A stretch of 64,000 nucleotides of DNA from contig CAZIMC010000002.1 in NCBI GenBank assembly GCA_964540475.1, forward strand, positions 111,551 to 175,550. The letters are read 5' to 3'. The stretch is from an uncultured Gammaproteobacteria bacterium. GTDB taxonomy: Bacteria > Patescibacteriota > Microgenomatia > UBA8517. This document shows, one piece after another, positions 1 through 64,000 of this stretch; positions within the stretch are counted from its first letter, which is position 1, and every line of letters begins with the position of its first letter. The position numbers were made by a program, and so were the translations under genes. The notes beneath the pieces were generated by a model. That model saw only the letters and a program-made list of their open reading frames with translations, was not told the origin of the DNA and did no database searches.

Positions 1-88
1 ATGATGCTAAAACGCACCTTGAGCTAGATAATTTTGGATAAGAATGGCTTTTACAGCTAAAAGAACCGACTTAATGATAGAATAAGTT

Positions 89-709
89 ATGTCAAGTCCG
101 GCTCATGGAGACTACTTACCCAAAGCTAATAAAAATCAAATTAAAAAGTTCTCCCATTACTTAGCGCCTGGTGAAAAAATGCAGTATTTAACAGGTCTTT
201 CGCCACTTCATTTATTTCGATTCGGAGTGCTTCGCTACCTAGTCCCGGGTATTCCGGTAATTATTCTTACAGTCATCTTTATGCAAATTGCAGGGGTACA
301 CCTGGTGTTTGGATTATTACTTGGATATTTTCTGGCTTTTATAGTTTCACTAATAATGGTCTATTTTGAGGCGGCAGGAACTCAGTATATTCTTACAAAC
401 AAAAGGCTTATTATGCAACTTGGATACTTCAATGTAAGTTTAACTTCCGCGGTGTATGACAAAATAACGCACGTTGAAGTGCGGCAAGGCTTTGTCGAGC
501 GGGCAATTTATAAATTCGGGAAAGTGATTATCCACACGGCAGGCTCAAAAAACAAAGAAATAGTTCTTGATAACATTGCCCACCCCCTTAAATTCAAGAA
601 CCTAATGGAAAAGCTTATTGACGAAGCAGGACAAAAAGAGAAAAAAGCTAAAAATGAAAAATACAAACCAAAATGGCGCCAAACCAGAGGGTTTAAAAAG
701 ATACTTTAA
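89..709 (+). CDS. membrane protein with bacterial PH (bPH_2, YdbS/YdbT-like) domain
   Basis: 206-aa ORF. Two predicted TM helices (LVPGIPVIILTVIF / LLLGYFLAFIVSLIMVYF). These are followed by YILTNKRLI...KITHVEV...VIIHTAG, a pattern typical of bPH_2 domains. Lys-rich C-terminal tail. Confidence 0.5.
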   Translation: MSSPAHGDYLPKANKNQIKKFSHYLAPGEKMQYLTGLSPLHLFRFGVLRYLVPGIPVIILTVIFMQIAGVHLVFGLLLGYFLAFIVSLIMVYFEAAGTQYILTNKRLIMQLGYFNVSLTSAVYDKITHVEVRQGFVERAIYKFGKVIIHTAGSKNKEIVLDNIAHPLKFKNLMEKLIDEAGQKEKKAKNEKYKPKWRQTRGFKKIL

Positions 710-777
710 TAGTGTTTGACAACCTTTGGTGTATCAGGTATTTGTTTGAATGGCAGATTAGCCGTAAAATTGCTTTA

Positions 778-1254
778 ATGGCTGAAATAGAAACACAGTC
801 GGGCTTTCAAATTGAAACATATCGTCCTATATACGAAGACCAAGTGGTTGATCTTATCGATAATTCACTTAAGGAAATGGGAGTAATCAAGAAGGGTGAA
901 GAAAAAATTGACGATCCGGACCTAAGGAGGATAAGCCAAGTTTATTCGGGGCGAGGTTGCTTTTGGATAGCAATTGATGGGAACAGTGTAATAGGCACGG
1001 TTGCTATCAGAGATTTGGGTGATGGTACAGCTAAGTTAAACAGAATGTTTGTTAAGAGTGATCATCATGGGAAGGGAGTGGGTCAGAAATTATTAGATCG
1101 CGCTTTACAGCATGCCAAGGACGAAGGTTTCAGTGAGGTGATTTTAAATACGCATGTTAATATGAAGCGGGCACACAGGTTTTATGAGAAAAATGGTTTT
1201 GTGCGTGTTGGCCAAGATGAAGAAAAGTATCATTATAGATTAGTTCTCCAATAA
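778..1254 (+). CDS. GNAT family N-acetyltransferase
   Basis: Start moved to ATG at 778 (MAEIETQ). Acetyl-CoA binding motif region: VAIRD...MFVKSDHHGKGVGQKLLDRALQHA...HRFYEKNGF. Confidence 0.75.
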   Translation: MAEIETQSGFQIETYRPIYEDQVVDLIDNSLKEMGVIKKGEEKIDDPDLRRISQVYSGRGCFWIAIDGNSVIGTVAIRDLGDGTAKLNRMFVKSDHHGKGVGQKLLDRALQHAKDEGFSEVILNTHVNMKRAHRFYEKNGFVRVGQDEEKYHYRLVLQ

Positions 1255-1330
1255 CACATCTACGTCGGATTTGTAACGATTATCTAAAGGGACATTCAAC
1301 ATGCCACACATCTGGAGTATTTAGCAGTGG

Positions 1331-1825
1331 GTGTATAATGCTTACATGGATATAGAAAAGATGTTAGCGCGAGGGTTGCAGAAAGGATTTGGCGGAGGCA
1401 CTGTTCGTCTTGGTGTTGGCCGAGGTGGTTTTGATGTGGAATCGAGTCACTTAGAGGGCGGGGGCAGTGTATATCATGACGAGTGGGTTGCTGATAGAGT
1501 AGGTGGTGGGCAAGAGTTGGTGCAAGTTGGGGATAGGATATATACGAGGGTGTACGCAGGTGGGACAATAGCCGAGAGTGAATTAAAAAGATTGGGGGTG
1601 ACCAAAAAAGAGGTAATTGCTTATTTGAAAAGTCAGATATTGCAAAACGGAGACAAGATAAGACTTCACAAAGATTTTTATCCAGAACCAGAAGGTGATT
1701 GGGGATATACGTATAAAATTATTGATAGCGAAGAAGGTGTTCCAATGACCACTGGAAAGGAATGCATTTACTACAAGGGACAAATGGTTTTTACACACAT
1801 ATTCCTTCTTTGCCCAGTAGAGTAA
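1331..1825 (+). CDS. hypothetical protein (Gly-rich N-terminal half; possibly DUF5680-like)
   Basis: 164-aa ORF with no overlapping alternative. Motifs YHDEW and YTRVYAGG. Family assignment is from memory only. Confidence 0.4.
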   Translation: MYNAYMDIEKMLARGLQKGFGGGTVRLGVGRGGFDVESSHLEGGGSVYHDEWVADRVGGGQELVQVGDRIYTRVYAGGTIAESELKRLGVTKKEVIAYLKSQILQNGDKIRLHKDFYPEPEGDWGYTYKIIDSEEGVPMTTGKECIYYKGQMVFTHIFLLCPVE

Positions 1826-1837
1826 CAAAATAGTTAT

Positions 1838-2407
1838 ATGACTGAGAATGTAGAGCCAAGAGAAAATTCTGAGATTTTGCAGGAGTTTCGTATTCGGCGA
1901 GCAACTGCCGAGGAGGCTCAAATTGTTTGGGGAATAATCGAAACTTGTGCTAAATGGCTATCTCAAAGAGGGTTAGAACATTGGGCACGTTATTATACAA
2001 AGGACATGGTTGATAAAATGATCAAAAAGAAAGATGTATTCCTGGCACTTAGTGACGGCAAACCTGTTGGGACAATCACAACCGGAAGTAACCCTCCTAA
2101 GTATTATAATGAAGCCGGGTATGCGGGGAAATTTACAAATCCGGAAGACCCGGCTGTTTATATAACGGCTGTTGCAGTGTTACCCGCAGAACACAAACGG
2201 GGGTTTGCTGGTCAAATGCTTCAATATATTGAAGACGAGGCATATCTGGCTGGCGCAGACTGGCTCCGGTTAGATTGCCGCGCCGAAGTGCCTGGACTGG
2301 TTGGCTTTTACGAAAAAAGAGGGTTTGTTAAACTTGGATCTTCTCCTGTTGATGAAGGCGAAGACGGAACATACTGGTTGATGGAAAAGAAAATAGCTAA
2401 AGCTTAA
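1838..2407 (+). CDS. GNAT family N-acetyltransferase
   Basis: 189 aa. Segments ITAVAVLPAEHKRGFAGQMLQYIEDEA and GFYEKRGF are typical of a GNAT core. Confidence 0.7.
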   Translation: MTENVEPRENSEILQEFRIRRATAEEAQIVWGIIETCAKWLSQRGLEHWARYYTKDMVDKMIKKKDVFLALSDGKPVGTITTGSNPPKYYNEAGYAGKFTNPEDPAVYITAVAVLPAEHKRGFAGQMLQYIEDEAYLAGADWLRLDCRAEVPGLVGFYEKRGFVKLGSSPVDEGEDGTYWLMEKKIAKA

Positions 2408-2852
2408 TTTCTGTAATATCCCAAGGATGTTTGTTGAGATCTGAATAGCGAATCCACTTGGGAGTGACTTTGAAGTAGGTAATACCTTTTCTTGATGCCC
2501 AACGCTCAGCCATTGGATTTTTCATCCAATACAATTTTTGGTACTTTTCTTTATTTTCACCAAACACCTCTTCCGCAATTCCTTCGTACTGAACTGTAAT
2601 GTTTTCATCCCAACCAATGACAAATGAAACATTCCTATTTGTTTGTAGATTCTTAAATTTTCTTGAGTGATCATAAGTATCAAATATTAGCTCAAATTCA
2701 CCAGACTCACCAAACTCCAAGACCGCTGATTCTGGTTTGTTGTCTGGACCAACCGTAGAGATGACGGCCAATTTTTGTTTTTTGATGAAGTTTAATATTT
2801 CTTCTTTCGTAACCACCAACCAATTATAACAATTTAAGAAATTATTTCTCAT
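2397..2852 (-). CDS. pyridoxamine 5'-phosphate oxidase-like FMN-binding split-barrel protein
   Basis: 151 aa. N-terminal ILNFIKKQKLAVISTVGPDNKPESAVLEF is PNPOx-like. Start codon CAT at 2850-2852 was verified. Confidence 0.6.
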   Translation of the reverse strand: MRNNFLNCYNWLVVTKEEILNFIKKQKLAVISTVGPDNKPESAVLEFGESGEFELIFDTYDHSRKFKNLQTNRNVSFVIGWDENITVQYEGIAEEVFGENKEKYQKLYWMKNPMAERWASRKGITYFKVTPKWIRYSDLNKHPWDITEIKL

Positions 2853-2969
2853 GTCTATTGATATTCGAACTGAAGTATTGTAACATTTGCTTGGTTTTAC
2901 ATCTTAGAATTGGAAGGAGAAGAACAGTGGGAAGAGGAGTTAGGATTACATATAATTTTTATAGGTTGA

Positions 2970-2998
2970 CCGGAGGCATCTCGCCTACCGGTTTTTTT
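2970..2998 (+). terminator. Rho-independent terminator-like hairpin plus U-tract
   Basis: Stem ccggaggc / gcct(a)ccgg: 8 bp, GC-rich, 1-nt bulge. Loop atctc. Followed by seven T. Sits immediately upstream of the first gene of the putative island. Confidence 0.55.
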
Positions 2999-3011
2999 GT
3001 GGTGAAAGGGG

Positions 3012-3437
3012 GTGATTAAAGTGGGATTAAACATAATTGATGGCTTGAAATCAGCAGGCAAAGTATTACTCGAAGCTAATAAATTTGAACAATACCAACA
3101 AATAATTTTAGCCCAGCAAAAGATATTGAATCAGCAGGAAGAAATTGCTTTAAAGCAAGAAAAAATAAACTTACTTAAGAAACAAAATGAGAAATTGTCT
3201 GAAAAAATCAAAACCCAAAACAAGCTTATTTACGAGGAAAATTCATATTGGATAGTTGAAGACAATAACAAAATTGGACCATATTGTAGCAACTGTTGGG
3301 ATTCTAACACCCGAAGAGTCAGAATGCATGACAGAGATGGCGGTTACTATTTATGTCCAAGTTGTAAAACGGGAACACATATGAGTCCAGAATACACCAG
3401 TGTTAGAACAGTAAAACAACCGGAAAATTACTTCTAG
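3012..3437 (+). CDS. coiled-coil protein with C-terminal Cys4 zinc ribbon
   Basis: 141 aa. Q/K/E-rich heptad-like middle section. C-terminal CSNCW...CPSCK. Appears to use a non-ATG (GTG) start. Printed sequence and track differ by 1 nt here. Confidence 0.5.
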   Translation: MIKVGLNIIDGLKSAGKVLLEANKFEQYQQIILAQQKILNQQEEIALKQEKINLLKKQNEKLSEKIKTQNKLIYEENSYWIVEDNNKIGPYCSNCWDSNTRRVRMHDRDGGYYLCPSCKTGTHMSPEYTSVRTVKQPENYF

Positions 3438-3659
3438 ATGGTTTAATTGCTTTCTAAATTATAAAATAGTCTTATGTCCTTATCGGTTGGCACAAACAAC
3501 GAAAATCCTCATATTTATCCTTCCATTTTAGCTTCCACCCACCACAGCCTAGAAAAGAGAGAGTCATAGTCAACAGGGATGTTCGCGGACGAATAATTTT
3601 ATCCTTGCCTCCACCAGGAATTTATTAACCCTATAATCGTAGCAATCTGAACCTGAAAC

Positions 3660-3668
3660 TGCTATAAT
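3660..3668 (+). promoter_or_regulatory. extended -10 promoter element (TGcTATAAT) upstream of the TM/NTase pair
   Basis: Perfect TATAAT preceded by TGn, 27 nt upstream of the ATG at 3695. A second TATAAT lies at 3632-3637. AAGGA RBS at about 3683. Confidence 0.35.
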
Positions 3669-3694
3669 TTGCTCAACAGAATAAGGATTTATAT

Positions 3695-4198
3695 ATGACT
3701 TTTGTTGAGGTACTGGACTGGGTAGGGCGGATTTCCACAATTGTATTCATTTTAACCATTATTGCCGGAATTTATGCTTGGTTTAGAGGAATTTTACCGG
3801 CTTTACTAAGGCTTGGTAACGGATTGGCTAAACGGAAAATTGCTATTTACGCAAAGGGCGATAACTTCTCAAGTCTTAATGATTTGTTAATTGACTCCAA
3901 ATTGTTCCGAAAAGGAAATATAGTTAAAATTTCCAGTAAAAATGATTTGGGGAAAAGTGATGGCGCGACAATTTTTTTAGTTTACTGGCCTGACTGGAAA
4001 CAAGAAATTTTAGATATACTGAAAATTAAGAGGGACGCTTCTGCTTTAGTTGTGTATGCACCCCAAGAACAGGGTTTTATTCCCAAAGAGCAAATGGACA
4101 AGCTGAATGAACACCGCTGTGTTACTGTTACAAATTTTAGAGGCAGGTTAATCAATGATGTAGTGGTAAGTATGATTACCACTGGATATGACAAATAA
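3695..4198 (+). CDS. single-pass membrane protein with C-terminal Rossmann/flavodoxin-like (TIR-/SLOG-like?) domain; putative effector/sensor partner of the downstream NTase
   Basis: 167 aa. N-terminal TM helix (ISTIVFILTIIAGIYAWF). Alternating beta/alpha hydrophobic pattern: KIAIYAKGD, ATIFLVYWPDW, ALVVYAPQE. Ends 5 bp before the next gene. Confidence 0.5.
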   Translation: MTFVEVLDWVGRISTIVFILTIIAGIYAWFRGILPALLRLGNGLAKRKIAIYAKGDNFSSLNDLLIDSKLFRKGNIVKISSKNDLGKSDGATIFLVYWPDWKQEILDILKIKRDASALVVYAPQEQGFIPKEQMDKLNEHRCVTVTNFRGRLINDVVVSMITTGYDK

Positions 4199-4203
4199 TT
4201 ACA

Positions 4204-4980
4204 ATGACACCTTTGGAATATGTAAACCAAGTACTAAATAGATATAACACATTTTCTGCGACTTTTTTACCTCAAACACCCGTGTACCAATTAATGTTTC
4301 AGCTAATAAACTATTGGGTTACCATGCACAATTTACAAGGATATTTATATGTTTCAGGTTCTAATGCCAAAGGTACAGCTATTGCGGGGGAAGCTGATGT
4401 TGACTTGTTTGTATCGCTTCACCCCAATGCGCTAAATGCCCGGACACTTGCTGACATCTATAATTCCTTAGCACAATTTTTAAGGCAACGGGGTTATTCC
4501 GTGAGAAGACAAAACGTATCCGTAAGAATCAACCATGGTGGGGTTGAAGTAGATATAGTCCCTGGTGTTAAATTTGGTGGTAATACAAATGACCATTGGT
4601 TGCATGTAACCAAGTCAGGTCGGGATAGGATAAAAACAAATATAGATGTGCATATTACTAGAGTAGCAAACTCAGGTAGGATACCAGAAATCCGATTAAC
4701 AAAAATTTGGCGAAGAAATAAAGGGTTAGATTTTCCTTCAATATATCTTGAGGAATGTGTTATCAATTGCTTATCAGGTTACAGATTTGGTAATACTGAT
4801 GCTAACTTTTTGAGAGTACTAGAATACTTATCGACTAACTTTGTAAACGCGAGAATAGTAGACCCAGCAAATACAGCTAATGTTATTTCTGACGATTTGA
4901 CATTACACGAGAAACAGTTAATCAGCTCAACTGCAAATTTCAGTAGATTTCAACCAAATTGGGGAACAATCGTTTGGTAA
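4204..4980 (+). CDS. cGAS/DncV-like (CD-NTase) or SMODS-type nucleotidyltransferase
   Basis: 258 aa. Pol-beta NTase signature GSNAKGTAIAGEADVDLFV (GS-x11-DxD). Third acidic residue sits in VEVDIVPG (hDhhP strand). The pattern is shared with OAS/cGAS/DncV/SMODS. Confidence 0.65.
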   Translation: MTPLEYVNQVLNRYNTFSATFLPQTPVYQLMFQLINYWVTMHNLQGYLYVSGSNAKGTAIAGEADVDLFVSLHPNALNARTLADIYNSLAQFLRQRGYSVRRQNVSVRINHGGVEVDIVPGVKFGGNTNDHWLHVTKSGRDRIKTNIDVHITRVANSGRIPEIRLTKIWRRNKGLDFPSIYLEECVINCLSGYRFGNTDANFLRVLEYLSTNFVNARIVDPANTANVISDDLTLHEKQLISSTANFSRFQPNWGTIVW

Positions 4981-5187
4981 ATGCTTGTCCTCGCTAGTTT
5001 AGTGGTTTAACCCGTTGTTAGTGCTTCCATATACTTTTACACGCTAGGGATTTCAAGGGTTTTTAAGGGTAATACAGGGTGTAACAGGGTATATCTAGGT
5101 TCTACACAAACTTCAATTTTCTATATTCTAGACTTTCTAGTTGGTTTTTACCCAAAGCAAGGATTAACCAGAGTAAATAGAGCGTAA

Positions 5188-6462
5188 ATGAGATATAATT
5201 ACAATATGTCAGAAACACCACCAAATGTAGATAATATACCGATACCTAATAAACCTACTGCTCCAAAAGAATTAGGGAGAGTTGATTTTGCAGAAACCCC
5301 GTTACCTTTTGATGTAAAAGCTGCACAAACCCTCTTTCCAGACTCAAAGCACCTTAAATTACCTGATGGGAATGAGTATATTCTCGATAAAAATGGGAGA
5401 ACAATTATTCTTTTTGAGAAACCCACAGAGCAAGGATTTACTTCGGTTTACTCACCTTTACAACCAAGAGAATTACGACAACAAATCGCCCGTCTCCCAG
5501 AAGAGCAACAGCGTCAATTAGCACAATTACTTCACTTGCCGGATGTTGAGGCAGCAGATATTGTTTCTGCTGCTACCGAAGCAGGAGGTTTAGAAGATTT
5601 ATTAGTAAAGTTAAAAAAAAGACCCGTGACTTCGACTGTGGCGCAACACCGAGAACCTCGTGTTCCTGGTTCAGGACAAGGCATACATACAGAAAGCTCT
5701 GTTAGAGCAGACTTGCCACCAGCAGATTTACCAGATAATCATTTTGTTCAATTAAGCCGTGAAGAGTTTGAAGCGCGCAGAAGAGAACAATGGGAAGCTA
5801 TAAAAGAATTAGATGATAATGACCCTCGCAGAGTTGTTTATCTCAGACGATTTACAGAAGAGTACCGTTCATCCGTACCATTTAATCCAAAGCTTACAGC
5901 AGCTAGGGAAAACCCTTATCAATACTATGTTGTTGATACTTCAAAAATGGGTGAATTGCCGAAAGTGGAGCCATACAGACCATCTCTTGATATACCGAAA
6001 GGAGCAAAGGTTGGTATGGTAATTGGCTACCATCATTTAGAAAAACCGTGGGGTCATTTATTTACAGAGATGCTACAGCAGCAAGCTCAATATGACCCAA
6101 GTCAAATAGAATTTATTTTTATTCAAAATAAAGAAAAGCCAACGGGTGAGCAATCACCTGCGTCAGACCGTGAAATACAGGAAGCAGTAAGGACAAGAGG
6201 GATTACGCATGTAATTGATGTGCATGAGCAACTTGCAACATTAAATCATTATATGGACTCGCATGATAACCCTCAGTTTAGAGAAGCAAGAAAAAGTGGT
6301 TCACAAGGTGAATACACACTTGATCCGTTTGTTCCAACCTGGATGATTGAACAGTATTATCAAGGGCGTGTGTACCCACAATTACAATATGGTGTAAATG
6401 ACCAAATTAAAAAGGTGGAAGCATTGGTCAAAGGTATAGGTAAAGAACCTCAAAAACAGTAA
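5188..6462 (+). CDS. hypothetical protein (island cargo)
   Basis: 424-aa ORF with no recognisable motif. Q/E/R-rich middle. Lies within the recombinase-bounded island. Confidence 0.5.
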   Translation: MRYNYNMSETPPNVDNIPIPNKPTAPKELGRVDFAETPLPFDVKAAQTLFPDSKHLKLPDGNEYILDKNGRTIILFEKPTEQGFTSVYSPLQPRELRQQIARLPEEQQRQLAQLLHLPDVEAADIVSAATEAGGLEDLLVKLKKRPVTSTVAQHREPRVPGSGQGIHTESSVRADLPPADLPDNHFVQLSREEFEARRREQWEAIKELDDNDPRRVVYLRRFTEEYRSSVPFNPKLTAARENPYQYYVVDTSKMGELPKVEPYRPSLDIPKGAKVGMVIGYHHLEKPWGHLFTEMLQQQAQYDPSQIEFIFIQNKEKPTGEQSPASDREIQEAVRTRGITHVIDVHEQLATLNHYMDSHDNPQFREARKSGSQGEYTLDPFVPTWMIEQYYQGRVYPQLQYGVNDQIKKVEALVKGIGKEPQKQ

Positions 6463-6595
6463 GTATTTTTTGCCCCAGCGATTTTTCAAATAACCATCCA
6501 TCTCCATGATACAAAAACTTTTCGACTCCAATTAGATGCGTTTTATTTAGTTTAGCTGTATTTCACTTTGTCCCGTTATGTCGGTCATTTCTGTA

Positions 6596-6639
6596 TTGAC
6601 AACTGCCCATTTTATTTACTAATATTGTTACATAACAAT
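6596..6639 (+). promoter_or_regulatory. sigma70-like promoter (TTGACA-N18-TAATAT) overlapped by a 16-bp palindromic operator (ATTGTTACATAACAAT)
   Basis: Read directly from the sequence. A second inverted repeat, GTCAAC-ac-GTTGAC, lies at 6672-6685. Both are upstream of the 6774 gene. Confidence 0.35.
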
Positions 6640-6773
6640 TCAATAATTTGTCCGTTTAGTTTTGCCGTACAGTCAACACGTTGACGCTTTTTAAGGCAAT
6701 CGGAGTAGGACGCATTCAGCCCTCAAGGCGATTGTTGCTTACAATTGATTGCTTTTTTATTGGCAAAATAAAT

Positions 6774-7028
6774 ATGGACGAAAAATCAATATACTTTATT
6801 ACTGATAATTTGATACTTGCTTCTGTTCTCAAGAGCGAAGGTTTCCAAATTGTTGGGATAAATAAGAAAAATCCTCGCCACTCATATTTTGAATTCCTCA
6901 AGGATGATGAATTGGTCGAAGTAGTCAAACAATTCTGGTCTGACACCCTCTTAATTAGTCCCAAGCGTTTTGCATCTTCTATGAAGGAGCTTAAAACCAT
7001 GCTGTATGACCAATCATTTAGCATGTAG
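6774..7028 (+). CDS. small phage-associated protein (DUF5659-like)
   Basis: 84 aa from the ATG at 6774 (MDEKSIYFITDNLILASVL...). Family assignment is tentative. Confidence 0.4.
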   Translation: MDEKSIYFITDNLILASVLKSEGFQIVGINKKNPRHSYFEFLKDDELVEVVKQFWSDTLLISPKRFASSMKELKTMLYDQSFSM

Positions 7029-7030
7029 GT

Positions 7031-7243
7031 TTGCTGGGACAAAATATGAATAACAATAACAATCGAAACCTCAATGTCTTTGTCAAACCCAATGGTAACA
7101 GAGGATTGAATTATCGTTACCAGAAACTATCCACTAAAAGGGATAGGTCAGACTTTGCCAACTTTTGGTATTGGGCTCATGCCCTGCTTGACTCAATTGG
7201 CAGGGAAAGATTTGAGCCTAGTAGGCATGTTTATAAACTATGA
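7031..7243 (+). CDS. small Asn-rich hypothetical protein
   Basis: 70 aa. Its stop overlaps the start of the next gene (7240). Low complexity (NNNNNRN). Confidence 0.3.
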   Translation: MLGQNMNNNNNRNLNVFVKPNGNRGLNYRYQKLSTKRDRSDFANFWYWAHALLDSIGRERFEPSRHVYKL

Positions 7244-7776
7244 GAAGAATAAAACTAACCCAGAATAGATACGCTTTAGTGGATGACGAAGATTATGATT
7301 ATTTGAGCCAATACAAATGGGCTTATAACCGAAATAGGGGTTATGCATTTCGAAATTTACCCAGAGGTAAGGGTATACGCAAATCAGTATATATGCATAG
7401 AGAGATTATTAGGGCTTTGCCTGGTCAAGAAGTAGACCACATAAATAATATCAAGTTAGACAACCGTAAAAAAAATTTAAGAATATGTTCGCACATAGAA
7501 AATCAAAGAAACCTACCCCTATCAAGAAATACATCTGGTTATAGAGGAGTCTCCTGGTATAAGCCTACAGGCAAGTGGAGAGCAACTATAAAAGTGAACA
7601 AGAAATTTAAGCATTTAGGATTATTTGAAAACATAATTGATGCAGCAAAGGCATTCGACAGGGCAGCAAAAATTTACCACGGCGGTTATGCAAGGTTAAA
7701 CTTTGGTCAAAGACAAGAATATGCTATTACGTCTTATCTGACCTATGTTAATGGTTTATCAGCATTAGGTAGCTAA
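7240..7776 (+). CDS. HNH endonuclease fused to AP2 DNA-binding domain (phage-type homing endonuclease)
   Basis: HNH_3 motif VDHINNIKLDNRKKNLRICSHIENQRN. AP2 domain YRGVSWYKPTGKWRATIKVNKKFKHLGLFENIIDAAKAFDRAAKIYHG. Confidence 0.8.
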   Translation: MRRIKLTQNRYALVDDEDYDYLSQYKWAYNRNRGYAFRNLPRGKGIRKSVYMHREIIRALPGQEVDHINNIKLDNRKKNLRICSHIENQRNLPLSRNTSGYRGVSWYKPTGKWRATIKVNKKFKHLGLFENIIDAAKAFDRAAKIYHGGYARLNFGQRQEYAITSYLTYVNGLSALGS

Positions 7777-7823
7777 CCAGACTAGCCTTATGTGATGTAA
7801 GGCCTTAATATCAATAAAAAATT

Positions 7824-8066
7824 ATGAAAAGAGTGATGGAACCGAAATTATTATTCCGATATTTGGATAATGAAGATAGCGAAACTCGCCTTAAAACCGC
7901 ATATTGGAGGATATTTCGACAGGCACGAAAGAACTTAATTCGAAGAAAGAAAATGTTGGGGATAGATTATCTCCATACATATGAACTAATACCCGTGAAG
8001 AAAATAAAAATAAGAATAATTAACCCTGTTTTATACGACAGGGACAAAATAAGAATTTATGGATAA
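7824..8066 (+). CDS. small basic protein, possible recombination directionality factor
   Basis: 80 aa, Arg/Lys-rich. Lies immediately upstream of, and overlaps by 8 bp, the serine recombinase gene. Confidence 0.35.
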   Translation: MKRVMEPKLLFRYLDNEDSETRLKTAYWRIFRQARKNLIRRKKMLGIDYLHTYELIPVKKIKIRIINPVLYDRDKIRIYG

Positions 8067-9669
8067 TCATCTATCAAATGTATCGGGTTACTATGCCCGT
8101 GTTTCAACAGGCAGGCAGGAAAACGAAGAAACAATAGAGTCCCAGAAAGCAGAAATTAAGGAAAGAATAAAAAAGGATAATAATTATATTTCCCCTGAAC
8201 ATGAATTCTTTGATGACGGATGGACTGGAACAATACTAGCCAGACCTGGACTCGATGCCTTAAGAGATACAGTAAAGCGAAAAGAGATTAAGTATTTATA
8301 TGTTTACGATTTAGGTCGATTGAGCCGAGATTTTACTTATCAGTTATTGCTTCTAAAAGAGTTTGAGGACGAAGGGGTAAAGGTAATATCGCTACACGAT
8401 ATTAACCCTGAGAATGGTGAGCAAAACTTTATGCGTAATATCATGGGTGCCTTCCACGATTATGAACGTATCAAAATTGCGGAACGGTTCAGGCGAGGTA
8501 AATTGCATAAGGCAAAGAATGGCCTTCTAATCAATGGTCAAGGACTATACGGTTATACCTACATAAAAAAGACAGATAATAAACCACCCAAAATTGTGCT
8601 AAATGCAAAAGAAGCAGAGGTGGTGAAACTAATTTTCAATTGGTTAGGTAATGAAGGATATTCCATTAAGGAAATTGTCAGAAAGCTTTACGAGAAGGGA
8701 ATACAGCCGAGAAAGAACAAAAGCGAGTTTTGGAGTACAGGACCAATTCTAAGGCTTCTTCGGTGTGACTCTTATATTACAGGGGTGATTTACTATAACA
8801 AATCAGAAGCGATTGAAACTAAAGTACCTCGAAAAGAAGAAAAGTACAGGAAGATAAAAAAGGGGAGCAGACGGGTAAGGCCAAGGGCAGAATGGTATCC
8901 CTACAAAGTACCGAAAATCCTAGATGATTGGGATTTATTCAACCGAGTCCAAAAGATATTGGACAACAATCGAAGGCATGGACCGAGAAGAAAATCTTAT
9001 GACTATTTGTTATCAGGTCTAATATTTTGTGAGTGTGGTCAAAGGCGGGCAGGAAATGGGAAGAATAACGGGCATTACTATTATCGGTGTACTGACAGAA
9101 TTCTCAGGCATCCCTTACCTCCTGAATGTAAATCACCGGCCTTAAATGCCAGAGTACTCGATAAAGTGTTTTGTGATGAGCTTACGAAATACCTCACAAA
9201 TTCCAAGAACATCAACGAGATTGCAGAAGACTACCTCAAAGCTCAAGCGGTTGATGAAAGCGAGGAAAGAGAAAAGCAAGCACACCTTCATAACATTTCA
9301 AAGCTTGAGGAAGAAGAAAGACGCTGTATCAGGCTTCATGTTGAGGGAGAAATTGAGTTCGAGGAATTTAAGGAACTAAAAAGTGATATAAACAAACGAA
9401 GAAAGGATGAAGAAAACGAGCTAAAACGACTAAATGAGCTAACAAAGGATATAAATATCGATAACGTTGAGCTACAAGAATTCTGCCAAGAGGTGAAAGA
9501 AGTGTTACAGAGCCTCAATTACTCAAGTAAGTCTTTGTTAATTAGAGACGTAATTGATAAAATAGTCATGAAAGGAACAACAAATGAGGTTGAAGTTATG
9601 GGGCATATACCCATAAATCACCTAAATATCGGGTATGAACTTATCAGTAGGAATAGTGGGCCTACCTAA
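8059..9669 (+). CDS. large serine recombinase (integrase)
   Basis: N-terminal resolvase catalytic domain (YARVSTGRQENEE with the catalytic Ser region). Central recombinase domain. Zn-ribbon (CECG...C..C). C-terminal coiled coil. 536 aa. Confidence 0.9.
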   Translation: MDNHLSNVSGYYARVSTGRQENEETIESQKAEIKERIKKDNNYISPEHEFFDDGWTGTILARPGLDALRDTVKRKEIKYLYVYDLGRLSRDFTYQLLLLKEFEDEGVKVISLHDINPENGEQNFMRNIMGAFHDYERIKIAERFRRGKLHKAKNGLLINGQGLYGYTYIKKTDNKPPKIVLNAKEAEVVKLIFNWLGNEGYSIKEIVRKLYEKGIQPRKNKSEFWSTGPILRLLRCDSYITGVIYYNKSEAIETKVPRKEEKYRKIKKGSRRVRPRAEWYPYKVPKILDDWDLFNRVQKILDNNRRHGPRRKSYDYLLSGLIFCECGQRRAGNGKNNGHYYYRCTDRILRHPLPPECKSPALNARVLDKVFCDELTKYLTNSKNINEIAEDYLKAQAVDESEEREKQAHLHNISKLEEEERRCIRLHVEGEIEFEEFKELKSDINKRRKDEENELKRLNELTKDINIDNVELQEFCQEVKEVLQSLNYSSKSLLIRDVIDKIVMKGTTNEVEVMGHIPINHLNIGYELISRNSGPT

Positions 9670-10738
9670 CGTTGGAAAGTCCACACTTTTTAATGCGCTT
9701 TTGAAAAAGCAGCAAGCATATGTTGCTAATTTTCCTTTTGCAACGATCGAACCGAATATTGGAGTCGTGCCAGTACCAGACAATCGTCTATCGCAATTGT
9801 CGCAAGCGGTCAAAGGTTCAGAAGGGCTTGACGTTTTGCCGCCCGGGGTTCCTGCGACTGTTGAGTTCGTAGACATTGCAGGGTTAATCGCAGGAGCACA
9901 TAAAGGCGAAGGTTTGGGGAATAAATTTCTAAGCCATATTAGGGAAGTTGATGCGATTTGTCATGTCTTACGGGTTTTTAGTGATAAGGATATTGTGCGT
10001 GACGGGCAAATAACACCCGACTTGGATTTTGAAACTATTGAAACTGAGTTGGCGCTTGCTGATCTGCAGACATTAGAAAACCAGAAAGACCCGGGAGGCT
10101 CGCAGGACAAAGAATTACGAAAAAGATGGGAATTAGTACTAAAATTAAAGGAATCGATCTCAAAAGGTAAGCCGGCAAGAAGTATTGTTTTATCGGATGA
10201 AGAGACAAAAATCCTAAAAGAACTCTCATTACTTACAGCAAAACCAATTTTGATTGTACTTAATGTCGATGAGGACGATTTAAAACGAAGAGGCGAGATC
10301 GAAGAACATTTTGCAATGCGGCTTAAAGTCAATAAAGAGCAGGTTGTTACAATTTGTGCAAAGACCGAAAGCCAATTAGCTGATCTTACTGACGAGGAGC
10401 AGGCAGTTTATTTAAGTGAATTAGGGGTATCTGACTCAGGATTATCACGACTGATTCAAAAAGCATTTACAACACTTGGACTTATTACTTTTCTGACAGC
10501 TGGTGAAAAGGAAGTTCGGGCCTGGACCATTAAAGCGGGAATTACGGCACAAGAGGCCTCGGGGGTTATCCACACGGATTTTATGAAAAAGTTTATAAAG
10601 GCAGACGTTTGCAATTTCAACGATTTTATATCTGCCCCGGGATGGAAGATTGCCCGAGAGAAAGGGCTGGTCCGTTCAGAAGGCCGGGACTATATTGTAA
10701 AAGAGGCGGATGTAATTGAGTTTAAAATTGGAAGCTGA
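9635..10738 (+). CDS. ychF: ribosome-binding ATPase YchF (Obg family GTPase)
   Basis: G1 motif GIVGLPNVGKSTLFNAL. C-terminal TGS domain. 367 aa. Confidence 0.9.
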   Translation: MNLSVGIVGLPNVGKSTLFNALLKKQQAYVANFPFATIEPNIGVVPVPDNRLSQLSQAVKGSEGLDVLPPGVPATVEFVDIAGLIAGAHKGEGLGNKFLSHIREVDAICHVLRVFSDKDIVRDGQITPDLDFETIETELALADLQTLENQKDPGGSQDKELRKRWELVLKLKESISKGKPARSIVLSDEETKILKELSLLTAKPILIVLNVDEDDLKRRGEIEEHFAMRLKVNKEQVVTICAKTESQLADLTDEEQAVYLSELGVSDSGLSRLIQKAFTTLGLITFLTAGEKEVRAWTIKAGITAQEASGVIHTDFMKKFIKADVCNFNDFISAPGWKIAREKGLVRSEGRDYIVKEADVIEFKIGS

Positions 10739-10753
10739 TATACTAACTCACAT

Positions 10754-11041
10754 ATGCAAAAGTATGAATTAACAGTTGTATTACCGGGAAAAACCTCAGC
10801 TGCCAAAAAGAAGGCATTTGTTGAAAAACTGGAAAAGACCGTTGATGCGATGGAGGGAAAGCTGGGCAAACTTGAAGATTGGGGAGAAAAACCTTTAGCG
10901 TACGAAATTAAGAAAAATGAAGTTGGAAATTATCTTCATTTTCCTTTAGAATTAATATCAACAAAAGCAGGGCAGATTGACGCAAAGCTTAAAGTTGATG
11001 ACGAAGTATTAAGATATTTATTAGTTAGAGTTGAGAAATAA
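10754..11041 (+). CDS. rpsF: 30S ribosomal protein S6
   Basis: 95 aa. MQKYELTVVL...PLAYEIKK. Conserved rpsF-ssb-rpsR order. Confidence 0.9.
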   Translation: MQKYELTVVLPGKTSAAKKKAFVEKLEKTVDAMEGKLGKLEDWGEKPLAYEIKKNEVGNYLHFPLELISTKAGQIDAKLKVDDEVLRYLLVRVEK

Positions 11042-11536
11042 ATGGCAAGAAGCTTAAATAAAGTAACCTTAATTGGAAATCTGACCCGCGATCCGGAGAT
11101 GCGCTACACACCTTCTGGCAGTGCAGTCTGCACATTCGGTATTGCAACAAATAGGCAATGGGTTACCGAGTCAGGAGAGAAAAAAGAGGATGCAGAATTT
11201 CACCGGGTTGTCGCTTGGAATAAATTAGCAGAAATCTGCTCGCAACTATTAACTAAGGGTAGAAAGGTTTATGTCGAAGGGCGCTTGCAAACTCGAAGCT
11301 GGACTGGACAAGACAATCAGCAAAGACAAACCACAGAGGTTGTTATAACTGACATGATACTCCTGGATTCAAGGCAGGGTGGAGCAGGTCCGGCACCAGT
11401 TGATGACTTTGATATACCAGAAGAGTTTACTAACGAACCTCCGGTAGAAGCGGCTGGGGAAGAAGCGAAGTCTAAGAAGGATTCTGCAAAAAAGGCTGAA
11501 AAAAAAGAGCCTGAGGATGAGGAAATACCATTCTGA
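11042..11536 (+). CDS. ssb: single-stranded DNA-binding protein
   Basis: OB-fold N-terminus (NKVTLIGNLTRDPEMRYT). Acidic tail ending DEEIPF. Confidence 0.9.
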   Translation: MARSLNKVTLIGNLTRDPEMRYTPSGSAVCTFGIATNRQWVTESGEKKEDAEFHRVVAWNKLAEICSQLLTKGRKVYVEGRLQTRSWTGQDNQQRQTTEVVITDMILLDSRQGGAGPAPVDDFDIPEEFTNEPPVEAAGEEAKSKKDSAKKAEKKEPEDEEIPF

Positions 11537-11778
11537 TGAAACAAAAAAGAAGAACAATTAAATTAAAACCAGTTCCTGCAAACTGTCCATTTTGTAAGAC
11601 AAAAACAGAACCGGATTATAAAAATTACCAAGAAATCAGTAAGTTTATAACTGAGAGAGGTAAAATTTTGGGTAAGGCACGTACTGGTGTTTGCACCAAA
11701 CATCAAAGAAGAATAGCCATAGCAATAAAACGGGCTAGGCATTTGGCACTTTTGCCGTTCACAGGCGCGCTTCAATAG
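11536..11778 (+). CDS. rpsR: 30S ribosomal protein S18
   Basis: 80 aa. CPFC...KNYQEISKFITERGKILGKARTG is the S18 signature. Confidence 0.9.
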   Translation: MKQKRRTIKLKPVPANCPFCKTKTEPDYKNYQEISKFITERGKILGKARTGVCTKHQRRIAIAIKRARHLALLPFTGALQ

Positions 11779-11795
11779 TATAAAATTCAACAAGA

Positions 11796-13040
11796 ATGAA
11801 TTTGCCCAGAATTAATTTTATAAAGTTGAGAAGGCTTTTGCTTTTTTCAATCATTGTATTGGGTTTATTTAGCGGTGGGTATTATGTTGGGATAAACGGC
11901 TATAAACTTTCGCTTACTCCTCAGTCCCGTAATATTGAAATAGTTAGAGATATACCTCCTGGTCGCGAGAACGTAAACTTTTCTTTGTTTTGGCGAGTCT
12001 GGGACACACTTTCAACATCATATTTTGACAAGGCTAAGCTTGATCCGGCAAAAATGGTGTATGGTGCAATCTCCGGTATGGTTGATGCACTCGGCGACCC
12101 TTACACTTCCTTCCTTCCACCTCAGGAAAACAAGGTGGTACAAGAGGACTTAAGTGGCAGTTTTGAAGGTGTTGGAATTCAAATCGGTTTTAAAGGGACT
12201 CAACTGGCAGTTTTGGCACCACTACCAGGGTCACCGGCCGAGGCGGTAGGTGTTCGGGCAGGGGACTACATTATTGGTATAAAAGATGAAGCCAAGAATA
12301 TCGATCGCGGAACAGTTGGGATTAATTTAAGCGAGGCAGTTCAAATTATACGTGGACCAGCCAATTCAAGAGTCACCTTGACGCTTTTGCGGGACGGAGA
12401 GGAGGAGCCGAGGGTTGTTGATATAACAAGAAGAAAGATTGAAGTTCCAAGTTTGACACTGGAATATTTGGAGGATGGGACGATTGCGCACGTTAAACTT
12501 TTAAAGTTTGCGGGCGAAACTAAAGGCGAGTGGGATAAAACAGTGAGGGGATTAATTGGCAGGAATAATCTGCAAGGAATTGTCCTGGATCTTCGAAACA
12601 ACCCAGGAGGCTATATGGATTCGGCGGTTGACATTGCCTCAGAATTTTTACCCAATGGTTCATTGATTGTAACTGAGGAGAAAGGGACAGGAGAGAAAAT
12701 TGAATTCAAGGTTAGACGCCTTGGCTTACTTACAAAGACGCCGGTTGTAGTAATAATTAACGAGGGGAGTGCATCTGCTTCTGAGATTCTGGCGGGCGCA
12801 TTGCGGGATATTGCCAAAATTCAATTGGTGGGTGAAAAATCATTTGGTAAGGGAACAATTCAGGAGCCGAGACAATTGGAAGGCGGGAGCGGACTGCATA
12901 TTACAATTGCCAGATGGCTAACCCCATCGGGGTACTGGGTAAACGAACAGGGTTTAAAACCGGATATTGAGGTTACTGATGATGAAAACACAGAAGAAGA
13001 CGAGCAGTTGCAGGAAGCTTTGAAAGTGTTAAAATCTTAA
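11796..13040 (+). CDS. carboxyl-terminal processing protease (S41 family) with PDZ domain
   Basis: N-terminal TM segment. PDZ region (GVGIQIGF...LPGSPAEAVGVRAGDYIIGI). S41 catalytic region (VVVIINEGSASASEILAGAL; KSFGKGT). Confidence 0.85.
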   Translation: MNLPRINFIKLRRLLLFSIIVLGLFSGGYYVGINGYKLSLTPQSRNIEIVRDIPPGRENVNFSLFWRVWDTLSTSYFDKAKLDPAKMVYGAISGMVDALGDPYTSFLPPQENKVVQEDLSGSFEGVGIQIGFKGTQLAVLAPLPGSPAEAVGVRAGDYIIGIKDEAKNIDRGTVGINLSEAVQIIRGPANSRVTLTLLRDGEEEPRVVDITRRKIEVPSLTLEYLEDGTIAHVKLLKFAGETKGEWDKTVRGLIGRNNLQGIVLDLRNNPGGYMDSAVDIASEFLPNGSLIVTEEKGTGEKIEFKVRRLGLLTKTPVVVIINEGSASASEILAGALRDIAKIQLVGEKSFGKGTIQEPRQLEGGSGLHITIARWLTPSGYWVNEQGLKPDIEVTDDENTEEDEQLQEALKVLKS

Positions 13041-13058
13041 AGTACACATATTTTCTAT

Positions 13059-14213
13059 TTGGTATTTATGAATAGAATTCCCTCAAGAGTATTGGTTATT
13101 TTAGTTGGCTTGGTTATTCTCGCCGTAGTCGCAACGGCTGGGGCGGTAGTTGACAGAATTGTTGGATTAAGACCTTTAGATAGATTTTTGGGACAGAGAA
13201 CAAATTTGATTGGAGAAGAAAGACGGATATTGAATGAGGAGTCAGTAGTTATTGACGTAGCCGAGTCGGTCTCTCCTTCGGTTGTTACAGTAACCCGGCA
13301 AACCGAAGCAAGGAGGATTTTGGAATTTAATCCCTTCGGTGGGTTTAGTTCAAGAGTTGAAGGAGGGCAGGACAGAGACATTGGAACCGGGTTTATTGTT
13401 TCAGAAGATGGGCTAATCATTACCAATAAGCACGTTGTGAGTAATACTCAGGTTACGTATAAAGTTGTGACAAGCGACAATAAAGAGTACGAGGTGCAAA
13501 GCATTGCACGCGACCCATCAAACGATATCGCAGTTCTCAAAATTGATGCTTCGGGTTTAAAACCAGTGCAGCTGGGGGAATCGGATAATCTTAAGGTCGG
13601 GCAATTTGTTGTTGCAATTGGTACTGCCTTGGGAGAGTTTAGGCATACGGTTACTACCGGCGTAATTTCAGGGTTAGGGCGTGGAATAGTTGCAGGAAGC
13701 GTTTATGAAGGCTTTGTTGAGCGCTTGGACGGAGTTATTCAAACCGATGCGGCAATTAATCCTGGCAATTCAGGGGGGCCTTTACTTAATTCCGCAGGAC
13801 AGGTGATTGGAGTTAATGTTGCTGTCGCAAGCGGGGCGCAAAACATAGGATTTGCAATACCCATTGAAGTGGTTAAAAACGCCTTAGATCAATATGGAGA
13901 AATGGGTGGAGTGTTTAGAAGAGCGTATCTCGGTGTTGAATACCAAGTAATTAGCGCACAAGCTGCAATCTTGAATGAAGTTCCCCAGGGAGCATACATT
14001 ACAAATGTATTATCTGGTTCTCCGGCTGAAAAGGCAGGCTTAAGAACAGATGATATTGTAACAAGAATGGACGGGCAGAATGTTACCCAAAGCACAAATG
14101 GATTGGTTGATATAATCTCCAAAAAACGCGTGGGAGACAGGGTCGATATGGAAATCTGGCGCAACGAACAAACTTTTCAAATTTCAGCAACCCTTGAGGA
14201 ATTCAGGGAGTAG
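13059..14213 (+). CDS. htrA: HtrA/DegP-family trypsin-like serine protease with PDZ domain
   Basis: Catalytic triad context: TNKHVV (His), DIAVLKID (Asp), GNSGGPLLN (Ser). C-terminal PDZ (LSGSPAEKAGLRTDDIV). Confidence 0.85.
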   Translation: MVFMNRIPSRVLVILVGLVILAVVATAGAVVDRIVGLRPLDRFLGQRTNLIGEERRILNEESVVIDVAESVSPSVVTVTRQTEARRILEFNPFGGFSSRVEGGQDRDIGTGFIVSEDGLIITNKHVVSNTQVTYKVVTSDNKEYEVQSIARDPSNDIAVLKIDASGLKPVQLGESDNLKVGQFVVAIGTALGEFRHTVTTGVISGLGRGIVAGSVYEGFVERLDGVIQTDAAINPGNSGGPLLNSAGQVIGVNVAVASGAQNIGFAIPIEVVKNALDQYGEMGGVFRRAYLGVEYQVISAQAAILNEVPQGAYITNVLSGSPAEKAGLRTDDIVTRMDGQNVTQSTNGLVDIISKKRVGDRVDMEIWRNEQTFQISATLEEFRE

Positions 14214-14642
14214 TTAGACAACTAACTGCGATTCAAGTTGTGTCCTAATCCTGCCTCGGGATCCTGGCGGGATACTTTTACAGGTAAAGCGAATCAAAGC
14301 TTGCTTGGCTGTTCGTAAATCTGCATTTGTAGTGTGGTACTCCTCAATGATTGGTAACCAGAGAATCTTATTGTTGAAACATTTTATAACTGTATCAAGA
14401 AACGCTGATGTTAATTCTTGCGGTATTTCCTCCCCCTGGCCATAAGAATCTGGCAGAACACTTCTTCGTGCATGAGTAACCAGGGCAGAAGCCATGGGGG
14501 TTTCGTAATCAATCCCGGGTTCTTTGGTTAGCTTAACATTCCTCCCTAGCATTAAATTTTTATACAAAGCTACACTGAAATCTGGTGGTAATACAGTAGA
14601 AATGGCTGCAGCTTGTGCGTATGGGTTACCTGTGTCCCCCAA
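14214..14642 (-). CDS. hypothetical protein; possibly the frameshifted C-terminal continuation of the upstream HExxH gene
   Basis: 142-aa ORF that starts only at a TTG. Different frame from the 14570-15628 ORF and overlaps it. Confidence 0.35.
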   Translation of the reverse strand: MGDTGNPYAQAAAISTVLPPDFSVALYKNLMLGRNVKLTKEPGIDYETPMASALVTHARRSVLPDSYGQGEEIPQELTSAFLDTVIKCFNNKILWLPIIEEYHTTNADLRTAKQALIRFTCKSIPPGSRGRIRTQLESQLVV

Positions 14643-15628
14643 GACCGAATGGCTTGTTGGGCAATTGCTAAAATTTGGCGTCTTTCCAGGTCAACCGCGG
14701 ATATTTTCATCAAAGTTTTATAATGACGGGCAATTTGCTCATCTTCCCGGAAAGTGTTTGCTGGGAAGTAAATTGCGTTGATAATATTGACCAATGCAAA
14801 ATTGATATCTTGAGAATCTGGACTTTGCAGCAGATTAACTAGGGGAAACTCCTTGCACCATAAATATGCAGGTAGCTCAATTCTCATTTCGCCTCGAGCA
14901 GTGTGAAGAATGCCTTTAAGCATTTTTTCATTTTCTTCCAAATCACCGGGCTGTATTGCCTCATTTTCTACTGTTCTTAATATTTCAGGTTTATCAATAA
15001 AGTTACTGACTCCGTAATCTTTGTAGTCGTATCCCATGGCCTGTTGCCAAACGTGTATGTCTTCGTGCCAAACGGTTGTTTGATATTCTTTCCGCCTTTG
15101 GACAACCGGCATTCTCCCGAGTTCAGTAGCGAAAAGACCAATAAAACCCCGCGGTCGGGTTTTACGAGTATGTTTCTTGCCAAATGAGTACTCTAATATT
15201 TTATCGAATTCAGTGCCGTCGGCTACCAGTCCTACCGAGAACAAACTCCACTCAAACTCAACTTTTCTTGGGTCTAAATCTAACTCACCTTCGCTGGTAA
15301 ATTTGATGGCACTCAACAGGTTTTTCTTAACCTCGATAGGATTTCTCCCCATTTTTGCTTGGCAAATTGCCCTTCTGTTCATTAAATTCCAGGTTTTCAT
15401 AAGTCCATTGACCAGAAGAAATGACCGTTGCCATTCGGTTAATTCACCCAACTCGGGAGTTGATGAGACCAAGCGTTCGGCCAATTCGTTTAAGGATGGA
15501 ATAAAGGGATAATTGTGAATATGCTTAAATGCAAGATCTTTCCCTGAAAGAAACATTTTTGCAGCAATATGGAACGTTTTTAGAGTTTGAGCTGGTGTTG
15601 GCACTTGCTCTGGAGCTCGCTCAATCAT
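14570..15628 (-). CDS. hypothetical protein with HExxHxxQQ (Zn-metallopeptidase-like) motif
   Basis: 352 aa. Contains WHEDIHVWQQ. Otherwise unrecognised. Its 3' end overlaps the next ORF by 73 nt in another frame. Confidence 0.5.
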   Translation of the reverse strand: MIERAPEQVPTPAQTLKTFHIAAKMFLSGKDLAFKHIHNYPFIPSLNELAERLVSSTPELGELTEWQRSFLLVNGLMKTWNLMNRRAICQAKMGRNPIEVKKNLLSAIKFTSEGELDLDPRKVEFEWSLFSVGLVADGTEFDKILEYSFGKKHTRKTRPRGFIGLFATELGRMPVVQRRKEYQTTVWHEDIHVWQQAMGYDYKDYGVSNFIDKPEILRTVENEAIQPGDLEENEKMLKGILHTARGEMRIELPAYLWCKEFPLVNLLQSPDSQDINFALVNIINAIYFPANTFREDEQIARHYKTLMKISAVDLERRQILAIAQQAIRSWGTQVTHTHKLQPFLLYYHQISV

Positions 15629-15703
15629 GTTAGTAGGAAATTATAACACCAATAAAAAGAACTACTATAAACAATATTTAAATTGATATATATTGTCTAG
15701 AAT

Positions 15704-16747
15704 ATGGCAGGGACTGAAAGAGATGATGTGGGCCGCGGGGAAATTCTCGGTGGCATACTCGCTGGGAGTTCAGAACGTAGTGGTGAGTATGCGGTTGTCA
15801 AAAATTATCCTCACGAAATGGTTTTGGGGACAAACATACGAGACAAAAATGAGGAGTTTGTAAGAAGGTTAGCCAAAAGCATAATTGCACAAGGCCAGAT
15901 ACAAGAGTGTACAGGTGACACTCTGCCAGATGGAAGAACAAGAGTTTGGGCAGGTCAACATAGGTTTTGGGCTGTTGAAATGATCAACCAGTTAGTGAAG
16001 GAGCATAATATTCAAAACCCTGATAATATTTTGCCCCTTACCAAGCTTCGCGTTCGCGTTTGGCCAATCGAGTTTACAGAAGATCAGATTTTAGAAGTAC
16101 AGATAGCAGAAAACTTGCACGAAAAAATGAACCCAGAAGACGAGGCTGAGGCAATTAGTGCAATTTACAGGTTATATGAGGCGAGGATAGGAGGTGCGGC
16201 GAGTGTAGCGGATTTTGCAAGAAGGGTGGGGCTGGGCGAAAGTAAGGTGCGAAATGCCGTGTGGTTTATGGGACTTGAGCCAAAAGTAAGAGAGGCTGTT
16301 GGTCGCGGTGTGCTTTTGTATAGTATTGCCATTTTGCTCAGAAGGGTTCCCCCGGAGAAACAGTTCCCTTTGGCTACACGGGCAGTTACCGGAAATCTCG
16401 ACCGCGAATCTGTAGAGATTTTGATTAGACAAACTTTGGGGGATAACGGTGCTATTGAAATGTTCACGGATCTAGTAAGGGCTCAGTTAGATGAGCAGAA
16501 TTTTACTATTGCATATAGAAACGCGGCAGACCGAGTAGCAAAAGAAGCGTCTGGTTATTTCAAGCGTATACTTCTACTTATCAACAGAGCTGATTATTCG
16601 GAAAGAATAAAACTCACGGAGCCAATAAGGGATATACTAGCTATGTTTATATTTGAAGCCCAGCAGTTCGAAAAGATATTAATGGAAATTGCCCCGCAAG
16701 TGCACCAAACTTTGTCTGTAAGGGTAGAAGAACTTGCGAATCAGTAG
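15704..16747 (+). CDS. ParB/Srx-like nuclease-domain protein with HTH (orphan ParB-like)
   Basis: ParB box-like VWAGQHRFWA. IAENLHEKMNPEDEAEAISAIYRL matches the ParB ENLQR..L.P.EEA region. HTH-like FARRVGLGESKVRNAV. No adjacent parA. Confidence 0.65.
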   Translation: MAGTERDDVGRGEILGGILAGSSERSGEYAVVKNYPHEMVLGTNIRDKNEEFVRRLAKSIIAQGQIQECTGDTLPDGRTRVWAGQHRFWAVEMINQLVKEHNIQNPDNILPLTKLRVRVWPIEFTEDQILEVQIAENLHEKMNPEDEAEAISAIYRLYEARIGGAASVADFARRVGLGESKVRNAVWFMGLEPKVREAVGRGVLLYSIAILLRRVPPEKQFPLATRAVTGNLDRESVEILIRQTLGDNGAIEMFTDLVRAQLDEQNFTIAYRNAADRVAKEASGYFKRILLLINRADYSERIKLTEPIRDILAMFIFEAQQFEKILMEIAPQVHQTLSVRVEELANQ

Positions 16748-16750
16748 TCC

Positions 16751-17482
16751 CTAATTTTTAAGTGCCTGTGTTGACTCGAGGATTTTCTCTAAGTTTCCGT
16801 CCACTATTGCTTCCAGATTGCCAAACGATTTACCAATCCGGTGATCAGTCACGCGGTCTTGCGGGAAATTGTATGTTCTAATTTTTTCAGAGCGCATGCC
16901 GCGCCCAATTGCGGAACGGTAACCTGCAATGGTTCGCATTTTTTCTTCCTCCTGCTTTTCCCAGAGCTTGGAGCGAAGTAGATTCATGGCAATTTCGCGA
17001 TTTCTTTCCTGAAAACGCTCTTCCTGGGATTGCACAACAATGCCTGTAGGTTTATGTTTAAGCCGAACGGCAGTTGAAACCTTTTGAACGTTTTGCCCAC
17101 CTTGAGAACTTGCCCTGAAAAAATCCCACTCAAGATCTGCCGGGTTAACTTGTACTTCAGAAGCTTTTATTTCAGGAAGGACCGCAACAGTTGCGGTTGA
17201 GGTATGAATTCTTCCGCGTTTTTCCGTTGCTGGCACTCTTTGGACCCTATGAACTCCCGACTCGTTTTTAAGACTTTCAAAAACGTCAAATCCAGTAATC
17301 CTTAGTGTAAACTCATCAACCGGGGAAACTTTCCAATTCTTTTTTGTGCCAAATCTTAGATACATGCGAAGAAGATCTGTGGCCCAATTTTTTGCCTCGT
17401 CTCCGCCTGTTGCACCACGAACTTCGAGATAGATTGTCTGATTGGAGTTGGAGTAATTGGAAGAATTATATTGGTAATTCAT
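16751..17482 (-). CDS. prfA: peptide chain release factor 1 lacking the N-terminal domain 1
   Basis: PAT tripeptide (RVPATEKRGRIHTS), which is RF1-specific. GGQ motif (SSQGGQNVQKV). Only 243 aa. Alignment starts at about E. coli RF1 residue 105. Confidence 0.8.
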   Translation of the reverse strand: MNYQYNSSNYSNSNQTIYLEVRGATGGDEAKNWATDLLRMYLRFGTKKNWKVSPVDEFTLRITGFDVFESLKNESGVHRVQRVPATEKRGRIHTSTATVAVLPEIKASEVQVNPADLEWDFFRASSQGGQNVQKVSTAVRLKHKPTGIVVQSQEERFQERNREIAMNLLRSKLWEKQEEEKMRTIAGYRSAIGRGMRSEKIRTYNFPQDRVTDHRIGKSFGNLEAIVDGNLEKILESTQALKN

Positions 17483-17511
17483 AGGACGGGGAATGCTGAA
17501 TAACCACTCAA

Positions 17512-17823
17512 TTATTTCTTTTGTGTTCTTAACTCAGCCAATGACTCAGGTCTTTCCATTTCTTCCTGAATTCTTTTTTGCCTCTTAAGTTTCCTTTTCT
17601 CAGCCTTCGAAAGTACTTTTTTGGCAGCCCCCTCCTGCCTTGCCTTAAATGCATCTACGCGTCCTGCTATGTCTAAAAACTTCATTTGTCCGGTGTAAAA
17701 CGGGTGGCAATTGTAACAAACCTCAACGGTTATTTCAGGGAATGTAGCACCCATGGTGAAGCTGTTACCGCAGGCGCAAGTAACTTTTGCCGAAGGATAC
17801 CATTTGGGGTGAATCGCTTTCAT
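17512..17823 (-). CDS. rpmE: 50S ribosomal protein L31 with Lys-rich C-terminal extension
   Basis: MKAIHPKWY...CACGN...CYNCHPFYTG. Start codon verified at 17821-17823. Confidence 0.8.
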   Translation of the reverse strand: MKAIHPKWYPSAKVTCACGNSFTMGATFPEITVEVCYNCHPFYTGQMKFLDIAGRVDAFKARQEGAAKKVLSKAEKRKLKRQKRIQEEMERPESLAELRTQKK

Positions 17824-17842
17824 AGGGATAATTATATCAGGA

Positions 17843-18796
17843 TTAAACCTCAGGCTCAACAGGCTTAAATAGATTTCCCATTTTGCCTTTGAATTCAGCG
17901 ATAAATACTCCAGTAACGATAATAATGGCGCCAATTACAAAGGGTGCAGTTATTTTTTCTCCAAGCCATAAAACTGCCAAAGGAGTTGAAAATATCGGGT
18001 AAAGATAGGAAAACACGGAAGCATCACCCACTTCAATGGTTTTCTGGGCTTTGTTAAATAGATAGTATGCTAAGTTACCGGACAGAAATGCCATGTAAAA
18101 AACCCCTAGATGGTAACTTATAGGCATGACTGTTACTGTCTGGATAAATTGTGCGTAGCTGCTTGTTGACAAGCTTACTATCAAAAAAGTTAAAAATCCA
18201 ACAATAAACGAAAGACTGACGAGCGTAGATGGGTTTACGCCATTTCGAAGAAGCCGTTTAGCTAAAAGTGTTGGCAGGATATTTGCGACTATGTAAAGAA
18301 ATATTAATATGTTTCCTGAAAACCTAAGCTCTCCATTGCCGTTTAAAAAAAGCGGCTCGAATACTGTAAATAGAGTTCCCAATAGGGCAATGCTCATGCC
18401 AATTTTTTCCCGTTTAGTAACATGCTCGTGTAAGAAGTATGCCCCTGCTGTTGAAGTTAAAAGAGGAACTGCCAGGGTGATAATTGTCATCTCTAGAACT
18501 GTTGTGTTTTGAAGACCGAAGAAAAGAAGCCCCAGCGAGACCGCAGAACTAAATAAAGCGTGTACAAAGAGAAATAGCTTATATTTGTGTTCTTTGGGTA
18601 ATTTAAAACCATGTAACATGAAAGTTATTAACCCAACGATTGCAGATAAGCCAAAGCGGTATGTTAAGAAGGGGATAGCATCAATTCCACCCAAGGTATA
18701 TTTAATTACCGGACTTGCAATACCCCAAATGGCCGTTACTAGAAGAAGTATTGCATATGCTTTAAGTCGGGAAGATTGGGGCAAAATCGATTTCAT
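17843..18796 (-). CDS. EamA/DMT-superfamily transporter
   Basis: 317 aa. About 10 TM helices in two EamA-like halves. Confidence 0.75.
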   Translation of the reverse strand: MKSILPQSSRLKAYAILLLVTAIWGIASPVIKYTLGGIDAIPFLTYRFGLSAIVGLITFMLHGFKLPKEHKYKLFLFVHALFSSAVSLGLLFFGLQNTTVLEMTIITLAVPLLTSTAGAYFLHEHVTKREKIGMSIALLGTLFTVFEPLFLNGNGELRFSGNILIFLYIVANILPTLLAKRLLRNGVNPSTLVSLSFIVGFLTFLIVSLSTSSYAQFIQTVTVMPISYHLGVFYMAFLSGNLAYYLFNKAQKTIEVGDASVFSYLYPIFSTPLAVLWLGEKITAPFVIGAIIIVTGVFIAEFKGKMGNLFKPVEPEV

Positions 18797-19698
18797 GACG
18801 ATTCAATTAATCGATCTAAGCCGAAAGCAAAGCCAACTGCAGGAATCTGTTTTCCGGCAAACATGCCAATTAAGTTGTCATATCTTCCGCCCCCTCCAAC
18901 AGATAAGTCTTCAGGTTTACCGTTTGGTTTAAGCTCGAATATTGTGCTTGTATAATAGTCTAATCCTCTTGCTAGGGTGGGATCGTAGAAGAAATCAAAA
19001 CCCTCCTTGAGCGAATATTTGTCTTTGAGAATCTCAAATATATTATTCAAATGGGCTGTCTTGGGGGTATCATCGATTTTATCGATTAAACTTGTATCCT
19101 CATTAGAATAACCTTTATCAATTAACTCTTTTTTTACTCCGTCTTTGCCGATTTTATATATCTTATCTATTGCACGTACAAAATCGGGTGTCATATTGGC
19201 AAAGTTGGCTCTATCATTTATTGCCATTTTGGCGGAAGTTAATCCTAGTTTTCTAGCTGCTGTAACTGCAGCAGCTATGACCTTCGCATCCTCGTCAACT
19301 AAATCGCTACCTACAATGTCAAAATCAAACTGTGTGAATTCACGGAAACGGCCACGCTGCGGATTTTCACCTCGGAATACTTGGCCAACTTGATATCTTG
19401 AAAACGAAGGTGACAAAAGATTCTGGTTGTTGGCAATAAAACGGGCCAGGGAAACAGTTAAGTCGTACCGTAAAGCCAGCTCGCGGCCCCCCTTATCCAT
19501 AAATTTATAAATAAGTTTTTCCTCTTCGCCGTATTTCCCAAGCAAAGTTTCTGCAAATTCGACAGTTGGTGTTTCAAGAGGAGTAAAGCCAAAATTTTCT
19601 AAAACGTCTGCTATTTTATTGATAGTCTCACGGCGTTTTTTTGCCAGACTGGGCAAAATATCCCTAAATCCTTTTGGTGTTGGCGGGCCCTTTTTCAT
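18793..19698 (-). CDS. hisS: histidyl-tRNA synthetase-like class II core without anticodon-binding domain
   Basis: Motif 1/2 region (FRDILP...ALRYDLTVSLARF...FRGENPQRGRFREFTQFDFDIVG). HisRS motifs RGLDYYT and GGGRYD. Ends at GFAFGLDRLIE after 301 aa. Confidence 0.65.
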   Translation of the reverse strand: MKKGPPTPKGFRDILPSLAKKRRETINKIADVLENFGFTPLETPTVEFAETLLGKYGEEEKLIYKFMDKGGRELALRYDLTVSLARFIANNQNLLSPSFSRYQVGQVFRGENPQRGRFREFTQFDFDIVGSDLVDEDAKVIAAAVTAARKLGLTSAKMAINDRANFANMTPDFVRAIDKIYKIGKDGVKKELIDKGYSNEDTSLIDKIDDTPKTAHLNNIFEILKDKYSLKEGFDFFYDPTLARGLDYYTSTIFELKPNGKPEDLSVGGGGRYDNLIGMFAGKQIPAVGFAFGLDRLIESS

Positions 19699-19789
19699 AT
19701 TCTAATAGATATGGTAACGCGAATTGCCAGGCTGCGCAATAGATGGGTGTAGCTTAAGCTACACTCCTGATACTGAAATTGTTAAGAGG

Positions 19790-20443
19790 CTAATTTGAAG
19801 GGTAGGTGATTAGAATTCTGCGGGCTGTGAAAGTGTTTTGACCAACCACGCCTGAAATAATAATTCGGTCACCTTCTTTGAGTTCGCTTGAAGTTGCGGT
19901 TTCTGTTTCCTCATCTACAATTTTTAATATGCGCGTTTGCTGGTTTAGACCGAAAGCAATTTCTTGATTATCCTTAACTGTTCTAAATTTTCCTGTGTTA
20001 CCAGTTTTGGCGCTAACAACTCCCGAGTAAGACTTTCTTGCTGGTTTTGCGGGGGAAGTGGATATTAATATGCGTCTTGCATCGAGAATTTCGTTCCCGT
20101 CTTTGTAACCCATTGCAACGACAAAGTCACCTATTGCAATATCATTTATACTAACGGTCCTGGGAGTTGATGAAACTGCATTTATTGTTGTGACAATATT
20201 CTCATCTATCGAAATTTGTTTGACCACGCCTACTTCAGGTTTGATCTGTATTGTGGTCTCTGAAACATCTGTGACTTGACCCATATATGCCTTCGGGTTT
20301 TTAAGAACCTCCTCCACTTTTTCTTGCACCTTTTGTCTAATTGAAGAGCTATCCGTTGAAGTTTGTGCCAAAAGAGTATTAGTCGGAAGTACAAGAAAAG
20401 TGGATACAATGGTAATTGCAACTATTATTTTAAATTGCTTCAT
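19790..20443 (-). CDS. secreted hypothetical protein
   Basis: Signal peptide MKQFKIIVAITIVSTFLVLPTNTLLAQ. 217 aa. Confidence 0.5.
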   Translation of the reverse strand: MKQFKIIVAITIVSTFLVLPTNTLLAQTSTDSSSIRQKVQEKVEEVLKNPKAYMGQVTDVSETTIQIKPEVGVVKQISIDENIVTTINAVSSTPRTVSINDIAIGDFVVAMGYKDGNEILDARRILISTSPAKPARKSYSGVVSAKTGNTGKFRTVKDNQEIAFGLNQQTRILKIVDEETETATSSELKEGDRIIISGVVGQNTFTARRILITYPSN

Positions 20444-20865
20444 TGTTGTTTTTCGAACTCAGTTGAATAGACTATGTTTATGTTTTGTTCAATTGAATCG
20501 CCATCCTCATCAAATGCAGTTACTACAATCTGGTTTACACCTCCACCCAGCTCAACGGCTTGCTCAAAACTACCATTGTTTTCGGCTTGTAATAGATAAT
20601 CTTGTGATTCCGTTGAAACAGTAATCCACGACCCGGCCTTGGTTACACCGGAGAGTGTAGTGGGGCTTACAGTAACCAAGTCTTCATTTTGAGGCTTATT
20701 AAGCGATAAGCCAAATTGCCCTGTCGTTGGGTCAAAGGATGCAGATTGTTGTTCTACGGGAACTTGCTGGGGCTTAAGAGCCAGATTAGCTCGCCAAATT
20801 CCGAAAGCTATTACGAGTCCCAATATGCTTCCTGCGAATACTGCTAAAAAAATTTCTTTAGGCAT
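20440..20865 (-). CDS. membrane-anchored hypothetical protein
   Basis: Start moved to M at 20865 (MPKEIFLAVFAGSILGLVIAFGIW, an N-terminal TM helix). 4-bp overlap with the downstream gene. Confidence 0.45.
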   Translation of the reverse strand: MPKEIFLAVFAGSILGLVIAFGIWRANLALKPQQVPVEQQSASFDPTTGQFGLSLNKPQNEDLVTVSPTTLSGVTKAGSWITVSTESQDYLLQAENNGSFEQAVELGGGVNQIVVTAFDEDGDSIEQNINIVYSTEFEKQQ

Positions 20866-20964
20866 TAGTAATGTTTGGGCGGCGAGACTCAATATAGGCA
20901 ATCTCAGGGGCCTTGTCAAGGAAGCTTCTGTTTGGTAGGATTCATTAGCTATTATCAATTTACA

Positions 20965-21615
20965 ATGGACATTACATATCTTGGTCATTCCTCATTTAAA
21001 CTAAAAGGCAAAACTGCGAGTGTAGTAACTGATCCGTTTGACCCTGAGATGGTTGGGATTAAATACCCAAAACAGGAGGCAGACATTGTAACAGTTTCGC
21101 ATCAACATAGGGACCACAATAAAACCGATCTGGTAAGTGGAGCCAGAAGGGTGATAACAGGAGCAGGGGAATATGAAATTATGGGTGTTTCGATAATTGG
21201 AATACAAAGCTACCATGATAACAAGAAGGGCGAGGAAAGAGGAAAGAATACCATTTATGTGATTGAGATGGACTCTTTAAGGCTTTGCCATCTAGGAGAT
21301 TTGGGTCATGATTTATCAGAGTCTACAATTGATGCAATTGGGAGAATTGATGTTTTGATGGTTCCCGTTGGCGGTGGTTTTACAATAGGACCAAGTGAAG
21401 CTGTTTCAGTTGTTCAAAAAATCGAAGCTTCAGTTACTATTCCTATGCATTTCCAGGCAGAAGGCCTAAAGAGTGAAACTTTTGCAGAACTTTTACCCGT
21501 TGAATCATTCTTAAAAGAGATAGGGGCAACCGTTGAGACATTACCTAAGTTAAGCCTTACTAAGGCGGATTTACTAGAAGGCGAACAAAAAGTTTACGTC
21601 TTAGAGAAAAAATAA
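20965..21615 (+). CDS. MBL-fold metallo-hydrolase
   Basis: Start at ATG 20965 (MDITYLGHSSF). HxHxDH motif SHQHRDHN. Confidence 0.7.
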   Translation: MDITYLGHSSFKLKGKTASVVTDPFDPEMVGIKYPKQEADIVTVSHQHRDHNKTDLVSGARRVITGAGEYEIMGVSIIGIQSYHDNKKGEERGKNTIYVIEMDSLRLCHLGDLGHDLSESTIDAIGRIDVLMVPVGGGFTIGPSEAVSVVQKIEASVTIPMHFQAEGLKSETFAELLPVESFLKEIGATVETLPKLSLTKADLLEGEQKVYVLEKK

Positions 21616-21675
21616 ATTTAAGGGAAAAAGGCACTGGTAATTGTTAGAAAAGCAATCTAAAATGGCTTTCTAATT

Positions 21676-23001
21676 ATGCCAAATACAGTTTCTCTAAGAA
21701 TACCGCCACACTCTTCTGAAGCTGAGGAATCTGTAATTGGTGCACTTTTAATTGATAAAGACGCAATAATTGCAGTTGCCGAATTTTTGCGCCCGGAAGA
21801 CTTTTATGATGAGCGTTTAAAGTCAGTTTTTGAATGCTCCCTATCACTTTACGAGGAACGTGTTCCGATTGACGTATTAACCGTTGCCGAGCGCTTAAAG
21901 AAAAATAAATCACTAAAGGATTTGGGACGAGCCTCGTTCCTGGCAGATTTAGCCAATAAAGTTCCGACAGCCGCACATGTTGAACATTATGGAAGAATTG
22001 TCAAAGATCAGGCAACCAAAAGAGCCTTGATGAATGCCGCGAGTAAGCTTGTTGATTTTTCTCTTGATGATAGTCTGGCTGCAAATGAACTTCTAGATAA
22101 AGCGGAAAGCGAGATTTATGCTCTTTCGCAGCAGCATATTTCCAAGAAATTTGTAGCTGTAAAGGACGCATTAGCGGAAAGTTTTGACCGACTTGATGAG
22201 CTTCATAAGCAAGGGGAAGGGTTAAGAGGGGTCCCAACAGGTTTTAAAGATTTGGACGACACGTTAGCCGGGATGCAGAAAAGCAATTTATTAATCTTAG
22301 CTGCACGGCCGGGTGTAGGAAAAACTTCATTCGCTTTGAATATTGCCCAAAGTCTGGCGGTTAAATACAAACGGCCGGTTGGTTATTTCTCTTTGGAAAT
22401 GAGCAAGGAGGAGCTTGTAGACAGATTGCTAGTGGCACAAGCAGACATTGACGCCTGGAGGCTTAAAACTGGAAAACTGGACGAAGAGGACTTTACAAAA
22501 CTTAGTAATGCAATGGGGGAACTTGCTGAGGCGCCTATATTTATTGACGATACACCCGCCTTAACAATTACGGAAATGAGAACTAAGGCAAGAAGGCTTC
22601 AAGTCGAATCCGGTCTTGATCTATTGGTAGTAGATTATCTTCAACTTGCACATACGAGTAGACGTTACGAAAACCGTGTACAGGAGGTGTCGGAAATTTC
22701 ACAGGGGCTTAAAAACTTAGCACGCGAACTTAAAATTCCGGTTTTGGCCCTTTCTCAGCTTTCGCGGGCGGTTGAAGTTAGGGGAGGCAAAAAGCCACAG
22801 CTTGCGGATCTTAGGGAATCGGGGAGTATTGAGCAGGACGCGGACGTTGTTATGTTTATTTACAGAGAAGATGACGAAACTGTTGAAAATGTTGTATTGG
22901 ATATTGCAAAACACCGTAACGGGCCACTTCGAAGTATAAGCCTATTCTTTAAAGGCGACAGGATTAAGTTTTTCGGAGCAGAAACAAAGCACAAAAATTA
23001 A
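21676..23001 (+). CDS. dnaB: replicative DNA helicase DnaB
   Basis: N-terminal PPHSSEAEESVIGALL. Walker A ARPGVGKTSFALNIA. RecA-like C-terminus. Confidence 0.9.
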   Translation: MPNTVSLRIPPHSSEAEESVIGALLIDKDAIIAVAEFLRPEDFYDERLKSVFECSLSLYEERVPIDVLTVAERLKKNKSLKDLGRASFLADLANKVPTAAHVEHYGRIVKDQATKRALMNAASKLVDFSLDDSLAANELLDKAESEIYALSQQHISKKFVAVKDALAESFDRLDELHKQGEGLRGVPTGFKDLDDTLAGMQKSNLLILAARPGVGKTSFALNIAQSLAVKYKRPVGYFSLEMSKEELVDRLLVAQADIDAWRLKTGKLDEEDFTKLSNAMGELAEAPIFIDDTPALTITEMRTKARRLQVESGLDLLVVDYLQLAHTSRRYENRVQEVSEISQGLKNLARELKIPVLALSQLSRAVEVRGGKKPQLADLRESGSIEQDADVVMFIYREDDETVENVVLDIAKHRNGPLRSISLFFKGDRIKFFGAETKHKN

Positions 23002-23006
23002 GAGCT

Positions 23007-23567
23007 TTAGTTTCCCCTTTTCTTTCTTCGCTCAAACCGTACTGTGAAATCCTCTAATATGTCCGTTTCCTTGTAATATGTATATCCCCATTCCGAAGGC
23101 AGCTCATTTGCCTGATAAATATCAACTTCGCTCCTAAGATCCGTTTTTCTAAGTTTGCTAATTAATTCCCTTAATATTCTTTTTTCGACCTGGGGATCAG
23201 TGTGTGGCCTAGAGTGGAGCAATAAACTGCGTACCATAATACTTCCTTCAGCATCTATTAATCGTTCATCGAAATTTAACTGCCCGTAACAGTAATCCAG
23301 ATTATTGAGATTAAGATCAGCAGTTATTGCGTCATACATTTCTTGGTGTCGTCTGGCATTTGAGAAAAACCATTTAGAAAAGCCAGTATTGTCACTAAAG
23401 TGTCCGACGAACAAATAAGGTAATTTACCGTTTCTGGCAGCAGCGTTTCTTGCTAGATCGTAAATTGATGTTTGTGTTAGCTCATCAGTGTAGAACACCT
23501 TCACTGCGTGCCAGTCACTATCAAAACCGAAAATGTGTGTTTTAACTTCTGTTTCTTTTATTGGCAT
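23007..23567 (-). CDS. hypothetical protein
   Basis: 186 aa from the ATG at 23567; the track's longer ORF runs into the tRNA. No recognised motif. Confidence 0.45.
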   Translation of the reverse strand: MPIKETEVKTHIFGFDSDWHAVKVFYTDELTQTSIYDLARNAAARNGKLPYLFVGHFSDNTGFSKWFFSNARRHQEMYDAITADLNLNNLDYCYGQLNFDERLIDAEGSIMVRSLLLHSRPHTDPQVEKRILRELISKLRKTDLRSEVDIYQANELPSEWGYTYYKETDILEDFTVRFERRKKRGN

Positions 23568-23619
23568 AAATAATTGGGGCAAGTAGTGCTTGCACTGAGC
23601 AAGCAAGGGCGTCGAAGTG

Positions 23620-23704
23620 TGCCGAGGGAGGGAGTCGAACCCACATGGAGTGTTATCTCCGCAGGTTTTTGAAACCTGTGCGTCTGCCATTCCGCCACCT
23701 CGGC
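23620..23704 (-). tRNA. tRNA-Leu (anticodon CAA), type II with long variable arm; CCA not encoded
   Basis: Reverse-complement reads GCCGAGGTGGCGGAATGG...CAGGT-TTCAAAA-ACCTG...long arm...GGGTTCGACTCCCTCCCTCGGCA. The 7-bp acceptor stem pairs perfectly. Confidence 0.8.
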
Positions 23705-23918
23705 TCGTCAAAACTCGCTACACTTTTCGCAAAACGCTAACGCCTTTTGCCTTACCGTTACGCAGTTTCTCCTCTCGAAATTCCTTAAGGAATTTCGGTA
23801 AAACAAAACTAGGACACAGCTATATTATACTATTTGTAAGGTAGATGGCCAAGCTCATAGGTTATTTGGCAAATTCATCGTGCGGTTTAGACAAAAATGC
23901 GGTAAAATAGCTTCACAT

Positions 23919-24479
23919 ATGGTTAATTCGACAGATTTAAGGGCGGGGGTTACTTTTCTGCATGACGGAAAGCCTTATCAGGTGCTTAAATACAATCTGA
24001 TAAAGATGGGGCGTGGTGGGGCAACTGTTAAAGTTTTGGTCAGGAACCTTGAAACTGGGGCTACCGTCGAGAAGGCTTTCAGCTCAAATGTTTCCGTTGA
24101 GGAAGTGCAAACTCTCAAAAGCCGCCTTCAATATCTTTATAAAGATGGAGTCAATTTAGTATTTATGGATCCTAAAAATTATGAACAGGTCGAAATACCT
24201 GCAAAAGTCTTGGGGGAGCAAATTCATTTTATAAAGGAGGGGGATAATATTGATGTATTGTTCTGGGGGGATAAACCACTGTCTGTAGATCTTGCACCTA
24301 ATGTGGTTTTAACGGTCTCAGAAACTGACCCGGGAGTGAAGGGGAATTCGGCAACAAACATTTATAAATCTGCAATTTTAGAAAACGGACTAAAAGTTCG
24401 TGTGCCGCTTTTTATTAATATTGGCGATAAAGTAAAGGTAGATACAAGAACAGGGGAATACGTTGAGCGCGCAAAGTAG
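23919..24479 (+). CDS. efp: elongation factor P
   Basis: Start at ATG 23919 (MVNSTDLRAG...). KOW-like N-terminus. Motif KMGRGGATVKVLVRNLETG. Confidence 0.85.
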   Translation: MVNSTDLRAGVTFLHDGKPYQVLKYNLIKMGRGGATVKVLVRNLETGATVEKAFSSNVSVEEVQTLKSRLQYLYKDGVNLVFMDPKNYEQVEIPAKVLGEQIHFIKEGDNIDVLFWGDKPLSVDLAPNVVLTVSETDPGVKGNSATNIYKSAILENGLKVRVPLFINIGDKVKVDTRTGEYVERAK

Positions 24480-24953
24480 TTAATTAAGGATCCACCAGAA
24501 AGCGACGATCATTGTAACAACTTGGGTAGCAAGGCCGGCATAAATGTTTGTATCATTTTGAATAGACTTCTGGAAAGCAATCCATTTTTCGATAAATTTG
24601 TTTCTAATTCCTAAGAAAAAATGAGGCCCTTCGATTACGTCCGGTAAAACTGCAGCAAAACTGGCAAGAAGTATGGTTATTGCCTGAGCTTCATTTGGCA
24701 GAGCCTGGGCAGCGATAAAGATGCCCGCAATGAGTGCTAGACAGACATCTGCAAAAACGAAAAGTGTGCTGTTTTTTGTGGGACGGCCGTTTTTTTTGGT
24801 TTCTGTATTCAAATGCGGGTTCCAATGAGGCACCATATCAAGAACAAAGTGGCTTGCAAAGGCAAGGGGAATTGCTAAATAGGGGTTGACGACTTTGGCC
24901 GCAATGGCAGCTCCAACAACGACATGGGGGGTTTCTAGCACAGTAAGAACCAT
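24480..24953 (-). CDS. membrane protein, possible YdjM-like membrane-bound metal-dependent hydrolase
   Basis: 157 aa, 4 TM segments. HxxxD-like ASHFVLDMVPH. Confidence 0.35.
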   Translation of the reverse strand: MVLTVLETPHVVVGAAIAAKVVNPYLAIPLAFASHFVLDMVPHWNPHLNTETKKNGRPTKNSTLFVFADVCLALIAGIFIAAQALPNEAQAITILLASFAAVLPDVIEGPHFFLGIRNKFIEKWIAFQKSIQNDTNIYAGLATQVVTMIVAFWWILN

Positions 24954-25017
24954 AATAGAAAGTTAGATTCAAATTGTCAAATCTTTACTAACTAATCTGT
25001 TATAATCTCTTTTAGTT

Positions 25018-25620
25018 ATGCTTTCGTATTTTTTAATTCCTGCAGTGGGCATTCCTGTATTTCTATTCATCTTTTGGAAAAAACTTAAAGAAGATTATTT
25101 GCCGGATCAGATATTCGCAACGGCTACATTTGTCATTTCCGGTATTCTTTTGGGTTTTTTAACCTCGTTATTGTTTTTGACTGAATGGTGGTTTTGGATT
25201 ACAGGATTGTATGCGTTTATTGGTTTACTGATAGGGGTTTTTAGATTCAGATTCAGATTTTATGAGGCTTTTGAGGCTAGTTTTGTTGGGCTTATGCCGT
25301 GGCTTTCTTTAGTTTTTTTTGCAGATTCGGTGAGTACTACCAGTTTGGGCTCATTCGTAGGATTTGGTTTTTTAATGGGTTTACTTGGCCTTTATTACTA
25401 TTTAGATGCACATTATAAGAACTTTTCATGGTATTTATCAGGTAGGGTGGGGTTTTCCGGCTTGACGGTTGCTGGAATATTTTTCCTAGGAAGATCTGCC
25501 CTTGCGCTACTTTCTGAGCCCGTGGTATCCTTAAGCGGAAGTTTAGATGTGTTGTTTTCAGCAGTATTGGCTTTCGGATTATTTTTGCTAACATTTAATC
25601 TAGCAAGAAAACCGGCATGA
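25018..25620 (+). CDS. polytopic membrane protein (hypothetical)
   Basis: 200 aa, about 6 TM helices. Contains the (GATTCA)3 microrepeat encoding RFRFRF. Confidence 0.45.
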   Translation: MLSYFLIPAVGIPVFLFIFWKKLKEDYLPDQIFATATFVISGILLGFLTSLLFLTEWWFWITGLYAFIGLLIGVFRFRFRFYEAFEASFVGLMPWLSLVFFADSVSTTSLGSFVGFGFLMGLLGLYYYLDAHYKNFSWYLSGRVGFSGLTVAGIFFLGRSALALLSEPVVSLSGSLDVLFSAVLAFGLFLLTFNLARKPA

Positions 25621-26015
25621 AAATAAAAAATACTAAAACAAAAAAGAATGGAGTAGTTACTTTTCCAGCAAAGATTGTAGCTCCAGTTGCAAATTTCTTA
25701 AAAGCCAGGTTGGCAGTTTTAGAAAAGAGAAAAAAGGTTTTTGATGAGGAGGATCCATTTAAAAATACTTCAAGAGTTTCTGACAATGCCGCAACGGATA
25801 TTGAGGCGGATGAACAATTTGGCCACGCCAGGGTCTCAGCCTTAAAAAGTGAGGTTTCCCGAAAAATTATTCAAACTAGAAAAGCCCTGACTAGGATAAA
25901 GGTGGGTAAGTATGGGATTTGTGAAGATTGTGGGAACATGATTGATACAGACCGCTTGATGGTTTACCCCGAGGCTACTCTCTGTGCCAAAGACGCCGCA
26001 AGAAGAGAAAAGTAG
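25617..26015 (+). CDS. DksA/TraR-family C4 zinc-finger protein
   Basis: C-terminal ICEDCGNMIDTDRLMVYPEATLCAKD (CxxC-x17-C). Coiled-coil N-terminus. Confidence 0.7.
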   Translation: MKIKNTKTKKNGVVTFPAKIVAPVANFLKARLAVLEKRKKVFDEEDPFKNTSRVSDNAATDIEADEQFGHARVSALKSEVSRKIIQTRKALTRIKVGKYGICEDCGNMIDTDRLMVYPEATLCAKDAARREK

Positions 26016-26054
26016 CACTCTATAATTGACAATTCAATCACCTGTAATTATACT

Positions 26055-26780
26055 TTGCCCCATAATATGCAACAAGAAAGACCTGCATTTCGTGAATTGG
26101 TTGAATCGAGTGGGGAGGATATATTTAGAGACACATTTGGAAAGTGGATATCTATGCCCCTTTACGCAAACCTTTCCCCACAAGATGTAGCTGATTTGAA
26201 GGCAATAAGTGACCCAAAAAGATCGAGTTTAATTGAAAGCTTTTTATCAGAGATGAGGGGTAGTGTTGGCGAAAAGAGAAAATCTGGAGACTACGACGGT
26301 GCATTATCCGCACTGGGTATTTACCACGATGCAGCGTGGGAGAGATTCGAAGGAGACGACCTGCTCACAGTATTAAGATTTATTTATTATAGGACCGCAT
26401 ACGTACTTGAATACAAAGCCACTTATGCACATCTTTCTCATGAAGAACCTGGTAGTAAAGCAAGAACTGAATGTTTTGTGAAAGCTGCGCTTTTTTATAT
26501 GAGATCCGATTTGGTTTTGGGTTGCGCGAGTGATTACGGAGCGCGGGTTTCTGAGTCGTTAATGGGGGCTGGCAGTACATATGTCGATTTCGCAAGTAAG
26601 GCATTAGTAAAAACATTTGGTGGGAATATCGAATTGATCGGACCAAATGACAAATCAGGTCAGGTAATGGTACAGAGTCTTCTAAAGAGATCTCAAAACC
26701 GAAGAAGAGGATTAGTTCCCGGAGGAGGAGAAGTTACCTTTGTCAGCTCTGACGATATGCCCCCCAGCAACAGCAATTAG
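26055..26780 (+). CDS. hypothetical protein
   Basis: 241-aa ORF with no recognised motifs. Confidence 0.45.
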   Translation: MPHNMQQERPAFRELVESSGEDIFRDTFGKWISMPLYANLSPQDVADLKAISDPKRSSLIESFLSEMRGSVGEKRKSGDYDGALSALGIYHDAAWERFEGDDLLTVLRFIYYRTAYVLEYKATYAHLSHEEPGSKARTECFVKAALFYMRSDLVLGCASDYGARVSESLMGAGSTYVDFASKALVKTFGGNIELIGPNDKSGQVMVQSLLKRSQNRRRGLVPGGGEVTFVSSDDMPPSNSN

Positions 26781-26834
26781 GCCACAATCATTTACAAATT
26801 GAGTTGATGGAACGGTAAAATGATAAAATAGGGG

Positions 26835-27560
26835 ATGGAGCCGAAAATAATATTCCAAGACGAAGCGTTAATGATATTGAGTAAGCCAGCGGGGTGGATC
26901 ACAAATTCTGCAACAACTACAAATGGACAACCGGTTGTCCAGGAGTGGCTTGCCAATAATTTCCAATTTCCAATTTTTGAATTTCCAGAATGCCGGAACG
27001 GGATAGTGCACCGGTTGGACAAAGAAACTTCAGGTATACTTTTGATTGCAAAGACAAAAGAGGCCTTTGACGCTCTTCAGGGCCAATTTAAGAGTAGGGA
27101 AGTGCAAAAGACATATCTTGCTCTGGTTCACGGAGAAGTTAACCCACCAGTAGGCAAAATTGAGCTTTCAGTTGGGAGACTTCCTTGGAGAAGGGACAGG
27201 TTTGGTGTTCTCCCGGGAGGAAGAGATTCCGTTACTGAGTATAAAGCAATTAACAACTTTCAATTAGCAGTTAGCAATGAGAAATTTTCATTAGTTGAGA
27301 TGTATCCCAGAACAGGCAGAACTCATCAAATTAGAATTCACATGAAGTATCTTGGCCACCCATTAGTATCGGATGAATTTTACGCAGGGAGAAAAACTGC
27401 CAGGCGGGACAGGAAATGGTGCCCCCGGCTTTTCTTGCACGCTTCAAAAATCGCATTCATTAATCCGTACACTGGTAAAAAGATGGAGCTTGAAGCGCGA
27501 CTTCCTCAGGACCTTCAAGTTGCCTTGAAAACCCTTGAAAAGGTTCGTGAAAACCCTTAA
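26835..27560 (+). CDS. RluA-family pseudouridine synthase
   Basis: Catalytic motif HRLDKETSGILLIAKT. KTYLALVHG. Confidence 0.85.
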   Translation: MEPKIIFQDEALMILSKPAGWITNSATTTNGQPVVQEWLANNFQFPIFEFPECRNGIVHRLDKETSGILLIAKTKEAFDALQGQFKSREVQKTYLALVHGEVNPPVGKIELSVGRLPWRRDRFGVLPGGRDSVTEYKAINNFQLAVSNEKFSLVEMYPRTGRTHQIRIHMKYLGHPLVSDEFYAGRKTARRDRKWCPRLFLHASKIAFINPYTGKKMELEARLPQDLQVALKTLEKVRENP

Positions 27561-27569
27561 GCTTAATTC

Positions 27570-29252
27570 ATGGGCTTTACAGAAATCTCCCTGTTTCTTG
27601 TTGTAGCTGCGTTTTTTGGTGCGATAGCCAGGTATTTTAAACAGCCAGTCATGATGGGCTACCTGGTTGCAGGAATACTTCTTTCTTATTTCGGTTTCAT
27701 AGCAGATCAGGATGCGGTAGGGAATTTGGGTAAAATTGGCGTTGCGCTTTTACTTTTCCTGGTTGGAATTGAGATGAATTTAAGGGAACTTCCTTCGATC
27801 GGTAAAGTAGCTCTTTTTACGGGTATCGGTCAGATACTTTTCACTCTAATTTTAGGTTTTTCAATTGCATCGCTTTTGGGTTTTGCCCTGGTTCCGGCAT
27901 TATATATCGCGGTAGCGCTTACTTTTTCATCGACAATCATTATTGTAAAGCTGTTGGGAGAAAAGGGGGATTTGGGAAGTTTATATGGAAAAGTTGCAGT
28001 GGGGTTTCTTTTGGTTCAGGATTTTGTTGCAGTAGCTATCCTGGTTTTCCTATCTGGCCTTGGCACAGGGGGAGGAGCGCTTAGCAGTGTTTTACTTGTA
28101 TTTTTTAAAGCAGCCATCCTTTTTGCTGTTATTTGGTGGCTTTCAAAGCGGATCTTACCCTTTATATTTGCCAAGTTTATTGCAACCTCACCTGAAGTAT
28201 TGTTTGTGGGAAGCATAGCCTGGGCCTTGGGGTTTGCTGCGTTTGTTGGCGGCCCGTTCGGGTTAAGCTTTGAAATTGGCGGTTTTTTGGCTGGCCTTGC
28301 ATTATCAAATCTTCCCGAGCATTTGGGCATTGCTGCAAAAACCCGACCTTTAAGAGATTTTTTTCTGACTATATTCTTCCTGGCATTGGGGACACAACTT
28401 CTTATAAGCGATATTTTTGAAATCCTAACTCCTGCCTTAATATTTTCTGCTCTAGTGTTGATCGGAAACCCTTTAGTCGTAATGATTATCATGGGTTTGA
28501 TGCGTTTTAAGAGGCGAACTTCGTTTCTTGCATCCGTTACAGTTGCGCAAATCTTTGAGTTTTCGTTTATCTTAATGGCTATGGGAAGGAATTTGGGGCA
28601 TGTTGGTGACTCAGAGGTTGCAATGATTATTCTTGTAGGTGTTTTTACCATGACAATTTCTACTTATCTTATTCTTTACTCTGATAAGGTTTATAAAAGG
28701 ATTAAAAACCATTTGGCAATATTTGAACGCAAGAAGATTAAGGAAGAAAACATTGGCTTAAATGAAGTTTTTGAGGGTCATGTGGTCCTGGTGGGTTCAG
28801 GCAGGACCGGTAGAAACCTTTTAGCTTTTTTTAAAAAACAGGGAATAACCTTTTTGGTTGTTGATTATAATCCGAAAGTTTTTTCTAACTTGGCCGCGGA
28901 AAAGGTGCCAGTAATTTTGGGAGATATTGATGACTCAGACGTATTGGAGCTAGCCCAGGTGGAAAAGGCAAAAATGATTATATCTACTGTGTCAACATTA
29001 AGTGACAACTTAGAAATACTGGATTTCCTGAGAAATAATGGCTCAAAAGCCCTAACAATCCTTAAAGCAACTTCAAAAGAGGAGGCGGTTAAGCTTTATG
29101 AAGCAGGAGCCACATACGTGCTTTTGCCAGAGGTTATAGCTGGGGAATATCTAAGACATATCTTTGTCTCCCACGGTCTGGGCGAAAGCAGGTTGACCAA
29201 AATGGGCCAGGGACACTTTAGGCGACTTACAAATTATGCAACTTATGGATAG
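27570..29252 (+). CDS. Kef-type (CPA2) cation:proton antiporter with C-terminal RCK/TrkA-N domain
   Basis: About 12 TM helices. RCK Rossmann motif HVVLVGSGRTGRNL. Confidence 0.85.
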   Translation: MGFTEISLFLVVAAFFGAIARYFKQPVMMGYLVAGILLSYFGFIADQDAVGNLGKIGVALLLFLVGIEMNLRELPSIGKVALFTGIGQILFTLILGFSIASLLGFALVPALYIAVALTFSSTIIIVKLLGEKGDLGSLYGKVAVGFLLVQDFVAVAILVFLSGLGTGGGALSSVLLVFFKAAILFAVIWWLSKRILPFIFAKFIATSPEVLFVGSIAWALGFAAFVGGPFGLSFEIGGFLAGLALSNLPEHLGIAAKTRPLRDFFLTIFFLALGTQLLISDIFEILTPALIFSALVLIGNPLVVMIIMGLMRFKRRTSFLASVTVAQIFEFSFILMAMGRNLGHVGDSEVAMIILVGVFTMTISTYLILYSDKVYKRIKNHLAIFERKKIKEENIGLNEVFEGHVVLVGSGRTGRNLLAFFKKQGITFLVVDYNPKVFSNLAAEKVPVILGDIDDSDVLELAQVEKAKMIISTVSTLSDNLEILDFLRNNGSKALTILKATSKEEAVKLYEAGATYVLLPEVIAGEYLRHIFVSHGLGESRLTKMGQGHFRRLTNYATYG

Positions 29253-29264
29253 AAGAAACTAATA

Positions 29265-30191
29265 ATGCCGCCTGCCCGACGGAGATTACATAGATTTAAA
29301 AACGCCAAAAAAGTAAAAAGGAAATATATTTTCCTGAAATTACTTATTGTTTTATTTATATTTATTATCCCTTTATTTTTTCTCACAAGAACCAAGTACT
29401 GGGATGGAAAAAGCAAGTTGGTAGTGGTAGTGCAGGGGAACGGTGAGGTTTTAGTCAATTCTTTTGATCCTTTAATTTCAGAAATTACTACAGTTAAAAT
29501 CCCGGTAAACACATCTGTTGAGGTTGCGAGAGATTTAGGTACCTGGAAATTGGGAAGTGTATGGAAGCTTGCGGAAAACGAGAAAATTGGAGGAGTACTA
29601 CTTCAGGAGACTATTATTAAAAACTTCAACTTTCCAGTTGCAGCATGGGCAAAGGATGACGCAGGCAGTTTAGGTAGGGGAGATTTAGCGGCCATTAAAA
29701 GCACTTTAACAAATCCATATATTACAAACTTAAGTGTTGGTGACAGAGTAAGGCTTTTGTTATTTGCGACTAAAGTTAAGGGTTCAAGAAAAAAGACAAT
29801 CGAGCTTTCCGGCTCCTCGCTTTTACGAAGAGAAAAACTTGTTGATGGCGAAGACGGCTACGCTATCACTAAATCATTGCCTGCGGGCCTCATTGGAGTT
29901 TTTGCAGATAGCGAGGCATCAGGGAATTCTTTACGCGTTTCGATAAGGGATGCAACAGGAAAGCCAGGTAAAGCAAGTAATGTGGCAGGAGTAATTGAGC
30001 TTCTTGGTGCCAAAGTGGTAGCTAAGAATACTGAAGAGGCGCAGAATGTGGGATGCGTAATTTACTCAAACGGGGAGAGTTTGGTTAGGTTATTGCATAA
30101 CGTTCTGGGATGTAAAAAAGAAAAGAGAGATCAGGCTAGCAATTTTGACTTAGAAATAGTGCTAGGAAGCAAATTTGCTGAGCGGTTTTAG
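29265..30191 (+). CDS. membrane-anchored LytR_C-domain protein
   Basis: N-terminal TM. C-terminal VSIRDATGKPGKASNVAGVIELLGAKVV...GCVIYSN resembles the LytR_C domain. Confidence 0.45.
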   Translation: MPPARRRLHRFKNAKKVKRKYIFLKLLIVLFIFIIPLFFLTRTKYWDGKSKLVVVVQGNGEVLVNSFDPLISEITTVKIPVNTSVEVARDLGTWKLGSVWKLAENEKIGGVLLQETIIKNFNFPVAAWAKDDAGSLGRGDLAAIKSTLTNPYITNLSVGDRVRLLLFATKVKGSRKKTIELSGSSLLRREKLVDGEDGYAITKSLPAGLIGVFADSEASGNSLRVSIRDATGKPGKASNVAGVIELLGAKVVAKNTEEAQNVGCVIYSNGESLVRLLHNVLGCKKEKRDQASNFDLEIVLGSKFAERF

Positions 30192-30878
30192 CTATTCCAG
30201 TTCAACAGCATGCGTATCTGATGCACCTTTGTGTACCAGTTCGGGTGGGGTAAATGAGACATAATCAATCTTTTCGGCAGGGAAGGAAGGGAGGTCGTTA
30301 GTTCCAGCGGCTCGGCTTACTTCTTTAATAAACACTTTCAAATTGTTTAAATCAACCGACTTTATAAGAACTTTATATTCGTTACCGAGTTTTAACAGAC
30401 TCCTAAGTTTGGCTGACAAGTCATCGGGGAGCCTTCCAATATATTTTCCGTCCACTGTATTTACTGAAACACGGTGGTTGTGAGGAGTTAATTTAACCTC
30501 ATCACCGCAATCAAGGCTTGCAATCACTTTTGTATCACCCAAATAGAGCAGATTGGCTATTTTTGTTTTTCCTGGCTCTTCAAGAAAGGTTTCAGGCGAT
30601 GCTATACCGTTTGAAACATGCGATGAATCTTTGACTTCTTTCCATCTGGTGATTGCCTTACTTGCGATGCGGTTAAATGGATCAATTTTCAAAACCTTTT
30701 CCGAAAGGGTTCGGGCCTTTTTAATTTTTCCGATTTCAGCATAGGCCCTGGCAAGTCTGTTTAAAGCATCTATGTCTTTGGGGTTTTCAGTAAGAATTTT
30801 TTCGTTTAGGGTAATTGCTTCTTTCCAGTTTCCACGAAGGGCAAAAGCAACGGCCGCTTGGGCAAGATCGTAATCCAT
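30192..30878 (-). CDS. TPR-repeat protein with uncharacterised C-terminal domain
   Basis: Start at M 30878 (MDYDLAQAAVAFALRGNWKEAI...). 2-3 TPR units. Confidence 0.55.
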   Translation of the reverse strand: MDYDLAQAAVAFALRGNWKEAITLNEKILTENPKDIDALNRLARAYAEIGKIKKARTLSEKVLKIDPFNRIASKAITRWKEVKDSSHVSNGIASPETFLEEPGKTKIANLLYLGDTKVIASLDCGDEVKLTPHNHRVSVNTVDGKYIGRLPDDLSAKLRSLLKLGNEYKVLIKSVDLNNLKVFIKEVSRAAGTNDLPSFPAEKIDYVSFTPPELVHKGASDTHAVELE

Positions 30879-30981
30879 AACTTTTATTGCTATTAAAAAA
30901 TTAAAGTAACACGGCATCGATGTCAAGCCCCTTTGCTAAGCCGGGGTTTGCAGTGGTAATGCCGCTTGATATAATAAAGCT

Positions 30982-31716
30982 ATGAGTGGACATTCCAAGT
31001 GGGCAACAATTCATAGGCAGAAAGAGGCAAACGACGCTAAGCGTGGAAATCTTTTTTCCAAGTTATCGCGTGCCATTACTATTGCCGCAAAAAGCGGGGG
31101 AGGAGCCGACCCTGAAAGCAATTTTAAATTAAGAGTTGCCATAGACAAAGCTAGGGCTTCTAATATGCCTAAGGAAAACATTGACCGGGCCATAAGTAAA
31201 GCAAGTGCGGGTGGGGAGACTATGGAGGAAGTAACCTATGAGGGATTTGCCCCGAACGGGGTTTCTGTAATTGTTGACGCAGTTACAGATAACAGGAATA
31301 GGACTTCTCAAGAGATAAAAAATATTTTCGATAAAGGTGGAGGTAATCTGGCAGGGCCAGGGGCGGTCTCTTATAACTTTGAACAGAAAGGTTTGATAGT
31401 AATAAAAAAAGATGCAGATGCCCAGTCCCAGATGCTTAAGCTAATAGATTTGGGTGTTGAGGATGTCGAAGAGACCGATGATGGAATAGAAATATACACA
31501 TCAAATGACCAATTGGCAAATGTCAGACAAACTGTTTCCGATGCGGGTTTTGACGTTGTTTCGGTTGAATTAACTTTAAAGCCTAAAACAACCATTGATA
31601 TTAACGACCAGCAAGCTGCGACACGAGTATTGAACCTTTTAGGTAGCCTACAAGAATTAGAAGATGTTCAGAAGGTTTATGCCAACCTCAATATCTCTGA
31701 TAGTTTAGTAGCATAG
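30982..31716 (+). CDS. yebC: YebC/PmpR-family transcriptional regulator
   Basis: MSGHSKWATIHRQKEANDAKRG is the family signature. Confidence 0.85.
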   Translation: MSGHSKWATIHRQKEANDAKRGNLFSKLSRAITIAAKSGGGADPESNFKLRVAIDKARASNMPKENIDRAISKASAGGETMEEVTYEGFAPNGVSVIVDAVTDNRNRTSQEIKNIFDKGGGNLAGPGAVSYNFEQKGLIVIKKDADAQSQMLKLIDLGVEDVEETDDGIEIYTSNDQLANVRQTVSDAGFDVVSVELTLKPKTTIDINDQQAATRVLNLLGSLQELEDVQKVYANLNISDSLVA

Positions 31717-31723
31717 GACTTTT

Positions 31724-32494
31724 ATGTCTAAAAGACGCCGCTTTTTAATCACCTCACTTGTCCTTTCGCTTGGATTTATAGGTATTCAATTTCTCCAAGA
31801 TCAGTTTAGGTTTCTGGCAATAGGGGGCTTAGGGCTTGCTACATTTGCTTTATTTTACTGGTCACTAAAAGAGGGAATAAGCTCAAACATGACTATTTTA
31901 ACTCTAGTACTTCCAACGCTCTTTACGCTCGGAGTTGGCGTTTTTTGGTTTTTGTTACCAGTAAATGTATTAGCCAGAATTCCTGTAGTAATTATGTATG
32001 GTGTTGGAATATATGTACTTTGTCTGACCATGAACATTTACACAGTTTCAGCTTCAACGCGAACGATTGCACTGTTACGTGCGGCAAGGGGAGTCGGGTT
32101 TGTGTTAACTCTTCTAACCTCTTTCCTGATATTTGATGCAATATTTTCCCTGAGAGTCTCGTTTTTAGTTACTGCACCACTTGTCTTCCTTTTAACCCTG
32201 CCTCTATATCTGCAGGGATTTTGGGCAATTGAGCTGGAAGAGAATTTTAGTAAGGATTTACTTGTTTTATCACTAGTCAGCTCACTAGTGACTTCTCAAA
32301 TTACCGTAGCGCTTCACTTTTGGCCAGTGACCGTTGTTGTTGGATCACTTTTTTTGACAGGCACCTTTTATATGCTTTTAGGTTTAGGCCAAAGCAAGCT
32401 TGAAGGTAGGCTTTTTGCCCAAACGGTGAGGGAGTACCTCTTGGTTGGGCTTTTTGTGTTTATCGGAATGTATTTTGCTACACGTTGGGGATAG
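31724..32494 (+). CDS. polytopic membrane protein (hypothetical)
   Basis: 256 aa, about 7 TM helices. Confidence 0.5.
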   Translation: MSKRRRFLITSLVLSLGFIGIQFLQDQFRFLAIGGLGLATFALFYWSLKEGISSNMTILTLVLPTLFTLGVGVFWFLLPVNVLARIPVVIMYGVGIYVLCLTMNIYTVSASTRTIALLRAARGVGFVLTLLTSFLIFDAIFSLRVSFLVTAPLVFLLTLPLYLQGFWAIELEENFSKDLLVLSLVSSLVTSQITVALHFWPVTVVVGSLFLTGTFYMLLGLGQSKLEGRLFAQTVREYLLVGLFVFIGMYFATRWG

Positions 32495-32903
32495 CTTCAA
32501 ATTTTCAATTTGCAATTTTTAATTTTCATAAGCAATAACCTGAGAATAGAGGAGGGGGTAGGATATCCTATATTTATGTTATATACATTTGTGAAAGAGA
32601 TAAGGTTTTCATGAATATTATGGGATTTTTCACAAATTAACAAATTGCGACACTAGTAAACAAAACCCGAACCTAAAGCTTGAGAGAATAGTATAGTATG
32701 ATATAGTTAGTAGGCACAAAACCTTCATCATACCCTCTAAGATGTGGATAAATTACTAATTAGTCTTACATAGGAGTTACCGGTATCCTCGGAGTAGAAG
32801 ACCCTTTAGAATGCCTTTAGTAAGCTTGTTGGCGTGCTCTTCGAGCTTGCTAGCTTGTTCTGGTATTCAGTTATGAATACCAAAGGAGAGGTTAAAATAT
32901 AAT

Positions 32904-32999
32904 ATGTCGTACAATATAACTTTTACGACGTATTACATACCACCAGGAGTGGGGTGCTTTTTATCTTATTTTTTAGTTTACTTTGGCAAAAACCTGTAA
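32904..32999 (+). CDS. candidate small hydrophobic peptide (31 aa) in AT-rich gap
   Basis: AAAGGAGAGG SD about 12 nt upstream of the ATG. Peptide MSYNITFTTYYIPPGVGCFLSYFLVYFGKNL. Not in the ORF track (<60 aa). Speculative. Confidence 0.2.
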   Translation: MSYNITFTTYYIPPGVGCFLSYFLVYFGKNL

Positions 33000-33657
33000 C
33001 TTATATAATATTTATCTGTTTGCTCTGCTTTTAGGAATTGCTATAAATATTTCCACTCCGAACAAACACCGAATATTATTTAACGATTTTTTAAGCTCTC
33101 CCCTAGTCTGGTTTAAAATTTGTCGGTATTACTTTATCCCGATATTTCGGTTAATATAAAAGATGAGTGTATACCCATCTTTGGCCTCAGACAGGCCTTA
33201 GAATCGATTTGGTGAGGTCCCGTTTGTGTCTAATCTAGATAAACTAAAAGTGATAAAATTACTTGTATGTCTACAGAGCATGAGCTAGATAAGAGTTCAA
33301 TTAATACATCCAGAGAGAAAATCAAAAGACTTTCGGAATCACTTATAAATTTTGGTTGTGCAACGGGACGGCTTAGTATTGTTACAATTGGCTTAATGAT
33401 TACGTTGACTGCAAACTCCAGTGAATACAAAGACTTAATTGCTGAAAGTATAAAGAAATGGAAGAAGAAAAATATCTAAACGAGTAGCGTCGCACATTGT
33501 ATTACTCCACAATCAAATCCGTAAACTATACATAATTTTAAGCAAAACTTTATTTTCCAAAGTGCACTTACGACTTATAGATAAAGATAAAACCCTTACC
33601 CTTCCCCACTCCGATTTGTATAGTTGTTAAAATTGCAAATTGCTTTAGAATGCGATT

Positions 33658-34389
33658 ATGACGCACGAGTTGCCAAAGTCTTATGAAGTGCTTATAACTC
33701 TCGAGGATGTCGAGACTATTGGGAGAATGGGATTAATCAGCTTGGATCTAGATGGTGTGGTTGTGGACCTGGCCCACTTGCCACTTGCTAGGTTTAATTC
33801 TGAGCATAAGACAAGTTATACCTTACAGGATTTAAACCACCCGTATAGCATGGACGATTGGTATATAGCAAAGTATAACTGCACGCGTGATGAGGCACGC
33901 ATTTATACAACAGCACTTTGGAATTCGGCGGAATTCCTAGAGAATGCTCCGGTTGTCAAGGGTGCTGATGAAATTCTCAGATTGCTTGATAGGAGTAATA
34001 TTTCGTACCGCTTTGTTACGTCGAGGCCGTTTTCTGTTTTTTCAAGTACACAAACATGGTTTCAAAGAACTATTGGAGGCGATAAGATGGAGAGGGTTCT
34101 AATTCAAACTTCGGATAAATATAACATGAGGCACAAAGTTGAAACAATCAGAAATTGGGGTATAAAGGTGCATTTCGAAGACATGCCTGCACATGCTATG
34201 GAAATTGTAGAAAACACTGAAGCTATCGTTGTCATGGTAAATCACCCCTGGAACCGCTCGTTACCAGCCCACCCAAAGATTGCAAGGCCAGCACTTGACC
34301 CTGTTTATGATGCGAATCTGCTTCATTCTTTTTCTTCTCTTGTGCGTTACCTTAAGTCCCCCAACGGGCAGTCGCACAATAATTATTGA
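33658..34389 (+). CDS. HAD-superfamily 5'(3')-deoxyribonucleotidase-like protein
   Basis: HAD motif I LISLDLDGVVVDL. NT5C-like length (243 aa). Confidence 0.55.
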   Translation: MTHELPKSYEVLITLEDVETIGRMGLISLDLDGVVVDLAHLPLARFNSEHKTSYTLQDLNHPYSMDDWYIAKYNCTRDEARIYTTALWNSAEFLENAPVVKGADEILRLLDRSNISYRFVTSRPFSVFSSTQTWFQRTIGGDKMERVLIQTSDKYNMRHKVETIRNWGIKVHFEDMPAHAMEIVENTEAIVVMVNHPWNRSLPAHPKIARPALDPVYDANLLHSFSSLVRYLKSPNGQSHNNY

Positions 34390-34464
34390 CACATCCCCCG
34401 CTTTTGTGTAAATTGAAATTAATTATCGGATAACCGTTTTTTAAGTTTCTAATCAATCAACTTA

Positions 34465-35421
34465 ATGGCTGCCCAAACCGAATCTATCAACGGCGAAATT
34501 GGAAAAAGGATTGGAGAATTCCTTGAATACCTTCAGGTTGAGCGCGGCGCTTCTCCCCTGACCTTGCGTAATTACAGACATTATTTAACGCGTTTTGTAA
34601 ATTGGTTGCAAAAAGAAGGCATCCGCAGTAGTCTCGAAGATATAAACCAGGAAATAATAAGATCCTTCAGGGTATACCTATCAAATCTCCCAGATGGTAA
34701 GGGAGGAAAACTAGGAAGAAGAACACAAAGTTATCACGCAATTGCCCTTAGAAGTTTTCTTAAATGGTTAATTAAGAACGACTACAAGGTTATGGCTCCA
34801 GATAAAATTGATCTGCCGAAAATTAACGAAAGGCAAGTGAAATTTTTAAACGGTGAGCAAGTAGATAGACTTCTAAATGCCCCCACTCTTTCGACCATCC
34901 AGGGAAAGCGGGATAAGGCAATCTTAGAAGTTTTCTTCTCAACGGGATTGCGGGTTAGTGAGTTAACCAGGCTGGATCGTGACAAAGTCGATCTGGGAAG
35001 GCGCGAATTCGGGATTATTGGTAAAGGCGGACATGCGCGAGTAGTTTTTCTTTCGGCGCGTGCCTCCGATTGGCTAAAAGTTTATTTAGATGCAAGAAAA
35101 GATAAATATAAGCCAATTTTTATTAGACATAAGGGTAAAATCGGCCCAACCACCCCAGATGAAAAAATGCGTCTCACCCCCCGTTCTGTTCAGCGTATGA
35201 TAAAAAATTATGTCAGGAAAGTTAAGCTTCCTGTTGAGGCAACCCCGCATGTTTTGCGGCATTCATTTGCAACAGATTTACTTATGGCTGGGGCTGATAT
35301 AAGAAGTGTGCAGGAGATGCTCGGGCACAAAAACATATCAACTACTCAAATTTACACACATGTAACCAACAAACAACTTAAAGACGTTCATTCGGCTTTC
35401 CACGGCAAGGGCGGAAGTTGA
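34465..35421 (+). CDS. xerC: tyrosine site-specific recombinase XerC/XerD family
   Basis: N-terminal SAM-like domain (LEYLQVERGASPLTLRNYRHYLTRFVNWL). Catalytic RHxxR...Y box: HVLRHSFATDLLMAGADIRSVQEMLGHKNISTTQIYTHV. Confidence 0.85.
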   Translation: MAAQTESINGEIGKRIGEFLEYLQVERGASPLTLRNYRHYLTRFVNWLQKEGIRSSLEDINQEIIRSFRVYLSNLPDGKGGKLGRRTQSYHAIALRSFLKWLIKNDYKVMAPDKIDLPKINERQVKFLNGEQVDRLLNAPTLSTIQGKRDKAILEVFFSTGLRVSELTRLDRDKVDLGRREFGIIGKGGHARVVFLSARASDWLKVYLDARKDKYKPIFIRHKGKIGPTTPDEKMRLTPRSVQRMIKNYVRKVKLPVEATPHVLRHSFATDLLMAGADIRSVQEMLGHKNISTTQIYTHVTNKQLKDVHSAFHGKGGS

Positions 35422-35427
35422 GGATAT

Positions 35428-36189
35428 ATGGATAATGTAGATCGAAATGATATAATCCAGCAAATGGCAGAAAGAGGGATAAAACCGGGCGCTGAAAATG
35501 CTGAAACTGCTTTACTTCTAGACATTCTAAAAAGGGTTCCCGAACAGGTGGAGAAATACGAGGCATTATTAAGGGAAGACAAAGAGGAGATATCCCGTTT
35601 AAGCGCGATATCAAGGGCTGACCTTAACAGGAATATTGTGAGCCTCACCGCTTTACGAGGATTATTGACCAGGTGGTCAATTTCTCCCCGATCTTTTAAT
35701 ATCTCAAAAAGGGAAGTTGAAGAAACCAGCTTGGGCACTAAGCTATCCTTAAAGTTACGCAAGCCGGGTGACCGAGAGGAGCTTCCACTGCAACCGGAAA
35801 ATGCACAGCAACAACTTAGTTTATACTTAGATTTTAGACCCCATAAGGCAGTTACCAAAGAAGAGGTGTTTGAGGCAATTTCATTTAAAGGATTGTCACC
35901 CCAAGAAGTTCTTGAGCGCTGCAGACGATTTTTGCCACGAGATGCAAGGCTAATAATTAATACCGTTTCTGTTTGGGTTAACCCCAAAACTGAGAGAGTT
36001 AAAATTGAACCAGGAGGAGGCGTGGAATTTCGATATTCAGCTGGCTCCAGGGTAACGACCCGGGGAGTGGCATTTGTCGGGGTCTCTCCGCATTATTCAG
36101 ACGATCTATCATCAGGAGTAATCTCTCCCGAAGAAATAGTTTTCTTACGGGAACAGGTTAACTCATTATATCCACAACGGTTCAGGTAA
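35428..36189 (+). CDS. hypothetical protein
   Basis: 253 aa. 6 bp downstream of xerC. No recognised motif. Confidence 0.45.
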   Translation: MDNVDRNDIIQQMAERGIKPGAENAETALLLDILKRVPEQVEKYEALLREDKEEISRLSAISRADLNRNIVSLTALRGLLTRWSISPRSFNISKREVEETSLGTKLSLKLRKPGDREELPLQPENAQQQLSLYLDFRPHKAVTKEEVFEAISFKGLSPQEVLERCRRFLPRDARLIINTVSVWVNPKTERVKIEPGGGVEFRYSAGSRVTTRGVAFVGVSPHYSDDLSSGVISPEEIVFLREQVNSLYPQRFR

Positions 36190-36195
36190 GCGTAA

Positions 36196-36951
36196 CTACC
36201 TAAGTTCGAAGATAACGTTTACATTTACTATAACTTCATTCGTACCTGGTTGAATCTGGGGTAGGTCCGAGGCTGCGTCTCCTGTACCCGTTCCAACTTC
36301 TCTTAGTGGCATCGGATAATAGTCTTTGCCACTCTCAAATTCAGAGATATTAATTATTCGTCCCAGGGTAACTCCTGATGCTTGAGCGAGTCCCGAGGCT
36401 TTTTCTTTAGCCTTTTTAACCGCTTCAGCCCTAGCCTCGTTAAGCTTTTCATTTCTTGTTTCGTCGTTTACATCAAACGAAATGTTTCCTACAACATTTG
36501 CACCAGATCTTGTTGCAACTGCAATAACCTCATTTACCTGGTCCAGGTTTTTGACCTTTATCTCGTAGCTTGCAGAAACCCTGTATCCAGTTATCCTTGC
36601 TGGGCGTGTATCGAAACTTTGTTCGGGGTAAATGTTATAGTTTACCGTTTTAATGTCTGTATCACTTATACCCAGCCTTTTAAGCTCATCGGTAACCATC
36701 TTTGCTTTAGTGTTTGCTGATGCTTGAGTTTGGCTTAACGAAGCTCCCACCTCTTCGATTCCCACAGTTACTTTTGCCGTGTCGTTAGGCACAGCTGCTC
36801 TACCTTCGGCGTTAACGACCAATGGCTCACCCCTTGTTTGGCTTAATACATTTATTGGAAGGCTGGGCCCGAACTTTGAATATAAATATAGGCTAAGAAA
36901 AAAGAAGATAATTATAAGAATAGGCCTTAAATATAGTTGTCTAAGCTCCAT
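36196..36951 (-). CDS. SIMPL/DUF541 (YggE-like) periplasmic protein
   Basis: N-terminal TM/signal. Duplicated beta-alpha SIMPL pattern (AKVTVGIEEVG...ITGYRVSASYEIKVKNLDQVNEVI). Confidence 0.7.
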   Translation of the reverse strand: MELRQLYLRPILIIIFFFLSLYLYSKFGPSLPINVLSQTRGEPLVVNAEGRAAVPNDTAKVTVGIEEVGASLSQTQASANTKAKMVTDELKRLGISDTDIKTVNYNIYPEQSFDTRPARITGYRVSASYEIKVKNLDQVNEVIAVATRSGANVVGNISFDVNDETRNEKLNEARAEAVKKAKEKASGLAQASGVTLGRIINISEFESGKDYYPMPLREVGTGTGDAASDLPQIQPGTNEVIVNVNVIFELR

Positions 36952-36953
36952 AC

Positions 36954-39608
36954 CTATACAGTATTGCTTGCTGATGTCGAAGTTGTCAAGACTTCTTCCT
37001 CGTCGCCATTCTTTTCTAGACAGGCAGATGCAGCTACCGAATCACCTTTGTTTGCAAAGCGCATTAGAATTACTCCTTGTGTGGCTCTCCCGAGCTGTGG
37101 AATATTTCGAAGCGGGAGTTTAATTACTTGACCCATCTTTGAAGTTATCACAAGCTGGTCAATCTTTTCGGTCACCATGGAGGCACTTCTAATTTCTCCA
37201 GTTTTGGGAGTTACAACTGCCGCCTTTACACCTTTGCCTGCCCGTTTTTGTGTAGGAAAAAGATGAACCGGTGTTCTTTTGCCTAAACCCTTCTCAGTAA
37301 CGATCATAATATCGCGGAAAAACTTTTTGCGTTTATCAGCAGGCTTTTCTTCTTTAACAGGAAATACCTCCATTCCAATTACCTCATCACCTGCCTCCAT
37401 TTTCATTCCGGCTACACCAGAAGTCGCCCTACCCATCGGCCGGACATTTCCTTCAGGGAATTTGATAGCCTTTCCCTTTTTAGTAAGAAGCAAAATGTAA
37501 TCTTCCCCATTTGTTAAGCGCGCAGAGACTAGTGAATCCTCTTTATGAAGTTTAATTGCAATAAGCCCTGAAGCACGCAAATTCTCGAATTCACTTAAAT
37601 TGGTCTTTTTAACAACACCTGTTTTGGTGGCTAGAATAATATTCTTACCCTTCTTGTCAGAATTTAGAGTCAAAATTGATTGGACATTTTCGTTCTGTTC
37701 AAGATTGAGAAAATTTACCAGAGCCTGACCTTTAGCTTGCCTTGAAGTTTCGGGAATTTCCCAAGCTTTAGACCTAAAAACACGTCCCTTGTCGGTAAAG
37801 AACAGTATTGTGTCGTGGGTCGTACTTGACAAAAGGTGGGCAATTTCATCTTCCTCTTTGGTGGTCATGCCCAAAACCCCTTTGCCACCCCGTTTTTGAG
37901 CCCTATACGTAGTTATTGGGAGCCGTTTTATATAGCCTGTTTTTGTGACGGTTATTAGCGTTTCTTCTTTGGCAACCAGATCTTCTTCGCTAAATTCACC
38001 GATTTTTGCTTTATATATTTTAGTGCGCCTGTTATCGCCAAACTTCTCTTTAAGTTCTGCAATTTCTCTAAGAATAATATCCAAAACCTTCTGTGGGTCC
38101 CGCAGGATTGCCACCAACTGATCAATTAACTTTTTTATTTCCTCATACTCTTTTTCGATTTTTTCCCGCTCAAGAGCGGCTAATCGTCTAAGCTGCATAT
38201 CTAAAATTGCGGTTGATTGGATTTCTGAGAGTTTAAATCTCTCAATCAAGTTCTTTTTGGCGTCGTCCTGGGTCCTGCTTTCTCGTATGGTTTTAATTAC
38301 TGCATCGAGGTTGTCCAGAGCAATTTTTAACCCTTCCAAAATATGTGCACGCCTTTTTGCTTCGGCAAGTTCGAAAATTGTTCTTCGCGTTATTACCTTC
38401 TGTCTGTGTTTAACATACTCGACTAAAATTTGTTTTAAATTAAGCGTATGCGGAGTGCCTTCAACAAGTGCAACAAAGTTGGCGGGGAAAGTTGTTTGAA
38501 GCTTGGTGTGTTTGAAAATGTTATTTAAAACTGATTTTGGTTTAGCATCCCGTTTGAGTTCAACAACTACCCTCATTCCCTCTTTGTCAGACTCGTCACG
38601 AAGATCTGCAATGCCTACAACTCTTTTTTCTTTAACCAAGTCAGCAATTTTTACCACCAGTTCGGCTTTATTAACCTGGTACGGAATTTCTGAAATTACA
38701 ATTTGTTGTCTTCCTTTTGCCGCTTCCGTTATTTCAGCCACTCCTCTGACTACAATTTTGCCTCTGCCTGTTGCGTACACATCCTTAAGACTTTCTGCAT
38801 CATATATTGCTCCGGCAGTTGGGAAATCTGGTCCCGGGACTATTTGAATGAGTTCATCAACAGTAACTTCACTTTCAAAACCAGCCGCTGTTGGATTAAT
38901 TTCGCCAATTTGTAGTTTTTTTTCTTCTCCAGAGGCAACTAAATTAATTTTTTTGATTACAAAGTCGGTTTGTTCGTTCTGGGCCCTTTCTTCGCTTATG
39001 ACCTTACCCTTTTTTATAGTTAGGGTGACTGCATCCACTACTTCGGAAAGGTTGTGGGGAGGAATTTTTGTAGCCATTCCAACTGCAATACCTTCTGAGC
39101 CCATTAATAAGAGATTGGGAAGCAGTGCCGGGAGGTAGTCGGGTTCGCTTAGAGTTGCATCAAAATTTTCAGTGAAGGCAACCGTATCTTTTTCAATATC
39201 GGCAAGCATACTTTCCGATATTGGTGCCATCTTGACCTCGGTATAACGCATTGCGGCTGGCGGATCACCATCAACCGACCCGAAATTTCCCTGGCCGGTT
39301 ACCAGGGGGTATCTCATCGAGAATTGCTGAGCAAGTCTTACTAATGCGTCGTAAACAGGGGTGTCACCGTGCGGATGGAACTTTCCCAAAACTTCTCCAA
39401 CTACTTTTGCGCTTTTGGTAAAAGATGAAGTTGGGCCCAGACCCATCATGTGCATACCGTAGAGGATTCTTCTGTGAACCGGCTTTAAACCATCACGCAC
39501 ATCAGGCAGGGCGCGCGCAACTATGACGCTCATCGCATAGTCGAGATAACTTTTACTAAGTTCTGAGGTAATGTCTACTTGTTGAATTTTTCCGATATCC
39601 ATCTTCAA
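36954..39608 (-). CDS. gyrA: DNA gyrase subunit A
   Basis: 884 aa. Active-site Tyr region [27 protein letters not shown]-terminal beta-pinwheel repeats. Confidence 0.95.
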
Positions 39609-39757
39609 TTAAATTCTAAATTCGAAATACTAAACCTAATATGCTTGAGTAACCAATATATATCATTTTTTACAAAAAAAGAAGCCGCTTGGCCTACCTA
39701 AATTATACAATTTTGAGCCTGTGTTAACAACCTTAAATATGCTGTATAATCTAGAAA

Positions 39758-40189
39758 ATGGATCGGAAAGTTATCGATTTTTTAGGAAAGCATCGGATTT
39801 CCGTACTAACAACTTTGCTTAAAAGTGGGCAACCACATTCGGCAACGCTCCATTATGCTTATACTCCTGAGTCAGACGAATTTGTTTTTCTAACGGAGGC
39901 AAACAGTGTAAAGTGTACTGACCTTGCACCCGACACCCCTTCCCCATCATCTTTGGTAATTGGGTTTAGTGAAGAGGAGTGGATAACGTTTCAGGCTGAG
40001 GGAGAAGTTACACTTGTTCAAGATGAAGGCTCCTTAGATAAAGCTTGGGACATTTACGCTTCAAAATATAAAGGCGCTGACAAGCACAAAGGCAATCAGC
40101 ATTCTGTAATTCTTAAATTTGTCCCGAAATGGTGGCGTTATACCGAAGTTAAGCCGGATCCAATGAGAGTTATTTCCTCTGAGGATTAA
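39758..40189 (+). CDS. pyridoxamine 5'-phosphate oxidase-like FMN-binding protein
   Basis: 143 aa. HRISVLTTLLKSGQPHSATLHYA is PNPOx-like. Confidence 0.6.
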   Translation: MDRKVIDFLGKHRISVLTTLLKSGQPHSATLHYAYTPESDEFVFLTEANSVKCTDLAPDTPSPSSLVIGFSEEEWITFQAEGEVTLVQDEGSLDKAWDIYASKYKGADKHKGNQHSVILKFVPKWWRYTEVKPDPMRVISSED

Positions 40190-40197
40190 TTAAAATC

Positions 40198-40668
40198 CTA
40201 ATTATTTTCAAGGATATACCCTACTTTGATCGCAAGTCTTGCAAAATTGAGTGCATTATTAAGCGGTACCCCCTTTTTTATAACCTTTTTGTGGACATTA
40301 TTTTCCTGTGCCCACTCAACATATCTGGCTATTGCCTCATCCTCGGTTTTTGAACGTTTAACTGCCAGAAAGGACCCCTGAATAATTGTATTTGTTATTG
40401 ATATATCGTTTATTCCCGCCAGTCTTCCTGTGGTTTCAACACTTTTCATTAATAAAGGAATAGATCGCAAGAATTCAGAAATTTTAGTTCTTCTCCTGAC
40501 GACATCAGCGATGAGTTTGTTTAATGGTACTTGGCTTTCATAAATACCGACTAAGTTCTCTACAAGCTCTTCGTAAGATATTCGGCTCAAGTGAGCGTAA
40601 CCCTCAAGAGGTTCAGCTAGCTTTGCTTTAAGATCACTTTCCATTTTTTCGACTGCGACTCTCAACAA
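40198..40668 (-). CDS. hypothetical protein
   Basis: 156-aa ORF. No motif recognised. Confidence 0.4.
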   Translation of the reverse strand: MLRVAVEKMESDLKAKLAEPLEGYAHLSRISYEELVENLVGIYESQVPLNKLIADVVRRRTKISEFLRSIPLLMKSVETTGRLAGINDISITNTIIQGSFLAVKRSKTEDEAIARYVEWAQENNVHKKVIKKGVPLNNALNFARLAIKVGYILENN

Positions 40669-40822
40669 TATCTGCCAATATATATGTTAAGCCGCATGTT
40701 AAGGCAATTGCAGCGCCGGTTTGACCGCCAATTACGAGTCCCCCTGCAATGCCTATAATATCTAACTTTTTAGAAAAGGCAGCAGCAGATTCAACTATGC
40801 TTCTTCTTTCTGAGTTTGTCAT
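40634..40822 (-). CDS. small Gly-zipper membrane protein (hypothetical)
   Basis: 62 aa from the internal Met (MTNSERR...IIGIAGGLVIGGQTGAAIALTCG). Confidence 0.3.
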   Translation of the reverse strand: MTNSERRSIVESAAAFSKKLDIIGIAGGLVIGGQTGAAIALTCGLTYILADIVESRSRKNGK

Positions 40823-40876
40823 CTTTGTTTGCAAACTTATTTTACACCTAAGATTCCATTGCCCGGACTCTCTCAT

Positions 40877-41332
40877 CTACCCAATTTCTAACACCCGCCC
40901 TCTTAGGGGTGGGCTTGATAACTCAAAGGATTCATTTGTGCTTTTTCCTGCCAGGGTGTTTCCTAACGGTGAGTTACGGGTGATTATCTTAATCTCATCA
41001 AGTTTGAGAGGTTCTTGTAAAAAGTAAAATTCCTCGCTCCTTCCGTCATCAAATTCAAGCTTGATGAAAGAAAAATCTACAATGACGTTTGGTGGATCAT
41101 TATTTATTGTGGACTCAAGCTTGTCCTTTATAGCAAGTAGCTTTTCAAGATAGCTTTGTGCAATATGGGCCTGGTTTTTTGAATGTTCCCGATCCCCTGA
41201 TTGTGAAGGAGAATTTGCAGCTGCTTTAGCGATCTCCTGAGCGGCAACCTTAGTCTTTTTGGTATAATTTTTGGCCTTTTTAATTTCTTTTTCCAGCAGT
41301 TTACTGAAAATATGTAGTTTTGGTCTATTCAT
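40877..41332 (-). CDS. greA: GreA/GreB-family transcription elongation factor-like
   Basis: C-terminal FKBP-like segment IITRNSPLGNTLAGKSTNESFEL resembles GreA SPIGRALLGK.GD. K/A-rich N-terminal coiled coil. Confidence 0.55.
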   Translation of the reverse strand: MNRPKLHIFSKLLEKEIKKAKNYTKKTKVAAQEIAKAAANSPSQSGDREHSKNQAHIAQSYLEKLLAIKDKLESTINNDPPNVIVDFSFIKLEFDDGRSEEFYFLQEPLKLDEIKIITRNSPLGNTLAGKSTNESFELSSPPLRGRVLEIG

Positions 41333-41374
41333 TCGGAAATTTTACCAGAATGACTGTGCGAGGTACAATATAGT

Positions 41375-42157
41375 ATGCTCAAAAAAATATTTGTAACATT
41401 ATTATCACTAGTGATTCTTATTATCCTTGTGGATTTTTACAGAGAAAACCATCAAACTCCAATACTGGGCACTTTTTCTGAATCTCAATCTTACTCTCCC
41501 ACCCCCAAGCCTGCCTCTGGTCTGTCACTAGATTATAAAGGCCGTGAAATTGGGATAAACTGGTTTGAGGTTGAACCATCAAAATTGGTACTTATACCGA
41601 ATTTTACCAAGAGACTAACCGCCAAGGAAGCAAAAGAGGCAAATGGTTGTAAAAGCCTTGTGAATGCTGGCTTTTACTCAAAAGATATATCTCCTATCGG
41701 ACTCTTTATTAACGACGACGGTCAAATGCAGAGTTGGCAGGCTAATAGGCTTTTTAATGGCGTTCTATCAATCAACCATCTGGATGTACCACGAATTACA
41801 AGTTCTCAGCCCCGTGACATTTTAAGAATTGGCTTGCAAAGTGGACCTGTTTTAATAGAAAACGCCCAACCCAGGACAATCGCGTTTGGAAATAGCCTAA
41901 TGGATAGAAGAGTAATTGCTTTTACAACTGGTGAAAACCGGCTTTATTTTGCCGTTTTTTACCTTAAGGACTTAAACTTTTCAGGACCAATTTTATCTGA
42001 TATGCCTGATTTGCTTATGGATTTTGAAGAAAAAGCTGGGGTAGAAATTGCAGATGCTATTAACTTGGATGGGGGCACTGCTTCCAGTTTTTATTCAAGT
42101 GATGTTTCTCTGTCAGAGATAAACTTTTCTGGTAGCTTCTTTTGCGAGGTTCAGTAA
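41375..42157 (+). CDS. phosphodiester glycosidase family protein (DUF2233, NAGPA-like)
   Basis: N-terminal TM. SLVNAGFY...GLFINDDGQ...AINLDGGTASSF. Confidence 0.6.
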   Translation: MLKKIFVTLLSLVILIILVDFYRENHQTPILGTFSESQSYSPTPKPASGLSLDYKGREIGINWFEVEPSKLVLIPNFTKRLTAKEAKEANGCKSLVNAGFYSKDISPIGLFINDDGQMQSWQANRLFNGVLSINHLDVPRITSSQPRDILRIGLQSGPVLIENAQPRTIAFGNSLMDRRVIAFTTGENRLYFAVFYLKDLNFSGPILSDMPDLLMDFEEKAGVEIADAINLDGGTASSFYSSDVSLSEINFSGSFFCEVQ

Positions 42158-42158
42158 C

Positions 42159-42746
42159 CTAGATTTTGGTAATCGAAGACAAGATGCTGTCAATCTCGGT
42201 AATTTTAAATTGCGAAGAGTTTTGAGGAAGTTCTATCGAGATGTGCCCATAAATGGTTGGTGCCATATATGTTTGGGCTACTTTATTGCAAACTGTAAAA
42301 CCTGTTGAATTTTGGGAGTCGGAGCTTCTTCTTAACTTTGCACCGTCGTTTGTATCGATGTCTTTGAAATATGCATATTCTGACTTCATAACTACGTCAG
42401 TTGGTGGATCGTTCGGATAAATACACAAGCTCCCCCCGCTTGCTCCCTGGGAAATTGAAATCTTGTAGCCACCGCTTGTTAGGGTTAAAATCTCCATTTC
42501 GGAATAAGGTTCTTCTAGGTCAAATTCCCATCCTTCCTCAAGAGTAAGCTGATATTTAACGAAACTCAATTTTCCTCCTGCCGTTACGGTCTGTTTTTGT
42601 GAGGCTGGTGAAACTTCCGGTTGAGGGGTTATACCTTGATCCCTTTGCAGTTTATCTGCCTTTAAAAATGAAAAATCGTTAAAGAAGGCAAGTGCCAAAC
42701 CGATACCTAAAGCGAGGCCAAAGAGCACAAAAGACACTAGTTTCAT
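42159..42746 (-). CDS. secreted hypothetical protein
   Basis: Signal/TM segment MKLVSFVLFGLALGIGLALAFF. 195 aa. Confidence 0.45.
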   Translation of the reverse strand: MKLVSFVLFGLALGIGLALAFFNDFSFLKADKLQRDQGITPQPEVSPASQKQTVTAGGKLSFVKYQLTLEEGWEFDLEEPYSEMEILTLTSGGYKISISQGASGGSLCIYPNDPPTDVVMKSEYAYFKDIDTNDGAKLRRSSDSQNSTGFTVCNKVAQTYMAPTIYGHISIELPQNSSQFKITEIDSILSSITKI

Positions 42747-43216
42747 TTTAGCGCAGATGCTATCACCTTTTCAGCATGACCAGCGTCTTTAAACTCTCCT
42801 GTTTTAACCCACTTACCAGGCTCAAGTTCCTTCATATGGTCCATGAAGTGCTTCATTTTATCCAGTAAGTGTTTTGGTACATCGGTGATATTTGCATATG
42901 ATCCATATAATGGATCCACCTTGAGGTCTGGCACGCATATTACTTTGGTGTCAACCCCACCCTCATCTGTCATTTCCAGCATGCCTACGGGATGACACTT
43001 CATAAGTACGCCCGGAACAACAGGAAGAGAGGATAGTACAATAGCATCTAACGGGTCGCCATCCTCACCTTTTGAGTTTTCCACATAACCGTAGTTAAAA
43101 GGATAATACATGGCTGTGTGAAGGAACCGGTCAACGCGAAGTTTGCCCAATTCTTCATCTACTTCGTATTTGACCGATCCTTGGGCTGGAATTTCAATTA
43201 ATACATCAAAATCCAT
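42743..43216 (-). CDS. ppa: inorganic pyrophosphatase
   Basis: VLIEIP...YPFNYGYV...DGDPLD is the family I PPase signature. Confidence 0.9.
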   Translation of the reverse strand: MDFDVLIEIPAQGSVKYEVDEELGKLRVDRFLHTAMYYPFNYGYVENSKGEDGDPLDAIVLSSLPVVPGVLMKCHPVGMLEMTDEGGVDTKVICVPDLKVDPLYGSYANITDVPKHLLDKMKHFMDHMKELEPGKWVKTGEFKDAGHAEKVIASALK

Positions 43217-43251
43217 GGTTATATTTTAATTTAACAATTAACAATTAGCAA

Positions 43252-45228
<1,977 letters not shown>

Positions 45229-45251
45229 TTATATCAGTTGTGAGCTTCCAT

Positions 45252-45860
45252 TTATATCAGGTTGATGACAAAGTTTGCAAGCTGCAAAGTAATGTTACCG
45301 CTTTTTTTGATATTATCTAATGCTAAAAGAGTTGTTTTACTATTGCGGGCTAATGACTGTTGCGTTAAAGGGTTTTGGAGTAGCTTTTTGTGAGTTAGCT
45401 TAAGAAATTGTTCTAAAAAGGCGATTGCTTTCTGCCTGTCTTTAATTTTATCAACAAAAGCCAATTTATCAGACATATTTAAACCGTCAAAAGTAATAAT
45501 TTCTCCATTTACGTCTTCGGTCTGACTGTCAGCTACCCTTATTATTTGGCATCTTGATAAAATTGTTGGTAATACGCCAGATTCATTTGGTGATGTCAGG
45601 AATAATTTCAGATTGCTTTGTGGTTCTTCAAGAGTTTTCAAAAAGGCATTTTGAGCTTCCTCTGTTGCCAAATGAAAGTCAGCAAAAAGATAAGCAGTTG
45701 GTTCTGCAAGCGTTAGTCGTACAAATTTGTTAAACTGTCGTACGTCTTCAACTTTTCTTATCGTGAAATCTACAAGCTTGAAATTTTTGTCACTTGCGAG
45801 CCTAGTTGCCCTTGTTTGAACCGCCAGGTTATCTGCTCCAACAATTAAAAAGGCGTGCAT
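45252..45860 (-). CDS. holB: DNA polymerase III delta-prime (HolB)-like clamp-loader subunit, short form
   Basis: LKTLEEP and ILSRCQ motifs. No P-loop. 202 aa. Confidence 0.5.
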   Translation of the reverse strand: MHAFLIVGADNLAVQTRATRLASDKNFKLVDFTIRKVEDVRQFNKFVRLTLAEPTAYLFADFHLATEEAQNAFLKTLEEPQSNLKLFLTSPNESGVLPTILSRCQIIRVADSQTEDVNGEIITFDGLNMSDKLAFVDKIKDRQKAIAFLEQFLKLTHKKLLQNPLTQQSLARNSKTTLLALDNIKKSGNITLQLANFVINLI

Positions 45861-45900
45861 GCCCTATATTAACATGTGAGTACTTGAACGCGGTTTGTGA

Positions 45901-47658
45901 TTGAGTCATAATGTTTACGATATGCCATTTCCTGTCCCTAATGCCACACCTATTGAAAACGATGTGGTCACGTTAGCGGATATATTAGTTCAACTCGGCG
46001 CTTTAGACGAGGCTCGTGCAAAGCAGGTAAAACTTGCTGAAATACAAACCGGAACCTCACAAGAAGACATTATAAAGCAGCAAAAGCTGGTTGATGAGGT
46101 AAGTTTGGTAAAGGCTAAGGCCAAGCTATATAACGTCCCGTTTATTGACCTAGGGTTGGTGCCAGCCTCACCCGAGGCGCTATCTATCCTTCCTCAGGAA
46201 ATTGCTGAGCGTTTTAAAGTTTTTCCCGTTTCTTCTGATCAACAAAGCAAAACCCTTGTTTTGGCAATGAGCGATCCATTGGATTTAACCGCTATTGAAT
46301 TTATTGAACAGCGAACAGGCTTAAGAGTCAAAGCCGAGGCAGCTGAACCTAGCAAAATTACTGAATATATTTCAACGAGATATGCAGGTTCATTGTCACA
46401 AGAAGTCACTGAGGCATTAAAAGAAGTGGACCCGGGAAGAGACAATGGCAGAAATTTGGATGTAAGCAGAACTGGGGTTATAAGAGAGGAAAAAATTGCA
46501 GAAATTGTTTCGCATGTTCTGGATTTTGCAGTTCGGGCAAGGGCTAGCGATATCCATATTGAACCACAAGAGCAGTCTACACGAGTTCGGTACAGAATAG
46601 ATGGTATTCTTCAAGAGAAACTGGCCATACCAAAACAGCTTCATGATTCGCTTTCATCACGGATCAAAATCTTAAGCGGTATGAAGATAGATGAAAAACG
46701 AGTGCCGCAGGACGGCAGATTTAACTTTAAAACGTCAGATGAAGAGGTTGACCTTCGTGTCAGTTCCCTTCCCACGTCCTGGGGAGAAAAAATTGTTATG
46801 CGTTTGCTTAAAAAAACTGGGGGCGTCCCTACACTTAATGAGTTGGGGTTAAGGGGTGGCGCTCTTAAAAATTTAGAGAATGCAATTTTAAGACCACATG
46901 GAATAATTTTGATCTGTGGTCCAACCGGTTCTGGAAAAACCACAACTCTATACTCAATAATTTCAAAAATTAATACGCCTCGGGTAAACATTGTAACCCT
47001 GGAGGATCCAATAGAGTATAAAATTCCGGGGGTAAATCAGGTTCAGGTTAACCCTGCGGTGGGGCTCACTTTTGCCTCAGGGCTACGTTCATTTTTACGG
47101 CAAGATCCTAATGTAATACTGGTTGGTGAAATTCGTGATAAAGAAACCGCTGAGCTTGCAATCCAGGCTTCTCTCACGGGCCATTTGGTCTTTTCGACTC
47201 TTCATACAAATGACGCTGCAGGGGCGCTTCCCAGACTTTTAGATATGGGTGCTGAGCCGTACCTCCTGGCTTCCTCAATGACAGCTATTGTTGCCCAGCG
47301 TGTGGTGCGCAAAATTCACGACAAATGTAAAACCACAGACGTAGCCAAGCCTGAGGTAATTCAGGAGATTAAAAGCGGGTTGGGCAATATTTGGCCGGCT
47401 GACAGGCAAATTAATCTATATAAAGGTTCGGGCGATGAAGAGTGTGGAAATAGCGGATATTTGGGTAGAATTGGAATTTTTGAGGTAATCCCCGTAAGTG
47501 AGAAAATTGGAAGGTTAATACTTGAGCGCTCTCCTGCCGTAACCATAGAAAAACAGGCGCGTGAAGAGGGGATGGTTACTCTTAAACAGGACGGATACTT
47601 AAAGGTTACAGAAGGTTTGACTACAATGGAAGAAATTCTAAGAGTGGCTCAGGAATAA
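45901..47658 (+). CDS. pilB: type IV pilus assembly ATPase PilB (GspE family)
   Basis: GSPII_E_N N-domain. Walker A ICGPTGSGKTTTLYS. Zn tetracysteine. 585 aa. Confidence 0.9.
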   Translation: MSHNVYDMPFPVPNATPIENDVVTLADILVQLGALDEARAKQVKLAEIQTGTSQEDIIKQQKLVDEVSLVKAKAKLYNVPFIDLGLVPASPEALSILPQEIAERFKVFPVSSDQQSKTLVLAMSDPLDLTAIEFIEQRTGLRVKAEAAEPSKITEYISTRYAGSLSQEVTEALKEVDPGRDNGRNLDVSRTGVIREEKIAEIVSHVLDFAVRARASDIHIEPQEQSTRVRYRIDGILQEKLAIPKQLHDSLSSRIKILSGMKIDEKRVPQDGRFNFKTSDEEVDLRVSSLPTSWGEKIVMRLLKKTGGVPTLNELGLRGGALKNLENAILRPHGIILICGPTGSGKTTTLYSIISKINTPRVNIVTLEDPIEYKIPGVNQVQVNPAVGLTFASGLRSFLRQDPNVILVGEIRDKETAELAIQASLTGHLVFSTLHTNDAAGALPRLLDMGAEPYLLASSMTAIVAQRVVRKIHDKCKTTDVAKPEVIQEIKSGLGNIWPADRQINLYKGSGDEECGNSGYLGRIGIFEVIPVSEKIGRLILERSPAVTIEKQAREEGMVTLKQDGYLKVTEGLTTMEEILRVAQE

Positions 47659-47660
47659 AT

Positions 47661-48719
47661 ATGAATTTAAGAGAACTACTTCAATTGGTTGTTGAGAGGA
47701 ACGCGTCGGATCTTCATCTGGTTAGCGGGTTTCCGCCAGCTTTAAGGGTAGATGGGGCGTTGTTCCCCGTTCCCGGGGAGGCTGTATTGACACCTGATAC
47801 TGTGGCTCAACTTCTAAAGGATGCACTAAAAGCCGACATTTTAGAGAGGCTTGTTAAAAATAAGGAAGTTGATTTCTCACTTGCCTACTCCGAAAAAGCC
47901 AGGTTTCGTGTTAATGCATACACCCAAAAGGGATCGTGGGCGGCGGCTTTTAGAAGAATCCCGATAGATATTCCTTTTATAGACTCACTTGGACTACCCA
48001 AGGTTTTGCATAATTTTGTTAATTTAAGGCAAGGTTTAATACTGGTTACAGGTCCAACGGGACACGGGAAGTCAACCACGCTTGCCTCAATCTTACAGGA
48101 AATAAACACCTCACGTGCTTGCCATATAGTGACCATTGAAGACCCGGTTGAATTCGTGTTTAAACCTGTAAAATCAATCATTTCCCAAAGAGAAATGTAT
48201 TATGATTCACTTTCCTGGCCGGTAGCACTAAGATCGGTGTTGCGGGAGGATCCGGACGTTGTCCTAATCGGTGAAATGCGTGATCATGAAACAATTGCTT
48301 CGGCTCTAACAATTGCCGAAACCGGGCACCTGGTTTTTGCAACCCTCCACACAAATTCTGCGGCGCAATCAGTTGATCGTATTGTTGATGTTTTTCCGGA
48401 CGAACAACAGGACCAGATCCGTCTGCAGCTTTCAAACGTTATCGAAGCTGTTTTCTCTCAGAGGTTAATTGAGGCTGCCAGCGGTGGACGGGTTGTAGGA
48501 TATGAATTAATGCTTGGAACAACTGCTATCAGGACCACGATACGCGACGGAAAAACTCACCAGATCGATAACATCATTCAAACCTCTCAGGAAGCCGGTA
48601 TGAACTCGCTTGAGCAGTCGCTTGCAGAACTAGTTAAAAAGGGAAAAATAACTCTTGATATTGCACAAAGCTACTCCTTAAGGCCAGATGAGCTGGCAAG
48701 ACTGGTAAGAACTGTTTAA
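47661..48719 (+). CDS. pilT: twitching motility (retraction) ATPase PilT
   Basis: Walker A LVTGPTGHGKSTTLAS. AIRN..R motif region. 352 aa. Confidence 0.9.
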   Translation: MNLRELLQLVVERNASDLHLVSGFPPALRVDGALFPVPGEAVLTPDTVAQLLKDALKADILERLVKNKEVDFSLAYSEKARFRVNAYTQKGSWAAAFRRIPIDIPFIDSLGLPKVLHNFVNLRQGLILVTGPTGHGKSTTLASILQEINTSRACHIVTIEDPVEFVFKPVKSIISQREMYYDSLSWPVALRSVLREDPDVVLIGEMRDHETIASALTIAETGHLVFATLHTNSAAQSVDRIVDVFPDEQQDQIRLQLSNVIEAVFSQRLIEAASGGRVVGYELMLGTTAIRTTIRDGKTHQIDNIIQTSQEAGMNSLEQSLAELVKKGKITLDIAQSYSLRPDELARLVRTV

Positions 48720-48722
48720 CCG

Positions 48723-49928
48723 ATGAAAAGATTTATCTACAAGGCAAAAGATGCCCAAAACCGTCTTATAACTGGTGAGGTAGAAAGTACAAATATACAA
48801 ACTGCTGCCAAACTTGTTAGACAAAGAGGCTTGATTGTTATCTCACTTAAGCCCATCGGATTTAACCTGATAACTTTTGTAAGAAGTTTTAGGGACAGGA
48901 TTACTCAAGCTCAAGTATCAAATGTCACAAGACAGCTCGCAACAATGGTAAATGCAGGACTGCCGGTTACTGAATCATTGTCGATTCTGCGGAGCCAGAC
49001 CAAAGGGCTTCTTCAGAAAGTCCTGGGTCAAATTTTGGCAGATGTAGAAAGCGGTGAACCGTTAAGTAAGGCTTTGAGTAAGCACGACAAAGTGTTTACT
49101 CCAACATATATTGCATTGGTCAAATCGGGTGAATTAGGGGGAGTTCTTGACGAGGTGCTGCTGCGGCTTGCTGATAATTTGGAAAAACAGGAGGAGTTTA
49201 AAGGTAAGGTAAAAGGTGCACTTATTTACCCGACCATTATCGTCATCGGTATGATTGTTGTGGGATTTGTTATGATGATTTTTGTTGTCCCCCGCTTAAC
49301 TTCCCTTTACGTTGACTTTGATGCGGAACTTCCCGTACCAACACAGATATTAATGGGCCTATCCTCCTTTATTGCCCGCTTTTGGGTGTTACTCCTGGTT
49401 TTGGGGGGCTTAGGTTTATACACATTAAACCTGTACCGCAGAACCCAGGAAGGTAAAAGAAAAACCGACGAGCTAGTTTATAAAATTCCCATAATCGGTG
49501 AACTTAGTAAAAAGATTACTTTAACAGAAGTTACCAGAACACTTTCCTTAATGGTTGGATCAGGCGTTTCGATTTTGGAGGGGCTTAATATAACCTCTTC
49601 CATTGTCGGTAATAGTGTTATTTCAGATGCCTTAAGAGACTCCTCAAAACAAGTAGAAAAAGGGTTTCCTGTGTCTTTTGCTTTTGCAAGGCATTCGGAG
49701 GCTTTCCCATATATTTTGTCCCAGATGATTGCAGTTGGAGAGGAAACTGGAAAGATGGATGAAGTTTTGGGAAAGGTAAGCCATATATTTGAAATTGAAG
49801 CAGACCAAAAAGTAAAGGCATTAACTGCAGCGGTTGAGCCACTTATAATGGTTGTTTTGGGGCTTGGGGTGGGGTTTTTGGTGATTGCGGTAATTCTTCC
49901 AATTTACAACCTGACAACTCAATTTTAG
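48723..49928 (+). CDS. pilC: type IV pilus platform protein PilC (GspF family)
   Basis: 401 aa. Two T2SF repeats. 3 TM segments. Confidence 0.85.
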   Translation: MKRFIYKAKDAQNRLITGEVESTNIQTAAKLVRQRGLIVISLKPIGFNLITFVRSFRDRITQAQVSNVTRQLATMVNAGLPVTESLSILRSQTKGLLQKVLGQILADVESGEPLSKALSKHDKVFTPTYIALVKSGELGGVLDEVLLRLADNLEKQEEFKGKVKGALIYPTIIVIGMIVVGFVMMIFVVPRLTSLYVDFDAELPVPTQILMGLSSFIARFWVLLLVLGGLGLYTLNLYRRTQEGKRKTDELVYKIPIIGELSKKITLTEVTRTLSLMVGSGVSILEGLNITSSIVGNSVISDALRDSSKQVEKGFPVSFAFARHSEAFPYILSQMIAVGEETGKMDEVLGKVSHIFEIEADQKVKALTAAVEPLIMVVLGLGVGFLVIAVILPIYNLTTQF

Positions 49929-49939
49929 GCCTTAAGCTA

Positions 49940-49968
49940 TTGACAGTAATTTGTGAATAGTAAATACT
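49940..49968 (+). promoter_or_regulatory. putative sigma70-like promoter (TTGACA-N17-AATACT) for the major pilin gene
   Basis: Read from the sequence. Leaves a roughly 130-nt 5' leader that contains the C6/G7 complementary tracts. Confidence 0.3.
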
Positions 49969-50099
49969 TAAAATGTAAGCTCGGTTTAGTCATTTCTGCC
50001 AATGATTATTTTTCAACATTCCCCCCTAATCATTAATAGTTGTGTCTTAGTTTTGCATGTTTTGCGAACTAAGCATAAACGAGGGGGGGTGAAAATAAT

Positions 50100-50711
50100 A
50101 TGAATTTAAGACAAAAAGGCTTTACGCTTATTGAACTCTTAATTGTTATTGGACTCTTGGCAGCAATTGCTGTTATAGTTTTGGCTGCAATTAACCCAAT
50201 TGAACAGGCAAACAGAGCGAGAGATACCAGATACGCAACTGAAGCTTCGGAAGTCGTTAAAGCTGTCGAAAGGTATTATGCTACCAGACAAGAGTTTCCC
50301 TGGGTTGGTGACGGTACAACAAGTATTACGACGAGCAATGCACAAGCTTTAGTATATGAAAGTGTTGATCGTGCATTTTTAGGCATTTGTGGGACAAATT
50401 GTGACACACCGGGAGCTTTAATAAATAACCAGGAACTGCGTTCTGATTTTTTAAACAAAGATTTCATTGAGCCACAGGATACAGTAGATGAGCTTTGGAT
50501 TGGAAAAGAAGCAAACGACGATTCAACGGTGTATGTGTGTTATATTCCAGTTTCGAGGTCAGCCAAGGAGACTGCAGTTGCAAACAACAACGCTTGGACG
50601 TTAACGGCAGGTAACGGTGTAAGAACTGACGTATCTGGAGGAGCAAATCCTGCAAATCCGGCAGACAATTGGGCAACTGAAACACCAGCCATATATACTT
50701 GTTTGCCTTAG
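50100..50711 (+). CDS. type IV (major?) pilin, prepilin-type N-terminal cleavage/methylation domain
   Basis: KG-FTLIELLIVIGLLAAIA class III signal with Glu+5. 203 aa. Strong SD. Long leader. First pilin after pilC. Confidence 0.8.
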   Translation: MNLRQKGFTLIELLIVIGLLAAIAVIVLAAINPIEQANRARDTRYATEASEVVKAVERYYATRQEFPWVGDGTTSITTSNAQALVYESVDRAFLGICGTNCDTPGALINNQELRSDFLNKDFIEPQDTVDELWIGKEANDDSTVYVCYIPVSRSAKETAVANNNAWTLTAGNGVRTDVSGGANPANPADNWATETPAIYTCLP

Positions 50712-50783
50712 TGTGTTGAGGAATTTCTATAGCCCGAGTCTTTACAAAAGGCTTATTAAAACATTATTGTAAAGATAAGGGCT

Positions 50784-51560
50784 ATGGAATATTTCTTATT
50801 CGCAGTATTAGGTCTCGTAGTTGGCTCATTTATAGCTGCTCTAACCTACCGTTTGCCTAGAAATATTTCAATTGCAAAAGGCCGGTCAAGATGCAATTTC
50901 TGTAAAAGCCAAATTGCGTGGTATGACAATGTCCCCCTTATTTCCTTTTTCATTCTTGGAGGAAGATGCAGAAGTTGTAAAAAAAGTATCTCACTACGCT
51001 ACCCAATCATCGAAGCTTTGACTGCAGCGACTTTTTTGCTAACACCAGTTTTTTACCCTCACTTAACAAAAAACTTAAACTTTCTTTTCAGTACTTTTGC
51101 ACCACTTTCATTGGCTTTATTGTTAGTTGTCTTTTCAGTCCTAATCGCAATATTTGTTATAGATTTGGAGCATCAAATAATTCCCGACCTGCTTACCTTC
51201 ACTCTCCTGGGTATACTGGTATTTTATCTTTTACTTATTTCATATCCGGATCTTTTCCTTAGCTTTTTCGCTGGTTTATTGTCTGCTTTGCTGCTTCTGG
51301 CAATTCACATGCTTACTAAGGGGCGTGGTATGGGGTTAGGGGACGTAAAGTTTGCAATTTTTGGTGGAATGTTTCTTGGGTATCCCCTATTTTTGGTCTG
51401 GCTGATGGGAAGTTTTGTCTTGGGAGCAATTGTTGGAGTTATATTGATACTAATTGGAAGAGCAAGTTTTGGTAAACAAATTGCTTTCGGGCCTTTCCTT
51501 GCCCTTTCCTTGATTTTGACCGCCCTTTTTGGGAATATGGTACTTAAGCTTTTCGTATAG
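50784..51560 (+). CDS. pilD: prepilin peptidase (A24 family) PilD
   Basis: N-terminal Zn-binding CNFC...CRSC. Polytopic. Catalytic Asp regions (IPDLL; GLGDVKF). Confidence 0.85.
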   Translation: MEYFLFAVLGLVVGSFIAALTYRLPRNISIAKGRSRCNFCKSQIAWYDNVPLISFFILGGRCRSCKKSISLRYPIIEALTAATFLLTPVFYPHLTKNLNFLFSTFAPLSLALLLVVFSVLIAIFVIDLEHQIIPDLLTFTLLGILVFYLLLISYPDLFLSFFAGLLSALLLLAIHMLTKGRGMGLGDVKFAIFGGMFLGYPLFLVWLMGSFVLGAIVGVILILIGRASFGKQIAFGPFLALSLILTALFGNMVLKLFV

Positions 51561-51565
51561 CAAAA

Positions 51566-52117
51566 ATGGGAAAAATTATAAAATCCAGGGAGACTGTAGT
51601 TTTTCTTATAACTATCGGGGTAATTTTTCTTCTCTCATATGTAAATATATTGGCAAGCTTCAGGCGCGAGCGGGATTATAGAAGGCGGGAAGATTTAATC
51701 AGTATGGTTAATGCTCTAAACACCTTCCACAATCATTACAAGTTCTACCCCCCATCATCTGAAAATGGCGAAGTGATCGCTTGTTTGGGTGAAAGTTCGC
51801 GAATTGACAGATATAATTTAATTTATGAAAATCCCGTAGCCTGCCGGTGGGGTGTTGATGGCTTTTCACTGGACCCTGATGATCCGGAAACTACCCCCAT
51901 AATGGCCTCGCTCCCGCAAGATCCAAAGACAAATGAAGGTTATAAGTACCGTTACGTTTCAAATGGACAGGAGTATCAAATTTACGCTTCATACGAGGGT
52001 TCCAATGAGCCGGATATTATCCCCGAGCTTCTAGGCTCTCAAATTAACTGTGGTGTTGCCTATTGCAATACTGGAAAAGCAAGCCCTCAAACGGCACTTG
52101 AAAAGCCATTAAAATAG
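51566..52117 (+). CDS. pilin-like protein with non-canonical N-terminus (no G-FTLIE signal)
   Basis: N-terminal TM. Shares the post-helix pseudopilin motif R(D/E)..RR.DL...V.AL..........YP with the downstream pilins. Confidence 0.45.
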   Translation: MGKIIKSRETVVFLITIGVIFLLSYVNILASFRRERDYRRREDLISMVNALNTFHNHYKFYPPSSENGEVIACLGESSRIDRYNLIYENPVACRWGVDGFSLDPDDPETTPIMASLPQDPKTNEGYKYRYVSNGQEYQIYASYEGSNEPDIIPELLGSQINCGVAYCNTGKASPQTALEKPLK

Positions 52118-52135
52118 GAGCAAAATGGAACAAGC

Positions 52136-52615
52136 ATGCCCACCTCGAAAAAAAACGCTCTAGGCTTTACTTTAATTGAGATATTGATTGTAATAATGCT
52201 TATTGGCATTTTGTCGGTTATTGGTGTTTATGGCTTCACGTCATCCCAGCAACGTGTTAGAGATGCTACGAGGAAAGCGGATCTGAAAAATCTCCAGACT
52301 GCATTACGGTTGTATTATAATGACCGTGGTCGATATCCTGCCAGCAGCGGGGGGCAAATTAACGCTTGCGGATCATCCTGTAACAGTCCATGCAACTGGG
52401 GTTCGGAGTGGCTTTGCGGTTCCACTTCATATATGAGTACCCTTCCCAAAGATCCGGTAAGCCAATCAGCCGACGGATATGTTTACGTATATACAGTTAA
52501 TGCTTCAGACTCCGATCTTTATACACTTTCTACTTGTCTTGAAAATAAAAACGATTCGCACGGTATAGTCGATACGGGTTGTAATTCCGGACTCAAATTC
52601 GAAGTAAAACCATAA
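52136..52615 (+). CDS. pilin-like protein (GspG/pseudopilin type), Cys-rich
   Basis: LGFTLIEILIVIMLIG signal. RDATRKADLKNLQTALRLYYNDRGRYP. Confidence 0.75.
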   Translation: MPTSKKNALGFTLIEILIVIMLIGILSVIGVYGFTSSQQRVRDATRKADLKNLQTALRLYYNDRGRYPASSGGQINACGSSCNSPCNWGSEWLCGSTSYMSTLPKDPVSQSADGYVYVYTVNASDSDLYTLSTCLENKNDSHGIVDTGCNSGLKFEVKP

Positions 52616-53121
52616 TGAAAAAAGTTACTAAATTTAACCGCATAAAGTCCATTGGTTTCTCCTTAATTGAGCTGCTGGTTGTAATCTCAATAATAGGTGC
52701 TTTAGCCGCACTTTCTGTTGTTTCTTACTCAGCAGTTCAAAAGCAGGCTCGTGATACACAACGTAAAAACGATCTTAAGCACTATCAGAGCTTATTAATA
52801 CAGTTTGCAAGTGAAAACCGTGGATTTTACCCGTCATCTTCCGGTGGTGTTGTTAATCTTGATGTTATGTGTTCAAGTGTTTTACTTAATACATACACTT
52901 CTTCTTGCCCCACCGACCCGGGAAGTGGCGCGCGTGCGTATTCGTATATGCCCAACGTTTCAGGCGTAGCAGGTTATCCTCCAACCTCAACAAGATACAC
53001 TCTTTATATTCATGGCGGATTGGAGGCAGAAACTGATAAAACGTTCGTGATTTGCTCAAATGGATTTAGCGGAATTGTTAATAATACCTGGTCGGTGGTT
53101 AGCACAATATGCAGTCCATAA
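52615..53121 (+). CDS. pilin-like protein; C-terminal 98 aa identical to the 53598 gene
   Basis: IGFSLIELLVVISIIG signal. The 3' 294 nt lie inside the 301-bp direct repeat. Confidence 0.75.
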   Translation: MKKVTKFNRIKSIGFSLIELLVVISIIGALAALSVVSYSAVQKQARDTQRKNDLKHYQSLLIQFASENRGFYPSSSGGVVNLDVMCSSVLLNTYTSSCPTDPGSGARAYSYMPNVSGVAGYPPTSTRYTLYIHGGLEAETDKTFVICSNGFSGIVNNTWSVVSTICSP

Positions 53122-53128
53122 TGATAAA
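52828..53128 (+). repeat. 301-bp perfect direct repeat, copy 1 (3' two-thirds of a pilin gene plus start of the next)
   Basis: Base-for-base identical to 53796-54096 when compared by eye. Offset 968 bp. Confidence 0.9.
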
Positions 53129-53588
53129 TGATTCAGGTTTTACACTAATTGAGCTACTTGTTGCAATTTCAATCATTGCTGTTCTCATCGCGCTTTCTGC
53201 CTTTGGTTTTCAGGGCGTATTTGAAAATTCAAGAGATACCCAGAGGAAAAGTGACCTCAAGCAGTATCAAGCCGCTCTTGAAAACTATGCAAACAAAAAC
53301 AACGGGCGTTATCCCCTTTTGGACAATGGAGGTAGTATCACCGCCTTTTGTACAGAACTGGGTTTGGGTACGAATACATTGGGAACGGCAACAGCATGTC
53401 CGGAAGATCCCCTCTTTGGTCAAGAATGGTACTACTATAATTACAACTCGGATGCTGCCGGCACTTATTACACACTGTCTACCAAGCTGGAGGGAACCAG
53501 TACCAGCACTTTTTTTGTTGTTTGCTCAAACGGCAAATCCGGTAGTCATCCAATTGCAAGTTTTAATACCCAACACTGCCCGTTTTAG
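53109..53588 (+). CDS. pilin-like protein
   Basis: SGFTLIELLVAISIIAVLIA signal. Its first 20 nt (MQSIMI) lie within repeat copy 1. Confidence 0.75.
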   Translation: MQSIMINDSGFTLIELLVAISIIAVLIALSAFGFQGVFENSRDTQRKSDLKQYQAALENYANKNNGRYPLLDNGGSITAFCTELGLGTNTLGTATACPEDPLFGQEWYYYNYNSDAAGTYYTLSTKLEGTSTSTFFVVCSNGKSGSHPIASFNTQHCPF

Positions 53589-53597
53589 TCACTCAAT

Positions 53598-54089
53598 ATG
53601 CATTTAAGTAAAAGCACTCGGGGATTTACACTAATTGAGATCCTGGTGGCAGTTAGTATAATTGGCATCTTGATTCTTCTGGGGGGAATCAGGTTTGGCG
53701 ATCTGTTTCAAAACTCCCGTGATGCACAGAGGAGAAGCGATATGAAGCAATACCAGACGGCTCTTGAAAATTTTGCAAATGAAAATGCAAACATGTACCC
53801 GTCATCTTCCGGTGGTGTTGTTAATCTTGATGTTATGTGTTCAAGTGTTTTACTTAATACATACACTTCTTCTTGCCCCACCGACCCGGGAAGTGGCGCG
53901 CGTGCGTATTCGTATATGCCCAACGTTTCAGGCGTAGCAGGTTATCCTCCAACCTCAACAAGATACACTCTTTATATTCATGGCGGATTGGAGGCAGAAA
54001 CTGATAAAACGTTCGTGATTTGCTCAAATGGATTTAGCGGAATTGTTAATAATACCTGGTCGGTGGTTAGCACAATATGCAGTCCATAA
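53598..54089 (+). CDS. pilin-like protein; C-terminal 98 aa identical to the 52615 gene
   Basis: RGFTLIEILVAVSIIG signal. The 3' part lies within repeat copy 2. Confidence 0.75.
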   Translation: MHLSKSTRGFTLIEILVAVSIIGILILLGGIRFGDLFQNSRDAQRRSDMKQYQTALENFANENANMYPSSSGGVVNLDVMCSSVLLNTYTSSCPTDPGSGARAYSYMPNVSGVAGYPPTSTRYTLYIHGGLEAETDKTFVICSNGFSGIVNNTWSVVSTICSP

Positions 54090-54096
54090 TGATAAA
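53796..54096 (+). repeat. 301-bp perfect direct repeat, copy 2
   Basis: Identical to 52828-53128. Confidence 0.9.
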
Positions 54097-54580
54097 GAGG
54101 GGTTTTACCTTAATTGAACTAATGATAGTTGTGTCAGTAATTGGCCTTGTCCTTTCTCTAACGGTTTTTGGGTTCCAGAGATCAAGAGCTTCTTCCCGCG
54201 ATGCTAAAAGAAAAGCAGACCTAGAGACTCTAAAGTCAGCTCTTGTTATTTATAAGGCAGATAATGGAGTTTACCCATCAACTGGTGGCGCCTGGTGGGG
54301 TGTAAGCGTTAACGGGGGCAGTAGGACAACAAGTGGCGCAAATGCGTATATCCCGGGTTTAACCCCGAATTATATCGGTGAACTTCCCACGGACCCGTTA
54401 GGTAATACCTCAGGATGGTCGGGATACCTATACAGATCAAACGGACAGCAATTTAAGATACTATCACACTCAACAGGACCAGAAAGTTTTCCCGCCGTTG
54501 GACAACCATATTACGACCCGATTCGTTCCACATGGGCTATTATGGTTTGTAGTGCTGAACCAGCGTGCAGTAACTGGTAA
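54077..54580 (+). CDS. pilin-like protein
   Basis: RGFTLIELMIVVSVIG signal. Starts MQSIMI, derived from repeat copy 2. Confidence 0.75.
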   Translation: MQSIMIKRGFTLIELMIVVSVIGLVLSLTVFGFQRSRASSRDAKRKADLETLKSALVIYKADNGVYPSTGGAWWGVSVNGGSRTTSGANAYIPGLTPNYIGELPTDPLGNTSGWSGYLYRSNGQQFKILSHSTGPESFPAVGQPYYDPIRSTWAIMVCSAEPACSNW

Positions 54581-54591
54581 TATTATCTTAT

Positions 54592-55098
54592 ATGAAAGAG
54601 CATACACAGCAAATTAATAGGTATCAGGGATTTACACTTATTGAACTACTTATTGTGGTTTCGATAATTGGGGTTGTGGTAACTTTGGCAGTATTTGGCT
54701 TGCAAGGGTCAAGAGTCTCAGCCCGCAATGCCAAACGATTGGCTGATTTGGAAACAATTAGGGCAGCTCTTGAAATTTATAAATCTGAAAACAATGCGTA
54801 TCCACCAATGGGCGCCTCACCTACTTGCAGTGGATGGAATATTAGCACCAATTCCAATTGGCTATATAATCTGACAACATTAACCAATAAGCCAGTTGAT
54901 CCGATAAATACCACTGTCAGCGGTTGCGATAACGGATTTTTTTACCGGTATGCCGCCTGTGGAACTGGGTACAAACTTCAGGTAAGGTTGGAGGGCGTAA
55001 GTACCGGCAGTACCTGCCCATCGTGTGGTGGTCACACAGGTGGTACGCAGGGCATTGCAGGGACCGGTGATTTTTGGCACTGTGTCACGAACCCGTAG
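54592..55098 (+). CDS. pilin-like protein
   Basis: QGFTLIELLIVVSIIG signal. ARNAKRLADLETIRAALEIY. Confidence 0.75.
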   Translation: MKEHTQQINRYQGFTLIELLIVVSIIGVVVTLAVFGLQGSRVSARNAKRLADLETIRAALEIYKSENNAYPPMGASPTCSGWNISTNSNWLYNLTTLTNKPVDPINTTVSGCDNGFFYRYAACGTGYKLQVRLEGVSTGSTCPSCGGHTGGTQGIAGTGDFWHCVTNP

Positions 55099-55116
55099 AT
55101 TTGCTATAGTTAGTAT

Positions 55117-55653
55117 ATGCCTTCCCGTGGATTCACACTTATAGAGCTTCTCGTCAGTATCGGAATTCTCATAAGCGTTTTCTCATTGGGCTTTGCCGGG
55201 TACAGGGATTATTCCAGACGGCAGGAAATGGCCTCCATATCGCGACAATTAAGAGCTGATCTTCGTTGGGCACAGTCGCTCGCACTTTCAGGGCATAAAC
55301 CTACTGCTGACTACTTAGGTGCTGCAACCAGTGTTTGTCAATCAGCTAATCCCTTAATTGGCTACAACCTTCAAAGCTCGGCAAATTCATACCGAATCAG
55401 GGCAGTCTGTAACCAAGCTGGGACTGCGCAATTTGTTATCATTAAAAATACAGCAGTCCCATCTTACTTTACGTTGACTGGAGGGTACAACGGAGGTTCA
55501 CCAGTAAACCCTAGCGGTTATTTTGTCTTTAAACCCTTGGGTCAAGGTACTAATCTTTCTCCGCAAGCTGCAGAGCGCTTTACCACCATAACGGATACAC
55601 GTTCTGGTGCGCAGGAAACAATCTTAATTACGTCATCCGGGGAGGTCAAATGA
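55117..55653 (+). CDS. minor pilin (GspH/FimT-like)
   Basis: RGFTLIELLVSIGIL signal. 178 aa. Confidence 0.65.
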   Translation: MPSRGFTLIELLVSIGILISVFSLGFAGYRDYSRRQEMASISRQLRADLRWAQSLALSGHKPTADYLGAATSVCQSANPLIGYNLQSSANSYRIRAVCNQAGTAQFVIIKNTAVPSYFTLTGGYNGGSPVNPSGYFVFKPLGQGTNLSPQAAERFTTITDTRSGAQETILITSSGEVK

Positions 55654-56126
55654 AAAAAGCGTTGAAAAGTGGTCAATCGCTTTTTGAAGTACTTGTTGCA
55701 GTTGGAGTAATGGCCCTACTTGTAGTTGGTCTTATAAATATGACAACTGTTTCAATAAAGAATTCTACTTACTCCAGGAATAAAACAGCATCAACACTTC
55801 GTTCACAAGAGTTGGCAGAATGGCTACGCGGGCAAAGAGACTCAACCGGTTGGGTAACATTCAGAAACAGGGTTAACTCCGCCAACCAGACTTTTTGTTT
55901 TGACAGTTTGGGTTGGACTAAAAACCGAGCATGTAACGCCACAGAATATATTGCAGGAACAATTTTTGTGAGACAAGCTGCCTTTACATGCTACACCGGA
56001 AATACTCTGGTTGCCTGCAACACAGCAGGGGTTGTTGATAGGATTAGAGCGGCAATAACAACAACCTGGACATCCGGTTCAACACACCAGTCTACCGTTA
56101 CAACTGAACTAACCGCATGGAGATGA
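55650..56126 (+). CDS. minor pilin (GspI-like)
   Basis: SGQSLFEVLVAVGVMALL class III signal with Glu+5. Confidence 0.6.
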   Translation: MKKALKSGQSLFEVLVAVGVMALLVVGLINMTTVSIKNSTYSRNKTASTLRSQELAEWLRGQRDSTGWVTFRNRVNSANQTFCFDSLGWTKNRACNATEYIAGTIFVRQAAFTCYTGNTLVACNTAGVVDRIRAAITTTWTSGSTHQSTVTTELTAWR

Positions 56127-56614
56127 AAAAATTAATTATTGGTTACACATTAATTGAGATTCTGGTTGTGCTTGGTATATTTGCTTTGCTTGCCACACTC
56201 TCTACCCAAGCCGTATTCCTTACCATCAGGAGCTCAAGAAAAAGCGAAGCTGCCATAAAAGTGCGTGAGAATTTAAATTACAGCATAATGGTAATGGAAA
56301 GAGAGATTAGAAATGCAAAAACGGTTATTGGGTGTACTGCTGATAGCAGGAGAGTTAACTATACAAACCTTAGCAATGTGACCTCATACTTCGCTTGTGA
56401 AACATCAAGCGGAAACACAACAGTTGCCTCTGGCTCATCGAGTATGCGCCTTACTGGTACTGAGGTCAACCTGACCTCCTGCTCATTTACCTGCAGTAAC
56501 GATGGTTCAGGTAACTTGCAATCAGTATCAATTAATCTAGTTGGCAGCCATACTACAATTGGCGGAACAGAAGGTGTTTCAATCCCCATGACCACTCAAG
56601 TTTTTATTAGATAA
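56117..56614 (+). CDS. minor pilin (GspJ/PilW-like)
   Basis: IGYTLIEILVVLGIFALL signal. Confidence 0.6.
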   Translation: MEMKKLIIGYTLIEILVVLGIFALLATLSTQAVFLTIRSSRKSEAAIKVRENLNYSIMVMEREIRNAKTVIGCTADSRRVNYTNLSNVTSYFACETSSGNTTVASGSSSMRLTGTEVNLTSCSFTCSNDGSGNLQSVSINLVGSHTTIGGTEGVSIPMTTQVFIR

Positions 56615-56661
56615 TTAAACCTGATTGACCTTACTACAAGCTATTGTTAAACTGATTACGT

Positions 56662-57594
56662 ATGACAAATCTGCCGAGAAAGGTCTGTGAATCTGGCCAA
56701 GCGGTGCTTCTGGTACTTCTTGCAATGAGTGTTGTTTTAACAGTTGGCTTGTCTGTTGTTTCACGCACAATTACTGATGTTACAGTTACAACGACCGACG
56801 AGGAGTCAACCCGCGCGTTTGCTGCTGCCGAAGCAGGAATTGAAAGGGCGCTGATTACCGGAAGCAATACCGGCTCGATTTCGCTTGGCAGTTCTGCCTT
56901 TAATGCGACTGTTCTTTCGGCTGGTGTTTCTTCCAATAGTTTCAATCACCCCCAACCAATCAGGTCAGGCGAATCAATACCGCTTTGGCTGGTTGGGCAT
57001 AACTCTAACGGCGATGTTGTTTGTAATGCCACTTATCCATGTTTTACTGGTAACATATTGCGTGTTTGTTGGGGTCAGCCTGGCACTTCCAGAACAAGTA
57101 TTACAGTTCCTGCAATTGAAGCGTCAATATTTTATGATCCTACACCCTCCTCCCCCCCGTCATATGCGGATGTGCGAGTTGCCAAAGCAGCAGTGGACCC
57201 TTATAACGGGACTAACACCAGTAGGTCAGGTAACGCGTTTGATAAAAGCATAAATGTAAATTGTACAATCAGCGGAAAGTCATATGCGTTTTATAAGGAC
57301 TTAAGCCTTACATCAATGGGGATACCTGCTATCTCTCAAAATTCCAACTACGGGTTATTTTTGGCAAAATTCAGACTCTTGTATAACGATACACAACATG
57401 AAGTAGGCATTACAACCGCCGGTGTTACTGGATTCTCCGGCACCAACTTCCCTACTCAAGGGGTGGATGTTGAATCAACAGGAACAGCAGGAAGTGCAAA
57501 CCGTAAAATCAAAGTATTTCAGAGTTTTTCTGAGCCGCCACCGATTTTTGATGCAGTAATTTACACCGAAAATTCAGGAGGAATAACAAAATGA
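56662..57594 (+). CDS. PilX/GspK-like pilus tip/minor pilin protein
   Basis: ESGQAVLLVLLAMSVVLTVGLSVV...AFAAAEAGIERAL resembles the PilX N-domain and has no Glu+5. 310 aa. Ser/Thr/Asn-rich. Confidence 0.55.
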   Translation: MTNLPRKVCESGQAVLLVLLAMSVVLTVGLSVVSRTITDVTVTTTDEESTRAFAAAEAGIERALITGSNTGSISLGSSAFNATVLSAGVSSNSFNHPQPIRSGESIPLWLVGHNSNGDVVCNATYPCFTGNILRVCWGQPGTSRTSITVPAIEASIFYDPTPSSPPSYADVRVAKAAVDPYNGTNTSRSGNAFDKSINVNCTISGKSYAFYKDLSLTSMGIPAISQNSNYGLFLAKFRLLYNDTQHEVGITTAGVTGFSGTNFPTQGVDVESTGTAGSANRKIKVFQSFSEPPPIFDAVIYTENSGGITK

Positions 57595-58604
57595 GCGTAG
57601 GACTGGATATAGGGTCTAAAACTATCAAGATAGTTGAGCTCTCTAAAGAAGGGAAAAGTGCCCAACTAGTTGCCTCTGGTGTAGTGGGATACAGCGGTAA
57701 CTCCCCGGATAAGATGGTTGAGGATCGCGAGTTTGCGGCTTTAGCAGAAATTGTCAAAAAGCTTCATAAAGAGGCTCGTATCAGTCAAAAAGAGGTAAAC
57801 ATTGCTCTTCCTGAACAGCTTGTATTCACAAGAGTCATAAAATTTCCCCTGCTAACAGACCAGGAGGTTAACGCTGCTGTCAAATGGGAGGCCGAGCAGT
57901 ATATCCCCATTCCTCTCTCGGAAGCGATTGTTCAGCATCAAATTTTAGAAAGAAGAGAAAATGCGTCTCCTCCCGAAGTCCTGGTCCTACTGGTTGCTGC
58001 CCCAAGGCTGGTTGTTGAGAAGTATCTTAAAGTGGTGGAGCTTGCAGGTTTAACTGCAATATCGATTGAGACCGAATTAACGGCACTTGTCCGGTGTCTT
58101 GCTCCAACGAATCTTACTTCGCTTGTTATCGACTTTGGTGCAACTTCAACCGATATAGCTATTGCAAAAAATGGCAGCCTCGTATTTTCCCGTTCAATAA
58201 CAACCGCTGGCGAGGCTTTTACAAGAGCTGTTGCACAAGCACTAGGGGTTGAGATAAATACTGCGGAAGAGTACAAGAGGACTTATGGTTTAACTACCCA
58301 GCTTGAAGGTAAAGTAAAAGGAGCGATTGACCCGGTATTTAGAGTTGTTGTTGATGAGGTTAAAAAAGCTATTCATTTTTATCAAACAGAGGAGAAAGGA
58401 GATGTGCCGGCCGCCATTATCCTTTCTGGTGGGACATCCGGAATGCCGGAAGCTATGAGCTTACTTTCCAAACATTTGGGTATCGAAGTGGTTGTTGGGA
58501 ATCCTTTCGAAAAGATAGCAATGGATGCGGATGTTTCCAGAACCATAGCTGCTTATGCTCCACTCTACCCGATTGCAATTGGTCTGGCTTTGGCAGGTGA
58601 ATAA
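57591..58604 (+). CDS. pilM: type IV pilus assembly protein PilM (actin-like ATPase fold)
   Basis: MSVGLDIGSKTIKIVEL... 337 aa. 4-bp overlap with the upstream gene. Confidence 0.85.
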   Translation: MSVGLDIGSKTIKIVELSKEGKSAQLVASGVVGYSGNSPDKMVEDREFAALAEIVKKLHKEARISQKEVNIALPEQLVFTRVIKFPLLTDQEVNAAVKWEAEQYIPIPLSEAIVQHQILERRENASPPEVLVLLVAAPRLVVEKYLKVVELAGLTAISIETELTALVRCLAPTNLTSLVIDFGATSTDIAIAKNGSLVFSRSITTAGEAFTRAVAQALGVEINTAEEYKRTYGLTTQLEGKVKGAIDPVFRVVVDEVKKAIHFYQTEEKGDVPAAIILSGGTSGMPEAMSLLSKHLGIEVVVGNPFEKIAMDADVSRTIAAYAPLYPIAIGLALAGE

Positions 58605-58610
58605 AACAAA

Positions 58611-59135
58611 ATGGCTAACATTAATTTAATTCCCACAGACCTTGCCCCCAAGGGTTCGGTTGTTAAACTTACAACAAACCTTAAAAGTGTAATTACGGTG
58701 GGGTTTATCATACTTATAATTTTTACTGTGGCTATTTCTTCACTGATTATTATTAACATATTTCAACTACAAGCAATTAGCCGGAGGGTCGAGGCTTTAA
58801 AAAGCTCAGTTACAACTTTGGAAGAAACTGAGCAGCGGTATGTTCTTCTTAAAGACCGCCTAAGGTGGGTAAAAGAAATTTATGCCCAGGAGCTGGCAGA
58901 CAAACAACTAACCAAATTTGAAAGCATAAATTCACTACTACCGGCTAATATTCGTGTTACTGAAATGCAGGCAACTAATGAGAGGCTAAGCTTAACTATT
59001 AGCTCAGCCTCTTCGTCTTCCCTTGTTGTCTTCATGTCTCAGATTACGGAAAACAGCGAATACGAAAACATTAGTCTTTCTAACTTTAGCTATTCGTCAG
59101 GGGTTGGTTACACAATGACGCTGGTTTTTCAATAG
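58611..59135 (+). CDS. pilN: type IV pilus assembly protein PilN
   Basis: MANINLIP. Single TM. Coiled coil. 174 aa. Position after pilM. Confidence 0.7.
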   Translation: MANINLIPTDLAPKGSVVKLTTNLKSVITVGFIILIIFTVAISSLIIINIFQLQAISRRVEALKSSVTTLEETEQRYVLLKDRLRWVKEIYAQELADKQLTKFESINSLLPANIRVTEMQATNERLSLTISSASSSSLVVFMSQITENSEYENISLSNFSYSSGVGYTMTLVFQ

Positions 59136-59136
59136 T

Positions 59137-59811
59137 ATGAAAAAAGACACCCTCCCGCCTGATATAAAGATGCTTCTTCCTACTGTGGGCCTTCTGTTGG
59201 GGCTCGTGCTAGCATTTATAATTGTAGGAAGAGTCGGCTTGTCGCAAATATCATCGCAGAGTCAGAAAATAAATGCTGCAAAAAGGGACGAAAACGCACT
59301 GACTCAAAAGGAGACCATACTAAAGGATGTAGAGGCAAACATCTTACCAACTGCTGATACATCGCTCTTGGCTGTACCTGACGTCAACCCTGCGCTCATG
59401 GCTATTGCGCAAGTTAAGGAATTAGCCTTTATGCAAGGTTTATTTGTGACTAACTTAAGAGCAGGTTCACCTAATGGTGAAAGTGGACTCGGTAATGTAC
59501 GGGTTTCATTGGATACCGAGGGCCCCCCCGATCAAATATTGGGATTTGTAAAAAGCATTAAGACCGTTGCACCAATAATAGGTGTTGAGAGACTGACCCT
59601 AACTGGCGAAGGCAACTTAACGGTTGCTAATATTTCTTTAGTTTCGTATTGGGCCCCGCTACCTGTGAAGATATCATCTTTAACAGAGCCGTTGTCGGGC
59701 TTAACTTCTGAGGAACAAACACTTTTAGATCTTCTTGGAAGTCTCACTGGGCCCTCCTTCTTTGAAACCCAGCCTGAAGAACCTGCTGGACGGCAAGACC
59801 CTTTTAATTAA
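59137..59811 (+). CDS. pilO: type IV pilus assembly protein PilO
   Basis: N-terminal TM. Coiled coil. 224 aa. Position after pilN. Confidence 0.6.
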   Translation: MKKDTLPPDIKMLLPTVGLLLGLVLAFIIVGRVGLSQISSQSQKINAAKRDENALTQKETILKDVEANILPTADTSLLAVPDVNPALMAIAQVKELAFMQGLFVTNLRAGSPNGESGLGNVRVSLDTEGPPDQILGFVKSIKTVAPIIGVERLTLTGEGNLTVANISLVSYWAPLPVKISSLTEPLSGLTSEEQTLLDLLGSLTGPSFFETQPEEPAGRQDPFN

Positions 59812-60032
59812 GAGACGGTTAAAAAGACCAGTTTTTTCTCGAGAGTTGCTCGTACTTTTAATAAGTTTCTTATCGCTTTAATTGTTCGCCCCTGCTTGCC
59901 AATTACTAGACCGGCTTTTTCTGAAGGCAGGCTAATATTAAAGTTAACCCGGTCCCCGTCTACTTCTTCGGTAACGGTGAAATTATTGTCCTTAATTATA
60001 TTTTCAATTAGGTAAGATAAAAGATCTTTCAT
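59808..60032 (-). CDS. KH-domain RNA-binding protein (YlqC/UPF0109-like)
   Basis: GKQGRTIKAIRNLL is the KH GxxG loop. Classic position next to rpsP. Confidence 0.7.
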   Translation of the reverse strand: MKDLLSYLIENIIKDNNFTVTEEVDGDRVNFNISLPSEKAGLVIGKQGRTIKAIRNLLKVRATLEKKLVFLTVS

Positions 60033-60256
60033 TTTGTTTTCTCTGCAAGTTTTTTGACAGCTGGTGTAACTTGCGCACCCTTATCTACCCAAGCGGTAAT
60101 TTTCTTATGATCAACTTTTATATAATCGTTATCTGGTTGCCAGTAACCTAAGGTGTCAAGAGGCTTGCCGGTAAGCTTTTCTTTTTCGTCAATAGCTACA
60201 ATCCGATAAAACGGTTTATTTCGCATTCCTTTTCTCTGTAATCTTATTTTAATCAT
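60029..60256 (-). CDS. rpsP: 30S ribosomal protein S16
   Basis: MIKIRLQRKGMRNKPFYRIVA. Confidence 0.9.
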   Translation of the reverse strand: MIKIRLQRKGMRNKPFYRIVAIDEKEKLTGKPLDTLGYWQPDNDYIKVDHKKITAWVDKGAQVTPAVKKLAEKTK

Positions 60257-60297
60257 AACTTGCCAATTATATCGTTATTTTTACTGATTTAAAAGTA

Positions 60298-60978
60298 TTA
60301 GGGTGTTAAGTGCTGCATTTTCAGGAGCGCCTTGGTTGCTGCTTCCTGTTCTGCCTCGCTTTTACTTTTCCCTTCGCCTGTTTCAAATGATTTTCCATCA
60401 ATTACGATTTCTATAACGAACTTCTTATTGTGATCAGGGCCGATTTCCTCCCGGACAATATATTTGGGAGCTTCTAAGCCTCTGGACTGTAGATATTCCT
60501 GGACCCTGCTTTTAGCATCCTTAAGAGGCGTTTTTATCTTTTCCTTTATATCAGCTAGCAGGTTTACTGATATGAACTTGTGAGCTGCGTCAATTCCCAA
60601 GTTAAGGTAAAGACTCCCAATGATGGCCTCAATAGTGTCCGCAAGAAGAGACGAGTTTTCCCGTCCCCCGCCATCATCCTCGCCTTTGGATAAAAATATT
60701 GCCTCTCCCACTTTAAGTTTTTTAGCAACTTCTGCCAGATTCACAGTATTTACAAGATTGGCCCTTAGAGCAGTTAAGTATCCTTCTTCTTTATCTGGAA
60801 ACATATTATAAATTTCTTTGGATACGATAAACTCTAAAACTGCATCTCCCAAAAACTCCAGTCTTTCGTTGCTTCCTCTAATTCCCGGATGTTCGTTTAC
60901 CCAGGATTTGTGGGTTAATGCCATATCAAAATCCTCAGAGTTACTAAATAATTCTTTGATCTGCTGAAGTGTATTCAT
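60298..60978 (-). CDS. rnc: ribonuclease III
   Basis: RNase III signature ERLEFLGDAVLE. C-terminal dsRBD. Confidence 0.9.
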   Translation of the reverse strand: MNTLQQIKELFSNSEDFDMALTHKSWVNEHPGIRGSNERLEFLGDAVLEFIVSKEIYNMFPDKEEGYLTALRANLVNTVNLAEVAKKLKVGEAIFLSKGEDDGGGRENSSLLADTIEAIIGSLYLNLGIDAAHKFISVNLLADIKEKIKTPLKDAKSRVQEYLQSRGLEAPKYIVREEIGPDHNKKFVIEIVIDGKSFETGEGKSKSEAEQEAATKALLKMQHLTP

Positions 60979-61208
60979 TATTCTTCGTAGGCGCTAGCAG
61001 CTTCAATCAAGTCGGCGACACTTTTTATTTCAGATAAATCAATTTTACTAGTATTTATGCCCTTCTCCTCAAGTAACTCAAGAAGGTCTGAAATGTCGGA
61101 AGGATTCATGTGCAAATCGTGAATCAAATGATCTTCCTCGTTAATGTCATCCTTTTCCACACCAATGTGGTTAGCTAAGACCTCTAACACCTGCTCGTTA
61201 ATATTCAT
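60978..61208 (-). CDS. acpP: acyl carrier protein-like
   Basis: 76 aa, acidic. DLHMNPSDISDLLELLEEK resembles the ACP DLGADSLD..EL region around the phosphopantetheine Ser. Confidence 0.5.
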   Translation of the reverse strand: MNINEQVLEVLANHIGVEKDDINEEDHLIHDLHMNPSDISDLLELLEEKGINTSKIDLSEIKSVADLIEAASAYEE

Positions 61209-61561
61209 AATAATTCCCCTTTGTAAATTGTACCCAAAACACCGTTAACAAAGGAAGGGGAATTTTCAGACCCAAATTCTTTTGCAAGTTCAACTGCCTC
61301 ATCAATTACTACTTTTGGAGGCTCCTTGCCTTCCTCAAGTTCATAAACGGCCAGTCTTAGAATTGCTAAATCTATCTTATTTAATTTTTCAATTGGCCAT
61401 GAAGGCGCGGCTGACTGAATTTTTTTATCAAGAGTACCTCTGGTTTCCCAAATTGCGGCAACTAAATCCTCTTCGGCCTTTTGTTTATAGAAACTATCAG
61501 CAAATAGTGCCTTAACAACACTGCGTCGTCTTTGGTGGCGAGGATCGCGGGTAGTCTTCAT
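61205..61561 (-). CDS. nusB: transcription antitermination factor NusB
   Basis: Start at M 61561 (MKTTRDPRHQRRRSVVKALF...). NusB helical fold motifs. Confidence 0.8.
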   Translation of the reverse strand: MKTTRDPRHQRRRSVVKALFADSFYKQKAEEDLVAAIWETRGTLDKKIQSAAPSWPIEKLNKIDLAILRLAVYELEEGKEPPKVVIDEAVELAKEFGSENSPSFVNGVLGTIYKGELL

Positions 61562-61731
61562 TATTTGGTTTGCGTGCCACCATAGTAGCCGCATGCCGGA
61601 CATGCTCTGTGGCTTAGTCTTAGTTTACCGCAGGATGGACAGGCAGTTAAAGCACCCAGCTTTAATTTTTGAGCGGAACGTCTTTTATTGCTTCTACTTC
61701 TTGTGTGTTTTTTCTTTGGTAACGGTGTCAT
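61561..61731 (-). CDS. rpmF: 50S ribosomal protein L32
   Basis: Start at M 61731 (MTPLPKKKHTRSRSNKRR...CPSCG...CPACGYY). Confidence 0.8.
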   Translation of the reverse strand: MTPLPKKKHTRSRSNKRRSAQKLKLGALTACPSCGKLRLSHRACPACGYYGGTQTK

Positions 61732-61768
61732 AGGGTGAATTGTATCAGGCTTAATGCAAAGCTTCAAG

Positions 61769-63823
61769 TTAGGGGGCGACCTCGCTCCAAATTAACCGCT
61801 TATTCCCGAAAAAGTTCGGGAAAAGCATCATTTGCTCAGGGGCATATTCAAAGAATTCAGCAGGGCTAGTGGCGTTGTTGCTACCCCGGTCCCTACCCAA
61901 ATTAAATCCATCGTATGCCACAAACGCTCCGCGACCATTAAATTGGCTGGGATATGTACCTGTAGACAATGTTCCTTCTGCTATGTATATGCCATGCAGG
62001 TCGTTAGCAGCATCGGCGCGGATCACAATATCACCTCTCAAGCCGTTCGATCGTTTTCCTACTATTGCCATAAAGAAACCTTGTCCAGGGTTTTGAATTG
62101 TTACATCTCCCCAAATATTTAGGTTCCCTCCGTCGACAAATAATATGACCTTTCTGCTTCCTGAAATATTTAGATGACTGCTCATATGGAAGTCACCATT
62201 AACACGAAACCATTCAAATCCGCGTGAAGCGGAGCTTGATACAAACGTGCCTTGAGTATATGAACTTCCTCCCGGTATTTGAACTATGTTCGGATAGACA
62301 TCAGCAGGGACTTGGCTCCAGAAATAATCATAATCATAAGTTCTTGAGTATGTTTGTGCATTTACTTTCCAATCAAAGTTTTGGCCAGAAACCCCTGTGC
62401 CAGTACCAGAGGTAAATTTCCCTGTGCCATTATAAATGTTTACACCCGGAAAGGTTGTGTTTAGTCCTGCCAGGTTAAAATTGGGTATACATGAACCAGT
62501 GCACGTTGGTGGAATTGGCGAAACTAGGTTGCCAAGTGAAAGAACGTCTCCTCCTCTAACTTGCCACCACGCGCCGGGTTGTCTGACTGTTACAATCTGG
62601 GCGTCAGTGGACCCACAGTCCGCATCTCTCGGATGTGGGTGAAGAGAGGTCTCGGAGTTATAATACGGACTACATTCATGTAGTCCGTCGTTCCATCCCC
62701 GACACGAAACATAGTAATTACAAGGGTATGTTGCACATGTTGGAGGCGTCCAGTTAACAGTGAGGGCACAAGTAGCGTTTTGGTTATTGCAGTTTGAATA
62801 TGCAATTTGAGTCCAACCAACGCTTGTTGCAGAGGTGTTGTATTGAATTGCCACATCTGCATCAACCGTCACATTTGTGTTTGGTCTAGGGACTGTAGCT
62901 GTTGCTGTAATCGTAACTGGGTCACCCGGAGAGACAGGGCTATTAGCCGAAATTGTACATGTTGGAAGCGGGGTGTAATGCCAGTACAAGTCTGCGTAGT
63001 AGAACGGATCCTCCGGACCTTTAGTTGACAAGATGGTGTCGTTACTAACCGTAACCGAAGAAGTTGGAGCTGGACAAGCCGGGTTGTGGCAGCCTATGTC
63101 GTTATAGCAAAGTGTTGCGCCTCTTTCATAGCCAGACAAATTGGGTGCGGTTACGGAATGTGTTTCCCCTGCGTTTAACGGAAAGCTAAAACCATATGGA
63201 TTTGAGGAGTTGGTTTGTGATCCGTCCATTGTAACGGCCTGGCTTATGGCAGGCTCTGACTGGTTAAATCCGCATCCCAGAGTTACATACCCCTTCCTTC
63301 CCTGTATAACGCCAGTTATTGGTGGTGGTGGTGGCGAGGGTGGTGGCGGAGAGGGGTCCGTAGTTCCGCATGACCCGCTACAACCGCTCCCATACGGGCC
63401 GTCCCACCCAGTTCCAGAACTATTACATCTATAGTAGCATCCGTTTCCTGTGTTTTGATGGCAACTGTTTGGTTGTGCCCACCCGTCACAAAGCGGTGTA
63501 GGGGTTGGGGTTGGACCGGTGCTGCAGCACCCCGGGGATATTTGGGAGAAACTACGGCCCCCTTGTGAACCACCTTGAGGTTCACAAGATGCAGGCCAAC
63601 ATCCAGAAGCCTGGCAATCATATTCTATTAAACACCAGCATTGGCCGTCTGCCCCCCAACCGCATTGACCAGGGTTTTCATACTGCACGCATTGGCTAAC
63701 TCCGCACTGAGTACCTGTCCATCCGCAGGATGCTCCACAAGCTGCAAATGTGGGTGTTGGCTTTACGGCAAAGAATATAAGCAAGAAGGTTGACAATATA
63801 AAAAACAATATTTTCGTAATCAT
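61769..63823 (-). CDS. large secreted Cys-rich protein with poly-Pro linker (putative surface/adhesin protein)
   Basis: Signal peptide MITKILFFILSTFLLIFFAVKP. CxxC/CGW-rich N-module. PPPPSPPPPP linker. About 500-aa C-terminal region rich in Gly/Asn/Thr/Ser. Confidence 0.5.
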   Translation of the reverse strand: MITKILFFILSTFLLIFFAVKPTPTFAACGASCGWTGTQCGVSQCVQYENPGQCGWGADGQCWCLIEYDCQASGCWPASCEPQGGSQGGRSFSQISPGCCSTGPTPTPTPLCDGWAQPNSCHQNTGNGCYYRCNSSGTGWDGPYGSGCSGSCGTTDPSPPPPSPPPPPITGVIQGRKGYVTLGCGFNQSEPAISQAVTMDGSQTNSSNPYGFSFPLNAGETHSVTAPNLSGYERGATLCYNDIGCHNPACPAPTSSVTVSNDTILSTKGPEDPFYYADLYWHYTPLPTCTISANSPVSPGDPVTITATATVPRPNTNVTVDADVAIQYNTSATSVGWTQIAYSNCNNQNATCALTVNWTPPTCATYPCNYYVSCRGWNDGLHECSPYYNSETSLHPHPRDADCGSTDAQIVTVRQPGAWWQVRGGDVLSLGNLVSPIPPTCTGSCIPNFNLAGLNTTFPGVNIYNGTGKFTSGTGTGVSGQNFDWKVNAQTYSRTYDYDYFWSQVPADVYPNIVQIPGGSSYTQGTFVSSSASRGFEWFRVNGDFHMSSHLNISGSRKVILFVDGGNLNIWGDVTIQNPGQGFFMAIVGKRSNGLRGDIVIRADAANDLHGIYIAEGTLSTGTYPSQFNGRGAFVAYDGFNLGRDRGSNNATSPAEFFEYAPEQMMLFPNFFGNKRLIWSEVAP

Positions 63824-64000
63824 TCAACTAATTGAACGTCAACAGCATAATAGTAATTATCTACATACTCAACTCGCGAGATTACTAGATCTCCGCTTCT
63901 GATATCCGAATTAGTTAGTTGAGTTAGTTTGTCAGGTAGTCCTTCCGGGTTGTAGGTTTCAATTTTGTAGTAGACTGTTTTTGGGTCGGTATATATTACA

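Follow-up and report, generated by a model that had tools for sequence, protein, structure and literature searches.

The window, by which we mean the whole 64-kb stretch of DNA that was analyzed, has a coding fraction of 0.91, and its widest intergenic gap is a 1163-bp non-coding stretch at positions 32495-33657; the next widest gap measures 486 bp. This stretch is bordered on its left by a gene for a DUF5656 membrane protein (31724-32494) and leads on its right to variable cargo and to xer, a gene for a Xer-family tyrosine recombinase. The earlier note had described it as 1.16 kb of AT-rich non-coding DNA with no open reading frame (ORF) longer than 70 aa, and a check of ORFs and composition bore this out: the GC content of the gap is 0.335 versus 0.412, and the longest ORFs encode 70 aa (33267-33479, + strand), 66 aa (- strand), and 58 aa (+ strand). 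The other features named there, namely a DnaA box, a degenerate box, a dif-like segment, the 70-aa ORF, and xer, are all present as well. Within the gap lies a 28-bp site that we call X, and the gene content of the neighborhood includes dnaB, gyrA, gyrB, holB, ychF, and a ParB-like gene.

Conservation of the gap among related loci

The six Woesebacteria loci that we found via the membrane protein share the gene order LytR_C gene, TPR gene (- strand), yebC, DUF5656 gene, gap, xer, and gyrA (- strand), and a long non-coding stretch occupies the same place in all six. Approximately 770-800 bp separate the DUF5656 gene from the next ORF in the relatives inspected, and the distance from the end of the DUF5656 gene to site X is 239-1436 bp (median 496) in related loci. 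In every relative found, the counterparts of the DUF5656 gene and of xer flank a similar non-coding stretch. The suggestion that the gap as a whole is a decayed insertion was not upheld, since the gap is orthologous in all relatives; the lineage-variable part of the region is its right-hand part only, consisting of orf70 and a HAD-like gene. A 14-nt perfect inverted repeat at the edges of the gap (32506-32519 on the + strand, with its partner at 33629-33642) is specific to the window, and we rejected it as a signature of a mobile element or MITE because the relatives have no such pair. We detected no target duplication at the gap edges and no other perfect copy of the 14-nt repeat in the window, which leaves a MITE or a decayed insertion sequence unsupported.

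The DNA from X to the xer promoter, which comprises two blocks, orf70, and the HAD-like gene, is lineage-variable cargo. The conserved block CCGAACAAACACCGAA (33058-33073, + strand) is found at ≤3 mismatches in 32 of 127 loci, in 29 of them at +100 to +200 from X. A further conserved block, GACAGGCCTTAGAATCGATTTGGTGAGGTC (33190-33219, + strand), precedes the variable cargo and lies at +200 to +400 in 26 loci; in one locus (L001) it is directly 5' of a 238-aa ORF. Its sequence appears to resemble a -10 box (TAGAAT) together with a Shine-Dalgarno-like GGTGAGG. The 70-aa ORF (orf70, 33267-33479, + strand) is a putative one with one hydrophobic stretch; it has no relative in 126 related loci, stands by itself among 5.8 billion proteins, and matches no family. 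The cargo between X and a partial copy of X upstream of xer (X', below) includes a HAD/NT5C-like gene (33658-34389, + strand), for which the NT5C match is weak (21.3 bits, below the cut-off) and homologues, at 22-31% identity, occur in only about 11 of 126 loci. With TAGAAT at 33646-33651 and the ATG at 33658, this gene is possibly leaderless. Between X and X', the cargo ranges from approximately 0 to 5.5 kb, and its content differs between lineages.

Site X and the linked recombinase gene

Site X (32904-32931, + strand; 24-nt core at 32906-32929) is a 28-bp imperfect palindrome, ATGTCGTACAA-TATAAC-TTTTACGACGT, in an 11-6-11 arrangement. Its 11-bp arms agree at 9 of 11 positions, the middle 3 nt of the 6-bp centre differ between lineages, and the palindrome extends weakly 1-5 nt outwards. 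The family form is ATGTCGYACAA-TNNNAC-TTTTRCGACGT. In the window there is one copy, which is non-coding, and a small ORF starting from an ATG within X (MSYNITF...) was dismissed, as that ATG is not conserved. The pattern GTCGYACAATNNNACTTTTRCGAC is matched identically in all seven loci found through the membrane protein. A contig scan used an exact pattern in which the arms were fixed and the middle 3 nt of the centre were free; the matches listed came from at least 120 metagenome contigs, six of them 0.8-1.2 Mb long, with a single copy in each. Because the pattern was exact and the number of matches is a lower bound, the invariance of the arms and the single-copy status are less certain beyond the seven protein-found loci. 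The membrane protein beside X is only 28-70% identical across these at least 120 contigs, dropping as low as 28-40%. In every match listed, xer follows X on the same strand, 28 to 5456 bp downstream, and this linkage is kept in a lineage that has an hflX-like left neighbor and lacks the motif cluster found upstream of X elsewhere.

The earlier note had placed a xerC/D gene downstream of the gap, and a Xer-family gene, the presumed partner of X, is indeed located there (34465-35421, + strand). Its predicted product has Pfam Phage_integrase and SAM-like N-terminal domains and an intact R..K..HxxR..H..Y catalytic set, and its best solved relative is XerD (1a0p, E 6e-41), so that it is by sequence clearly a member of the Xer family. 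Among the NCBIfam models it narrowly passes that of archaeal XerA (221.1 bits, cut-off 220), and it scores below the cut-offs for XerC (253, cut-off 335), XerD (245, cut-off 330), and XerS (133, cut-off 267).

A copy of the left arm of X by itself, GTCGCACAAT, which we call X' (34371-34392, + strand), overlaps the last codons and stop codon of the HAD-like gene. It includes a TTGACA (34387-34392) 6 nt after the arm, which is likely the -35 element of the xer promoter. Of 79 loci, 49 have a left-arm copy ahead of xer, and in 34 of these 49 a TTGAC begins 2-6 nt past the 9-nt arm GTCGYACAA; no additional copies of the right arm were found upstream of xer in the 79 loci. The arrangement has variants: the left-arm copy lies inside the promoter spacer in L111, the full X comes after a TTGACA-17-TATCAT promoter in L098, and two or more left-arm copies flank genes in L039, L102, and L124. 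The left-arm copy probably lets Xer regulate its own gene. A half-site at the xer promoter would fit a pure operator role as well as it fits a dif system.

Polar words and base skew around X

Short G-rich words point toward X from both sides. Out to ±10 kb in the related loci, AGGGGAG is found on the + and - strands in a ratio of 155:3 to the left of X and 6:155 to the right; likewise, the E. coli KOPS word GGGNAGGG is distributed 91:5 to the left and 15:78 to the right. The polarity is the same within + strand genes, - strand genes, and intergenic DNA, and the interval in which it flips is -30 to +109 from X. In the window by itself, the two words give 9:0 to the left and 0:8 to the right, with the switch between 32087 and 33098, and the cumulative count of GGGGA peaks between 32487 and 33099. 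The first word to the right of X that points back to it is CTCTCCCCTAG at 33096-33106, which reads AGGGGAG on the - strand. Many loci have a CTCCCCT copy at approximately +109 to +243 from X, at a distance typical of the clade, and in five loci an AGGGGAG is located on the "wrong" side, at +40 to +44.

Classical dif sites are located at an inversion of base skew. At X, the GC3 and AT3 skews keep their sign: the + strand is rich in G3 and T3 on both sides, in genes on either strand, and none of nine loci with long flanks (10-30 kb) has a skew inversion. In the window, the third-position skew falls from +0.15 to +0.04 without inverting. The earlier note had made a replication-associated reading hinge in part on an inflection of GC skew; the cumulative GC skew of the window does peak at approximately 35-37 kb, but GC3 and AT3 do not invert at X, and the plain cumulative curve is not decisive by itself because it tracks gene strand. 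On the right-hand side, the G-rich words occupy the strand that is G-poor at third positions; unless their orientation is directly selected, this is difficult to account for. In ordinary genomes, selected word polarity and mutational skew are confounded, and this locus separates the two. A monotonic cumulative GC skew has been reported for three complete Microgenomates genomes by Kadnikov et al. 2020 (PMC7143001), who suggested either that origin and terminus lie side by side or that theta replication is unidirectional; their paper does not name a dif, a Xer site, or an origin, and "Xer" occurs 0 times in it.

The motif cluster to the left of X

Upstream of X lies a cluster consisting of a palindrome, two TTTTCAC repeats, a tandem TGATATAGT, and one consensus DnaA box. 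The palindrome-like element is GGATATCCTATATTT at 32561-32575, which corresponds to the palindrome CCTATAAT/ATTATAGG in relatives. It is followed by two direct repeats (FF, 32606-32634, + strand), TTTTCATG at 32606 and TTTTCACA at 32627, whose spacing in the family is mostly 22-23 bp; a count over 112 loci gives 67 with TTTTCACG. The tandem AGTATAGT-ATGATATAGT (R, 32690-32707, + strand; family consensus TGATATAGTTTGATATAGT) is an AT-rich direct repeat with 10-bp phasing that resembles an extended -10 element, and a promoter scan at this position returned TTGAGA-16-TATAGT with a TG. The word GATATAGT precedes X in 82 of the 112 loci. The AT-rich tandem lies 10-60 bp from the DnaA box, on a side that depends on the lineage, and the order of the FF repeats relative to R and to the box is likewise permuted among lineages. 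We rejected the view that these motifs are common promoter elements, as they are rare elsewhere in the window. They appear to be of the protein-binding type, in lineage-specific arrangements.

The DnaA box, TTATCCACA (TGTGGATAA on the + strand), is at 32743-32751 on the - strand and is conserved as (A/T)TGTGGATAA(C/G)T; TGTGGATA precedes X in 74 of the 112 loci. Boxes are enriched at -500 to -100 from X, and approximately three quarters of the related loci have one in the same relative place. At ≤1 mismatch, 60 of 79 loci have one box, 12 have none, and 6 have two. The window as a whole contains 3 perfect boxes and 25 at ≤1 mismatch, versus 18.6 expected, and 8 of 100 shuffles reach 25. The perfect box to which the earlier note had pointed is present and conserved in place, but the number of boxes in the window is not above chance. 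The degenerate box that it had also listed, TTATCCCGA, is present (33134-33142) but is not conserved in related loci, and we rejected it as a functional box for that reason.

These features do not amount to a classical origin of replication, which had been among the readings offered at the outset. There is one DnaA box rather than a cluster of several, neither dnaA nor dnaN is adjacent or within ±30 kb, and the polarity of the words is the opposite of that at an origin, in that they converge rather than diverge. Searched with an approximate E. coli DnaA sequence, the related loci, 919 kb in all, yielded no homologue of dnaA.

Discussion

We consider it probable that the gap is a conserved control region, of the terminus type, of the Woesebacteria (CPR, Microgenomates) chromosome, with X at its core as a dif site served by a single Xer recombinase. 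X has the arm and centre layout of a dif site, is non-coding, occurs once per contig among the matches listed, is conserved in relatives, keeps its place upstream of xer, beside whose promoter the left arm recurs, and lies at the inversion of the polar words, whereas no GC-skew inversion was observed at X within flanks of 10-30 kb. We regard this single-Xer assignment as a good, though not a certain, one. The terminus or dif reading of the earlier note thus survives in substance, since polar G-rich words converge here, but the sequence is 32904-32931 and not 32574-32584: the segment it had singled out, TTATGTTATAT (32574-32584, + strand), is present but not conserved in related loci, and we rejected it as dif on this ground.

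We infer from sequence comparisons a scheme that includes Xer binding, recombination, translocase guidance, and autoregulation. Each X would be occupied by two Xer monomers, at its GTCGYACAA arms; the pair of sites present on a dimeric chromosome would synapse, and strand exchange over the 6-bp centre would resolve the dimer. A putative FtsK/SpoIIIE-type translocase would be steered to X by the polar (T)AGGGGAG(A) words from both sides, and Xer may regulate its own expression via the left-arm copy beside the -35 element of the xer promoter (34371-34392). We found no paper linking CPR/Patescibacteria with dif. The locus offers a candidate dimer-resolution module for a major uncultured lineage, consisting of a site, a guiding word, and a likely autoregulatory half-site. 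For the published monotonic-skew Microgenomates genomes, which have no identifiable origin or terminus, X would be a physical landmark.

Other readings differ in how much of this they would replace. The one that we rate as merely unlikely adds to a dif at X a plasmid-like unidirectional origin, represented by the cluster on its left. We keep such an unusual co-located origin in play because the GC3 and AT3 skews have the same sign across X: with a unidirectional origin adjoining the terminus, the same strand would be leading on both sides, and a single fork traveling around the whole chromosome would mean that GC and AT skew never invert. That Microgenomates have an origin and a dif/terminus within approximately 1 kb of each other, with one fork circling the chromosome and the selected AGGGGAG words still converging on dif, where they would guide the translocase, is a picture to which we give a low but real probability. 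It agrees with the monotonic skew reported, and the adjacent origin and terminus proposed, by Kadnikov et al. 2020 (PMC7143001), with conserved motifs in permuted order, as expected of DNA-binding sites, with iteron-like FF repeats spaced 22-23 bp, and with nearby dnaB, gyrA, gyrB, holB, ychF, and ParB-like genes. However, the DnaA box is usually single and absent from 12 of 79 loci, neither the 919 kb of related sequence nor the ±30 kb covered in the window yielded a dnaA homologue, no initiator gene was identified, and the hflX-X-xer lineage lacks the cluster. Moreover, most coding sequence on the right-hand side is on the - strand, which would meet a rightward fork head-on, and with flanks of at most 10-30 kb a skew inversion may lie farther off.

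The remaining readings concern X itself. That X is an IMEX- or integron-like integration or cassette site, with the genes between X and xer captured by Xer, is quite unlikely: the lineage-specific cargo of approximately 0 to 5.5 kb and the left-arm copies flanking genes in L039, L102, and L124 speak for it, but X' lacks the right arm and mostly occupies a fixed promoter position, the order of full site, cargo, and half-site seems unlike the expected integration products, and no element-like genes were seen. A cassette role would, in any case, add to a dif role and not replace it. It is very unlikely that X and X' are merely operators at which a transcription factor, possibly a Xer repressor, controls xer and its neighbors, with dimers resolved elsewhere or never. 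The left-arm copy abuts the xer -35 element in most loci, L111 and L098 place a copy in the promoter spacer and the full X behind a promoter, respectively, and a -10-like TATNAT often precedes X; yet an operator leaves unexplained both the genome-scale convergence of polar G-rich words, independent of gene strand, and the pattern of variable centre and invariant arms. A general promoter overlapping X was rejected, as a passable one (≥8/12) is found in only 19% of loci. The earlier proposal of an ncRNA in the gap, considered here as a structured RNA of the 6S, tmRNA, or RNase P-like kind or as a novel one in which X forms a hairpin, now appears extremely improbable. The extended -10 promoter at R is directed toward X, the sequence of X permits a 6-bp stem, and a T-rich run follows a purine-rich block past X, but Rfam returned only chance snoRNA matches, both at the gathering threshold and at E values up to 10, and ARAGORN detected no tRNA or tmRNA in the gap, its sole match being a tRNA-Leu at 23619. 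MAFFT and RNAalifold, applied to 24 loci from R to X+100, gave a consensus of -2.5 kcal with nothing past 4 bp of X. The sole variable pair of that stem varies independently (C/A in 32 of 123), the order of the conserved blocks changes between lineages, and the left arm recurs by itself at the xer promoter.

Comparison with known systems

Iteron-type plasmid origins (pSC101-like) combine a DnaA box with short AT-rich direct repeats, further direct repeats at a phasing of approximately 22 bp, and an inverted-repeat operator. The cluster to the left of X resembles them, but with two iteron-like repeats only and no Rep gene identified, so that this is a resemblance only. The monotonic-skew Microgenomates (PMC7143001) belong to the same superphylum and likewise lack a skew inversion; here there is a concrete candidate locus, seen with its flanks only.

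With X as the candidate dif, the closest comparisons are with Xer systems. X has the dif layout of two 11-bp arms and a 6-bp centre, 28 bp in all (PMC5357621), which was also used for the prediction of archaeal dif (PMC2958812); those sites were found as unique, conserved, non-coding sequences at the inversion of short polarized words (PMC2958812). As proposed here, archaeal XerA/dif combines a single recombinase with an 11-6-11 dif that has few arm mismatches, and the Xer of the window just passes the NCBIfam XerA model. However, archaeal dif is not beside xerA (PMC2958812), whereas X is linked to xer, and the host here is bacterial, with a polar word that resembles the bacterial KOPS and SRS words. 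XerS/difSL of streptococci and lactococci is a single-recombinase system in which gene and dif are linked as one module (PMC5357621). In the present loci, too, the xer gene is linked to the candidate site, on which polar words likewise converge. Unlike X, with its 28 bp, 11-6-11 layout, and unrelated sequence, difSL is a 31-bp site whose arms are unequal and whose centre measures 11 bp, and it directly adjoins xerS, whereas xer is 28-5456 bp from X with variable cargo between them, and its product reaches less than the cut-off of the XerS model.

The XerCD/dif system with FtsK and KOPS (E. coli and B. subtilis) differs from the present one in that a single xer gene, linked to X, is seen at these loci, in that GC3 and AT3 skew do not invert at X, and in that a half-site lies in the xer promoter; the near-identical arms of X imply a homodimer, unlike XerCD. 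The motif CGCA.AA, found in both arms, also occurs in the E. coli dif arm that we take to be that of XerC (GGTGCGCATAA), which is a lead only. XerCD/dif is like X in spanning 28 bp, with a 6-bp centre between arms of 11 bp, and in being a site at which G-rich 7-8-mers invert; the E. coli KOPS word is itself polar here.

Results

The 1163-bp gap at 32495-33657 is real, and the features that the earlier note described in it are all present. On its left is a gene for a DUF5656 membrane protein (31724-32494) and on its right an NT5C/HAD-like gene (33658-34389). Its longest ORF encodes 70 aa, and it is the largest intergenic region in a window that is 91% coding, the second largest being 486 bp. 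The GC content of the gap is 0.335 vs 0.412 for the window. Using the membrane protein as a query, we recovered six Candidatus Woesebacteria loci (54-70% identity), all six of which share the gene order LytR_C gene, TPR (- strand), yebC, DUF5656, a non-coding stretch, in places a variable gene, xer and, further on, gyrA (- strand). Across these relatives the gap aligns in islands, among them a DnaA box and a 24-nt block, GTCG[C/T]ACAAT...ACTTTT[G/A]CGAC. The gap is therefore an orthologous conserved feature, and the suggestion that it is a decayed insertion is rejected. A perfect 14-nt inverted repeat, CAATTTGCAATTTT, is found at 32506-32519, starting 12 nt past the stop of the membrane gene, and at 33629-33642, 16 nt ahead of the HAD-like ATG. 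As a pair it is absent from all relatives, and a target duplication is likewise absent.

The 24-nt block belongs to an imperfect palindrome at 32904-32931, hereafter X, which is a candidate dif (Xer core site). A metagenome scan with the pattern GTCGYACAATNNNACTTTTRCGAC returned at least 120 contigs with distinct names, each with one match; six contigs among the matches listed are 0.8-1.2 Mb long. Wherever the flanking genes are on the contig, X precedes xer on the same strand and follows a DUF5656 gene (protein identity down to 28-40%), at 239-1436 bp beyond the membrane gene and 28-5456 bp ahead of xer. In a higher-GC lineage (L021, 13576-13660; L073, 7695-7780), the left neighbor is an hflX-like GTPase gene whose 3' end abuts X, and xer begins about 28-58 nt past X. 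Since xer still adjoins X in this lineage, X and xer form the constant pair. The consensus, including two flanking bases per side, is ATGTCGCACAA-TAATAC-TTTTGCGACGT, and the window carries ATGTCGTACAA-TATAAC-TTTTACGACGT. Each X consists of 11-bp arms, matching at 9 of 11 positions, around a 6-bp center that differs between loci at its three free positions (TAATAC, 64 loci; TATAAC, 23; TGATAC, 21; plus others). The palindrome extends weakly by 1-5 further positions, beyond which the flanks are not conserved.

AGGGGAG emerged from an unbiased search for k-mers that change strand around X. Over all loci, the ratio of + to - strand occurrences of this word is 155:3 left of X and 6:155 right of X, the bias is present in each distance bin up to ±10 kb, and the flip is located between -30 and +109 relative to X. 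For the E. coli KOPS word, GGGNAGGG, the corresponding ratios are 91:5 and 15:78. The best 8-mers are AGGGGAGA, with 137 occurrences towards X and 1 away, and TAGGGGAG (135:1). Word polarity is independent of gene strand, as the ratios right of X are 3:45 in + genes, 2:44 in - genes and 1:67 in intergenic DNA. Within the window itself, the pooled counts of GGGNAGGG and AGGGGAG are 9:0 left of X and 0:8 right of it (Fisher p = 4e-5), with the switch between 32087 and 33098; cumulative GGGGA skew has its maximum between 32487 and 33099 (50:9 vs 14:35, p = 4e-9). X is the only strongly conserved element inside the switch interval. In bacteria with known systems, dif is located exactly at the KOPS inversion (PMC2958812).

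Base skew does not invert with the words. Genes identified by homology have a positive GC3 skew on the + strand both left and right of X, regardless of their own strand: +0.216 for DUF5656 (+), +0.126 for yebC (+) and +0.268 for TPR (-) on the left, and +0.087 for xer (+), +0.135 for gyrA (-) and +0.174 for SIMPL (-) on the right. All called ORFs agree, with a replication-type term of +0.164 left and +0.133 right, and AT skew at third positions is negative left as well as right of X. Skew in the window goes from +0.148 left of X to +0.039 right of it, retaining its sign, and none of nine loci with long flanks has a skew inversion at X. Since the words flip while the sign of GC3 skew is unchanged, the G-rich words on the right lie on the G3-poor strand, suggesting that their orientation is under selection. 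L073 has its G3 excess on the opposite strand.

The product of 34465-35421 is a 318-aa Xer-family tyrosine recombinase. Among solved structures, XerD is its best match (E 6e-41), and the translation shows the catalytic motifs GLRVSEL, GKGGHAR, HVLRHSFAT, LGHKNI and IYTHV. It is about equally distant from the XerC and XerD models, falling below both cut-offs, and just passes the archaeal XerA model, which fits a lone recombinase that would act on the near-identical arms of X. The left arm (GTCG[C/T]ACAAT) recurs without the right arm ahead of xer, on the xer strand, in 49 of 79 loci, and in 34 of these 49 a likely -35 box, TTGAC, starts 2-6 nt past the 9-nt arm GTCGYACAA. The window has its copy, GTCGCACAAT, at 34371-34380 and TTGACA, the likely -35 box of the xer promoter, just downstream at 34387-34392; this segment overlaps the end of the HAD-like gene, covering its final codons and stop. 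One locus (L111) has the left arm inside the promoter spacer, and another (L098) has a complete X directly after a TTGACA-17-TATCAT promoter. No corresponding extra copies of the right arm were found. We infer that the factor binding the arms, for which Xer is the simplest candidate, also controls xer expression.

Left of X, four motifs are found in most DUF5656-linked loci, nearly always on the same strand: a palindrome, CCTATAAT/ATTATAGG (P); two TTTTCAC[G/A] repeats with a usual spacing of 22-23 bp (FF); a tandem TGATATAGTTTGATATAGT (R, 32690-32707 in the window), which is a good extended -10 promoter candidate; and a single consensus DnaA box, (A/T)TGTGGATAA(C/G)T (D). These motifs are rare in the rest of the window, and none is present in the L021/L073 lineage. 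Their order depends on lineage (the window's clade has FF-R-D, and two other clades have R-D-FF and FF-D-R, respectively), which argues for putative DNA-binding sites and against a single RNA. TGATATAGTTTGATATAGT is also a perfect mirror repeat, identical when read backwards on one strand.

The X-to-xer interval is variable between loci. The blocks CCGAACAAACACCGAA (33058-33073) and GACAGGCCTTAGAATCGATTTGGTGAGGTC (33190-33219) are common to part of the family, and the latter may be a -10 box plus ribosome-binding site. The HAD-like gene is found in only about 11 loci. The 70-aa ORF, which is present where the earlier note placed it (33267-33479, +), has no homologue in related loci and among 5.8 billion proteins matches only itself, on a 217,748-bp NCBI contig. 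Some loci have additional left-arm copies around genes, and Xer might therefore have captured cargo between X and xer. C(C/T)TTAGAAT occurs three times on the + strand (32804-32813, 33195-33204 and 33642-33651), and the third occurrence ends 6 nt ahead of the HAD-like ATG, which suggests a leaderless mRNA for that gene. In one clade (L020, L029, L067, L069, L094, L101 and others), TGAGGCTAA forms a tandem pair about 11 bp apart at about +200 from X; in another (L084, L089, L117, L124), the reversed form, TTAGCCTCA, is just after R.

Elsewhere in the window, a large serine recombinase gene (8059-9669; Resolvase, Recombinase and zinc-ribbon domains) adjoins ychF, and this region may be an integrated element. 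Of the two further perfect DnaA boxes in the window, one (10566) is close by. PilB-, PilT- and PilC-like genes and, after them, about 17 ORFs of similar size (158-337 aa) occupy one strand at 45901-59811.

Discussion

A non-coding RNA had been proposed for the gap, and we reject this reading. The Rfam scan gave no match at the gathering threshold and only chance snoRNA matches at E up to 10, ARAGORN did not find a tmRNA, and RNAalifold, run on 24 loci from R to X+100, paired only 4 bp of X. The sole variable "stem" pair of X is C/G in 60 loci, C/A in 32, T/G in 17 and T/A in 14; these counts match the expectation for independent variation, and in an RNA stem 26% of the pairs would fail to match. 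A hairpin also gives no account of left arms that are found alone. An ORF from an ATG ahead of X in the window was considered as well, and its start codon is not conserved.

A replication origin had also been proposed. The perfect DnaA box is where it was reported (32743-32751, - strand), and a degenerate box, TTATCCCGA, is present at 33134-33142 in unconserved alignment columns. DnaA boxes counted in the window alone are no more frequent than in shuffles. With one DnaA box in the gap and no dnaA gene in the window's ±30 kb, we reject a classical oriC. An unusual origin co-located with X is a separate possibility. Cumulative GC skew is monotonic in three complete Microgenomates genomes, for which Kadnikov et al. 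(2020) proposed that origin and terminus are close together or that replication is unidirectional (PMC7143001). The lack of skew inversion at X agrees with this, and the dif-like X, with the DnaA-box/repeat cluster beside it, offers a concrete candidate for an origin-terminus junction of this kind. However, there is only one DnaA box, dnaA is absent from the ±30 kb in the window and from 919 kb of related loci, no initiator gene was identified, and the flanks analyzed extend to at most 10-30 kb. We consider a co-located origin rather unlikely.

The terminus or dif interpretation was right in substance and wrong in its coordinates: the dif-like segment TTATGTTATAT is present at 32574-32584 in unconserved alignment columns, and X is at 32904-32931. 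From sequence comparison, we rate the locus as a probable single-Xer/dif module with one anomalous property, a word polarity decoupled from base skew. We found no paper connecting CPR/Patescibacteria and dif. X has the layout of dif sites (PMC5357621), and it agrees with the criteria by which dif sites of archaea were predicted (PMC2958812).

Follow-up and report, generated by a model that had tools for sequence, protein, structure and literature searches.

A recently shared head domain in two neighbouring type IV pilin genes, probably the product of ectopic gene conversion

Results

A type IV pilus gene cluster with an array of pilin genes

The stretch of DNA that we analysed (the window) is 64 kb long and, as judged by Pfam matches, contains a type IV pilus cluster whose genes are tightly packed and co-directional, all of them on the plus strand. 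The genes for PilB (45901-47658), PilT (47661-48719), PilC (48723-49928) and the prepilin peptidase PilD (50784-51560) encode proteins that score above their Pfam cut-offs, as does PilM (57591-58604) farther downstream. A pilin that was recognized by Pfam, P0 (50100-50711), is encoded between PilC and PilD. PilD is followed directly by the pilin-like gene P1 (51566-52117, 183 aa) and then by the pilin-like gene P2 (52136-52615), both of which are upstream of the four pilin genes, A to D, that concern us most. Additional pilin-like genes, E, F, G and H, follow D within positions 54592-59811, and the product of F has a weak GspH match below the Pfam cut-off. Also in this part of the cluster are a gene with a weak match to PilX_N (56662-57594; E 9e-4, below the cut-off), PilN (58611-59135), whose match to PF05137 falls just below the cut-off (20.7 vs 22.8 bits), and a gene at the position of PilO (59137-59811), which has no Pfam match and is named by position only. 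The pilins are therefore encoded together with a prepilin peptidase, an assembly ATPase and a platform protein in the same cluster. Promoter-like and terminator-like sites in the region were not above shuffled controls, and we treat the pilin array as a presumed single operon.

P1 combines a hydrophobic N-terminus with a 'YPP' region like those of pilins, and has neither a prepilin cleavage motif nor a Pfam match. It is kept at the same position in relatives, with 107 tblastn matches at 32-37% identity. Examples are found at 4392-4964 in locus L161 and at 4564-5019 in locus L164, two related loci that are described below.

Relatives of PilC in the genome collection are 47-71% identical to it, and the majority of those that have an informative name are labelled Woesebacteria, Microgenomates or Patescibacteria. 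The best match to PilD in the metagenome collection is at most 50% identical. Based on these comparisons, the window organism appears to be a Woesebacteria-like member of the candidate phyla radiation. The window also contains a gene for a large serine recombinase (8059-9669; Resolvase, Recombinase and Zn ribbon domains), which may mark an integrated element, and a gene for a tyrosine recombinase of the phage-integrase family (34465-35421). Both recombinase genes are 18-44 kb from the pilin array.

Pilin genes A to D

The four pilin genes are A (52615-53121, 168 aa), B (53109-53588, 159 aa), C (53598-54089, 163 aa) and D (54077-54580, 167 aa). All four products have the prepilin cleavage/methylation motif (G/F-T-L-I-E, with the slash marking cleavage; PF07963) and score above the Pfam cut-off; D also matches PF08334. 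Each of the four proteins is a singleton, and all come from one NCBI contig of 217,748 bp. The fold predicted for A and C by AlphaFold (AF2 pLDDT 91.0 and 90.4) is an alpha-beta head that comes after one long alpha-1 helix (residues 17-67 in A and 12-62 in C). An open reading frame of 152 codons that starts with TTG (53149-53607), in another frame, covers nearly all of gene B and is almost certainly spurious.

A perfect 301-bp repeat contains the head and none of the stem

Positions 52828-53128 and 53796-54096 are identical at 301 of 301 nt, as determined by script comparison within one contig of one assembly. A repeat finder gave the same pair as 300 nt with a spacing of 968. The sequences differ at the first base beyond each border (T at 52827 vs G at 53795 on the left, and T at 53129 vs G at 54097 on the right), and identity falls immediately to the level seen between paralogs. 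A unique segment of 667 bp (53129-53795) separates the two copies and contains the rest of B, a 9-nt spacer and the stem of C, so that B lies inside the 968-bp unit.

The limits of the repeat coincide with the domain structure of the two pilins. Copy 1 (52828-53128) contains codons 72-168 of A and the stop codon, and copy 2 (53796-54096) contains codons 67-163 of C and the stop codon. Each extends 7 nt past the stop codon, into the start of B and D, respectively. In both genes the repeat begins at the Tyr codon of an invariant Tyr-Pro ('YP') motif, five residues past the alpha-1 helix (residue 72 of A and residue 67 of C, mature position 58 in both). Running from this codon through the stop, the repeat contains the whole head (97 codons plus the stop; 52828-53121 in A and 53796-54089 in C) and nothing of the stem (52615-52827 in A and 53598-53795 in C). 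Between the stems of A and C, identity is 43% in amino acids and 50% in DNA, and it drops to 33% at third codon positions; they are old paralogs that have diverged to saturation at synonymous sites. Thus, the same head is now encoded on two different stems.

An earlier note on this DNA had reported a repeat that was identical base for base, joined to N-terminal modules that differ. Both descriptions hold, with 100% identity over 301 nt and flanks that diverge at once, and with stems that match at only 43% in protein and 50% in DNA. The note placed the repeat over the last 98 codons of each gene; the 3' end is indeed repeated, and the count should read 97 sense codons and a stop. It also extended the repeat 20 nt into the next gene, encoding MQSIMI. 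An overlap with the next gene is present, but it is 20 nt only if translation starts at the first in-frame ATG, and otherwise 8 nt. The junction CCATAATGA that ends each copy is the same stop/start overlap that is found between P2 and A. This shared overlap suggests that B and D may start at 53121 and 54089 (MINDSG... and MIKRG...) and not at the first ATG, at 53109 and 54077. In that case MQSIMI would be untranslated. Depending on the start, the first 8-20 nt of D are in copy 2.

The repeat is unique in the window. No other exact direct repeat of at least 25 nt was found in the 64 kb; inverted 25-mers were absent from the window, and inverted repeats from the pilin region. Among the 11 pilin-like genes, the longest exact match outside the repeat is 15 nt and lies in the GFTLIE motif. 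B and D share an exact match of 20 nt, which is the tail of the repeat itself. At the stem-level DNA identity of 0.50, the probability of 301 consecutive matches by chance is ~1e-90, and the finding of 0 differences in 301 positions places the divergence of the heads below 1% (95% bound).

Each copy has, 4 nt inside its left border (52832-52849 and 53800-53817), a weak hairpin (CGTCATCTTCCGGTGGTG) with a T-rich run behind it and a CCGG site within it. Terminator-like matches in the region are at chance level, and the hairpin is probably meaningless.

Relatives of the pilins and of the head

The closest full-length homologues of A that we examined are P0006 (53% identical, from L161) and P0007 (50%, from L164). 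Both loci have the same cluster order as the window, with a single A-like gene and a D-like gene directly after it. This arrangement indicates that A, B and C are lineage-specific paralogs that arose from one ancestral gene. The same holds for D and E.

The head has no close relatives outside the window. A word-indexed protein search with the head returned only A and C themselves. An exhaustive HMMER search of 1.84 billion representatives returned 18 proteins, namely A, C and 16 others. None of the 16 exceeds 52% identity, the value of the best, and 10 of them are small pilin-like proteins. The long, multi-stretch matches that we inspected (P0107, P0108 and P0113) were spurious matches to repetitive proteins. 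Scans of genome and metagenome contig collections gave no match to the head domain. Within the repeat, then, A and C are 100% identical to each other and at most 52% identical to any other protein, orthologues included, in libraries of 5.8 billion and 1.84 billion proteins. Because no other protein exceeds 52%, the two copies of the head can only derive from one another.

Which copy is the donor?

Comparison with orthologues suggests that A donated the head. Of the copies, the stem of A matches the stems of the orthologues P0005-P0007 best (64-66% identical), and the repeated head is likewise the best match to their heads (42-49%). These are fast-evolving proteins, and this first set of homologues was retrieved with A as the query; a search with the head only gave the same nearest proteins. 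The stem of C is the most divergent, at 46-50% identity to the orthologues, and its nearest relative is the stem of B (61%), with which it shares the derived signature F(Q/E)NSRD...ALEN(F/Y)AN(E/K)N. The head of B is 33% identical to the repeated head. Since the stem of A and the repeated head are nearest to the orthologues, and the stem of C is nearest to B, the head is probably native to A and probably replaced a B-like head in C. We regard these comparisons as moderately strong support for this direction.

Among the loci surveyed, head-only identity is confined to the window

We asked how often pilins in related clusters share sequence by comparing each of 164 related pilus loci (2.04 Mb) with itself. 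The set included 80 genome loci retrieved with PilC and 84 others. In the 80 PilC-retrieved loci, which are mostly Woesebacteria-like, all repeats between pilin genes of at least 80 nt and at least 85% identity are in the region encoding the leader and alpha-1. This is the opposite of the head-only pattern in the window. The only long repeat between pilins in the other 84 loci is a whole-gene tandem duplicate in L109 (381 nt at 94.5%). A tract of identity limited to the heads of two pilins was found in none of the 164 loci.

Pairwise comparison of pilins gave a similar picture. Among 772 within-locus pairs from 160 related loci and the window, A/C is the lone outlier, with a stem identity of 0.45 and a head identity of 0.98; this survey is approximate, as its regular-expression motif filter missed open reading frames with long spurious N-terminal extensions (e.g., the L109 pair, which was found by blastn). 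The next-highest head identity is 0.56, in a pair with a stem identity of 0.69.

Four of the related loci have features of their own. L109 is from a high-GC organism that does not belong to the candidate phyla radiation, and its duplicate (8548-9051 vs 9243-9782), an ordinary duplication located upstream of PilD, stands in contrast to A/C. Neighbouring pilins in L042 share 95 nt at 95% identity (14739-14833 vs 15260-15354), a stretch that includes the stop/start overlap as well as the leader (MITKYKVLSTKYSAFTL...) and the first part of alpha-1. This indicates that recombination or strong conservation acts on stems in relatives, the reverse of what is seen in the window. In a further two loci, L012 (14855-15921) and L016 (13806-15456), the real GFTLIELL of adjacent pilins is preceded in the leader by one or two additional pseudo-cleavage motifs, GFTL(I/M)NPTSE..K, and the leaders of neighbouring genes are 88-92% identical in DNA.

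Discussion

Based on our results, we think it likely that the repeat arose by recent, non-reciprocal copying of a whole pilin head from one paralog to another (ectopic gene conversion in the broad sense), probably from A to C. The main evidence is the difference between stem and head. Identity in the tract is far above that of the flanking paralogous sequence, synonymous sites included (301/301 vs 50% in DNA and 33% at third positions). Stems so diverged and heads without a single difference imply that the common ancestor of the heads is much younger than that of the stems.

We suggest the following sequence of events. The stems of A, B and C would first have diverged to saturation at synonymous sites. 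One event would then have overwritten ~301 nt of one pilin gene, probably placing the head of A into C. The copied tract would have reached from the invariant Tyr-Pro past alpha-1 to a few bases beyond the stop/start junction. The left end of the tract adjoins TTTGCAA(G/A)TGAAAA and the YP codons, and the right end adjoins the stop/start overlap and GGNTTTAC...TAATTGA of the next gene. Homology flanking the tract is thus limited to short conserved motifs, with no more than 15 nt of exact identity. This is probably too short for efficient RecA-type exchange of the kind that uses long homology, and copying guided by microhomology is probable. Such copying could have taken place at the conserved motifs by template switching or by short-homology recombination. 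Perhaps only a junction at the domain boundary would have survived selection.

The earlier note had considered a very recent duplication or ongoing gene conversion. A recent copy of the head is what we find. The data do not favour an ongoing process, since there is one tract and A/C is alone among the 772 pairs, and the tract is best seen as the result of a single recent event.

Alternative explanations

It is unlikely, in our estimation, that the repeat is an artefact of assembly or polishing, in which there is only one copy of the head or two similar heads were merged into one consensus sequence. The sequence comes from one contig of a genome that was derived from a metagenome, and an exact repeat of 301 bp is longer than the usual k-mer sizes, so that threading through it needs read pairs or long reads. 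However, a copy of the repeat flanks the unique 667-bp segment at either end, and from this topology there should be four unique junctions. Any linear molecule that contains B and the stem of C would therefore have two copies of the repeat. In addition, the usual response of an assembler to a repeat of this kind is to end the contig there, not to create a second copy, and no other exact repeat of at least 25 nt is present in the window. The one artefact left to consider, a possible one, is the homogenisation of a few real differences, and it would leave the conclusion of a recent event unchanged.

We consider it very unlikely that the repeat reflects programmed pilin variation, either by cassette shuffling, as the earlier note proposed, or by antigenic variation of the Neisseria kind among expressed paralogs. 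The exchange of a pilin head precisely at a domain boundary is what such a system might produce, and the borders of the tract, at short conserved motifs, resemble the microhomology-flanked tracts of pilE and pilS (PMC13321361). Host binding is a role in which pili of the candidate phyla radiation are implicated (PMC12206443), and head diversity could matter there. But both copies are in full-length genes with signal peptides and neither is a truncated silent cassette; no further head-related sequence was found in the 64-kb window. G4 motifs are absent from both strands between positions 45000 and 60000. The array contains one tract and no other exact match longer than 15 nt, and head-only identity is absent from about 160 related loci. 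Furthermore, the event would lower the head diversity of the array. The proposal of cassette shuffling is therefore not borne out: silent cassettes and other mosaic tracts are lacking at the locus, as are a G4 motif and a reverse transcriptase.

Two other explanations have almost nothing to recommend them. The heads might have been held identical by purifying selection after an old duplication, and they do contain conserved cysteines and motifs that are common to homologues. Purifying selection cannot, however, hold ~97 third positions and 7 bases that are non-coding or in the next gene while the stems are saturated (33%), and this explanation is refuted by the identity at synonymous sites. 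It is equally hard to credit that the copies are the template and variable repeats of a diversity-generating retroelement. Such elements occur commonly in the candidate phyla radiation, with the C-terminal regions of surface proteins as their targets. The two copies are 100% identical, every adenine included, and both are in-frame parts of complete genes. No Pfam match to a reverse transcriptase was found in the 40 open reading frames scanned, which included all of those of at least 300 aa. Lastly, a mobile element can be dismissed, with no inverted repeats in the region, no inverted 25-mers in the window, and no transposase or reverse transcriptase in the open reading frames scanned with Pfam.

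Comparison with known systems

Ectopic gene conversion and concerted evolution of bacterial paralogs are familiar, for example in tufA/tufB and in the babA/babB chimeras of Helicobacter. Ectopic gene conversion between bacterial paralogs is the closest known kind of event to that described here. Similarities include a tract of full identity, synonymous sites included, in otherwise diverged paralogs, the presumably non-reciprocal nature of the change, and the formation of a chimeric gene. In contrast, the flanking homology of A and C is minimal (at most 15 nt exact) and the tract corresponds to exactly one structural domain. Both genes belong to one presumed operon, with a spacing of 968 bp between donor and recipient, and we see a single event with no sign of recurrent homogenisation. 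Gene conversion in antigen families is also among the subjects of a report on Mycobacterium tuberculosis (PMC13061034).

Antigenic variation in Neisseria gonorrhoeae and Neisseria meningitidis involves one expressed pilE and about 19 silent copies that lack a promoter and are truncated at the 5' end; it has a G4/sRNA initiator and yields patchwork tracts (PMC13321361, PMC2188579). As presumably happened in the window, the variable C-terminal part of the pilin is replaced non-reciprocally and the N-terminal stem is kept, and the ends of the tracts are near short conserved sequences. In contrast, A and C are both complete and, if the array is an operon, co-transcribed; there is no G4, there is only one tract, and head diversity is lost and not gained.

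Similar pilin arrays are found elsewhere in the Patescibacteria. An example is provided by the pili of the Saccharibacterium Nanosynbacter lyticus TM7x (PMC12206443), an organism that belongs to the same radiation and has the same kind of machinery with several pilin paralogs. That work was not concerned with recombination between pilin genes, and the window organism appears to be Woesebacteria-like and no Saccharibacterium.

Consequences of a shared head

A single event can place a pilin head on a stem with only 43% of residues in common, and the locus is a clean, natural case of a chimera at the level of domains in the surface-filament genes of the candidate phyla radiation. Beyond this, it is ordinary gene conversion between paralogs, with no evidence for a new system of variation. 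Since pili of this radiation are implicated in host binding (PMC12206443), a change of head could matter biologically.

One could go further and imagine that co-expressed pilin paralogs of Woesebacteria-like episymbionts regularly exchange whole heads, with domain precision and guided by microhomology, without silent cassettes of the Neisseria type, and that such exchange re-tunes which stem, and thus which position in the filament, presents the host-binding head. If so, the A/C tract would be one captured instance, and the 968-bp unit would be toggling by deletion and duplication in the population. We regard this as a long shot.

The event also leaves behind a recombination-prone repeat that could delete parts of two genes. 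Unequal exchange between direct repeats of 301 bp at a spacing of 968 bp can readily lead to deletion or amplification. RecA-type deletion between the copies would join the stem and head of A to D and remove B and the stem of C. In the predicted product A would be followed by D, the same order as that of their counterparts in the relatives L161 and L164. The earlier note had suggested that the repeats could drive deletions or inversions; deletion and duplication are indeed possible, and copies in direct orientation cannot give rise to inversions. Chimeric genes are known to arise by deletion between paralogs (PMC13626634), and in the window, too, direct repeats in paralogs would allow a fusing deletion, although here the outcome is only predicted.

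As for L161 and L164 themselves, the stretch shown differs from the window in having no called genes for PilM, PilN or PilO. Shortly past the pilus cluster, both loci have a gene for a protein of the 23S rRNA intervening-sequence family (PF05635; L161 9403-9780 and L164 11359-11724), which adjoins the cluster in L161 and is two genes beyond it in L164.
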